A DNA stretch of 32,000 nucleotides from Microcystis aeruginosa NIES-843. Its GTDB lineage: Bacteria > Cyanobacteriota > Cyanobacteriia > Cyanobacteriales > Microcystaceae. Both the position numbers and the translations under genes were made by a program. Within the stretch, counting starts at the first letter, position 1. Every line of letters starts with the position of its first letter. This document shows, piece after piece, positions 1-32,000 of the stretch. The DNA lies in contig NC_010296.1 of assembly GCF_000010625.1 (NCBI RefSeq), positions 1,380,001-1,412,000 on the forward strand, in the 5' to 3' direction. The notes below the pieces were generated by a model that saw nothing but the letters and a program-made list of their open reading frames with translations, did no database searches and was not told where the DNA came from.

Positions 1-92
1 CATGTCTCACATTTTAGCATATATTTCGTAAACGATGCTCATATTTAACAGTAAAGCCGTCGTAGAACGACGGGGTTTCAGACCCAAATTTT
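1..92 (-). mobile_element. Outer terminus of an inserted element that continues past the left window edge (IS200/IS605-like end proposed)
   Basis: The reverse complement of 41-98 aligns by eye at about 85% identity with 28514-28570 (TCATCG-RAAATTTTGGGTCTGAAACCCCG...GCTTTAC). A subterminal hairpin CCGTCG-TAGAA-CGACGG (57-73) lies 19 nt from the junction. The junction falls inside a PemK/MazF-like reading frame. Confidence 0.4.
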
Positions 93-182
93 CGATGACA
101 AAACCACAGCCGGACGGCGCTTAATTCCTGTCACACCGGGAAAATCAACTGTCACCACATCTCCAGTGGAAAACGTCACCAA
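93..182 (-). pseudogene. PemK/MazF-family toxin, 5' fragment (about 30 codons) truncated by the insertion at 92/93
   Basis: The minus-strand frame from TTG 182-180 / GTG 179-177 reads VTFSTGDVVTVDFPGVTGIKRRPAVVLSS, then KIWV-stop inside the inserted sequence. GD(I/V)V.VDFP...RRP.VVLS is the classic PemK/MazF N-terminus. It starts directly after the stop of the upstream small ORF and is too short for the supplied ORF track. Confidence 0.5.
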
Positions 183-404
183 TCAACCCCCCTCCACATC
201 AGAGAAAGTTTTGGCCGCATAGTTTAGGGAAAAATTGACAAGATCGATCTGATCCTCCTCAGTCCAGGTATCACTTTGATCGAGCGATGGTTGTTGTTGT
301 TGTCCGACAAGTTCATTGAGAATGATTGTGGCCAATCGCAAACGTTCCCCGGATGATAAGTGACAAACCACTTGATTATAAACTTCTTGGGCAGTAGTGG
401 GCAT
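183..404 (-). CDS. Small putative antitoxin paired with the disrupted PemK/MazF toxin (family not recognised)
   Basis: The track ORF is 183..461, but its first codon is TTG. The first ATG (MPTTAQEVYNQVV...) is at 404. It sits immediately 5' of the toxin remnant on the same strand and has an acidic C-terminal half. Confidence 0.5.
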   Translation of the reverse strand: MPTTAQEVYNQVVCHLSSGERLRLATIILNELVGQQQQPSLDQSDTWTEEDQIDLVNFSLNYAAKTFSDVEGG

Positions 405-520
405 AACAAAAAACTGATGACTGAATGCTTCTAGCTTAATATTCTTTACATAACTTGACAAGGAAAGGGCGAGGTAAAGAGGGAAAATAGATCGAGCTTG
501 TCTTCATCTGCCTAACGATC

Positions 521-1861
521 ATGTCTATTGTCACCCTTAACCCCCTTCAATCCCATCAAGATTTAGTCATCGATCCGGGTAAAATCACGGGATTACGGGG
601 AAAAATCACCATCCCAGGCGATAAATCTATATCCCATCGCTCCCTGATGTTAGGAGCGATCGCCGAAGGAGAAACCGTTATTCATGGGTTATTATTGGGC
701 GAAGATCCCCGCAGTACCGCTAGTTGTTTTCGTGCCATGGGTGTGGAAATTTCCCAACTCAACAGCGAGAAAGTGATCGTTAAAGGTAGGGGTTTAGGCA
801 ATCTTGAGGAACCCTTAGAAATCCTCGACGCGGGCAATTCCGGCACGACGATCCGCTTAATGTTAGGATTATTGGCTGGTCATCAAGACCGTTTTTTTGT
901 CGTTACCGGTGATGCTTCCCTGCGATCGCGTCCCATGTCCAGGGTGGTGAAACCCCTCAAAGAAATGGGGGCGCAAATTTGGGGCAGAAAAGCCAATTCT
1001 TTGGCTCCTTTAGCCGTTTCTGGGGAATCTCTGCAACCGATCCACTACTATTCTCCCGTCGCTTCTGCACAGGTGAAATCCTGTCTTCTCCTCGCAGGAC
1101 TGTTAACGGAGGGGAAAACCACGATCACGGAACCCGCTTTATCTCGCGATCACAGTGAACGGATGCTGCGCGCTTTTGGGGCAAATATTGAGGTGGATGG
1201 GGAGACTAATAGCGTCACGGTGACGGGTTATCCCACTTTAACTGGACAAACGGTGATTGTACCCGGGGATATCAGTTCGGCGGCCTTTTGGTTGGTAGCG
1301 GGAGCAATTGTGCCTAATTCCGAGTTATTAATCGAAAATGTGGGAATAAACCCGACTAGAACCGGAGTTTTACAGGTTTTACAGGCAATGGGAGCAGATA
1401 TCACCCTCGAAAATCAACGGGTGGTGACGGGGGAACCGGTGGCGGATCTGCGGGTGAAATCCAGTCCACTACAGGCAACCACGATCGCTGGTGAGATTAT
1501 ACCCCGTCTGATCGATGAAATTCCGATTTTGGCAGTAGCGGCGGTTTTTGCCCAAGGAACGACAATTATCAAGGATGCCGAGGAACTACGGGTGAAGGAA
1601 AGCGATCGCCTGACGGTGATGGCCACCCAACTTGATCGCCTAGGGGCAAAAGTAAGGGAATTACCCGATGGTTTAGAGATTACCGGCGGTACAGGCCTAT
1701 TCGGCACGGAAGTGGACAGTTTTACCGATCATCGCATTGCCATGAGTCTAGCGATCGCTGCCCTCAATTCCCGTCAACCCACCACTATCCATCGCGCTGA
1801 AGCGGCTGGCATTTCCTACCCCGATTTCTTTAGCACCTTACAGCAAATTTGTCAAGAGTGA
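521..1861 (+). CDS. aroA: 3-phosphoshikimate 1-carboxyvinyltransferase (EPSP synthase)
   Basis: 446 aa with hallmark motifs: [42 protein letters not shown] and DHRIAMS. Confidence 0.95.
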
Positions 1862-2056
1862 AAATATTAAGTTTTTCTGCGAACGGGCGAAGGGTAACTG
1901 GTACAATTGCAGGATAAATCACAGAGTAGTGGGCCACCTGTGTGATAATCAAGTTCATCGATCGAGGTAGCGAAAAATAGAAGCGTCCCTAATTCAAATT
2001 TCCCTGAAAAATATCTCCCCATCTACCCCACTCCCGTCTTCTATTCCCCACCGATA

Positions 2057-3772
2057 ATGGAAATCATCGCCCAATTAGAGAAAGTTTCCTATATTTATCC
2101 CGAATCCTCCAATCTAGTGCTTAAAAATATCTCTTTAGCAATTCATCGAGGCGAATTTTTAGGTATTATCGGGCCCACAGGTGCGGGAAAAACTACTCTC
2201 TGTTTAACTCTTAACGGTATTGTCCCCCAATTTTACGGAGGGCGTTTTTTTGGTTATGCAACGGTAGCCGGTTTAGATACTTTAACCCATCCCGTTAGCA
2301 CCTTGGCCCGCTATGTGGGGGCAGTATTTGAAGATCCCGAAACACAACTTTTAGCCACTTCCATAGAAAATGAAATCGCTTTTACCCTAGAAAATTTACG
2401 GCTACCGCGAGAGGAAATTAAAGCGCGCATTCCCAAAGTTTTAGCGGCAGTCCGGTTAGAGGGAATGGAAAAAAAATCGCCGGGGGAACTATCGGGAGGA
2501 CAAAAACAACGATTAGCGATCGCCGCCGCTCTCGCAGTTCAGCCCGCTTTGTTAATTCTCGATGAACCCACCTCCCAACTGGATCCGGTGGGAGCCCAAG
2601 AAGTTTTCGCCACCATTAAGGAATTAAATCGCCATCTCGGTGTCACTATTGTGATGGTCTCCCACGCGGCCGAGGAAATGGCCGAATATGCCGATCGCCT
2701 GGTACTATTAAGGGAGGGTGCGATCGAAGCCATGGGAACCCCAGCAGAGATCTACTCCCAAGTACAACTTTTACAGGAAAATGCCCTGCGTCCCCCGCAA
2801 GTGGCCACTACTTTTGCCTTGATCAATCAAAAAATCGGGGCGATAAATTCTATTCCTGTCACCCTAGACCGCAGTTTTGCCCGTTTAAACGAGCTTAAAT
2901 CCTTTTACCATCATAGAACCCCAACCCCTCCCTTATCGTCGGTTTCTGACCCCTTAAACCCCATACTGAGGGTAAAAAATCTCTGCCATACCTATCCCGA
3001 TGGTACTACCGCCTTGCGGGATGTGTCCCTCGATATTGCCGAAGGGGAATATCTGCTGATTATCGGTCAAAATGGCGCAGGAAAAAGCACTTTAGTCAAG
3101 CATTTTCTCAATCTTCTCTCGGCGACCACCGGTCAAGTTATGATTGACGGACGTTCGACCGGTAGCTTTTCTGTCAGTGATTTAGCTCGTTCGATCGGTT
3201 ATGTAGCCCAAAATCCCGATAATCAGATTTTTAACACCACTGTCGAGAAAGAAGTATCATTTGCCCTGACTAATCTCGGTTATCCTCCAGAAATCGTTAC
3301 CCAACGCACGAAAGCAAGTCTAGAAGCCATGGGATTGCTAGAATATCGATCCTATCATCCTCTCTCCTTACCGAAAGGCGATCGAGCGCGGGTAGTGATT
3401 GCGGCAATTTTAGCCATGGAACCGCGTATAGTGGTCTTTGATGAACCCACCACTGGCCAAGATTACCAAGGAGCTAAGGCAATTTTAGAGGTGAGTCGTC
3501 AATTACACCAGATGGGCAAAACCGTGATTGTGATCACCCATCACCTCTATTTAATGCCAGAATACGCCGAAAGAGTAATTATTATGGGTCAAGGAACTAT
3601 TCTTTTAGATGCCCCAATCCGGCAAGCTTATCATCAAACCGATCTCTTGGCCAAAACCTATCTAACTCCACCCCAAGCAGTTTTATTAGCACAAAAATTA
3701 GGACAACTTTCCGGTTATCCTAATTCTCTTTTAACTCCCCAGGAAATTGCCGATTGTTTTCAGAGGATTTAG
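2057..3772 (+). CDS. Fused two-domain ABC ATPase of the ECF/CbiO type
   Basis: Two Walker A motifs (GPTGAGKTT, GQNGAGKST) and two Walker B motifs (LLILDEPTS, IVVFDEPTT). The first signature is LSGGQKQR. The second signature is degenerate (LSLPKGDRAR). No T or S component lies adjacent. Confidence 0.88.
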   Translation: MEIIAQLEKVSYIYPESSNLVLKNISLAIHRGEFLGIIGPTGAGKTTLCLTLNGIVPQFYGGRFFGYATVAGLDTLTHPVSTLARYVGAVFEDPETQLLATSIENEIAFTLENLRLPREEIKARIPKVLAAVRLEGMEKKSPGELSGGQKQRLAIAAALAVQPALLILDEPTSQLDPVGAQEVFATIKELNRHLGVTIVMVSHAAEEMAEYADRLVLLREGAIEAMGTPAEIYSQVQLLQENALRPPQVATTFALINQKIGAINSIPVTLDRSFARLNELKSFYHHRTPTPPLSSVSDPLNPILRVKNLCHTYPDGTTALRDVSLDIAEGEYLLIIGQNGAGKSTLVKHFLNLLSATTGQVMIDGRSTGSFSVSDLARSIGYVAQNPDNQIFNTTVEKEVSFALTNLGYPPEIVTQRTKASLEAMGLLEYRSYHPLSLPKGDRARVVIAAILAMEPRIVVFDEPTTGQDYQGAKAILEVSRQLHQMGKTVIVITHHLYLMPEYAERVIIMGQGTILLDAPIRQAYHQTDLLAKTYLTPPQAVLLAQKLGQLSGYPNSLLTPQEIADCFQRI

Positions 3773-3782
3773 CCGTGAGGCT

Positions 3783-4020
3783 ATTTAGGGTTTGCTGAAT
3801 AATGGTAAAACCCTTTTAAAATAAGGCTTTTGACCTGCTAAAATCCGATGTTCATGCTGCGAAAATAGGATTAAGACCTTCAAAAACCTTGCATTATCCT
3901 TCTTTGAGTACACAAACTGGTACAAAAAAAAGAGGACAACAAAACCTGAAACGACCGGCTACTGACTCCTGACTCCTGACTCCTAACCCCACCAACAAAC
4001 TTTTTCAGCAACCCCTATTT
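3783..4020 (-). mobile_element. MITE copy C (TAGGGYTTGCTGAA-type terminal inverted repeats) with an internal (GACTCCT)3 heptamer array
   Basis: Ends are ATTTAGGGTTTGCTGAATAA (3783-) and AAACTTTTTCAGCAACCCCTATTT (-4020). These match the two ends of the copies at 25338-25566 and 27735-27957 in inverted orientation. It fills the convergent gap between the ABC ATPase and purF. Confidence 0.6.
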
Positions 4021-5478
4021 AACTGTTTCTAAGATCAACTTCGATCGCTTAACATTATCGGGTACAGGAATCGGATAATCGCCATTAAAACAGGCAGTAC
4101 AGAAGGTTTTCGGATCTTCCTTCGTTGCTGTTAACATTCCATCGTGACTGAGATAAGCTAAACTATCCACCCCGATTTGTGCCTGAATTTGGGCCACCGA
4201 TTTAGTTGCCGCAATTAATTGCTCTTGGTTGTCCGTATCAATGCCATAAAAACAAGGATGAGTCACCGGAGGTGAAGATATTCTCATGTGAACTTCTCTT
4301 GCTCCGGCATCGCGTAAAGCTTTAACTAATTTCCGGCTAGTGGTTCCCCGCACGATCGAATCATCAACAATAATAACTCTTTTTCCCTGTAAAACATCCT
4401 TTAAAGGATTCAATTTCATCTTAATCCCCGACTCTCTCATGTGTTGGGTTGGTTGAATAAAAGTCCGTCCCACATAACGATTTTTAATCAATCCTTCCGC
4501 ATAGGGAATATCAGAAATGCGCGAAAATCCGATCGCAGCCGGAATACCTGAATCGGGAACTCCCATCACCATATCTGCTTCTACCGGCGACTCTTTGGCT
4601 AATTGTTCCCCCAAACGTACCCGATAAGTATATAAAGATTCCTCGTGAACAATGCTATCGGGACGGGCAAAATAAATCATCTCGAAAACGCATAATTTTT
4701 TCTCCGGTTTAATGGCCCAATCCACCGAAGATAAGCCATCTTCACTAATCCAAACTAATTCCCCCGGCTGCACATCCCGCAGATAATCGGCCCCGATAAT
4801 ATCTAATCCGCAGGTTTCCGAAGCCAAAACATAACGGGAGGGATTACCTTCTTCTTGCAAAACCCCAATTACTAAGGGTCTGACACCATTGGGATCCCGC
4901 GCCCCGATAATTCCCGTCGGTGTGCCGATAACAAGGCTATAAGCCCCGCTACAATAGCTAAAGGCATCGATCGCCGCTTCTATCCAATCCTTGCCACTAT
5001 CCACCTCCTGACCGATAGCGACGGCGATCATTTCCGAGTCGGTGGTGGTGACGAGATCGCAACCGCGCTTTTCTAATACATTTCTTAACTCAAAAGTATT
5101 GACTAAATTGCCGTTATGTGCTAGGGAAAGTTTACCCAAACGGGTTTCGATCACAGCAGGTTGGGCATTGGCCCGACGGCTAGAACCGGTGGTAGAGTAA
5201 CGAGTATGACCGACGGCGTGAGTACCCGGCAAGGTTTTAAGGACAGTTTCGCTAAAAACTTGGGAAACTAAGCCCATTTCTTTGTAACAATGCACCGTTT
5301 CCCCGTCGTAGGTGGCAATACCTGCCGATTCCTGTCCTCGGTGTTGCAGGGCATAGAGTCCGAAATAGGTCAGTTTTGCTACTTCTTCCTCGGGGGCATA
5401 GAGTCCAAAAACTCCACAGGCTTCTTCAGGCTTATCGACGCGGTTCAAGAATAGGGATGAGTCGGGATGGCTAGACAT
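4015..5478 (-). CDS. purF: Amidophosphoribosyltransferase
   Basis: 487 aa. It has a short propeptide before CGVFG (N-terminal nucleophile Cys), a PRTase motif VIIVDDSIVRGTT, and C-terminal Cys ligands (HPCFYGID, CTACFNGDYP). Confidence 0.95.
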   Translation of the reverse strand: MSSHPDSSLFLNRVDKPEEACGVFGLYAPEEEVAKLTYFGLYALQHRGQESAGIATYDGETVHCYKEMGLVSQVFSETVLKTLPGTHAVGHTRYSTTGSSRRANAQPAVIETRLGKLSLAHNGNLVNTFELRNVLEKRGCDLVTTTDSEMIAVAIGQEVDSGKDWIEAAIDAFSYCSGAYSLVIGTPTGIIGARDPNGVRPLVIGVLQEEGNPSRYVLASETCGLDIIGADYLRDVQPGELVWISEDGLSSVDWAIKPEKKLCVFEMIYFARPDSIVHEESLYTYRVRLGEQLAKESPVEADMVMGVPDSGIPAAIGFSRISDIPYAEGLIKNRYVGRTFIQPTQHMRESGIKMKLNPLKDVLQGKRVIIVDDSIVRGTTSRKLVKALRDAGAREVHMRISSPPVTHPCFYGIDTDNQEQLIAATKSVAQIQAQIGVDSLAYLSHDGMLTATKEDPKTFCTACFNGDYPIPVPDNVKRSKLILETVK

Positions 5479-5590
5479 GGGAGGGTTGGGGCTTGGGGCT
5501 ACTTTTGAGACAAAATCTTAACTTATCTTAATCTCTTTTTAACACCTTATTTATGGGGATTTGGGGGGTGGGGAACAGTTATCAGGTGTT

Positions 5591-5670
5591 GGGTTGTTGG
5601 GTTTTAGGGTTTTGGGGTTTTAGGGTTTTGGGGTTTTGGGGTTTTGGGGTGTTAGGGTGTTAGGGTTTTA
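5591..5670 (+). repeat. Octamer tandem array GGGTTTT(A/G)/GGGTGTTA (T4G4-like), about 10 units
   Basis: Read directly: gggttgttgggttttagggttttggggttttagggttttggggttttggggttttggggtgttagggtgttagggtttta. Confidence 0.9.
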
Positions 5671-5679
5671 GCTGAAATT

Positions 5680-5713
5680 CCCCATTTCCCCATTTCCCCA
5701 TTTCCCCATTTCC
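5680..5713 (+). repeat. (CCCCATTT)4 tandem array, which reads (AAATGGGG)4 on the transcribed minus strand
   Basis: Read directly: ccccatttccccatttccccatttccccatttcc. It lies in the purL-purF intergenic spacer. Confidence 0.9.
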
Positions 5714-5745
5714 TCACTCCCGACGACCGACTCCTGTTTCCTTCC

Positions 5746-8016
5746 CTAAAGCCTTCTTTCGATCGCTTTTGACCAAACTTGCTGTATAGTTTCTAGACTA
5801 ACATCGATCGCCGGTTGTTTATCCCGGTCAAAAATCCGAAGATTCTCGCTTTTTTCGCTAACTTTGCCAGTTATTTGCCAATAGTCTCCTAATTGTGTCT
5901 TTAGGTATTCTTCCCAATCTTGCCGATTTTCGGAGGAAACGGAGACGATAATGCAACTAGCTAATTCTCCGAATAACACCGCGTCAAAACGGCCCTGATG
6001 CTGCCAAGAAAGGTCAATTTCCGCCCCTAATTGGCCACTAATACAGCATTCTGCCAGAGCAGTGGCTAAACCTCCCTCCGCGCAATCGTGGGCAGATTTC
6101 ACCCAACCGGCGCGGATTCCCCAACGACAGGCCGCTTGTACCTTTCTTTCTAATTCAAAATCAATTACCGGCGGTTTTCCCGTCACCAAACCGTGAATAA
6201 CGGCTAAATATTCCGATGCGCCGATAGTTGGCAAGGAGAAACCCAAAAGATAGATTAAATCCCCCGCTTTTTGCCAACCTTGCCCGCAAATTTGCCCGAT
6301 ATCCGGCACTAATCCCACCATACCAATCACGGGAGTCGGATAAATAGACTGGGGGCTGCCAGCTGCATCAACGGTTTCGTTGTACAAAGAGACATTACCC
6401 CCAGTCACCGGTGTATTCATTTCCCGACAAGCTTCAGCAATACCCTGACAAGCAGTGGCTAATTGCCAATAACCGATTGAATTCTCTGGACTTCCGAAAT
6501 TGAGATTATCCGTGACAGCAATGGGGTCGGCCCCAACACAGCTAAGGTTTCTGGCCGCTTCCGCCACGGCCAACTTAGCTCCGTTATAGGGATCAAGATA
6601 AACGTATCGCGGATTACAATCTGTAGTCGCCGCTACACCTCGCCGAGAATTGGCGGGATTAGCACCCAGAGGACGCACGCGAATCACGGCCGCATCGGCT
6701 CCTCCGGGGAGAATAACGGTGTTATTCTGGACTTGATGATCATATTGACGATAAACCCAGCGTTTTGAGGCAATCGAGGGACTATCCAGTAGTTTTAATA
6801 AAATCTCGTTATAGGATTCGGGAATAGGAATCGTGCTATCTTGCCATAATTGAGCTTTTTGGGCGTATTCTGGCGGTTCTGTTAGTAATTCCCGATGATA
6901 AATCGGAGTATTATCCGCTAGGGCCGCGGCCGGAATTTCGGCGGCAATTTCCCCTTTAAATAATATACGGACGATCGGTTCTGCAATTACCCGGCCAGCG
7001 ACCACAGCCTGAAGTCCCCAACGATGGAAAATCTCGATTAATTCGCCTTCTCGTCCCGATGCTGCCACAAATAACATTCTTTCTTGGGATTCCGATAGCA
7101 GATATTCGTAGGGGACCATCCCGGTTTCCCGGACGGGGATTTTATCGAGGTCTAATTCAATTCCCACCCCTCCCTTGGCCGCCATCTCGGAGGTAGAACA
7201 GGTGATCCCAGCGGCCCCCATATCCTGGGCCGCCACCACCGCGCCGGTCTTAAATGCCTCTAAACAAGCTTCTATCAGGGATTTTTCCAGAAAAGGGTCG
7301 CCCACTTGCACCGCGGGCCGGTCATCCATCGATTTATCGGTTAATTCGGCGCTGGCAAAACTCGCCCCTCCCATACCGTCGCGGCCGGTGGTAGAACCAA
7401 CGTATAAAACTGGGTTTCCCAGACCTTTTGCCCCGGATTTAACGATTTCCTCGGTTTCCATTAGCCCTAAAGCCATGGCATTAACGAGGGGATTGCCATT
7501 GTAGGCATTATCGAAGTATATCTCACCGCCCACCGTGGGAACGCCGACACTATTGCCATAATGACTTATTCCTTCCACAACTCCGGCAAAAATGCGACGA
7601 TTGCGGGCATCTTGCAAGTTACCAAAACGGAGGGAGTTGAGGATAGCAATGGGCCGGGCCCCCATGGTAAAAATATCCCGCAGGATGCCTCCGACTCCAG
7701 TAGCGGCACCTTGGAACGGTTCCACCGCAGAAGGATGATTATGGGACTCGATTTTAAAGGCTAATCGCAATCCATCGCCTAAATCCACTACTCCGGCATT
7801 TTCCCCCGGTCCGACGAGAATTTTTTCGCCGGTGGTGGGGAATTGTTTGAGCAGCGGCCGGGAGTTTTTATAACAGCAGTGTTCCGACCACATCACGCCA
7901 AACATTCCTAATTCGGCTTTGTTGGGGTGTCTTCCCAGTCTTTTGACTATTTCTTCGTATTCTTCGGGTTTGATGCCTTCTGAGGCAATTTCTGCGGCAG
8001 TGAAGGGGGTAGTCAT
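5746..8016 (-). CDS. purL: Phosphoribosylformylglycinamidine synthase subunit PurL (FGAM synthase II)
   Basis: Contains [23 protein letters not shown] and paired AIR-synthase-like domains. The track ORF starts at 8046. The ATG at 8016 ([20 protein letters not shown]) fits typical PurL N-termini better. Confidence 0.93.
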
Positions 8017-8104
8017 GGGACAATGCGATCGAGGGACAACATTCATTGTATAACGTCTGATGAGATCGAGTTATACTGCTTAGTAAAAGACAAAAAAGTT
8101 AAAG

Positions 8105-8305
8105 ATGAATATTAAAGTTATTGTTTGGCAAGAAGATGATTTATGGTGTGCCACCGTTCCAGCTTTCCCCGGTTGTCATACTTGGGGAGAAAGTTATGAA
8201 CATTTAATGGCAATGGTCAAAGAAGCGGTGGAAGGATGGTTAGAAGTGGCTAATGAACAGGAGTTGCCTAATCCAGAACAAAAATTAGTGGAAATTTCCT
8301 TATGA
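8105..8305 (+). CDS. hicB: HicB-like antitoxin (short form, no appended DNA-binding domain)
   Basis: 66 aa. WQEDDLWCATVPAFPGCHTWGESYEHLMAMVKEAVEGWLE is the HicB/UPF0150 fold signature. It overlaps the next gene by ATGA (8302-8305). Confidence 0.8.
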   Translation: MNIKVIVWQEDDLWCATVPAFPGCHTWGESYEHLMAMVKEAVEGWLEVANEQELPNPEQKLVEISL

Positions 8306-8508
8306 AATCAATTTCGGGGAAAAAACTCTGCAAAGTTCTTGAGAAACTTGGTTGGATATTGGTAAGAATTAAAGGCAGTCATTATATCTATACAAGACAG
8401 AATACGACCACTATTATCGTTGTTCCTATTCATGGCAATAGAGATTTACCGATAGGAACTCTCAAAGGTATTTTAAAAGATGCGGGCTTAAACGAAGATG
8501 ATATTTAA
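8302..8508 (+). CDS. hicA: HicA mRNA-interferase toxin
   Basis: 68 aa with the YcfA/HicA pattern: SGKKLCKVLEKLGW..VRIKGSHYIY......IVVPIHGNRDLPIGTLKGILKDAGL. Confidence 0.85.
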   Translation: MKSISGKKLCKVLEKLGWILVRIKGSHYIYTRQNTTTIIVVPIHGNRDLPIGTLKGILKDAGLNEDDI

Positions 8509-8625
8509 CCAGAGCTTGACTAACCTTTGAGCAAAAAATACTCCTCTATTTTCCACAGTCATTATCCTGAGAGTTAGTAGTTATAGCCGTGTTATCCTGA
8601 TAATATTGGCTTTCAAAACTAAAAT

Positions 8626-8811
8626 ATGGATGCCCTGATTCAAGAACTGGAAATTAAACTGCGTCAATGGCAACCGGCAACTGTTGAACAGGTGGGACGT
8701 TATCTTGTCGAGATTATCGAATTAGCAGACCAAGACGCGTTAGAACTTCTCCGTTCTAGATTGGTTGAGCAGGAGGTATTAGATATAATTGAGGAACCCG
8801 AAACCAGGTGA
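8626..8811 (+). CDS. Small acidic putative antitoxin (orphaned)
   Basis: 61 aa, helical and acidic. Upstream are two TTATCCTGA repeats 30 bp apart (8562-8570, 8592-8600) next to TAATAT (8601-8606). A PemK-like start overlaps its stop codon. Confidence 0.45.
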   Translation: MDALIQELEIKLRQWQPATVEQVGRYLVEIIELADQDALELLRSRLVEQEVLDIIEEPETR

Positions 8812-9006
8812 AATTTCGTTGAGGTAGCCTAAGATACTGGTTTCAATATAGACGGTTTCGCTCACGGCGATAGGAGAAAATCTATCCAATGTCCATCATA
8901 CCCTATTTAATCTTGGTTCCGATGGTGTTGGGTAACAGTCCTCATCCCAATTGCTCAAAAACAGGAGCTTACTGAAGAACACAATAAAAAACTTCTGCTA
9001 AACTAG
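8789..9006 (+). pseudogene. Decayed PemK/MazF-family toxin (stops, frameshifts, probable internal deletion)
   Basis: From TTG 8789 the frame reads RNPKPGEISLR-stop, PKILVSI-stop, then TVSLTAIGENLSNVHHTLFNL. In another frame it reads ...IPIAQKQELTEEHNKKLLLN-stop at 9004-9006. The fragments resemble the order GEIWLV / RPxLVxS / PLTS / C-terminal helix of MazF-like toxins. Recognition is by eye only. Confidence 0.35.
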
Positions 9007-9030
9007 AGGCCTCTTTTTGAGTTTAATTGC

Positions 9031-9813
9031 GTGAAAACTGACAGTATTTTCTATCAACTCTTACAAAGATTTCCCGCTTGTTTCTTTGATTTGTTGAACC
9101 TTCCTCCCGAAACCGCCAATTCTTATCAATTCTCCTCGGTGGAAGTTAAACAATTGTCCTTTCGTCTCGATGGAGTCTTTTTGCCTGATACACCCAATCA
9201 GCCTATCTATTTCCTCGAAGTACAATTTCAGAAAGATAATAGGTTTTATTCCCGTTTCTTCAGTGAAATCTTTCTCTATCTCCACCAAACGGACTTAAGC
9301 AACAACTGGCAGGGAGTAGTTATTTATCCTCGGCGTTCAGTGGAAAGCGTAGAGACGGCTCGTTATGGGGAGTTAATCAACTCAGGCAGAATTTTACGTT
9401 TTTATCTCGAGGAATTAAGGGAAGTGGAATCCCTGGGAATATCGATGTTACAATTAATTATAGCACCAACCGCCAGAGCGATCGAGCAGGGAAAACAATT
9501 AATTCCACGGATTAGACAAGAATTCCCTAAGGTCAAACAACAGCAAGAACTTTTAGAATTGATAGAGACAATTTTGGTTTATAAGTTACCCCAAGTCAGT
9601 AGAAAGGAGATAGAAGCGATGTTTAGTTTAAGTGATTTAAAACAAACTAAAGTGTATCAGGAAGCTTTAGAAGAAGGCCGACAAGAAGGTGAATTAGCGG
9701 CAAAATTAGCCTCTATTCCTCGTTTATTGGCCTTAGGATTAAACTTTGAACAGATAGCACAGGCTTTAGAATTAGAAATCGAACAGGTTAGACAAGCAAC
9801 TCAAGGGGAATAG
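9031..9813 (+). CDS. Rpn-family recombination-promoting nuclease / putative transposase (PD-(D/E)XK core, DUF4351-like C-terminus)
   Basis: 260 aa with a GTG start. It has the N-terminal D..F..L pattern (KTDSIFYQLLQ), the core LDGVF....IYFLEVQFQKD, and a C-terminal tail QTKVYQEALEEGRQEGE...LGL..EQIAQAL typical of this highly paralogous cyanobacterial family. Confidence 0.75.
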   Translation: MKTDSIFYQLLQRFPACFFDLLNLPPETANSYQFSSVEVKQLSFRLDGVFLPDTPNQPIYFLEVQFQKDNRFYSRFFSEIFLYLHQTDLSNNWQGVVIYPRRSVESVETARYGELINSGRILRFYLEELREVESLGISMLQLIIAPTARAIEQGKQLIPRIRQEFPKVKQQQELLELIETILVYKLPQVSRKEIEAMFSLSDLKQTKVYQEALEEGRQEGELAAKLASIPRLLALGLNFEQIAQALELEIEQVRQATQGE

Positions 9814-9845
9814 GAAAAGTTCAACGCGATCGCACTAAGGTTAGA

Positions 9846-9999
9846 TAAGTAGGTAGGCGTTAAAAGTTGTCAGATGCCCCCCTTATTAAGGGGGGATTAA
9901 GGGGGGATCCCCCCGCCTATCGGCACCCCCCTTATCAAGGGGGGCAGGGGGGATCGAACCTAAAATCCATTTTTAATTTAATTATAACCAGCTACTTAG
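9846..9999. repeat. C6/G6 hairpin-module MITE, short copy
   Basis: The flanks TAAGTAGGTAGGCGTTAAAAGTTGTCAGAT ... TTTAATTTAATTATAACCAGCTACTTAG match those of 16878-17109. The core is CCCCCCTTAT(T/C)AAGGGGGG and GGGGGGATCCCCCC modules. Confidence 0.7.
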
Positions 10000-10024
10000 C
10001 GTATCATGCTAAACGACTTTTATA

Positions 10025-10384
10025 CTATAGCAGAGAGACTAGCTGTGTCGGCGTTGCTGAATCATACATGACCTGGATACTTAAACTAGAGTTTGCTAAG
10101 GCTTGGGGAGTTACTAAGATTTCTATCTTCTGACCTAATGCTACTAGAAAGTCAAACATCTGCTCAAGAGAAAATTTTTGCAATCTGCCATTTTTTAAGT
10201 TAGAAATTTTAGCCTCGTCAATCCCCAAAATTTGACTGACCTCCTGCTGGCTTAATTCTTGTTCAGTAATCAGATCGTAAATCACTGAAGCCAGCTTGAC
10301 TTTAGCGAGTTTTTCTTCTGCATTAGCAAAGCCTAAGTCTTCAAAAATGTTTCCCGAAATAATAGTATATTCTGTCATAATCAT
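10025..10384 (-). CDS. XRE-family helix-turn-helix protein (HigA-type antitoxin-like), with no cognate toxin ORF immediately upstream
   Basis: 119 aa. The HTH segment is LSQQEVSQILGIDEAKISNLKNGRLQKFSLEQMFDFLVALG. Confidence 0.8.
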   Translation of the reverse strand: MIMTEYTIISGNIFEDLGFANAEEKLAKVKLASVIYDLITEQELSQQEVSQILGIDEAKISNLKNGRLQKFSLEQMFDFLVALGQKIEILVTPQALANSSLSIQVMYDSATPTQLVSLL

Positions 10385-10481
10385 TTATCTCCTTTTTGGT
10401 ATTTATTGTTGCTCTTTTGCGATCTCCTGTGCTTTTTTCAGGCGTTCTTTTTCTCCTACAGGTGATTGCATCATTCAACCT

Positions 10482-10781
10482 TTATTTGATCTCAGAGAAT
10501 AAAGCATCTAAATCTTGACGACCATTAACAATTCTTAAAATTTCCACCGTTTCATTAATTACTCGATAGAAAATAATATATCCATCTAAAGGTAAACCTC
10601 TCAAGGATGGTTTAATATGACTATAGCTGCGTCCTAACTTGGGAAATTGTACTAATTGTTGACACTTTTTGTAAAATTTTCTGAATAGTTTTTCACCTGC
10701 TTCAATATTTACTACTAAAAAATAATCGGCAATCTTGTTTAAATCTTGATTGGCTGAAGGCGCAATAATATAACGATTCAT
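10482..10781 (-). CDS. parE: ParE/RelE-superfamily toxin
   Basis: 99 aa. A..DL..I..Y, P.LGR, LRGLPLDGYIIFYRV...TVEILRIVNGRQD is the ParE pattern. It starts 2 nt after the upstream antitoxin stop. Confidence 0.85.
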   Translation of the reverse strand: MNRYIIAPSANQDLNKIADYFLVVNIEAGEKLFRKFYKKCQQLVQFPKLGRSYSHIKPSLRGLPLDGYIIFYRVINETVEILRIVNGRQDLDALFSEIK

Positions 10782-10783
10782 AA

Positions 10784-11044
10784 TTATTTTTGTTGCGCTT
10801 TTTTAAATTTTTCGAGTATATCATTTATAACTTTTTCTCCATCTAATCCCTCTCCATTATCTAATTCTGCTATGGCAACGTCAATTTTTTGACGAGTTTC
10901 TTCTACCCATTGTAAGTAATCTTGACCGAGGATTTCTAGCAAGTAAAAAGCGGTATCTATGACTTGTTCTGAATTATTAAATCTGCCACTTTTTAACTGT
11001 TTTTGGATAAATTGTTCTTGATTGGGTTTTAGTTGAATATTCAT
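10784..11044 (-). CDS. parD: ParD-family antitoxin
   Basis: 86 aa. MNIQLKPNQEQFIQKQLKSGRFNNSEQVIDTAFYLLE matches the COG3609/ParD-type N-terminus. Confidence 0.8.
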   Translation of the reverse strand: MNIQLKPNQEQFIQKQLKSGRFNNSEQVIDTAFYLLEILGQDYLQWVEETRQKIDVAIAELDNGEGLDGEKVINDILEKFKKAQQK

Positions 11045-11285
11045 GATGACTTTTGTAAGGTTAAGGGTTAAGTCGAGTGTCCTGTTTCATTTTACTACAA
11101 GGATTAGCTAAAATAGGTTAGTTGAGGTGCATTACATAACATTAACGCCCCCTTCCGAGATCGGCGATCGCTCCTTGTTTGAGTTGGTCGATGAGAGCAT
11201 TATCTCGTTCCCCGGTTCTACCTGAATATTGCTTTAAGGCAGAGCCTTGAAACAAGGGAAATGAGTAGGTAGTGGACTGTTTCAG

Positions 11286-12137
11286 CTAATTTGGTGCAAT
11301 AGATTCTCCCGATTCCTCCTCCTCAAACACAGGATAAAGATGTTTCAGCTTGACCCTAGCATCGCTGGTCGTAAACGTCCATATTACTGTAGATGCAGTC
11401 TGATTACGTTCTTTTTGCCAGGTTTCTATCTCCCTTTTCAGTTCTTCCTTGCTAGAAATCCTTCTATCTAAACATTGCCTCGATAAGACGCTTAGTTCAG
11501 TTTCGGCTACATTTAACCAGCTACCATTACGAGGTGTGTAATAAATTTCCAGTCTTCTAGCTAAACGATGAGCAACGGGTGCTGGAAATGCTTCATAAAG
11601 CGAGGCTATGTTATGAGTGTTGAGATTATCACAGACGAGCTTGACTTTTCGAGCCTTTGGATAGTCCACATCCAATAATTGACGAATTTCTTCTGCCCAA
11701 TCTATTCGGGTTCGACTATCTCGGTTACTCACCCGTCTCCATCCTCGATGGGGGTCAAAAAACATGAACAAGGCTTGAACCCCTTCACGACTATAGTGAT
11801 AGTCTTCTTTTTTATCTTGTCCAGGTTGCATGGGTATCGGAGGGTAAACTTCTCCAAGTAGTTGCTTTGATGCTTCATCCATCGCGATTAACGGTTCTTC
11901 TTCCGATGGCTGAGTGCCATACAGGTCAAGGACAACTTCCATCTGGGCAACAAATCGGGCTAAATCCTGTTCCGGAATACAGTATCTTTGGGTTTTCCAA
12001 GGGCGTAATTGGTTTTTTTTAGAGTACGCCACACCGTTGGACTGGAAATCTCGGTGATAATTTGTCTTTGTTTGAGTTCCGAGGTTAATAGTCGGATTGT
12101 CCACTCGGCTCGGCCAGATGGTGGCTCCGAACAGCAC
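11286..12137 (-). CDS. IS630 transposase, DDE catalytic part (orfB)
   Basis: The -1 frame after the A8 run reads KNQLRPWKTQRYCIP, continuing the family-typical LKPWK motif. DDE-region motifs are IAMDEASK, LVCDNLNTHN and TPRNGSWLNVAE. Confidence 0.8.
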   Translation of the reverse strand: MLFGATIWPSRVDNPTINLGTQTKTNYHRDFQSNGVAYSKKNQLRPWKTQRYCIPEQDLARFVAQMEVVLDLYGTQPSEEEPLIAMDEASKQLLGEVYPPIPMQPGQDKKEDYHYSREGVQALFMFFDPHRGWRRVSNRDSRTRIDWAEEIRQLLDVDYPKARKVKLVCDNLNTHNIASLYEAFPAPVAHRLARRLEIYYTPRNGSWLNVAETELSVLSRQCLDRRISSKEELKREIETWQKERNQTASTVIWTFTTSDARVKLKHLYPVFEEEESGESIAPN

Positions 12138-12463
12138 AGGGCAATGATTTGGGCGGCGGCGGCTCCATCAACTTTTGCCGGAGTGGGGGGAGTTTTTCTC
12201 GATTTCCGTTCTAATGCTGGTTTTTCGCCTTTTTGAAGAAATCTTTGACGAATACGTCCCACTGTATTTCTATGAACTTCTAAAGCTTCGCCTATTTCTT
12301 CATCTGTCCATTTCCTTTTCGCCTGTTCTCCCTCGTCACACATCAGCAAAATCCGAGCGTGGAGAATTTTTTTAGCTGGTGCATAGCCATTACGACTGAT
12401 TTGTTCGAGGTTTTCTCTTTGTTCCCCTGTTAGATTGACTTTATCTCGCCGACCTCTTCCCAT
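11960..12463 (-). CDS. IS630 transposase, N-terminal HTH part (orfA), joined to orfB by a -1 frameshift
   Basis: 167 aa with HTH/winged-helix segments. It ends shortly after the run CTA AAA AAA ACC (A8 on the minus strand; plus-strand T8 at 12013-12020). Confidence 0.8.
   Translation of the reverse strand: MGRGRRDKVNLTGEQRENLEQISRNGYAPAKKILHARILLMCDEGEQAKRKWTDEEIGEALEVHRNTVGRIRQRFLQKGEKPALERKSRKTPPTPAKVDGAAAAQIIALCCSEPPSGRAEWTIRLLTSELKQRQIITEISSPTVWRTLKKTNYALGKPKDTVFRNRI
12013..12020 (-). promoter_or_regulatory. A8 slippery run, candidate programmed -1 frameshift (or transcriptional slippage) site of the IS630 transposase
   Basis: The frame-A codons CTA AAA AAA ACC contain the A AAA AAA heptamer. 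Family homology switches from frame 0 to frame -1 exactly here. Confidence 0.6.
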
Positions 12464-12522
12464 GATTGATGTCCTCTGCTTGTTCGAGCTATTGCCCTAT
12501 TTTAGCTGAAACAGTCCAGTAG

Positions 12523-12586
12523 GGTGCGTTAGGAGCGCGACAATATTATTTAATTTACATTAATTACATAGGCGACGTAACGCACC
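12523..12586. repeat. Inverted repeat GGTGCGTTA ... TAACGCACC (9-bp arms, 46-nt AT-rich spacer)
   Basis: Read directly. It abuts the IS630 end. Confidence 0.5.
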
Positions 12587-12618
12587 AATATTATCCTAAA
12601 TCCCTTGAGTAACCCACA

Positions 12619-12649
12619 GAAAACCGGTTTCTCCGAGAAACCCGTTTTC
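12619..12649. repeat. 31-nt near-perfect palindrome GAAAACCGGTTTCTC-C-GAGAAACCCGTTTTC
   Basis: Read directly: 15-nt arms with 1 mismatch. Confidence 0.6.
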
Positions 12650-12815
12650 TACTCATGCACTCATGCAAAAAGGGGAATAAATAATCAGTAGATCGTAGCG
12701 ATTGTCTTAAAAGTCAAGGGGAATAAAGAAAATCTTTTGTACCCCAAATAGGCAAGACAAAGTAACGGCACCAGTCATCCGTTTTGTCAGCGATGAAATT
12801 GTTCGGAAAACTGGA

Positions 12816-13752
<937 letters not shown>

Positions 13753-13960
13753 CGTTTATGCTGGGGTTAAGTTATTTTGTCCCTTTGGTAACTCGTCCTT
13801 GCGAATACGAGGTTAATCCTCCAGCGATTGTTCGAGCTTGTCTCATCGGGATGACGGCGTGGCTCCGGTGGCTACCCAACGGTGTCAAGCACCTCGGTTG
13901 AACTGGATGTCCACGCCCTTTTTCAGAATATAGGCACCCAAGCTACAAAGCGGTATTTTT
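13753..13960 (-). ncRNA. Structured IS110 leader: candidate bridge (seek) RNA
   Basis: It is a non-coding stretch directly 5' of the transposase ATG. Visible stems are CTCGT/ACGAG (13792-13811), GGCGTGG/CCACGCC (13856-13917) and, nested within the latter, GGTG/CACC (13881-13893). The extent is not determined. Confidence 0.35.
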
Positions 13961-14106
13961 TACCTAGGTTGGGACGGGTTGCCTACTTCTCAAGATACAA
14001 GGTTGGGTTGAACGATAGTGAAACCCAACACTTTTAAATAATTGGGTTGGGTTTCGTTCCTCAACCCAACCTACGGCTCAAAAAAAAATCGACCCGCCTA
14101 GCGGCG

Positions 14107-14157
14107 GGAAAAAGAGAAAAAGAGAAAAAGGGTAAAAAGGGTAAAAAGGGAAAAAGG
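14107..14157. repeat. A-rich short tandem repeats (GAAAAA / GGGTAAAAA units)
   Basis: Read directly: ggaaaaagagaaaaagagaaaaagggtaaaaagggtaaaaagggaaaaaggg. It lies immediately 3' of the FGE-domain gene. Confidence 0.85.
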
Positions 14158-14158
14158 G

Positions 14159-16009
14159 CTACAGAGTCCTCCCGAATACGCAGACTACCCGAAAACCGAG
14201 AATGCTGTTGCGGCTGACGCGGCGGAAGTAGTAGTTGCGAATCGCGGAACGGCAGAGAATAGGATAGAAGCCCCAGGAACCGCCCCGCACTGGAGAACAA
14301 TTATCATTACCATTTTTTATCCAAGCACTGCCATCCCTTGGCGCATTCTCATAGGTACTATGCCAATCGTCCTCGCACCACTCCCAAACATTGCCAATCA
14401 TGTCATACAGTCCCCAAGCATTGGGCTTTTTCTGGCCCACAGGATGAGTTGTCTCCTGAGAATTTCCTTTATACCAAGCGTAATTTCCTAACTGATTAGC
14501 ATCATCACCGAAATAATAGCGAGTAGTAGTCCCCGCACGACAGGCATATTCCCATTCCGCTTCCGTCGGTAGGCGATAGGTTTTTCCTGTTATTTGACTC
14601 AATTTCTGACAAAAGGCTTGAGCATCGTTCCAACTAACCATTTCTACCGGATTTTGGGGATTGTTTTTAAACTCAGAGGGATTGGTTCCCATTACCGCTT
14701 CATATTGTGCCTGAGTCACTGGATATTTACCAATCGCAAAACTGTTGACTTTAACTTGGTGTTGAGGCTTTTCATTATCACTGTCAGCAGATCCCATGAG
14801 AAATTGACCTGCTGGTAAGCTCACCATCTTCAGTGTTATCCCATTGGGTAGGTTTTCGATAAATGAAGTTTTATTGTCTAGGGGTGTCTCTGGTTGAGCA
14901 GATTTAGATGCAATCATCCAATCTGATGGAGAAGAAGGAGTTTTATTGTCTAGGGGTGTCTCTGGTTGAGGAAGGGGAGGAATAGGAGAGTCACCGACGA
15001 CGGAGGTGCTAAAATTCCCAACTCTCTCGATTACATGGTTGTTGATGCGTTGAATGGCGGTTTCGAGTTCGATTTCCTCGTCGGGGATTTCCACTTCCGT
15101 CCATTGCCATCCTTCCTGCTCGGCTCGCTCTAGTGCGATCGCTAAACGGCCGCGCTTTTCTTCGCTGGTGACGAGGAAATTGAGCAAACTAGCCGATAGA
15201 TTCTCGTTTTTGCGGAAAGATACCGCCGATTCGGAACTGAGAATGTTCTGGACAAGGGATTCCACCTCGCTGACACTGCGGGAAAGTTCCCCGTCAATGG
15301 TCGCTACTTGATCGATTAAGCCTTGAAACTGTCCGATAATTGGTTTTAGGTATTGTTCTAGATTAATGGCTACTTTGGCCATTTCGATCGCTTCTTTTTC
15401 CAGATTATCTAACTCCAGCTGCAACTGATACACTTGTTTGTACCCGTTCAACTCGCCGATCATTTTCGAGAAAACCCGTTTTTGTGTATCCTGATCTTCA
15501 GCTAATTTCTGGATACTTTCGCTGATTAGGTCGATTTTCTTGAGCATGAGCAAGCTGGCGCGACCAACAAGAATCACAGTGCGGAAAATCTGCTGTTTCT
15601 GTAGTCTCAGGGTATCTCGCAGTTCAGCCGAGCCGATGCTATTCTCCAAAGATTGGCGTTTTCGCTCTGTTTCTGCCAATTTCTGGCATTTAACCGCCAC
15701 TGCCTCCTTGATTTCCTCGGTCAGTGACTGGAAAAACCGCCGGTATTCATCCTTATGGTCGGTGAGAAATCTGATTAACTGGTTATAGTCCCCGACTAAT
15801 CTTTCTAATTCTTGAAAAGTTTCCTCGAAATTGAGGGGTTCTTCTTTTTTCCTCAATCCTAACCATGTATTGCGGACCCGTTTTCCAGTTTTAATCAGTT
15901 GCTGTCTTTCTTGAATCTGATCCTGCAAAATTAATAAATCGGGGCGATTTAGTTGGGGAAGTTGATAGGTTTTCCGATAAAGCTTGATTTTCGCCGTTTC
16001 TTCTGCCAT
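14159..16009 (-). CDS. Fusion protein: ~370-aa uncharacterised coiled-coil N-terminal module, duplicated Pro-rich linker, and C-terminal FGE-sulfatase (SUMF1/EgtB/PvdO-type) domain
   Basis: 616 aa. The C-terminal domain has MVSLPAGQFLMGS, PQHQVKVNSFAIGKYPVTQAQY, RLPTEAEWEYACRAG, GNVWEWCEDDW, RGGSW and GFRVV. The N-terminal part is heptad-rich and I recognise no motif in it. Confidence 0.85.
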   Translation of the reverse strand: MAEETAKIKLYRKTYQLPQLNRPDLLILQDQIQERQQLIKTGKRVRNTWLGLRKKEEPLNFEETFQELERLVGDYNQLIRFLTDHKDEYRRFFQSLTEEIKEAVAVKCQKLAETERKRQSLENSIGSAELRDTLRLQKQQIFRTVILVGRASLLMLKKIDLISESIQKLAEDQDTQKRVFSKMIGELNGYKQVYQLQLELDNLEKEAIEMAKVAINLEQYLKPIIGQFQGLIDQVATIDGELSRSVSEVESLVQNILSSESAVSFRKNENLSASLLNFLVTSEEKRGRLAIALERAEQEGWQWTEVEIPDEEIELETAIQRINNHVIERVGNFSTSVVGDSPIPPLPQPETPLDNKTPSSPSDWMIASKSAQPETPLDNKTSFIENLPNGITLKMVSLPAGQFLMGSADSDNEKPQHQVKVNSFAIGKYPVTQAQYEAVMGTNPSEFKNNPQNPVEMVSWNDAQAFCQKLSQITGKTYRLPTEAEWEYACRAGTTTRYYFGDDANQLGNYAWYKGNSQETTHPVGQKKPNAWGLYDMIGNVWEWCEDDWHSTYENAPRDGSAWIKNGNDNCSPVRGGSWGFYPILCRSAIRNYYFRRVSRNSILGFRVVCVFGRTL

Positions 16010-16191
16010 CGCCGTGGTCGCTGAGGGTGAGTTTTTTCTATTTTAGTCCGATTTTTGATCATCAAATACTATCGCGATACGCCTAGGTAGTTAAGTTGTC
16101 AAATTCATCTAGTTTTCTAGAAATCTCGGCCAGAGGCGAAAAAATCAGCGACAATGATATAAATGGAGTTATCAACACAAGTAAAGCGATT

Positions 16192-16839
16192 ATGACTGTA
16201 GCCACGACGAACGCCCGAGATATTTTCCGCTCCGCCTACGAAAACCGTTACACTTGGGATGAACGATTCCCCGGTTACACTGCTGATATTATCCTCACCC
16301 AAGGAGAGGAAGTCCATACGGGCAAAATTCAAGTTAATGCCGATTATAGTGTGGAAGTAACGGGCATTGATGACGAGAAAGTGCAAGAAAGTATCTATAA
16401 TCAAATGCGCGACATCGTTACTCACCGCAAAAGAGGCAATTTTGATGCCTCCCACGGCAAAAACCAGTTTAATTTCGGGCAAGATGATCCCACCGGTGCA
16501 GTAGAAATTCTTGTCACCGGCGATGCTATGGGGTCTAATTATAAGGTCCGCGGCCAGGAAATCTGTCAAGTCAGTCGAGTCATGGGACCGATGGCTTTTA
16601 CTATTAATACCGAGGAAAGTCTCGATACGGGAGAAGGTTATATTTCTATTCGCTATAATGCCATTTTCCGCAATGCCAAAACCGATGAATTAAAGGGAAA
16701 ACGTGACTTTAAGGAAACCTACGAAAAAATCGGTAATTATTATTTACCCTCCTGTCAAGTGATTAACGCAATCGATGCCGGGGGCGAAAAATCCACCACA
16801 GAATTTACTTTTATCAATCTGCAGCTTTTAGAATCTTAA
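16192..16839 (+). CDS. Conserved cyanobacterial/plastid-lineage hypothetical protein (DUF3386-like, assigned from memory)
   Basis: The track ORF starts at TTG 16096. The first ATG at 16192 gives MTVATTNARDIFRSAYENRYTWDERFPGY (215 aa), matching the usual size and N-terminus of this family. Confidence 0.7.
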   Translation: MTVATTNARDIFRSAYENRYTWDERFPGYTADIILTQGEEVHTGKIQVNADYSVEVTGIDDEKVQESIYNQMRDIVTHRKRGNFDASHGKNQFNFGQDDPTGAVEILVTGDAMGSNYKVRGQEICQVSRVMGPMAFTINTEESLDTGEGYISIRYNAIFRNAKTDELKGKRDFKETYEKIGNYYLPSCQVINAIDAGGEKSTTEFTFINLQLLES

Positions 16840-16877
16840 GGGTTATCCCCGCCCAAAAAGCGTTAGGATCGAAGTAA

Positions 16878-17109
16878 CTAAGTAGGTGGGTGTTAAAAAT
16901 TGTCGGATCCCCCCGCCTATCGGCACCCCCCTTATCAAGGGGGGCAGGGGGGATCAAACCCCCCTTATCAAGGGTAGATCCCCCCGCCTATCGGCACCCC
17001 CCTTATCAAGGGTAGATCCCCCCGCCTATCGGCACCCCCCTTATCAAGGGGGGCAGGGGGGATCAAAGACAATATCTATCTTCAATTTAATTGAAACCAC
17101 TTACTTACA
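16878..17109. repeat. C6/G6 hairpin-module MITE, expanded copy (three GATCCCCCCGCCTATCGGCACCCCCCTTATCAAGGG units)
   Basis: It has the same flanks as 9846-9999 (CTAAGTAGGTGGGTGTTAAAAATTGTCGGAT ... TTCAATTTAATTGAAACCACTTACTTAC). It ends 31 nt before the nfu start codon. Confidence 0.7.
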
Positions 17110-17139
17110 CTGTAATAAATCTCTGACCAGAAGCTGATT

Positions 17140-17376
17140 ATGTCTTTAACACTGACTCCCAATAACGTCGAACAAGTTTTAGATGAAATGCGCCCCTACC
17201 TGATGGCGGATGGTGGTAACGTGGAATTAGTCGAAATCGACGGGCCAGTCGTCAAACTGCGTCTTCAAGGCGCTTGCGGTTCCTGTCCCAGTTCCACCAT
17301 GACCCTAAAAATGGGCATCGAACGTCGTCTCCGGGAAGTGATTCCCGAAATTGCCGAAGTTGAACAAGCTTTCTAA
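17140..17376 (+). CDS. nfu: NifU C-terminal-domain (Nfu-type) Fe-S cluster scaffold protein
   Basis: 78 aa. It contains [35 protein letters not shown] with the CxxC motif. Confidence 0.9.
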
Positions 17377-17403
17377 ATCTTGGGTTAATTAATTCTCACC
17401 ACT

Positions 17404-17434
17404 GCCCGATTGCTAATTTAATTAGCGATCGGGC
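17404..17434 (+). terminator. Long hairpin 3' of nfu (possible terminator; weak U tract)
   Basis: GCCCGATTGCTAAT-TTA-ATTAGCGATCGGGC has 14-bp arms with one G-U position. It is followed by A/T-rich sequence but no clean T run. Confidence 0.4.
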
Positions 17435-17663
17435 ATAATATTAATTAGGGTTTAAGGCAAGAGGCACTCATGCAAGAGGCACTTATGCAAAAGGGAGAAT
17501 AAATAATCAGTTTTTAATAACCAGATTTGGTATTATATATCTTTTTCTGCAAGATTGATAAAATTACAGAATTAATTAAGGTAAAAAGTATCTTTTTTAG
17601 CCGATTAAACGGTCAATTAAGCATTAAGATATACTTGAAAATTTTTATTAAAACTCAAAAATT

Positions 17664-18752
17664 ATGACTGAAAATATCCCCACTATTGTGGTCATGCACG
17701 GCGACCAAACTGGAGAAGAACTATTACTAGAAGCCCTGAGAGTATTGCAACCCTCGATAATTCGTCAACCGCTTAACTTTGCCGATTTTGATCTTAGTTT
17801 AGCCCAGCGTCGCCAGAGTAACAATCAAGTGGTTCATGAGGCCGCCGAAGCGACTCTAAAAACCGGATTAGCTCTCAAAGCTGCCACCATTACCCCAGAA
17901 ATTAAAGGAGATGTGGGCAGTCCTAACGCTATTTTAAGAGAAGCAATGAATTCTCAGGTAATTCTCCGCATCGGTCGCCGTATCCCCGGTATTCGTCCGA
18001 TTGGGGGCGTTTATTCTCCCATTGCCATTGTCCGCATGGCCGTTGATGATGCCTATGGGGCCAAAGAATGGCGAGAAACCACTGCCACCGGCGATGAAAT
18101 TGCCTATCGCACCTCGCGCATTTCTAGGGCTACCAGTCGCGCTGTGGCCGAGTTTACCTTTCAACAGGCCAAAAAAACCGGGGCGCGGGTATTTGGCGGC
18201 CCAAAATTCACCGTTAGTGCCACCTACGAAGGGATGTTTAAAGAGGAATTAGACGCGGCGGCCCAAAGACATCCGGAAGTGCGTTATCAACCCCTGTTAA
18301 TTGATGCAACTTTTGCCCTACTTTTACAAACCGACGGCGAAGCTTTGGTGATTCCGGCACTTAATCGCGATGGCGATTTATTATCTGATTTTGTCTTGCA
18401 ACTCTATGGCAGTATTGCCGGGGCCGAAAGTTTAGTTTTGGGATTTGATGAGGAGACCTTAGCGGTTAAAACTATTATGGCAGAAGCTCCCCACGGCACT
18501 GCCCCCGCTTTAGAGGGCAAAAATATCGCTAATCCCATGGCGATGATTTTAGCCGCGGCAGCTTTGTTAGGTTATATCGAAACTAACGAAGCGCGTAAAG
18601 CTTCCAGGGCAATTTATGAAAGTGTCTTTGAAACTATTCACGAGGGCAAAAAAACCCCCGATTTAGGGGGACAAATGACCATGAGTGAGTTTACCGATGA
18701 GGTGATTCGTCGCGTGGTCAGTAAGTTAGAAGTTTGGTCGGCCTTGGGGTAA
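17664..18752 (+). CDS. Isocitrate/isopropylmalate dehydrogenase-family protein, short IDH1-like (subfamily II-like) form
   Basis: 362 aa. VVMHGDQTGEE, KAATITPE, SPNAILRE, LLIDA, NRDGDLLSD and EAPHGTA parallel the motifs EMQGDEMTR, KCATITPDE, SPNGTIRN, RLIDD, NYDGDVQSD and EAAHGTV of eukaryote-type NADP-IDH. Confidence 0.85.
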   Translation: MTENIPTIVVMHGDQTGEELLLEALRVLQPSIIRQPLNFADFDLSLAQRRQSNNQVVHEAAEATLKTGLALKAATITPEIKGDVGSPNAILREAMNSQVILRIGRRIPGIRPIGGVYSPIAIVRMAVDDAYGAKEWRETTATGDEIAYRTSRISRATSRAVAEFTFQQAKKTGARVFGGPKFTVSATYEGMFKEELDAAAQRHPEVRYQPLLIDATFALLLQTDGEALVIPALNRDGDLLSDFVLQLYGSIAGAESLVLGFDEETLAVKTIMAEAPHGTAPALEGKNIANPMAMILAAAALLGYIETNEARKASRAIYESVFETIHEGKKTPDLGGQMTMSEFTDEVIRRVVSKLEVWSALG

Positions 18753-18912
18753 ACGAACTCATCTGATTGCTCTCTTAAAGGAGTTTGAAGAAAGGGTAAT
18801 CCCAAAAAATAAGAATTGTTGCAAAAGCCTTGCTTTTGTTGGTTTTGCGGAGAGATAATAGCTACCTTTGAAGTGTATAGTAGAGTCCCTTTGCAGGATT
18901 AGAATAAGGACA

Positions 18913-19536
18913 ATGAAATTACAAACTTTGACAAAAACTCTGACTATTGCTCTGATTGGTGTAGGACCTGCCTTGACCTTACAATCACCGAGCCAAGCTC
19001 AAGCCAGATTCGAGTGTCTTTTACCAGTAACAGGCCGCTATGTAGGAGTTCCCACAACCTATGCCAAAGTCGGCTCTAATGAACGCAAACCTGTGATTCG
19101 TTGGGTTTCTCGTTATTCTAGCGGTTCCGGTTACACTCCCCAGCAACGGTGTCTAGAAGTAACTAAACGATTCAATACCCTTGATGCTCGACCTAGAGGA
19201 ATTGATATTATTACCACTGGCTATCTCAATGGTCTGCCGGTCATCTATTCCCCTAGTCATGGACGAGAACGGGCAAATAGCAGTAACCTGTTATTTACCC
19301 TCAAGAGAGGGGAAGACGCAACCCAGAAAATCCAACTGCTATTTGACCTCCGGGCGGGACACTACACCGAGCCTTTGTTTGAAAGCTCATCGGATTCTGT
19401 CATTGTCTATTTCAATAAATTCCTAGAAAATGCTCCCGTGGAAACAAATCTGGCTACTGGTTCGTCCCCCTCTCCACTGCCGGAGACTTCTCCCGAACAA
19501 CCCCCCCAAAAACCATCGGGCGGTTCTGTTTGGTAA
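18913..19536 (+). CDS. COP23-domain (circadian oscillating protein-like) secreted protein
   Basis: The ATG at 18913 gives the signal-like MKLQTLTKTLTIALIGVGPALTLQSPSQAQA. The core is RFEC...KPVIRW...GYTPQQRC.EVT.RFN...TTGYLNGLPVI...LLFTLK. The tail is Pro/Ser-rich and ends GGSVW. Confidence 0.72.
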   Translation: MKLQTLTKTLTIALIGVGPALTLQSPSQAQARFECLLPVTGRYVGVPTTYAKVGSNERKPVIRWVSRYSSGSGYTPQQRCLEVTKRFNTLDARPRGIDIITTGYLNGLPVIYSPSHGRERANSSNLLFTLKRGEDATQKIQLLFDLRAGHYTEPLFESSSDSVIVYFNKFLENAPVETNLATGSSPSPLPETSPEQPPQKPSGGSVW

Positions 19537-19573
19537 ACTTTTCTAGTTCTATAGATAGGAGCATAGTAATCAA

Positions 19574-20503
19574 GTGAGTCGGCCTATAAAAAGAATTTTG
19601 GCTGGTGCGGGCAGTTTATTATTGGGACTGTCCACACCTTTGCTTGCTGTCCAAAGCTATGCTCCCGCTCTGGAACCTAACCAGGCCAATGCCTATAGCT
19701 CTCAACAACTTTCGGAACAACAGCTGCGTCAGTTAGCCAGAGCAATTACTGTTAAGGTGTTATCAGGGCAAGGCTGGGGTTCGGGCATTTTAGTTGAAAA
19801 GCAGGGTGCTTCCTACAAAGTCCTCACGAATGACCATGTTTTAGGGCGGTATCGCTATCGGGGTTGGCAAATACAAACCCCTGACGGCAAGATACATCGG
19901 GGTGAGTTGGTCAGAACAGTTCGCTTGAATGATTATGATTTAGGCTTAGTTTCTTTTCGCAGTAGCCAAGTTTATTCTATTGCTGATTTGGCTAATGTCG
20001 ATGATCTCGCTATCGGAGATGAAGTTTTCGCCGCTGGCTTTCCCTTCGATGGCGATCGCCCGACAGAACAAGGATTTACCTTCACCCTGGGTAAAGTGTC
20101 GCTTTTGAGTGATAAATCCTTTTCGGGGGGCTACCAAATCGGCTACACCAATAAGATTAAAAATGGCATGAGTGGCGGACCGCTGCTGAATCGGCAAGGT
20201 AAAGTTATTGGTATTAACGGGATTCATGCTTATCCTCTCTGGGGTAAATCCTACGTTTTTGCTGATGGAACAGTGACTTCACCAGCACTGTGGGAACAAA
20301 TGAGTCGATTAAGTTGGGCGATTCCTATCGGGACTTTTTTACAATCGGGGTCATCTTCTCCATCTGCTTCCAGTCGGCAACGGCCCGCAGTGTCACCCCC
20401 ACCGCTTCCCACCCATAGAGAAACCACTTTCTCGGAAGATTTTCCTTCTCCATCCTCGTCAACCCCAAGAGAAAAGAATCCCGCTCCCACACCCCTCTGG
20501 TAA
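19574..20503 (+). CDS. Secreted trypsin-like (S1, Trypsin_2-type) serine protease
   Basis: GTG start and a signal-like N-terminus. The catalytic triad contexts are LTNDHVL, DYDLGLV and GMSGGPLL. There is no PDZ domain. The Pro/Ser-rich tail ends APTPLW. Confidence 0.85.
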   Translation: MSRPIKRILAGAGSLLLGLSTPLLAVQSYAPALEPNQANAYSSQQLSEQQLRQLARAITVKVLSGQGWGSGILVEKQGASYKVLTNDHVLGRYRYRGWQIQTPDGKIHRGELVRTVRLNDYDLGLVSFRSSQVYSIADLANVDDLAIGDEVFAAGFPFDGDRPTEQGFTFTLGKVSLLSDKSFSGGYQIGYTNKIKNGMSGGPLLNRQGKVIGINGIHAYPLWGKSYVFADGTVTSPALWEQMSRLSWAIPIGTFLQSGSSSPSASSRQRPAVSPPPLPTHRETTFSEDFPSPSSSTPREKNPAPTPLW

Positions 20504-20531
20504 ATTCCACTCAACTGTATTTTTAAACCAG

Positions 20532-21737
20532 ATGAGCAACAATTTCTTGAAAATTTCCGCCGCCCTAGTTAGTATAGCGGTGTTTGTGGTTTCTCCTCAG
20601 ATTGCTAAGGCATCAACAACTGAGCAGATAGAAAAAATTGCTGAAAAGATTACCGTTTTAATCCCCTCAGAAGAAGAGGGGGCGAATGGGAAAATTACTG
20701 CTAATGGCTCTGGATCAATTATTGCCAAAGAAGGAAAAGTTTATACTGTTCTTACTGCCAGTCATGTGATCTGTAAAGATGCTAGAGATGCCTGCAAGTT
20801 CTATTACGATCAACTTAAAATTATTACCTGGGATGGCAAGCAATATCCGCTCGATTACAATAGCATCAAAAAATTACCCGGAGTAGATCTAGCTCTCGTG
20901 CAGTTTCAGAGCGACCAAAATTATCAGTTAGCGACCTTGGCTAACTATCAAGTAGCTGACGAACAATTTATTTTTGCTTCTGGATGGCCCGACCCGAAAT
21001 TTATCGGCAAGCGGAAACGATTGTTCAATGTGGGGAAAGTGCTGCCCAAATACATTACACCCTTGCTGAAAATATTTCCCCCAGAGTTGGGGTATGAGAT
21101 AGTTTATACCAGTGTCACCTATGGGGGCATGAGTGGCGGTCCAGTGTTAGATATAAATGGACGAGTCATCGCGGTTCACGGACAAAATGAAGCCGAAAAA
21201 ATCGAAAAGGTTCCCGTGCCAATTGGCTTTAGTCTCGCTATTCCCATCACTACTTTTTTGAAATTAGCACCCCAGTCTGGCATTCAAGGGCAGATAAATG
21301 TCGAAAATTCGCCCCCCAATGCCTTATCTTTGCAAGAAATTGGTGATGAATTATACAAGGCTTTTGAAGTTCCCAATAATAACGATACTAATCCCCTCAA
21401 CTGGCTTAATCAAGGCAATAAAATGTGGCGGTTAGGACAATTAGCCCTCGCCTATGCCGCCTATGAAAAAGCCTTGCAACTCGATGCTCAACTCTATCAA
21501 GCTTGGTACGGTAAAGGTCTGGTCTTGACCTACTGGAAACGCTCCCAAGAGGCGCTGGCCGCCTACGAACAAGCTCTCAAAATTAATCCTGACTCCGATA
21601 CCGCCAAAAAACTGCGCGACAAGCTCCAAGAATCTTTAGGGGGAAGAAATACCCCTTCTCTAACCCCCTCACAGCCAACCACCGCGCCCACCGTGGAGCC
21701 TTCACCACAGCCCTCTAATCCAAGGAGACTATGGTGA
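20532..21737 (+). CDS. Secreted trypsin-like S1 serine protease fused to C-terminal TPR repeats
   Basis: The signal-like N-terminus is ISAALVSIAVFVVSPQIAKA. The triad contexts are LTASHVI, VDLALV and GMSGGPVL. About 3 TPRs follow (WLNQGNKMW...AYEKALQLDAQLYQAWYGKGLVL...AYEQALKINP). The Pro-rich tail ends NPRRLW. Confidence 0.85.
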   Translation: MSNNFLKISAALVSIAVFVVSPQIAKASTTEQIEKIAEKITVLIPSEEEGANGKITANGSGSIIAKEGKVYTVLTASHVICKDARDACKFYYDQLKIITWDGKQYPLDYNSIKKLPGVDLALVQFQSDQNYQLATLANYQVADEQFIFASGWPDPKFIGKRKRLFNVGKVLPKYITPLLKIFPPELGYEIVYTSVTYGGMSGGPVLDINGRVIAVHGQNEAEKIEKVPVPIGFSLAIPITTFLKLAPQSGIQGQINVENSPPNALSLQEIGDELYKAFEVPNNNDTNPLNWLNQGNKMWRLGQLALAYAAYEKALQLDAQLYQAWYGKGLVLTYWKRSQEALAAYEQALKINPDSDTAKKLRDKLQESLGGRNTPSLTPSQPTTAPTVEPSPQPSNPRRLW

Positions 21738-21757
21738 AGTGAGTAGGGAAAATGCGG

Positions 21758-22372
21758 TTAGCTAATAGTGGGTTGCACCAATTTAGCTAAGAATGCTTGA
21801 ATTGCTCGTAGTTCTGCGGGAGGATTGCGGAGAAACTCTTCGTTACTGGCTAAAATCATCGCATTATAGGCCCGCACCGCCGCCAGCAATTTAGCTGGAA
21901 CTACCTTCTTATCTTTGGTCAGTTTCTCTAAGCTGGCCAATAAGTCTTCAATAACATTTAAAGGCGCTGTGCCGGGGGCTGAGTAAAGAGCGGCAATGAC
22001 AGCATTGATATTATTACCCGCCTGTGCATCCCCTGTTAAGATGCTCAGTAGCGATTGCTGAACGGCTGCGGGAATCGGGGTACCCGTGGGGGAGGTTAAA
22101 TTATTATCAGCTAACAGAATATTCAGAGAAGCAGCCGCCTGATTAACAGCGATTTGAGCCGGTTCTCCCCCCTGAAATCCCGTTACCGTCGTGGTGCTGG
22201 GGAAAGTTTGACCGGCAAAATCACCGGTGGAAAGAATTGGCCCAGTGGCATCGGATTGGTTGCCGGTTTGCGCCATAGCGGGAGAGACTAGGGCATTGGT
22301 CAGCAAAACCGCCGCCACTAGGGAAACTTGCCAATTAGTCAACCATTTCATCAACATGGTCTTAATCCTCAT
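21758..22372 (-). CDS. Secreted Ala-rich helical hypothetical protein
   Basis: 204 aa with a signal-like MKWLTNWQVSLVAAVLLTNALVSPAMA-Q. I recognise no family. It lies 33 nt downstream of the beta-barrel-like gene on the same strand. Confidence 0.55.
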   Translation of the reverse strand: MRIKTMLMKWLTNWQVSLVAAVLLTNALVSPAMAQTGNQSDATGPILSTGDFAGQTFPSTTTVTGFQGGEPAQIAVNQAAASLNILLADNNLTSPTGTPIPAAVQQSLLSILTGDAQAGNNINAVIAALYSAPGTAPLNVIEDLLASLEKLTKDKKVVPAKLLAAVRAYNAMILASNEEFLRNPPAELRAIQAFLAKLVQPTIS

Positions 22373-22405
22373 TCAAAAAGCTAAATTAGACAATCTAAAA
22401 ACTGA

Positions 22406-23620
22406 CTAACGGGGGAAAAAGTAATTGTAGCCGATACTCATGACGAAGCGAGCGCCGTCCCCGGCATTGCCCGTTAAATCAGCACCGGCAAGGTTAACCG
22501 TCAAGGGGACTTTCGGGAAGGGAATCAGGGAAATACCTGCGTTTAAATCTTGACCCGACCATTCGACAATGGCCGAGACCGGTTCAACAATTCGTAAACC
22601 CGCACTAGCAAAGACACCGAGGGAATTTACCCCATCTTCGATGGCTCCTTCCGAGCGAAAACGACCACCACCAACACCCAAGGAGAGCGTCAATTGACTA
22701 AAGGGTTCTTTCGTTGTTTCTGTGAACTGAAAAAATTTGCTCACCACCCCGTAGATACTGCTACCGGCATCTGTCCCACCCCAGCGAATGGCGTTTTCAA
22801 ATCCTAGGGCCACAGCAAAACCTTCTGGCAGAGAACGGTGAATTTTAAAGCTAAAACTACCCCGTCCGGCGTTATCACCAAAAAGGCTCAAAATCGCCAG
22901 AGTTACATCTAAACCGACAATTTTCTGGCGTTCTCCTAAACCGACCCCTAGGGCTAACCCGCCATCTGCTTGATTGGTAAAACGGGTTCTCGACTGGAAA
23001 GCGAAACCACCGAAAATCTGCCCAAAATTCGCTCCAAAACCGATGGGAGTAGAGATACTGCCACTAGGGGCAACCACAAATTCCGCCAGTTTCGCAGAAA
23101 GGGTTTTCGGTTCCTCAATCAGAAAATCTTGACGTAAACGCTGTAATTCGGGGGAAACATTGGTATCAACTGGGGTGGATGCTTGCGCTTGCCATTTTTC
23201 GACTTCTGGCGAGTTATTACCCCCTGCTGGGAAAAGCTGACTCGCTTGCATTGTCCCTAGATTCGCCTTCCATTCTTCTAGGGTTGAAATTGTCCCGGTC
23301 TTTTCTGTTGCTAAAGTATCGAGGGAAGATTTCCCTAGTTTATTTTCTAAGGATGAGGGCAGATTACTATCGGCTAATCCCTCTGTTGTCGAGAAGGAAT
23401 TGGTGGTCAGAATTCTGTCCGTCCTCTCTAATTCCACGGGGGAATTAAGGATAATTTTTTCCCGGGATACCCGAATAGAAGCAGCGTCAATGTCTAAGGG
23501 GGAAGGAAGGGCCTTCATCCCATCACAAAGTATGGCTGTCCCCACACAGGATGTGATGAAAATTCCTCCAGAAAATATCTGTCTCATCTGGCTGTTTCTT
23601 TTGGCTTTTTTTAATAACAC
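22406..23620 (-). CDS. Putative outer-membrane beta-barrel protein with a ~190-aa non-barrel N-terminal region
   Basis: The C-terminal ~210 aa show alternating hydrophobic/Gly-rich strand patterns: GGFAFQSRTRF, LALGVGLG, VTLAILSLFG, SFSFKIHRSL, FAVALGFENAI, LTLSLGVGGGRF, GVFASAGLRI and ARFVMSIGYNYFF. An alternative start is the Met at 23587. Confidence 0.5.
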   Translation of the reverse strand: MLLKKAKRNSQMRQIFSGGIFITSCVGTAILCDGMKALPSPLDIDAASIRVSREKIILNSPVELERTDRILTTNSFSTTEGLADSNLPSSLENKLGKSSLDTLATEKTGTISTLEEWKANLGTMQASQLFPAGGNNSPEVEKWQAQASTPVDTNVSPELQRLRQDFLIEEPKTLSAKLAEFVVAPSGSISTPIGFGANFGQIFGGFAFQSRTRFTNQADGGLALGVGLGERQKIVGLDVTLAILSLFGDNAGRGSFSFKIHRSLPEGFAVALGFENAIRWGGTDAGSSIYGVVSKFFQFTETTKEPFSQLTLSLGVGGGRFRSEGAIEDGVNSLGVFASAGLRIVEPVSAIVEWSGQDLNAGISLIPFPKVPLTVNLAGADLTGNAGDGARFVMSIGYNYFFPR

Positions 23621-23762
23621 TTCCAGCTTTCCTCACAGACGAAGTTAATTGGCCAGAATTGTAACTGATTTATTTTTAGATAGCAAGTTATCAAAGTTGC
23701 GTTCTCTGTATGATAATCATTGCTTAGGGACTTGCGTGGGAATAATATCCCAATTGATCGGA

Positions 23763-23830
23763 GGGCGCAAGCTTTGCGCCCCTACAGTAACGGATTTTGT
23801 CCACAATGTAGGGGCGAACTGCGTTCGCCC
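23763..23830. repeat. Pair of GC-rich REP-like hairpins (GGGCGCAA-GCT-TTGCGCCC and GGGCGAAC-TGC-GTTCGCCC) joined by CCTACA...TGTAGG
   Basis: Read directly. The two hairpins and the CTACA/TGTAG arms form a nested inverted repeat. Confidence 0.6.
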
Positions 23831-24171
23831 AAAAGGTACATTATCAAAGCGCAGGTCCCTTATCATTGGTAGGAGTCTTGCTAGGCAAGGCTTTGAAGAC
23901 TATCTTTCTGGAAAGAAAATTATCCCTACAGAAACGAGAAGAACCATCTTTCCTTTGCCAGTGTCTGGAATTGTCAATTCGCCTACCCCATCGGCATTAC
24001 TGAAGAAAATCCTTGTCCTCACTGAAAGTATGGTTTAAAAATTTCCTTGATTCTTTTTGTCCCTAGTCTGCCTAAATGAAATGTAAAATATTTACGACCT
24101 CTATTCTTGGCTTCCCTAGTTGTGGTGCCACTCCGTTCACGAATCCAATAGGCGGATTATATTGCTAGAAC

Positions 24172-24196
24172 TAAAAAAAGCGGGTTGAACCCCGCT
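24172..24196 (-). terminator. Rho-independent terminator of the 24209..24712 gene
   Basis: The minus strand reads AGCGGGGTTCAACCCGCT followed by TTTTTTT, 13 nt after the stop codon. Confidence 0.65.
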
Positions 24197-24208
24197 TGTC
24201 ATCAAAAA

Positions 24209-24712
24209 CTAAGCCAACTTAAAGGCATCTCGCCAACACCAGCGCAACAGGGTAAAAGCTATCAAACCTTTAACCACTTCTAGAAACCAGTAACCAATCT
24301 GCAAGGACATCATTTCTCCCGACATTCCCGACGCAGTAACGGGAGCCAGTAAACCCATAGCGCTCAGATTGGGAGTGAGAAAATAGGTGTAAATTAGGGT
24401 GATTACTAAGAGAACACCGGCGAATAGAAGCGATCGATGTTCGGGGAGATGGATTAAGGTATGATAGCGGTGGAAGACAACAAAGCTACACAGCACAATC
24501 GCCGCACAAACTAATTCCAGATGGTTAAAAATGCCAAATAGCAAGTAACCGGCACTGGCAAAGCCATTTTGTGTCATCATGCCAGCTACGGATAAGCTGG
24601 GGATAATGATTAAATCGATGACGAAACTGGCACTTAACCAGAAACCAAGAACAACCATGGCTAGGGTTGTCCAATTAAACCAAGACCAATAACGCTCAAC
24701 AAAAGTTTTCAT
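24209..24712 (-). CDS. Integral membrane protein with four predicted TM helices (possibly DUF4149/TMEM205-like)
   Basis: 167 aa with four long hydrophobic segments. The family name is a recollection only. Confidence 0.65.
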   Translation of the reverse strand: MKTFVERYWSWFNWTTLAMVVLGFWLSASFVIDLIIIPSLSVAGMMTQNGFASAGYLLFGIFNHLELVCAAIVLCSFVVFHRYHTLIHLPEHRSLLFAGVLLVITLIYTYFLTPNLSAMGLLAPVTASGMSGEMMSLQIGYWFLEVVKGLIAFTLLRWCWRDAFKLA

Positions 24713-25002
24713 TAGGCTTGCTCCTCCTTGCCTTTCTAACTTAATTGTAAAGAGCGTTCGCCAAAATTCTGGCCAGTTTTTCGGTAATTCTTAGCAATTC
24801 TTATCAATTCTTATAATATCAACTTAGTTTTCCGGAAGGGCAACCAAACAATACCGCTCTTACTTCTAGATTTGGCCACCCGCTCGGCGCAGAATTGTAA
24901 AGATTTATCAACAAGTGTTTATAAAAACCTTTAAATATTGACCAAGGTGACGATTCTAGACTTACCCTGAAACAATAACTGACTATCTACGGGTTTACTG
25001 TT

Positions 25003-25317
25003 ATGGATAAGGATTTTCGTAACTATCGCATGGTTTGCACCCTCACCTTCGGAGATATTTACGGACAAATAATCGTCTGGTTAATCGTTATTTTTCTCAC
25101 TCTCGCTTCCACTCTAGCTCTTTGGAGTAGCACTAGACAAATTTTCGCCCTCGCTACCGTGGGGTTAGTCGTCGTCCTCTCTTTGCCTTTTTTACTCTTT
25201 GCTTTCGTTACTACCCTCCTCAATCATATTGAATTCGTTCCCATCGAAGCGGAAACCAACATTCGTCGTGGTCCTGTCCCCGGAGTTAGCGGCAGCCGTG
25301 TACCCGCAGCCAGCTAA
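25003..25317 (+). CDS. Small two-TM membrane protein, hypothetical
   Basis: 104 aa with two hydrophobic helices (IIVWLIVIFLTLASTLALW, LATVGLVVVLSLPFLLFAFVTTLL). Confidence 0.5.
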   Translation: MDKDFRNYRMVCTLTFGDIYGQIIVWLIVIFLTLASTLALWSSTRQIFALATVGLVVVLSLPFLLFAFVTTLLNHIEFVPIEAETNIRRGPVPGVSGSRVPAAS

Positions 25318-25337
25318 ATCCGACCAAATCCCCAATA

Positions 25338-25566
25338 AATAGGGCTTGCTGAAAAAGTTTTTCCTGGGGGCAGGGTGTGGGGTGTGGGGTGTGGGGTGTG
25401 GGGTGTGGGGTTTTATCGATTTTCAGGTGGTCAACTACCTAATTTTCAGGGAAAAAGTACCTGAATTTTCCCCCCAATCACTCCAATGGTCGGCACTTTT
25501 TGAGGGAAAAAAAGTCTAAAAACCTTATCCAACAAGGTTTTTAGATTTATTCAGCAAACCCTAAAT
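25338..25566 (+). mobile_element. MITE copy A (TAGGGYTTGCTGAA-type ends) with an internal (GGTGTGG)n array
   Basis: The ends AAATAGGGCTTGCTGAAAAAG ... TTATTCAGCAAACCCTAAAT are inverted repeats. It is near-identical over its whole length to 27735-27957. Confidence 0.7.
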
Positions 25567-25597
25567 AATCTAGAGACGTTGTCAGCAACGTCTCTAG

Positions 25598-26960
25598 TGG
25601 GACTTAAACGCCAAATAAAGATCAAATCGAGTATAATCGTTAAAGAGTAAGCACTTTACGTTGAAAGATCAGCGATGAAAGAGACAACCCCAGCCGCGAT
25701 GCCCCCATGCTTTGACCGATGGTGTCGGCGGTTTGACAATTGCTTCAAAAACGAAGCGCAAAAAAACGGCTTCAGACAATATTTAGGAGGATTATTAGGG
25801 GAAAGTGAGAGGAAAAACCTCACTCAAATGGCCAATAATGCCGTCGGAGTAGTTTATAACCGATTACATCACTTTTTGACCGAATCTCCCTGGTCAGACC
25901 GTCAGGTGAATGAATGTCGGTTGCAAGTGATGAACCAATGCCGCCAGACGCAAATCCCCCGAGGATTTTCCCTGATTGTCGATGACTCAGGACATCGAAA
26001 AAGTGGCAATCTGACCGCCGGAGTTGGCAGGCAGTACCTAGGAGAAATTGGCAAGACAGACAACGGAATAGTCGCCGTCACTACCCATCTCTACGACGGC
26101 AAAAAAAGTGTCCCCCTAGACATTGAAATTTATCAACCGGCTAGTTCCTTAGCCGAGGGGAAAGAAGACAAAGAATTTAAGAAGAAACCAGAGATAGCGA
26201 TAGATTTAATTGACCGGAGCTTAACCAGAGGCTATCGACCGAAAATCGTCTTAATAGATGCTGGTTATGGCAACAACACAAATTTTCTCAAAGCCCTGGA
26301 AGAAAGAAAGCTAAAATACTTAGGAGGATTGGCAAAAAATCGAAAAGTAATTATTGAAAAAGAAGGGGGTGTGGAAGAAACAATCCAGCTTGAGCAACTA
26401 GCAAAAAGCCTATCAGAAAAGGATTGGGAGAAAATCACCCTAAATCTAGATAAAGAAAAAACGGTTTGGGTAGCGGTATTCAGAGCGAAAATATCTCAAC
26501 TAGAAGGAGAAAGGAACTTGGCGATCGTCATGAATGCAAGTTCAATGGAAAAAGCCACAGAGGTGGACTATTTCATCACCAATGTAGTTGAGGCAGATAC
26601 AGTAACAGCTTCGTGGATAGTGAGGACTTACACCGAAAGAAATTGGGTGGAAGTATTCTACCGAGAAGCCAAAGGATGGTTAGGGTTAAGGGAATATCAA
26701 GTCAGGGATAAACGAAGCTTACTTCGTCATTTTATCCTGGTGTTTTGTGCCTATACATTTATCCTGTGGCATAAGTTAACTGGGGGATTGCAAAGGCAGT
26801 GGGCGAATCGACCTTTAAACACTTTTGTGGAAGCCTTGGAAGCTTTTCGGACAGCGATGTCTTTCCGTTTCTTTGAGTGGCTGACCGAGAATCGGGATGT
26901 GTTTGCCGCTTACAAAGCCAGTTTAGGCTTTGTTTGGGCTTGAAATTTGTTTAAGTCCCA
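25598..26960 (+). mobile_element. IS701-like insertion sequence with a CTAG target-site duplication
   Basis: The inverted ends are TGGGACTTAAAC (25598-) and GTTTAAGTCCCA (-26960). CTAG is present at 25594-25597 and 26961-26964. Confidence 0.8.
25675..26943 (+). CDS. IS701/IS4-superfamily DDE transposase
   Basis: 422 aa with SLIVDDSGHRKSG, VLIDAGYGNN and YTERNWVEVFYREAKGWLGLREYQVR. Confidence 0.85.
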   Translation: MKETTPAAMPPCFDRWCRRFDNCFKNEAQKNGFRQYLGGLLGESERKNLTQMANNAVGVVYNRLHHFLTESPWSDRQVNECRLQVMNQCRQTQIPRGFSLIVDDSGHRKSGNLTAGVGRQYLGEIGKTDNGIVAVTTHLYDGKKSVPLDIEIYQPASSLAEGKEDKEFKKKPEIAIDLIDRSLTRGYRPKIVLIDAGYGNNTNFLKALEERKLKYLGGLAKNRKVIIEKEGGVEETIQLEQLAKSLSEKDWEKITLNLDKEKTVWVAVFRAKISQLEGERNLAIVMNASSMEKATEVDYFITNVVEADTVTASWIVRTYTERNWVEVFYREAKGWLGLREYQVRDKRSLLRHFILVFCAYTFILWHKLTGGLQRQWANRPLNTFVEALEAFRTAMSFRFFEWLTENRDVFAAYKASLGFVWA

Positions 26961-27192
26961 CTAGCAGTTTTTGCCATTGTTTGCGTCGGGGTTTCTCGTT
27001 CTAGATTTTTGTAAATTTTTGTAAATTTAACTTGTTTTAAAACACTTTTTCTGATAGGGATTATCCAGAAAAAAATAGATGAAAGAGAGAAATCGTCAAG
27101 ACAATAATCTTGTTTGCTGCCTGATCCCGGTCAATGATAAATTTTAAAATACCTAGTCTTTTACATTTTCCCAACTCTCGGAGTGATCCCCG

Positions 27193-27588
27193 ATGTTAAA
27201 AAATCTCTTTGGTGGCAAAAAATCTGACTTTTACCTAGAACTAAAAGAAACCGATGGTGAACAAAAAGCAACAGCAACCACGGCAGCAGCCGCGCCTGTT
27301 GTGGAAGCGCCCGCCCCTGCTGTGGAGTCTGCTGCCGCCCCTGTAGCCGAGAAAAAAGCGAAAAAAACTTCTGTTAAGAAAGAAAAGCAAGCAAAAGAAA
27401 CTCCCGCCGCTCCTGTGAGCGCACCGGCCCCCGTAGCCCCCACTAACGGTAAAGTAGAGCCGCAAGAAGTGGAATTTGCGACAAAATACTTGATTACTCC
27501 TAGTATGTCTCGCCGTCGCCCTGGTCCAAGTTTGAATGGTTTCAAAGACATGGCGCGCAAAGCGAAACTACCTGCTAACCGCGGCTAA
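27193..27588 (+). CDS. Hypothetical protein with an Ala/Pro/Lys-rich disordered centre and a basic C-terminal motif
   Basis: 131 aa. N-terminus MLKNLFGGKKSDFYLEL, C-terminus KYLITPSMSRRRPGPSLNGFKDMARKA. A terminator-like hairpin follows. Confidence 0.6.
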   Translation: MLKNLFGGKKSDFYLELKETDGEQKATATTAAAAPVVEAPAPAVESAAAPVAEKKAKKTSVKKEKQAKETPAAPVSAPAPVAPTNGKVEPQEVEFATKYLITPSMSRRRPGPSLNGFKDMARKAKLPANRG

Positions 27589-27610
27589 ATCCCCCCCGGA
27601 TTGCTTTCTC

Positions 27611-27646
27611 AAAAAAAAAGGAGAGCTTTCTTTGACTCTCCTTTTT
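27611..27646 (+). terminator. Terminator-like hairpin (A tract, GGAGAG ... CTCTCC, T5)
   Basis: AAAAAAAAAGGAGAG-CTTTCTTTGA-CTCTCCTTTTT lies 23 nt after the stop codon. The symmetric A/T tracts could work in both directions. Confidence 0.55.
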
Positions 27647-27734
27647 CATCAGGGTGCATCTACTAACTCAAGTGTAGCAGCGAGTTTTTTTAAGGTTGGT
27701 TATTTAGGTTACTCCCTAGAGTATTTTGGGGATA

Positions 27735-27957
27735 ATTAGGGCCTGCTGAAAAAGTTTTTCGTGGGGACAGGGTGTGGGGTGTGGGGTGTGGGGTGTAGGT
27801 TTTTACCGATTCTCATCTGGTCAATTACCTAATTTTCAGAGAAAAAGTCCTGGAATTTTCCCCCCGCTCCCTCCAATGGCTGGCACTTTTTAAGGGGAAA
27901 AAAGTCTAAAAGTCTTACCCAACAAGGTTTTTAGATTTATTCAGCAAAGTCTAATTA
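27735..27957 (+). mobile_element. MITE copy B (same family and orientation as copy A)
   Basis: The ends are TTAGGGCCTGCTGAAAAAG ... TTATTCAGCAAAGTCTAATTA, with an internal (GGTGTGG)n array. Confidence 0.7.
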
Positions 27958-28053
27958 TCACCTGTCTTTTTGGGCAATTTTTAAAACCTAGGACGAGGTT
28001 GACTGGTGGACAGGTGCAAAATCAGCATTCATATTCTTGATTCAGCAACCCCA

Positions 28054-28446
28054 TTAGGGATTAACTTTCGCCGCTCGGATTAGCCAACCGATTACCCCAC
28101 CCGTAACACCACTGAGGATCGAACTGAGCGAAGCGGTGATCACCACTACCCCGATCTGTTTCCAGTTTTTCAATTCTCCGACTTTTTCGGCGAGATCGGT
28201 GGTTTTTCCCGCCGCGTTCTCTTTGACTTTAACTCGATCGCTTAAACCCTCTATCTTCGCGTCTAGGGTTCGGATATCGCCTTTAATTTCCGACTGCCCT
28301 AACTCTAAATTCTTCTGTCCGTTTTCTATGGTGGTTAGTCGGTTTTCCATGGTGGTTAGTCGGTTTTCGATCGCTTTTTGTCCGTTGGCAATGCCGATAA
28401 TTAAATCCTCCAATCTTTTTAAATCTTTTTCAGTGGCGGCTGTCAT
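28054..28446 (-). CDS. Tail-anchored coiled-coil protein (N-terminal heptad repeats, single C-terminal TM helix)
   Basis: 130 aa. It contains ENRLTTMENRLTTIENGQKNLE and the C-terminal IGVVVITASLSSILSGVTGGVIGWLI. Confidence 0.6.
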   Translation of the reverse strand: MTAATEKDLKRLEDLIIGIANGQKAIENRLTTMENRLTTIENGQKNLELGQSEIKGDIRTLDAKIEGLSDRVKVKENAAGKTTDLAEKVGELKNWKQIGVVVITASLSSILSGVTGGVIGWLIRAAKVNP

Positions 28447-28513
28447 CAGTTAAACTCCTCTTAGTTGAATTTTTCTTGCCCCGATTCGATACTTTATTGA
28501 TTGCGGATAACTT

Positions 28514-28872
28514 TCTCATCGGAAATTTTGGGTCTGAAACCCCGCCGTTCTAGGTTGGCTTTACGTTAGAATTAAAAGGCCAGTCTCGAAAACCAAGTGG
28601 ACGGCGCAGCACCTTGAAAACTCGGCTTAGGGGGTTCCGACCAGAAAAGCTTGGCCGGGTAAAAAGTCGCGCGCAACAAGTACAAGAAGCTATAGGCGGT
28701 CAACGTACCGTGGGACACACGGAATCGGGCTTCTGAAATGGGGCGAAAGTCTGTGGACTCTGTGTAAGACAGTACATGGTTTTTTAACTGTGGTATGCGA
28801 CGGTGGTGGAAGCAGAAACTTAAATCGTGAGGTTTAGGAATCGCCGCACTTTTAGGGCGGCGAGGATGTCAA
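28514..28872 (+). mobile_element. ORF-less structured element: proposed non-autonomous IS200/IS605-type element, possibly an orphan omega-RNA-like scaffold
   Basis: No ORF appears in any frame of the track. The left ~55 nt equals the module at the window start. The left hairpin is at 28542-28558. The right hairpin TCGCCGC-ACTTTTAGG-GCGGCGA is at 28841-28863, followed by GGATG-TCAA ending at 28872. Confidence 0.4.
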
Positions 28873-28874
28873 TA

Positions 28875-31046
28875 TCAACTTCCCTCCCAGATTTTTAAAT
28901 AGGCATTTTCCATATTTTCAGCGAATTTTTTCCCTTGCCAGAGGGGGGCTGTGTCACGATTTCCTAACAGTTGATGGCTGATGTCTTGACGAAGGGAGCG
29001 ATCGAGTCCTAATTTTACTCCCCAGTCGATATATTCTGCCTCATTCCAGCCAATTCCGGCTTCAATACCGGCATTAATCATAAAAGTATAACTATTGCGC
29101 GCGGAAAATTGTTCTCCTACCAGTGTAACTAAAGGGATTCCTTGCCATAAAACTTCTAAGGTGGTGGTAGCGCCATTGTAGGGATAGGTATCTAACACCA
29201 CATCAGCAATCTGTAAATTAGCGCGATGGGTATATTCATCTATATCTCTCGGTAAAAATCGCAATCTTTGGGGATTAACTCCCTCCAGAATCGCTATTTC
29301 AGTAAATAATTCTTGAATTTTTTCAGTCTTACCGACTCCCTTAATCAGAAAATAACTATTAGGCACTTGTGCGAGAATTTTCATCTGAAGTTTAATAGTA
29401 TCAGGATGACGTTTCATGCCACTTTGTACGGAAAAATAGATGGTAGCATCGGGGGGAATTTCTAAATCTTCTCGACGGAGATTAGGAGTACCGATTTCAA
29501 AACCATCCACTGCTAAATATGTCTCTGGTAAACGATAGATTTTTTCTCGATAATATTCCTCCGCTTGCTGGGGTAAAACGTAGGGATCGGCGATATAGTA
29601 ATCAATAGTTGCTAATCCAGAAGCATCCCAACCTAACCAAGTCACTTGTTTTGCTGCGGGTTTCAGGGCGATAATCTGATTGGTGAGATTATGGGTTAAA
29701 CTATCTAAATCTACTAGAATATCTATCTGATCCTGTTGAATTTGTTGGGCAACTTCTAGGGGATTTTGAGCGTAGGGAAAATGACGGATAATATCTCGGC
29801 TATCCCGGAACCATTGACGGGTAATTTCATCTTCTTCTTGGTTAATAGTATAGATGGCTATTTGCAATTTTTCTCGATCATGATGGTGAATTAACCAACG
29901 ACTTAACCAACCGACAGAATGATGTTTTAAGGTACTGGCAAGATAACCGATCGTTAGTTTTTCTGGAACTTTTTTGATAGTAACCAAAGGAGTTTTTAAG
30001 CTATTATTATCAAGGAAAATTTCGGCGATGCGATTAGTTAATTGTCGATTGGCTAAAGCTCGATCGCCTAGGTAGGGTAGGGGACTAGAAACATTGAGAA
30101 AGCTAGTTTTAATAATCGGTTCTAAAGTGATATTTTTCTGACGGGTTAATTCCTGTAATAAATCATGATATTCTTGATAAATATGATCAATTTCTTGCCA
30201 AACTCCCCAGCGCAAAAGTATTAACAAAATCAGATAATTACTGTATAACTTTAGGGTTGGAGTTAGACAAATTTCTCGGAATTGATAGGCAGTTATCAAA
30301 GAATTATCAAAGTCTTCTGCTAAAATATAGAGGTTAACCAATTGTTCCAAAAGACTCAGATCATTTGGTCTTAATTGCAGACAAAGTTTAATAATTTCCA
30401 CTCCAAAAGTGGGACTTTGTTGCTCGTTGGTGACTCGTGCTGCTATCTGAAAAGCTTGCGGGATAAAACTATCGGCTAATTCCTCCAGGTAGGGTAAACT
30501 TGCTTGAGCTAAGTCTAAAGTTAATTCATGGGGATATAAAAGACTTTTGAGAACTACATTTAAAAGTAATTCTCGATCGGGATTAGATCTGAGATTCTCT
30601 TGAATAGGATAATTAAGTAGTTCTTCAGGATCAAATATTTCTAAATCTAAAGCTAAGTCGAATAAAGCTAATAAATTATTAATTGACTTGGGAACAATTT
30701 CCTGTAGATGATAGCGAAAATATTCTACAGCTGCCAGATCACCTTTTCTTTGTTGTCGTCGCGCTTCTGCGTCTAAAACCGCTTCTAATTCTGCTTGCCA
30801 TTGCTTAACTTCTTCCAGATTACCTTCGCTTAAAATACTTTGCCACATTACCTGTGCTGCTGCTTCTAAATTTTGCAGAAGATAGGCAACTCCCAAGTAC
30901 CAATAGTCAGAAATATTTTCGGAATTGTTATCGATTAGTTCCTCGTAGATTGCCGCAACTTGAGGATAATCTTCGGCAATTAAAGCTTGATAAGCGTCAG
31001 GATGCCACATAAAAAACTTAGGGTGTGTTAACGAATTGTAACACAC
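28875..31046 (-). CDS. TPR-like N-terminal region fused to a GT41 (SPINDLY/O-GlcNAc-transferase-family) glycosyltransferase
   Basis: The C-terminal half carries IGYLASTLKHHSVGWL, QVTWLGWDASGLATIDYYIADPYV, HPDTIKLQMKIL, LDTYPYNGATTTLEVLWQGIPLVT and FSARNSY. The track start is GTG 31046. The ATG at 31010 (MWHPDAY) is the likelier start. Confidence 0.85.
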   Translation of the reverse strand: MCYNSLTHPKFFMWHPDAYQALIAEDYPQVAAIYEELIDNNSENISDYWYLGVAYLLQNLEAAAQVMWQSILSEGNLEEVKQWQAELEAVLDAEARRQQRKGDLAAVEYFRYHLQEIVPKSINNLLALFDLALDLEIFDPEELLNYPIQENLRSNPDRELLLNVVLKSLLYPHELTLDLAQASLPYLEELADSFIPQAFQIAARVTNEQQSPTFGVEIIKLCLQLRPNDLSLLEQLVNLYILAEDFDNSLITAYQFREICLTPTLKLYSNYLILLILLRWGVWQEIDHIYQEYHDLLQELTRQKNITLEPIIKTSFLNVSSPLPYLGDRALANRQLTNRIAEIFLDNNSLKTPLVTIKKVPEKLTIGYLASTLKHHSVGWLSRWLIHHHDREKLQIAIYTINQEEDEITRQWFRDSRDIIRHFPYAQNPLEVAQQIQQDQIDILVDLDSLTHNLTNQIIALKPAAKQVTWLGWDASGLATIDYYIADPYVLPQQAEEYYREKIYRLPETYLAVDGFEIGTPNLRREDLEIPPDATIYFSVQSGMKRHPDTIKLQMKILAQVPNSYFLIKGVGKTEKIQELFTEIAILEGVNPQRLRFLPRDIDEYTHRANLQIADVVLDTYPYNGATTTLEVLWQGIPLVTLVGEQFSARNSYTFMINAGIEAGIGWNEAEYIDWGVKLGLDRSLRQDISHQLLGNRDTAPLWQGKKFAENMENAYLKIWEGS

Positions 31047-31111
31047 CTTGAAAATATTTAATCTTAGTGCATTACTTACAAAAAAAATAAGTGAGGAATG
31101 ATAGAATTTAT

Positions 31112-31948
31112 TTAATTACTTGATAATTTGTCAAGTATTGGGTAGTTATAATCTTGCATCACTGATTGACAAATTTGATTAATTGTCTCGACATCTTGTT
31201 CATTTAAACCTTTTAAGCTATTGGTTTTTGTAGGATTGATCGGTCGATAAGTTCTTGTCCCACCGGCTAAAGATTTACTAGGATTTACCTCATGAAAATT
31301 AAGCAAATTATCATGCCACTCAATCTCTAGAAAGTTAACTATATCTTCTAAAGTTTCCCGAGGATTGGTTATTAAATTTTCATAGGACAACTTAAAAACA
31401 CTAAAGCCACTATCTTCCATAAACTTAGTATAGCTATTTTTATAAGACCAGTAAATTGCTCCTAATTCAATTGTTGATAGTTTATCGAGATCGTACTGTC
31501 CTAAAGTTTCAGGATAAAACGGTTTGAGGCGCTCAATTTCTGTTTTGGCACATCTTTCAATCCAATTAGTTCGTGAACGAGAATTAACCAGATTAAGCAT
31601 TGAGGCAATTGCGCTATAGGGATTTCTCACAGGCCAAACTATTTTTGCTTTAAGATAAAACTTTTTCAAAAAGTCTAGTTTATTAGAATGCTCCAACATT
31701 TTCAAGCAAAGGTACTCTTTCTTTAACTTAGCTAACATCAATCGTTGAGCTGAGGGAAAAGGATAGGGACTAGGAAATTCTGATTCATCTATACTGTGAA
31801 TCTGGGGATGAGCGTTGAGAATAGATAGTAGTAAATTTGTTCCACTTCTTTGACAGCCAAAAATAAAAAACAAGTTGCCAGAAAATCTTGGAGCAAACGT
31901 TCTTAAAGTGACTAAGTTTCTGAGATGATACTTGATTTCCTCATTCAT
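31112..31948 (-). CDS. Sulfotransferase-family protein (PAPS-dependent)
   Basis: 278 aa. It has the 5'-PSB loop FGCQRSGTNLL and a 3'-PB-like VRNPYSAIAS. Confidence 0.8.
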   Translation of the reverse strand: MNEEIKYHLRNLVTLRTFAPRFSGNLFFIFGCQRSGTNLLLSILNAHPQIHSIDESEFPSPYPFPSAQRLMLAKLKKEYLCLKMLEHSNKLDFLKKFYLKAKIVWPVRNPYSAIASMLNLVNSRSRTNWIERCAKTEIERLKPFYPETLGQYDLDKLSTIELGAIYWSYKNSYTKFMEDSGFSVFKLSYENLITNPRETLEDIVNFLEIEWHDNLLNFHEVNPSKSLAGGTRTYRPINPTKTNSLKGLNEQDVETINQICQSVMQDYNYPILDKLSSN

Positions 31949-32000
31949 ATTTTTATCCTGTTTCTACATCAGCCTTCTTATCCTACAACAAACTGATGCG

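Follow-up and report, generated by a model that had tools for sequence, protein, structure and literature searches.

A COP23 gene followed by two secreted protease genes

The window, by which we mean the whole 32,000-nucleotide stretch of Microcystis aeruginosa NIES-843 DNA that was analysed, holds three co-directional genes on the plus strand: one for a COP23-domain protein (18913..19536, 207 aa, PF14218 match), one for a PDZ-less protein with an HtrA-like S1 protease domain, here termed ProtA (19574..20503, 309 aa), and one for ProtB, a secreted S1 protease domain fused to TPR (20532..21737). The ORF calls confirmed the gaps of 37 and 28 nt from which the first-pass annotation had described three closely packed genes. 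A promoter/terminator scan gave signals that were not above those of shuffles, and no terminator-like site was present on the plus strand between the three genes. The longest ORF for COP23 begins at TTG 18868, but homologues begin instead at ATG 18913, which has AAGGA 5 nt upstream; ProtA has a GTG start with TAGGAG 12 nt upstream. By a crude rule for Sec signals the N-termini of COP23, ProtA and ProtB all have the form of a signal peptide (MKLQTLTKTLTIALIGVGPALTLQSPSQAQ/A, MSRPIKRILAGAGSLLLGLSTPLLAVQSYA/P and MSNNFLKISAALVSIAVFVVSPQIAKA/S respectively), in agreement with the signal-like N-termini noted earlier.

COP23 was already known in the 1990s, and the family now comprises 1947 clusters at 50% identity. 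The Microcystis protein consists of a signal peptide (aa 1-30), the COP23 domain (aa 32-171) and a disordered P/S-rich tail (aa 173-207), and matches Pfam PF14218 with 91.4 bits (cut-off 27; E 5.6e-26) over model positions 1-137 of 138. C35 and C80 of the domain are invariant in the conserved columns of the homologues. The AF2 model has a core mostly above pLDDT 80 and a tail below 50. Foldseek with this model found no structural relative in the PDB (best E 0.096), a profile search of PDB sequences gave no match, and no analogy to an inhibitor or a pro-domain could be drawn. COP23 was earlier described as a membrane-peripheral protein (PMC6315102) and is among the strongest day/night- or nitrogen-regulated genes of UCYN-A, diazoplasts and Cyanothece (PMC6315102; bioRxiv 10.64898/2026.04.23.720389). 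In Cyanothece RF-1 its oscillation is reported to occur through rhythmic synthesis and degradation, and the same 2026 preprint still terms its function unresolved (bioRxiv 10.64898/2026.04.23.720389).

ProtA matched Trypsin_2 (E 1.8e-23), and its AF2 model, built with 51 homologues, was nearest to the protease domains of DegP, DegQ and DegS (Foldseek E 5e-14). ProtB, whose S1 protease domain spans aa 59-215, matched Trypsin_2 (E 1.3e-14) and TPR_1 (E 1.1e-11), as well as TPR_2 and TPR_8, with about two TPR motifs at aa 291-356 (21402-21599). The His/Asp/Ser triads, already read as intact in both proteases, are conserved among homologues: H88/D122/S200 of ProtA (codons 19835-19837, 19937-19939 and 20171-20173) are invariant among the 51 homologues, and H78/D119/S201 of ProtB are retained in 24-25 of 26 orthologues. 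A domain search gave no PDZ match in either protein, and the NCBIfam HtrA model TIGR02037, which has a cut-off of 416 bits, gave ProtA 69.6 and ProtB 32.9 bits. Both are HtrA-like chymotrypsin-fold protease domains from which PDZ has been lost, a loss that was absent from the first-pass annotation.

All three proteins terminate in Trp (...SVW, ...PLW and ...RLW in gene order). The COP23 tail (19429..19533) ends ...KPSGGSVW-COOH, with a family logo of G-G-[SPG]-[LVAI]-W; the ProtA tail (20351..20500), about 50 aa long and disordered, ends ...NPAPTPLW-COOH, with a logo of [PN]-[GE]-[RPWL]-L-W; and the ProtB tail (aa 365-401; 21624-21734) ends ...NPRRLW-COOH, all encoded on the plus strand. In the DNA the 3' ends read ...GGT TCT GTT TGG TAA for COP23, ...CCC CTC TGG TAA for ProtA and ...AGA CTA TGG TGA for ProtB. 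A TGG codon followed directly by a stop closes all three genes, which makes Trp the last residue encoded in each, and the P/S/T tails ending in Trp that had been described from the translations are borne out. In both tails modelled, those of COP23 and ProtA, AlphaFold pLDDT is below 60; that of ProtA runs at 39-59 and climbs only slightly within the last 9 residues, and in this model there was no confident docking in cis of the tail onto its own protease domain.

Two further genes lie on the minus strand: dn204 (21758..22372), encoding a low-complexity region and a helical C-terminal domain, and dn404 (22406..23620), whose C-terminal domain of about 230 aa is conserved. Both products are secreted, as are all five proteins of the locus, and neither matched Pfam, NCBIfam or PDB sequences, lenient thresholds included. 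We regard dn404 as a candidate small outer-membrane beta-barrel, as judged solely from its beta-amphipathic periodicity (10-11 segments in the C-terminal domain by a beta-moment scan) and from its C-terminal motif, which in the alignment ends in the OMP-type manner (...GYSYFFxF) in other genera. In Laspinema, Oscillatoria, Phormidium and one metagenome-assembled genome dn404 comes after a TPR-type ProtB and shares its strand; dn204 is always directly after dn404; in Microcystis the dn404-dn204 unit is inverted relative to the proteases, and dn204 is fast-evolving within the genus (dN/dS 0.52). The pair (21758-23620, minus strand) is part of the TPR-type module. CAP, papain, DUF4344 and VWD proteins extend the module in other genera, and a TpsB/Omp85 transporter flanks the Nostoc cluster. 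This larger extent, comprising dn404, dn204 and the neighbours in other genera, had been overlooked at first pass. Anti-phage defence was considered and rejected, as PADLOC gave only generic protease-domain matches (RT-Protease_XI and LmuA, E 1e-7 to 1e-11) and none for COP23, dn204 or dn404.

Conservation of the gene linkage and of the C-terminal tail

In the survey of COP23-protease synteny, which covered 47 genome loci from more than 20 genera, the gene directly after COP23 encoded an S1 protease at 39 loci, and because these loci were fetched through COP23, with a profile from a 10-sequence COP23 alignment, any argument for a universal partner holds partly by construction. In reciprocal look-ups COP23 was directly upstream of ProtA in 5/5 cases. 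Gene fusions also occur. A Trypsin_2::COP23 fusion (L034 type), present in five closely related loci of the Tychonema/Microcoleus group, is without a tail and has tail-less neighbours, and at a single locus (L026) a ProtA::ProtB::TPR fusion and its COP23 are both without a tail; as the fusions are tail-less, covalent linkage seems to replace the tag. In Arthrospira the COP23 gene RS07465 and the serine protease genes RS07460 and RS07455 shift together, with log2FC of -1.97, -2.08 and -2.10 (PMC13114239). The earlier reading of the three genes as one conserved unit is upheld by the synteny, the Rosetta-stone fusions and this co-regulation.

The terminal residues are conserved in tails that are otherwise poorly conserved. 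Among the 150 best representatives of the COP23 family, 92 have an aromatic C-terminus (65 W, 26 F and 1 Y); W is the last residue in 64/120 ProtA homologues and L occupies -2 in 42 of 49 distinct ProtA tails. Conservation falls on two neighbouring positions, -1 (W) and -2 (L/V/I/A), with -3 variable, and the terminal W is kept at 35-45% identity across orders, so that the hydrophobic-Trp end reported for Microcystis extends to distantly related COP23 and ProtA orthologues. On ProtB the W is a feature of the minority, seen in Microcystis, Laspinema and a few others, since most of the long orthologues with TPR have no W tail. No residue positions clearly divided W-tailed from tail-less ProtA. 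Of the 319 unrelated ORFs in the fetched loci with a length of 150 aa or more, 14 end in W and 10 of these 14 are tagged cluster neighbours; from a background of about 1.3% W termini, three adjacent W termini would be expected at roughly 2e-6.

The tail behaves as a shared, family-independent tag. The same C-terminal end recurs on 7 or more unrelated families, the tagged families in the clusters being CAP, papain C1, DUF4344, three unknown families, ProtA and ProtB, and all tagged proteins carry signal peptides. Within the loci fetched through COP23 the tag is restricted to the in-cluster copies of these unrelated families, and 0/58 DUF4344 homologues retrieved from other contigs carry it. One tagged protein is a single-pass receptor kinase with the tag at its extracytoplasmic end, which places the action of the tag in the periplasm, in this case on an anchored protein. 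Neither the papers searched nor NCBIfam or Pfam yielded a description of such a tag or module, and the first-pass annotation likewise knew of none.

Possible readers of the tail

We propose, with a probability of about 0.4, that these genes form a conserved cyanobacterial envelope proteolysis module in which the tail is a docking tag read by the module's own proteases. The core would be a COP23-domain protein with one or two secreted PDZ-less HtrA-like serine proteases, and the flexible P/S-rich linker capped by aliphatic-Trp-COOH would serve as the recognition and docking tag. As to the identity of the reader and the effect of binding, we infer that the tag would most likely occupy the active-site cleft in the manner of a substrate or product, with Trp at P1 and Leu/Val/Ile at P2, and that added TPR or PDZ domains may assist reading in some lineages. 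The tag would tether COP23 to the protease pair, along with the proteases themselves and further secreted proteins encoded in the cluster, either as clients for timed turnover or as regulators or inhibitors of PDZ-less proteases that would otherwise be unregulated, PDZ being the domain that normally gates HtrA-type enzymes. An adjacent P1/P2 pattern is that of chymotrypsin-fold substrate binding, whereas PDZ ligands use 0 and -2, and the conserved -1 and -2 positions of the tail were counted for a P1/P2-type active-site reading. The rhythmic synthesis and degradation reported for COP23 of Cyanothece RF-1 was also counted in favour of the proposal. Against it, Trp at P1 would be unusual, given the usual preference of HtrA-family S1 pockets for small aliphatic residues, and the undocked tail in the ProtA model and the lack of positions clearly dividing W-tailed from tail-less ProtA weigh on the same side.

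A bolder form of this proposal, which we hold to be rather improbable, is that aliphatic-Trp-COOH is an encoded product mimic plugging the S1/S2 pockets of the PDZ-less HtrA-like proteases, so that COP23, the proteases and a varying set of secreted hydrolases would sit in a self-inhibited envelope complex whose timed release or degradation would underlie the rhythmic turnover of COP23. If true, the product-mimic tail would regulate S1 proteases in trans in a way that is new, and would give the COP23 family its first functional assignment. The near-constant protease linkage, the occasional fusion, the co-expression in a relative and the strict aliphatic-Trp C-terminus, common to COP23, the proteases and neighbouring hydrolases, together lead to the testable idea that a dedicated pair of envelope proteases has in COP23 its client, regulator or adaptor, and the tag would be a new, very short and helix-free C-terminal recognition signal of the Gram-negative envelope.

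Another possibility is that the tails bind the TPR of ProtB (or a PDZ) in a DegS- or Pex5-like manner and allosterically switch the protease on. ProtB orthologues may be TPR-bearing, TPR-free or equipped with TPR plus PDZ; TPR-bearing forms occur in Microcystis, Laspinema, Oscillatoria, Phormidium and others, the Calothrix PCC 7507 orthologue has TPR plus PDZ plus TPR, the O. acuminata and Roseofilum clusters hold small secreted stand-alone TPR proteins, and in Arthrospira a TPR gene is down-regulated along with the operon (PMC13114239). However, a TPR is fused to ProtB or encoded nearby in only about half of the tagged clusters; in the rest (L006, L007, L010/L048, L011, L012, L014-L016, L018, L024, L025, L028, L051, L053 and L054) ProtB is a 300-aa protein that has neither TPR nor PDZ, and the surrounding 8 kb hold no TPR gene, and the TPR therefore cannot be the general reader of the tag. 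The Microcystis TPR has only about two motifs, and the -1 and -2 positions of the tail depart from the usual PDZ pattern. We consider such a switch unlikely, and a TPR as universal reader is excluded. Of the original suggestion of a shared sorting, anchoring or docking tag, the part that stands is a tag common to unrelated in-cluster families; its reading by the TPR of the second protease is not supported, given the TPR-less clusters and the lack of W on most long TPR-bearing ProtB.

The tail might instead be a sorting or retention signal for export, surface-anchoring or compartmentalisation, its reader being either the dn404 barrel or machinery whose genes lie elsewhere. Sorting signals typically take the form of C-terminal tags that recur on secreted hydrolases whatever their family, the tagged proteins all have signal peptides, the candidate barrel is linked to TPR-type clusters and a TpsB/Omp85 transporter stands beside the Nostoc cluster, but dn404 is missing from most tagged clusters, the tail has no hydrophobic helix and nothing cleavable after the motif, and neither the tag on an inner-membrane-anchored kinase ectodomain nor its lack on fusion proteins and on DUF4344 proteins outside the cluster fits well, which leaves this reading doubtful. 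Sortase-type sorting domains were rejected, since the P/S/T-rich tails stop at W-COOH and no NCBIfam sorting-domain model matched. We consider it still less probable that the linker is a spacer and that aliphatic-Trp partitions into a membrane interface, sheath or polysaccharide with no protein reader. Trp does prefer membrane interfaces, and the disorder of the tails and the membrane-peripheral description of COP23 (PMC6315102) would fit, yet two residues make a very weak anchor, and a specific partner accords better with the strict placement of Trp as the last residue, with its free carboxylate, with the confinement of the tag to the clusters and with its disappearance from fusions. That the tails are low-complexity drift with a coincidental terminal Trp could be argued from their poor conservation, but the last residues are the exception to it: retention of W across orders, 92 aromatic ends among 150 COP23 representatives against the background of about 1.3% and the recurrence on unrelated families effectively refute this reading. 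Prenylation of the terminal Trp was set aside, as no cluster holds a prenyltransferase and the proteins are Sec-exported, and so was an OMP beta-signal as the identity of the tail, only -1 and -2 being hydrophobic and preceded by Pro, Gly or Ser.

Comparison with known systems

The proposed docking of the tail onto the module's own proteases has a close parallel in the HtrA/DegS-DegP envelope proteases, which are activated by the C-terminal aromatic tails of OMPs (YxF-COOH). The protease fold and sequence family, the periplasmic location and the free aromatic C-terminus, here as the feature that would be recognised, are the same, but ProtA and ProtB have no PDZ and fall far below the HtrA family cut-offs, and the tails here are aliphatic-Trp rather than Y-x-F and are carried by soluble co-encoded proteins and by the proteases themselves. 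In the alphavirus capsid protease the C-terminal Trp remains in the S1 pocket after self-cleavage, and in the pro-regions of alpha-lytic protease and subtilisin a C-terminal tail fills the active site. These systems share with the proposed module a chymotrypsin-fold serine protease, a C-terminal aromatic as product-like ligand and a separate small domain as regulator; unlike in the alphavirus capsid, the Trp here is a genetically encoded terminus of many proteins and not a cleavage product, and its docking is proposed. In Escherichia coli the TPR adaptor NlpI and the tail-specific protease Prc control the hydrolase MepS, so that there, as may hold here, a TPR element and a C-terminus-reading protease set the levels of a secreted envelope hydrolase. 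That protease, however, is an S41 enzyme with PDZ and not a PDZ-less S1 enzyme, its TPR is a separate lipoprotein and its clients have no shared encoded tag. The OMP beta-signal consists of a terminal aromatic and alternating hydrophobics (-1, -3, -5 ...) in the last barrel strand; dn404 ends in such a signal in other genera, whereas the tails of COP23, ProtA and ProtB do not.

Prokaryotic C-terminal sorting domains, which include LPXTG, PEP-CTERM, GlyGly-CTERM and others (bioRxiv 10.1101/2023.06.07.544157), are likewise short, family-independent C-terminal signatures on secreted proteins, often hydrolases, encoded near the genes of a processing system. They combine a motif, a transmembrane helix, a basic cluster and sortase-type cleavage, in contrast to the soluble tail ending at Trp described here. 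A last parallel is the carboxysome-positioning protein McdB, which differs in being cytoplasmic, unrelated to these proteins and without a protease, but which is reported to have an invariant C-terminal Trp (PMC11321042) and offers a cyanobacterial example of a disordered end whose last-residue Trp docks a partner.

A conserved COP23–protease unit

Three plus-strand genes of the window encode COP23 (18913-19536; Pfam PF14218, E 5.6e-26) and two S1 proteases, ProtA (19574-20503; Pfam Trypsin_2, E 1.8e-23) and ProtB (20532-21737; Pfam Trypsin_2, E 1.3e-14, plus TPR_1/2/8), and ORF calls agreed with the first-pass annotation that they are co-directional, with gaps of 37 nt (COP23–ProtA) and 28 nt (ProtA–ProtB). 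COP23 starts, as in its homologues, at the ATG at 18913, with AAGGA 5 nt upstream. Judged by a crude rule, the N-termini of all three do resemble Sec signal peptides, as claimed, and the cysteines C35 and C80 of COP23, invariant in the homologue alignment, would fit an extracytoplasmic location. The His/Asp/Ser triads, also described as intact, are so in ProtA (H88/D122/S200, conserved among homologues) and ProtB (H78/D119/S201, kept in 24-25 of 26 orthologues). The nearest relatives are proteins of Microcystis aeruginosa (98% identity), and the neighbourhood consists of housekeeping genes and transposases.

We note that a 362-aa Iso_dh-family dehydrogenase (17664-18752), below all NCBIfam equivalog cut-offs (best 123.7 versus 409.8 bits), is near-invariant within Microcystis (99% identity, dN/dS 0.03). 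A 17-nt element, ACCCCCCTTATCAAGGG, occurs four times at 16906-17067, inside 53-nt repeats and with inverted-repeat partners; the 83-aa ORF spanning these copies (16886-17137) is probably not a gene. DDE transposase genes (11286-12137 and 25675-26943) bracket the wider region, and GC content dips to 0.33-0.36 at 10001-11000 and 30001-32000 (window mean ~0.45). Microcystis COP23 alleles (18913-19536 compared with loci L001-L004) are unusually variable, with identity down to ~65% over a constant 207 aa and dN/dS of 0.60 as against 0.03 for the dehydrogenase and 0.22-0.37 for the proteases; one allele, P0087, shares the signal peptide of the others at identity down to 55%. The variation has a hot spot at aa 148-154, and the last residues, KPSGGS[VA]W, are fixed.

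A COP23-alignment scan of one genome per species yielded 47 loci, in which the window proteins were compared with all ORFs. In 39 of the 47, the gene immediately following COP23, in the same orientation, encodes an S1 protease; the others are cut contigs or the paralogues most distant from the COP23 of the window. The genera represented include Microcystis, Laspinema, Coleofasciculus, Xenococcaceae, Spirulina, Oscillatoria, Argonema, Phormidium, Limnospira, Sphaerospermopsis, Roseofilum, Iningainema, Snowella, Petrachloros, Tychonema, Microcoleus and Lyngbya. Reciprocal look-ups from ProtA homologues found COP23 immediately upstream in 5/5 cases (Crocosphaera, Calothrix PCC 7507, Cylindrospermum, Nostoc and Microcoleus), so the proposed linkage of COP23 to the proteases was borne out. 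The partners also occur fused, as Trypsin_2::COP23 in Tychonema, Microcoleus and Lyngbya (432 aa; COP23 E 2e-30, Trypsin_2 E 3e-25; L034 8958-10256) and as an 879-aa ProtA::ProtB::TPR protein (L026 7204-9843); a Fasciclin::COP23 fusion exists as well (L055 11708-12862). Near the same core, locus L031 encodes a protease::TPR::WD40 fusion (8483-10714), and in Nostoc (L054) a COP23-protease-protease cluster sits between a TpsB (Omp85/ShlB) transporter gene (5201-7066) and a giant TPS-domain plus CHAT protein (10329-16915). Co-regulation is supported in Arthrospira platensis, where just 21 genes were differentially expressed and three of these, with consecutive tags, shifted alike: a COP23-domain protein (-1.97 log2FC) and two serine proteases (-2.08 and -2.10) (PMC13114239).

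PDB matches of the ProtA profile are confined to the protease domains of DegP, DegQ, DegS, HhoA and HtrA, on which its AF2 model also superposes (Foldseek E 5e-14; TM up to 0.80, for isolated protease domains). Neither protease has a Pfam PDZ domain, and both fall far below every cut-off of the NCBIfam HtrA models. They are HtrA-like catalytic domains outside the HtrA family proper, the place of PDZ being taken in ProtA by a disordered tail and in ProtB by TPR repeats and a tail. Calothrix ProtB has the architecture TPR + PDZ + TPR (L052 6825-9464).

The C-terminal tryptophan tail

The DNA reads GTT TGG TAA, CTC TGG TAA and CTA TGG TGA at the ends of COP23, ProtA and ProtB; they therefore genuinely end in Val/Leu-Trp, as first reported. 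AlphaFold models have confident cores and disordered tails. Terminal W is found in nearly all of the 120 best COP23 matches, including those of 35-46% identity from other orders, usually as GGS[VLIA]W; in this family of 1947 clusters at 50% identity, the 150 best representatives end in W (65), F (26) or Y (1), or else right after the domain. Among ProtA homologues 64/120 end in W, with L at -2 in 42 of 49 distinct tails (median 47 aa, range 22-122; P-, S-, E- and T-rich), and those lacking the tail end after the last strand, ...SWAIPIxTF. For unrelated ORFs the background of terminal W is ~1.3%. Synteny, conserved termini and the Arthrospira co-regulation therefore speak for a real unit, against absent synteny, variable termini or separate transcription.

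The same tail is carried by unrelated proteins adjoining the core genes, namely CAP/PR-1, a papain C1 peptidase, DUF4344 metallopeptidases and three unknown families, and was present in 0/58 DUF4344 homologues from other contigs. Oscillatoria acuminata PCC 6304 has a run of five secreted proteins ending SVW, RIW, RVW, RIW and RVW, with a small TPR protein, also secreted, after them. The tail is found on a single-pass receptor Ser/Thr kinase as well: its gene lies between those of a tagged COP23 and of a protease, and its extracytoplasmic end is ...NNEPLW. The idea of a tag common to all three proteins thus held for COP23, ProtA and unrelated neighbours, but for ProtB a terminal W is limited to Microcystis, Laspinema, Roseofilum and a few others. 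In several genera the immediate neighbours of COP23 paralogues are single-pass receptor Ser/Thr kinases, one with a ...PLW ectodomain tag (L027 6044-7849; L029 2140-4092; L037 6128-7840; L041 5019-7232; L031 5410-7119), and these paralogues end ...ENP[YFW][ED]N[FW].

The families of the parts and the concept of C-terminal recognition tags are already known. As anticipated, no description of this module or tag was found in the openly accessible literature, and the tail, the unknown tagged families and two neighbouring proteins, dn404 and dn204, have no model in NCBIfam (June 2026) or Pfam.

Cluster types

Type I clusters (Microcystis, Laspinema, Oscillatoria, Phormidium and one metagenome-assembled genome) consist of COP23, ProtA and ProtB-TPR, then the secreted dn404 and dn204. 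In Microcystis these form an inverted two-gene unit on the minus strand (dn404, 22406-23620; dn204, 21758-22372), and five other loci have them after a TPR-type ProtB. Neither has a PDB match; dn404 resembles a small outer-membrane barrel, and dn204 evolves fast (dN/dS 0.52). Type II clusters have a 300-aa ProtB without TPR, followed by W-tagged CAP, papain or unknown proteins. The C-terminus of this ProtB has an amphipathic helix together with ...RIPGLPF or ...GLFGC, and an adjoining large VWD protein ends in the same way. The signature, ...R-x-[IV]-P-G-L-P-F with variants ...GLFGC and ...ILPF (L048 11568-12494 and 12554-14836; L014 9546-10448; L016 7992-8942 and 9066-11546; L053 10648-12915), suggests from sequence a possible second tag within the same clusters. 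Type III (O. acuminata, Roseofilum) has DUF4344 and stand-alone TPR proteins.

Candidate readers of the tail

We favour the tail as a docking tag with its reader inside the module, because it is confined to these clusters and not tied to any one protein family, is dispensable where covalent fusion joins the partners, also occurs on a membrane-anchored periplasmic tail, and because the S1 protease domain is the only untagged, always-present partner. We propose that the tag would be read by this protease domain. COP23 of Cyanothece RF-1 is reported to cycle through rhythmic synthesis and degradation (bioRxiv 10.64898/2026.04.23.720389), which fits a co-encoded protease acting on COP23. Against the protease as reader, the AF2 model of ProtA did not produce docking of its tail in cis; moreover, HtrA pockets normally prefer small residues, which counts against reading of Trp. 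The TPR of ProtB, the reader first suggested, or PDZ is a live alternative in Type I clusters but not a general one, as Type II ProtB lacks TPR. It is also possible that the tail is a sorting signal whose reader is encoded elsewhere.

Reading by the protease domain can be compared with known systems. In the tails -1 Trp and -2 aliphatic are conserved and -3 is variable, and on general knowledge such an adjacent pair would resemble P2-P1 recognition by chymotrypsin-fold enzymes more closely than a PDZ ligand. The alphavirus capsid protease would offer a precedent for a tail in the cleft, as would the pro-regions of alpha-lytic protease and subtilisin.

Follow-up and report, generated by a model that had tools for sequence, protein, structure and literature searches.

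Near the right edge of the window, i.e., the 32,000-nucleotide stretch of DNA that was analysed, a segment of some 350 bp without a protein-coding gene ends two nucleotides from the stop codon (28875–28877) of a convergent GT41 gene. This raises the question whether the segment is a mobile element and, if so, whether the RNA that it could specify is put to use. The segment is best explained, with a probability of roughly three in four, as a PATE-like mini element of the IS200/IS605 type that shares its family of end sequences with the TnpB-only insertion sequence ISMae10 and that would supply an omega-RNA for use in trans. Its transposon identity, as a protein-less, non-autonomous, PATE-like mini member of the IS200/IS605 family spanning positions 28520–28872, is nearly certain. 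A sequence-only reading of the locus had already proposed a miniature derivative of a single-strand transposon. The sequence-based predictions of that proposal came out positive, and all of the sequence features that it listed are present, with a small shift of the left boundary.

Boundaries, ends and target site

The edges of the element (Table 1) are defined by empty sites and by the positions at which copies of 98–100% identity start and stop elsewhere. In a sister strain (L124) the empty site reads ...CTTTCTCAT|TATCAAT... (in fuller form ...GATAACTTTCTCAT|TATCAATTTCCC), with the motif joined to the right flank and nothing duplicated, and a second empty site (L076), which matches the copy at L087, reads CCAT|caatagg, likewise without duplication. 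Insertion is directly 3′ of TCAT, no target-site duplication is present at either site, and the junctions are the predicted ones, TCAT| on the left and TCAA| on the right. Because the empty sites put TCAT outside the element and CG (28520–28521) inside, the left edge lies at 28520 and not at 28514, where it had been placed before, while the right edge at 28872 stands; of the hexamer TCATCG, earlier assigned to the DNA outside the left end, TCAT is indeed flank, but CG belongs to the element. TCAT adjoins the left end in 85 of 85 cases, the six positions further upstream being unconserved, and on the other side the sequences of all copies diverge right after GTCAA.

Table 1. Features of the mini element, its flanks and a second family member (window coordinates)
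Feature	Position	Strand	Description
Second family member	1–98	−	TCAT at 98–95, LE from 94 downward, ISMae10-type tnpB start codon at 3–1; runs off the window edge
Target motif TCAT, putative TAM	28516–28519	+	Flanking DNA outside the element; kept at empty sites
Mini element proper	28520–28872	+	353 bp, from CGGAAATTTT to GAGGATGTCAA; no coding capacity
Left end (LE)	28520–28564	+	87–90% identical to the LE of ISMae10-like TnpB elements; matches window positions 51–93 (−)
Small LE hairpin	28530–28542	+	GGGT-CTGAA-ACCC
Subterminal LE hairpin, degenerate	28542–28558	+	CCGCCG-TTCTA-GGTTGG; 22 nt inside the true junction
Candidate −10 box	28567–28572	+	TAGAAT; putative, for rightward transcription
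Interior structured domain	28607–28808	+	Specific to the mini element; long-range closing helix and several hairpins (RNAalifold)
Hairpin H1	28708–28722	+	CCGTG-GGACA-CACGG; the corresponding hairpin of full-length elements lies within the tnpB 3′ end
Right end (RE) and 3′ part of omega-RNA-like scaffold	28809–28872	+	Hairpins H4 and H5, tail GGATGTCAA; R1 covariance match
Hairpin H4	28819–28838	+	In RE
Hairpin H5	28841–28863	+	Perfect 7-bp stem TCGCCGC/GCGGCGA; then GGATG, then TCAA (28869–28872)
Predicted guide segment, if transcribed rightward	28873–28888	+	TATCAACTTCCCTCCC; overlaps the end of the convergent GT41 gene (final codons and stop)

Terminal inverted repeats are absent. On direct reading, the LE begins CGGAAATTTTGGGTCTG and the reverse complement of the RE is TTGACATCCTCGCCGCC, which do not match, and a repeat-pair search of the window gives no terminal inverted-repeat pair for the element. 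Instead, both ends carry subterminal hairpins on the same strand, with a perfect stem in the RE and a degenerate one in the LE of the window copy. The LE hairpin had been recognised before as imperfect and close to the junction; in relatives it forms a perfect stem that covaries (CCGTCG/CGACGG, CCGCCG/CGGCGG, CCGTCC/GGACGG). The right hairpin with its trailing GGATG and TCAA, next to the GT41 stop codon, is found as described earlier. The longest open reading frames within the element encode 48 aa (28572–28718, −) and 40 aa (28614–28736, +), in agreement with the earlier statement that none reaches 60 aa. A look-up of the 723-aa GT41 open reading frame itself returned no record, probably because another start codon has been called, and the neighbouring 130-aa protein was used instead.

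The elements IS608 and ISDra2 are autonomous members of the IS200/IS605 family, which encode a Y1 TnpA and move by single-strand "peel-and-paste" transposition. The mini element shares with them insertion 3′ of a fixed tetra- or pentanucleotide, the lack of terminal inverted repeats and target-site duplications, and imperfect subterminal palindromes, and with IS608 also a right end that terminates in TCAA. It differs in its target (TCAT, versus TTAC for IS608 and TTGAT for ISDra2) and in having no tnpA in cis. Unlike classical, DDE-dependent MITEs, it lacks terminal inverted repeats, and neither of the two empty sites shows a target-site duplication. It does not obviously correspond to any of the MaeMITEa-h repeats, which are defined by inverted repeats and have other lengths (PMC2779907).

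Copies and relatives of the mini element

Complete insertions of the mini element are found at no fewer than 19 independent sites in Microcystis and related genomes and metagenomes, as expected from the earlier prediction of a multi-copy family with conserved ends. The copies at 19 distinct complete sites range from 176 to 469 bp in length. Full-length copies of the window type are mostly 98–100% identical to each other and occupy many different sites in other genomes, which places the repeat far outside what chance would give; the element has spread recently to many sites. Deletion derivatives of 176–263 bp, which have lost most of the interior, are still found at sites of their own, so that persistence at a site does not depend on the interior. 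Searches of plasmid and phage collections give matches to the LE or the RE only and no copy of the interior, and a scan of viral contigs with an interior pattern gives no match.

Relatives that carry transposon genes had also been predicted, and both kinds are found. The same LE and RE bound at least nine full-length TnpB elements of 1.29–1.33 kb, which are TnpB-only; the similarity covers the left ∼45–55 nt and the right 64 nt. Their TnpB of ∼396 aa contains OrfB_IS605, Cas12f1-like TNB and HTH domains. The full-length copies are called ISMae10 here by length, family and host only, ISMae10 being an IS605-family element of 1330 bp with 49 copies in M. aeruginosa NIES-843 (Kaneko et al. 2007, PMC2779907). 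Like ISMae10, the mini element uses the target TCAT, and the two are 87–90% identical over ∼50 nt of the LE and 87–89% identical over the 64 nt of the RE/omega-RNA 3′ module, which ends in GAGGATGTCAA. The mini element is geneless, and the ends are all that the two have in common. The loop of its terminal hairpin is CACTTTTAGGG, as in the Calothrix and Stanieria plasmid elements, whereas the Microcystis full-length type has TCCGTTTTACGG. On Calothrix, Stanieria and Microcystis plasmids, the RE of the mini element has a counterpart of 86–90% identity that consists of the final ∼20 nt of tnpB and the RE. Matches of enterobacterial plasmids to positions 28835–28872 were disregarded as a short GC-hairpin likeness (92% over 38 nt, E 7e-4).

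A second member of this family lies at the left edge of the window on the opposite strand. Its resemblance to the left ∼55 nt of the mini element, noticed before as a match to the reverse complement of positions 41–98, amounts to 88% complementarity over 43 nt (28522–28564 against 51–93) or, by blastn, 86% identity over 58 nt, and a 26-mer common to both occurs exactly twice in the window, against none expected in shuffled sequences. With 98% identity to full-length LEs, the left-edge member brings an ISMae10-type tnpB 5′ end to within ∼28 kb of the mini element on the same contig, and hence a possible source of TnpB into the same genome.

An autonomous relative with both tnpA and tnpB and the same type of ends is present on a Chroococcidiopsis plasmid (L130); this closest tnpA-bearing relative has a different flanking motif, ..TTAT. 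When its TnpA was used as a tblastn query against all fetched loci, no tnpA was found beside these ends in the sampled Microcystis loci, and against plasmids it retrieved only distant enterobacterial and other IS200 matches. Active IS200/IS605 tnpA genes of 444 bp have been reported for Microcystis PCC 7806 (PMC11448079).

Protein-less derivatives of IS1341/IS605-type elements were first named PATEs in haloarchaea and have been reported for ISGst1 and ISGst5 in Geobacillus stearothermophilus, where it was noted that PATEs "often encode omega-RNAs" on which other components have to act in trans (Meers et al. 2023, bioRxiv 10.1101/2023.03.14.532601). Since omega-RNA-carrying PATEs were already noted in that study, the mini element is not a new class, and no earlier description of this particular element was found in the literature. 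It resembles PATEs in having no coding capacity, in sharing subterminal LE and RE hairpins with tnpB-bearing insertion sequences, in inserting beside a fixed short motif without target duplication and in keeping the omega-RNA-bearing right end. It differs in belonging to a cyanobacterial lineage (Microcystis, Microcystaceae) with target TCAT and end motif TCAA. In addition, its interior of ∼240 nt is, as judged by nhmmer and tblastn, more than what a simple internal deletion would have left of the partner insertion sequence, and a covarying structure has been maintained in it in three lineages.

The omega-RNA-like right end and the structured interior

A covariance model (R1) was built solely from the omega-RNA regions of TnpB-bearing copies. 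In the window it gives a single match, at 28727–28872 on the + strand (87.1 bits, E 6.8e-24, model positions 1–158), to which the last 64 nt contribute most of the score. In TnpB elements these same 64 nt make up the RE and the 3′ module of the omega-RNA, and the covariance-model check proposed for the suspected orphan omega-RNA is thus positive for the right end. Upstream of them the homology to TnpB-linked omega-RNAs is loose: with the last 60 nt withheld, R1 recovers H1 alone (model positions 4–18, E 0.011). The stem of H1 covaries among the copies (CCGCA/TGCGG, CGGCA/TGCCG, CGGTG/CACCG, CTGCG/CGCAG, CCGAT/ATCGG), and H1, a GTCTGTGGA block and a TAAGAC block are collinear with the TnpB-linked region.

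The remainder of the interior finds no counterpart among the TnpB elements. An nhmmer search of all fetched loci with an interior profile retrieves copies of the mini element only and no TnpB-bearing element, and tblastn of ten TnpB proteins against the element yields nothing but scraps at E > 0.1 (QKSL..KVAR, VGHT..VCG..R). With tblastn scraps at this level, an origin of the interior from tnpB is unproven, and the failure of both searches to find a counterpart in TnpB elements leaves compatibility with the ISMae10 TnpB equally unproven.

In TnpB systems such as ISDra2, the omega-RNA (reRNA) scaffold is specified by the 3′ end of tnpB or the DNA just downstream and stops precisely at the RE boundary, with the flanking DNA providing the guide (Karvelis et al. 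2021, PMC8612924; Nakagawa et al. 2023, PMC10097598). The mini element shares this arrangement, as well as a multi-helix scaffold and a putative TAM that equals the transposon target motif. It differs in that it has no adjacent tnpB and no Rfam match, is known here from its sequence, and has demonstrable homology for the 3′ 64 nt and H1 only. The term omega-RNA is therefore used for it in a putative sense, on the strength of homology, position and covariation. A search of the whole window against Rfam 15 gives no family at the gathering threshold, which does not bear on function because Rfam has no model for this lineage. When matches up to E 10 were considered for 28300–29000, the only hits were at chance level, one to HgcC (14.4 bits, where the gathering score is 50) and one to a scaRNA, and both were rejected. 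ARAGORN finds no tRNA or tmRNA.

The structure of the interior is supported by the comparison of diverged copies. In three lineages, compensatory substitutions have preserved a + strand secondary structure over ∼260 nt of interior and RE. Nine compensatory pairs are found, compared with 1.6±1.1 in shuffled alignments (0 of 500 reach 9) and 0–2 in slid controls, a count that comes from three lineages only; all nine fall in interior and RE helices, with changes in RNAalifold helices 5, 7, 11 and 12. In the three-lineage structure alignment 95.9% of the cells are paired, and the conserved structure contains many G-U pairs, which are workable on the + strand only. The interior is conserved to 73–79% between lineages whose post-LE segment is down to 45%. 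MAFFT alignment A3 placed H1 of the mini element wrongly and was left out of the pair counting. The folding energies are −115 kcal/mol for the + strand and −88 kcal/mol for the − strand, an asymmetry in favour of the + strand, with z-scores of −1.47 and −0.60, respectively, which are not significantly better than those of shuffled sequences; since these scores are unremarkable, folding energy was dropped as evidence and covariation used. The earlier description of the element as highly structured finds no support in folding energy alone, and is supported by covariation among diverged copies.

The only hint of a transcription signal is the TAGAAT box downstream of the LE, a candidate −10 element for rightward transcription. 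In L028, a diverged copy of type B, a perfect TATAAT stands at about the same position, 3 nt upstream in alignment A4, within a segment that is otherwise only 45% identical. Scans of 28300–29100 find no consensus two-hexamer sigma-70 promoter and no intrinsic terminator.

Possible mode of action and alternative readings

In known systems the guide of an omega-RNA is specified by the DNA just outside the RE (Karvelis 2021, PMC8612924; Meers 2023). For the mini element, a Y1 (HUH) TnpA supplied in trans would excise and insert the element as single-stranded DNA. Rightward transcription, possibly from the TAGAAT box, would produce an omega-RNA that takes its guide from the flank, here TATCAACTTCCCTCCC..., and that may be loaded by an ISMae10-type TnpB made elsewhere in the genome. 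After excision, the complex would cut the vacated site, consisting of TCAT and the guide sequence, and recombination with another chromosome copy would restore the element. The empty site has TCAT followed by the sequence of the predicted guide segment, with one SNP, and the occupied site would be safe from cutting, since the guide match follows TCAA there and not TCAT. Judged from sequence, a trans-acting omega-RNA function is finely balanced. More tentative is the proposal that the element is a guide-only hyperparasite of IS200/IS605 elements, which has shed tnpA and tnpB and has had its own promoter-driven omega-RNA selected and extended, relying on borrowed TnpA to move and on borrowed TnpB to be retained by homing in the polyploid Microcystis. 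The lineage-specific 5′ domain of ∼200 nt, which is supported by covariation and absent from TnpB-encoding relatives, would be such an extension. As each copy would read a guide from its own flank, the mini family would on this proposal programme the resident TnpB with many extra guides.

The element could also be mobile but inert as RNA, a remnant in which ends recognisable by TnpA enclose junk and in which the omega-RNA-like 3′ part is kept only since it overlaps the RE, which TnpA requires. Strong homology to TnpB elements is indeed limited to the LE and the RE, a consensus promoter and terminator were not found, the short derivatives occupy sites of their own without most of the interior, and the thermodynamic stability is no higher than that of shuffled sequences. 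Nevertheless, this reading is unlikely, as the compensatory changes extend over ∼260 nt, far past the ∼50 nt that a TnpA end needs, and as the strand-specific G-U pairs, the conservation of the interior next to a far less conserved post-LE segment and the collinear H1, GTCTGTGGA and TAAGAC blocks all argue against it.

An RNA that works independently of TnpB, or a transcript element acting on the neighbouring gene, is very unlikely. Such an RNA could act as an antisense sRNA on the 3′ end of the GT41 mRNA or, on the − strand, serve as a 3′-UTR or stabiliser hairpin of GT41. The + strand specificity of the G-U pairs speaks against the latter role. Rightward read-out would be antisense to the convergent GT41 gene, the interior lacks a counterpart in TnpB elements, and regulatory sRNAs derived from IS200 are known in other bacteria (cited in PMC11448079); however, the copies occur in many unrelated contexts with differing right flanks, which makes an effect on a neighbour incidental, and the 3′ module is exactly of the TnpB-associated type and stops at the transposon boundary as omega-RNA scaffolds do. 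An origin outside IS200/IS605 altogether is hardly credible, whether as a classical MITE dependent on a DDE transposase, as a REP-type repeat, as an intron or as one of the known housekeeping or regulatory RNAs. Other repeats and DDE-type insertion sequences abound in the window, and Microcystis has many MITEs (PMC2779907). Against such an origin stand the lack of terminal inverted repeats and, at two empty sites, of target-site duplications, the insertion fixed 3′ of TCAT and the ends common to tnpB and tnpA elements, and the Rfam (best HgcC, 14 bits against 50) and tRNA/tmRNA searches point the same way.

If the RNA of this PATE-like mini element is used in trans, TnpB and its omega-RNA would be modular in nature, as suggested but untested by Meers et al., non-coding parasites could exploit RNA-guided homing, and the TnpB guide repertoire of a genome would exceed the number of its tnpB genes. 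With precisely defined edges, two empty sites, numerous recent insertions and three diverged lineages, the element offers a clean natural case in which selection has kept a putative omega-RNA module although the nuclease gene itself was lost. Should the RNA go unused, the element is simply one more small non-autonomous derivative of an insertion sequence. ISMae10-type TnpB is abundant in a bloom-forming cyanobacterium, and for practical purposes the analysis provides for it a TAM-like motif (TCAT), an end motif (TCAA) and a candidate scaffold. The repeat family is also flagged as one that breaks Microcystis assemblies; the left-edge member continues in the source contig as MEKAYSFRFYPT... and is then followed by an assembly gap.

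Boundaries, target site and ends

Several Microcystis genomes contain the whole mini element at 98–100% identity. The flanks of these copies are unrelated on either side, and the homology among them begins precisely with TCATCG and ends precisely with GTCAA. The neighbouring 130-aa protein gave access to the window's locus in sister strains, of which four are occupied and one (locus L124) is empty, reading ...GATAACTTTCTCAT joined directly to TATCAATTTCCC; a second empty site, in L076, corresponds to the copy in L087. Together, the empty sites and the copy ends fix the element to the coordinates in the table. TCAT is left behind as the target, without duplication, and is found at 85 of 85 left ends, the six positions upstream being unconserved. 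Of the junctions TCATCG and TCAA proposed in the sequence-only reading, the right one holds, but the left start lies at 28520, with TCAT flanking and CG inside. The mini element has no terminal inverted repeats. Insertion 3′ of TCAT, with neither terminal inverted repeats nor target duplication, is the signature of an IS200/IS605-type element and not of a DDE-type MITE.

Coordinates of the mini element and its parts in the window
Feature	Position	Strand	Description
Target	28516-28519		TCAT
Mini element	28520-28872	+	353 bp
Left end (LE)	28520-28564	+	matches LE of full-length elements
Candidate −10 box	28567-28572		TAGAAT
Hairpin H1	28708-28722		
Right end (RE)	28809-28872	+	H4, H5 and tail GGATGTCAA
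Hairpin H4	28819-28838		
Right hairpin (H5)	28841-28863	+	perfect 7-bp stem, then GGATG, then TCAA
End motif	28869-28872		TCAA

For the family, at least 19 distinct complete insertion sites are counted, the copies ranging from 176 to 469 bp, in agreement with the earlier expectation of many copies with conserved ends; metagenomes contributed a third sequence type as well as several deletion derivatives. Two copies contain a nested small insertion at the same internal position (~28610), of 112 nt in L013 (2919-3030) and 53 nt in L098 (7124-7174). The insert is a small palindromic element, CCGTTCGGCGGTTCGGCTGAG...CTCACGGCCGAAG, and the mini element is itself a target of another tiny repeat. L124 (GCA_007095495.1, SFBZ01000266.1) carries a different insert of ~220 bp, with heptamer-type repeats CCCGTCT / GGAGTCT, ~25 nt left of the empty site (~window 28494); unrelated small mobile elements have thus landed repeatedly in this intergenic spacer.

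All sequence features first listed for this 350-bp region are indeed present. Its longest ORFs, of 48 aa (− strand) and 40 aa (+ strand), fall short of 60 aa. The left part repeats window 51-93 in inverted orientation (43 nt, 88%; by blastn 58 nt, 86%), and the 26-mer TTTGGGTCTGAAACCCCGYCGTTCTA common to both occurs exactly twice in the window and never in shuffles. The terminal TCAA ends 2 nt before the stop codon of the Glyco_transf_41 (GT41) gene on the opposite strand. Searches for Rfam families, tRNA and tmRNA gave no match to the mini element, and a simple consensus scan yields no promoter or terminator. The motif TAGAAT is a possible −10 box, and the diverged lineage has a perfect TATAAT at roughly the corresponding place (in alignment A4, 3 nt upstream).

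In full-length elements the LE subterminal hairpin is perfect and covarying (CCGTCG/CGACGG, CCGCCG/CGGCGG, CCGTCC/GGACGG). The hairpin of the window's mini lineage is degraded to CCGCCG/GGTTGG, a variant also seen in some full-length copies. The degenerate arm TCTAGGTTGG (28548-28558) recurs in the full-length LEs of L011 and L031, and mini copy L014 has a perfect CCGCCG/CGGCGG hairpin. Such shared variants suggest either that mini and full-length ends have undergone exchange or conversion, or that AACC pairs with GGTT as an alternative.

Gene-bearing relatives

The last 64 nt of the mini element are 86–90% identical to the final ~20 nt of annotated tnpB genes plus the next ~45 nt in plasmid records of Calothrix, Stanieria and Microcystis, with annotations including 'IS891/IS1136/IS1341 transposase' and 'RNA-guided endonuclease TnpB'. 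The mini element and these plasmid elements all end in GAGGATGTCAA and then diverge at once. Scanning representative genomes with a left-end 24-mer gave at least 120 stretches, among the matches listed mostly from Microcystis, with others from Planktothrix, Microcoleus, Crocosphaera, Cyanothece, Nostoc and Calothrix. The LE-to-RE spacing in the scanned loci is either ~1.29–1.33 kb or ~350 bp. Elements of the shorter class contain no gene; those of the longer class encode a ~396-aa protein, which is TnpB (HTH_OrfB_IS605, OrfB_IS605 and Cas12f1-like TNB domains), with the motifs IDLG, VVENL and DRDINAS readable at the expected positions of the RuvC acidic residues. By size, family and host these fit ISMae10 (1330 bp, IS605 family, 49 copies in NIES-843; PMC2779907). 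A Chroococcidiopsis plasmid contains an autonomous relative that has LE and RE of this type together with a Y1 tnpA and a tnpB, so that the predicted tnpA- and tnpB-bearing relatives exist.

Window 1-98 (− strand) comprises the LE and tnpB start codon of an ISMae10-type element, with TCAT at 98-95, which continues past the edge of the window. Within the source contig (HE973776.1, L144) this copy reads MEKAYSFRFYPT..., followed by a run of N, where the repeat has caused a gap in the assembly. The RE/omega-RNA 3′ module of a full-length TnpB element is also found in the Microcystis phages MaMV-DL01, MaMV-DL02 and MaMV-DH01 (87.5% over 64 nt, at two places in each genome; PP681323.1 (39591-39654), PP681324.1, OP394178.1), and the ISMae10-like family thus extends to cyanophage genomes.

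Conserved structure and a possible guide RNA

Between its ends the mini element is only loosely collinear with the tnpB 3′ end, the common landmarks being hairpin H1 and the blocks GTCTGTGGA and TAAGAC. Compared with full-length elements it has an additional ~24-nt hairpin and lacks one variable hairpin, and for ~28565-28707 neither tblastn nor nhmmer reveals a counterpart in TnpB elements. A covariance model trained solely on the H1-to-RE regions of seven elements with TnpB gives a single match in the 32-kb window (28727-28872, + strand, 87.1 bits, E 6.8e-24, whole model covered), in keeping with the suggested omega-RNA likeness at the right end. With the last 60 nt withheld only H1 is recovered (E 0.011), and the strong homology is therefore that of the 3′ module.

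The description of the region as highly structured is not supported by folding energy alone (z-scores −1.47 and −0.60 for the + and − strands) but is supported by compensatory changes across mini lineages. For the three lineages available, 75–92% identical overall, RNAalifold predicts a structure with 93 pairs from the very alignment used for the counts; 9 of these pairs show compensatory double changes, against 1.6 ± 1.1 in shuffles (none of 500 reaching 9) and 0–2 in slid controls. All nine fall within helices of the stretch 28607-28863 and none within those of the LE region, whose pairing breaks down in the diverged lineage. Many pairs are G-U and workable only on the + strand, which also folds at −115 kcal/mol, against −88 kcal/mol for the − strand. 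A TnpA end requires only the subterminal hairpin region; that a gene-less element retains strand-specific structure over ~260 nt is thus best accounted for by a + strand RNA. This predicted RNA would have the orientation and position of a TnpB omega-RNA.

The data show family membership (ends, target, empty sites), recent mobility, a homologous 3′ scaffold and a conserved + strand structure; the steps of the mechanism proposed below build on knowledge of IS200/IS605 elements and TnpB (Karvelis 2021, PMC8612924; Meers 2023). A Y1 TnpA acting in trans would excise the + strand as single-stranded DNA and insert it 3′ of TCAT. No tnpA was found beside such ends in the Microcystis loci sampled; for Microcystis PCC 7806, active tnpA genes of the IS200/IS605 family are reported (PMC11448079). 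Rightward transcription would yield a scaffold with the flank as guide, here TATCAACTTCCCTCCC, antisense to the end of the GT41 gene. The RNA may be bound by TnpB from ISMae10-type copies, of which there are dozens per genome and one 5′ end ~28 kb away, although the mini element clearly shares with these only the 3′ 64 nt and H1 of the omega-RNA region. The complex would cut the vacated site (TCAT plus guide), and recombination with another chromosome copy would restore the mini element. The occupied site would be protected because TCAA, not TCAT, precedes the guide match. Since the two motifs differ solely at the guide-adjacent base, discrimination between self and empty site by TnpB would hinge on a single nucleotide.

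As a protein-less derivative of the IS200/IS605/IS1341 type, the mini element fits the definition of a PATE, and Meers et al. 2023 state that PATEs often encode omega-RNAs, which must be acted on in trans; its kind is therefore already known, and the idea of a TnpB-less omega-RNA-like transposon is essentially theirs. Specific to this case are the clear delimitation of a cyanobacterial family that targets TCAT and ends in TCAA, its numerous recent insertions, and an interior that has covarying structure yet is no recognisable deletion remnant of the partner IS. Compared by published definition, the mini element is not obviously one of MaeMITEa-h, which are defined by inverted repeats (PMC2779907).

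Other repeats in the window

A DDE_5/DDE_Tnp_1 transposase gene (25675-26943) lies between two direct repeat copies (25335-25567 and 27732-27957; 87–93% identical, ~190–260 bp, each with GGGGTGT repeats), of which an inverted, diverged copy occurs at 3782-4021; this looks like a MITE-like family flanking an IS. Another IS (11270-12521) contains a DDE_3 (IS630-type) transposase ORF (11286-12137, − strand) with 33-nt inverted repeats at 11270-11302 and 12489-12521, 85% complementary. Two adjoining period-8 tandem arrays, GGGTTTTN (~9 copies) then TTCCCCAT (~4 copies), occupy 5575-5721 between two − strand ORFs. The 21-nt perfect palindrome CCCCCCTTATCAAGGGGGG is found at 9877, 9926, 16926, 16959, 16997 and 17035 (9875-9946, 16926-17055), within a ~100-nt repeat (9896-9998, 16896-16998, 17005-17107).
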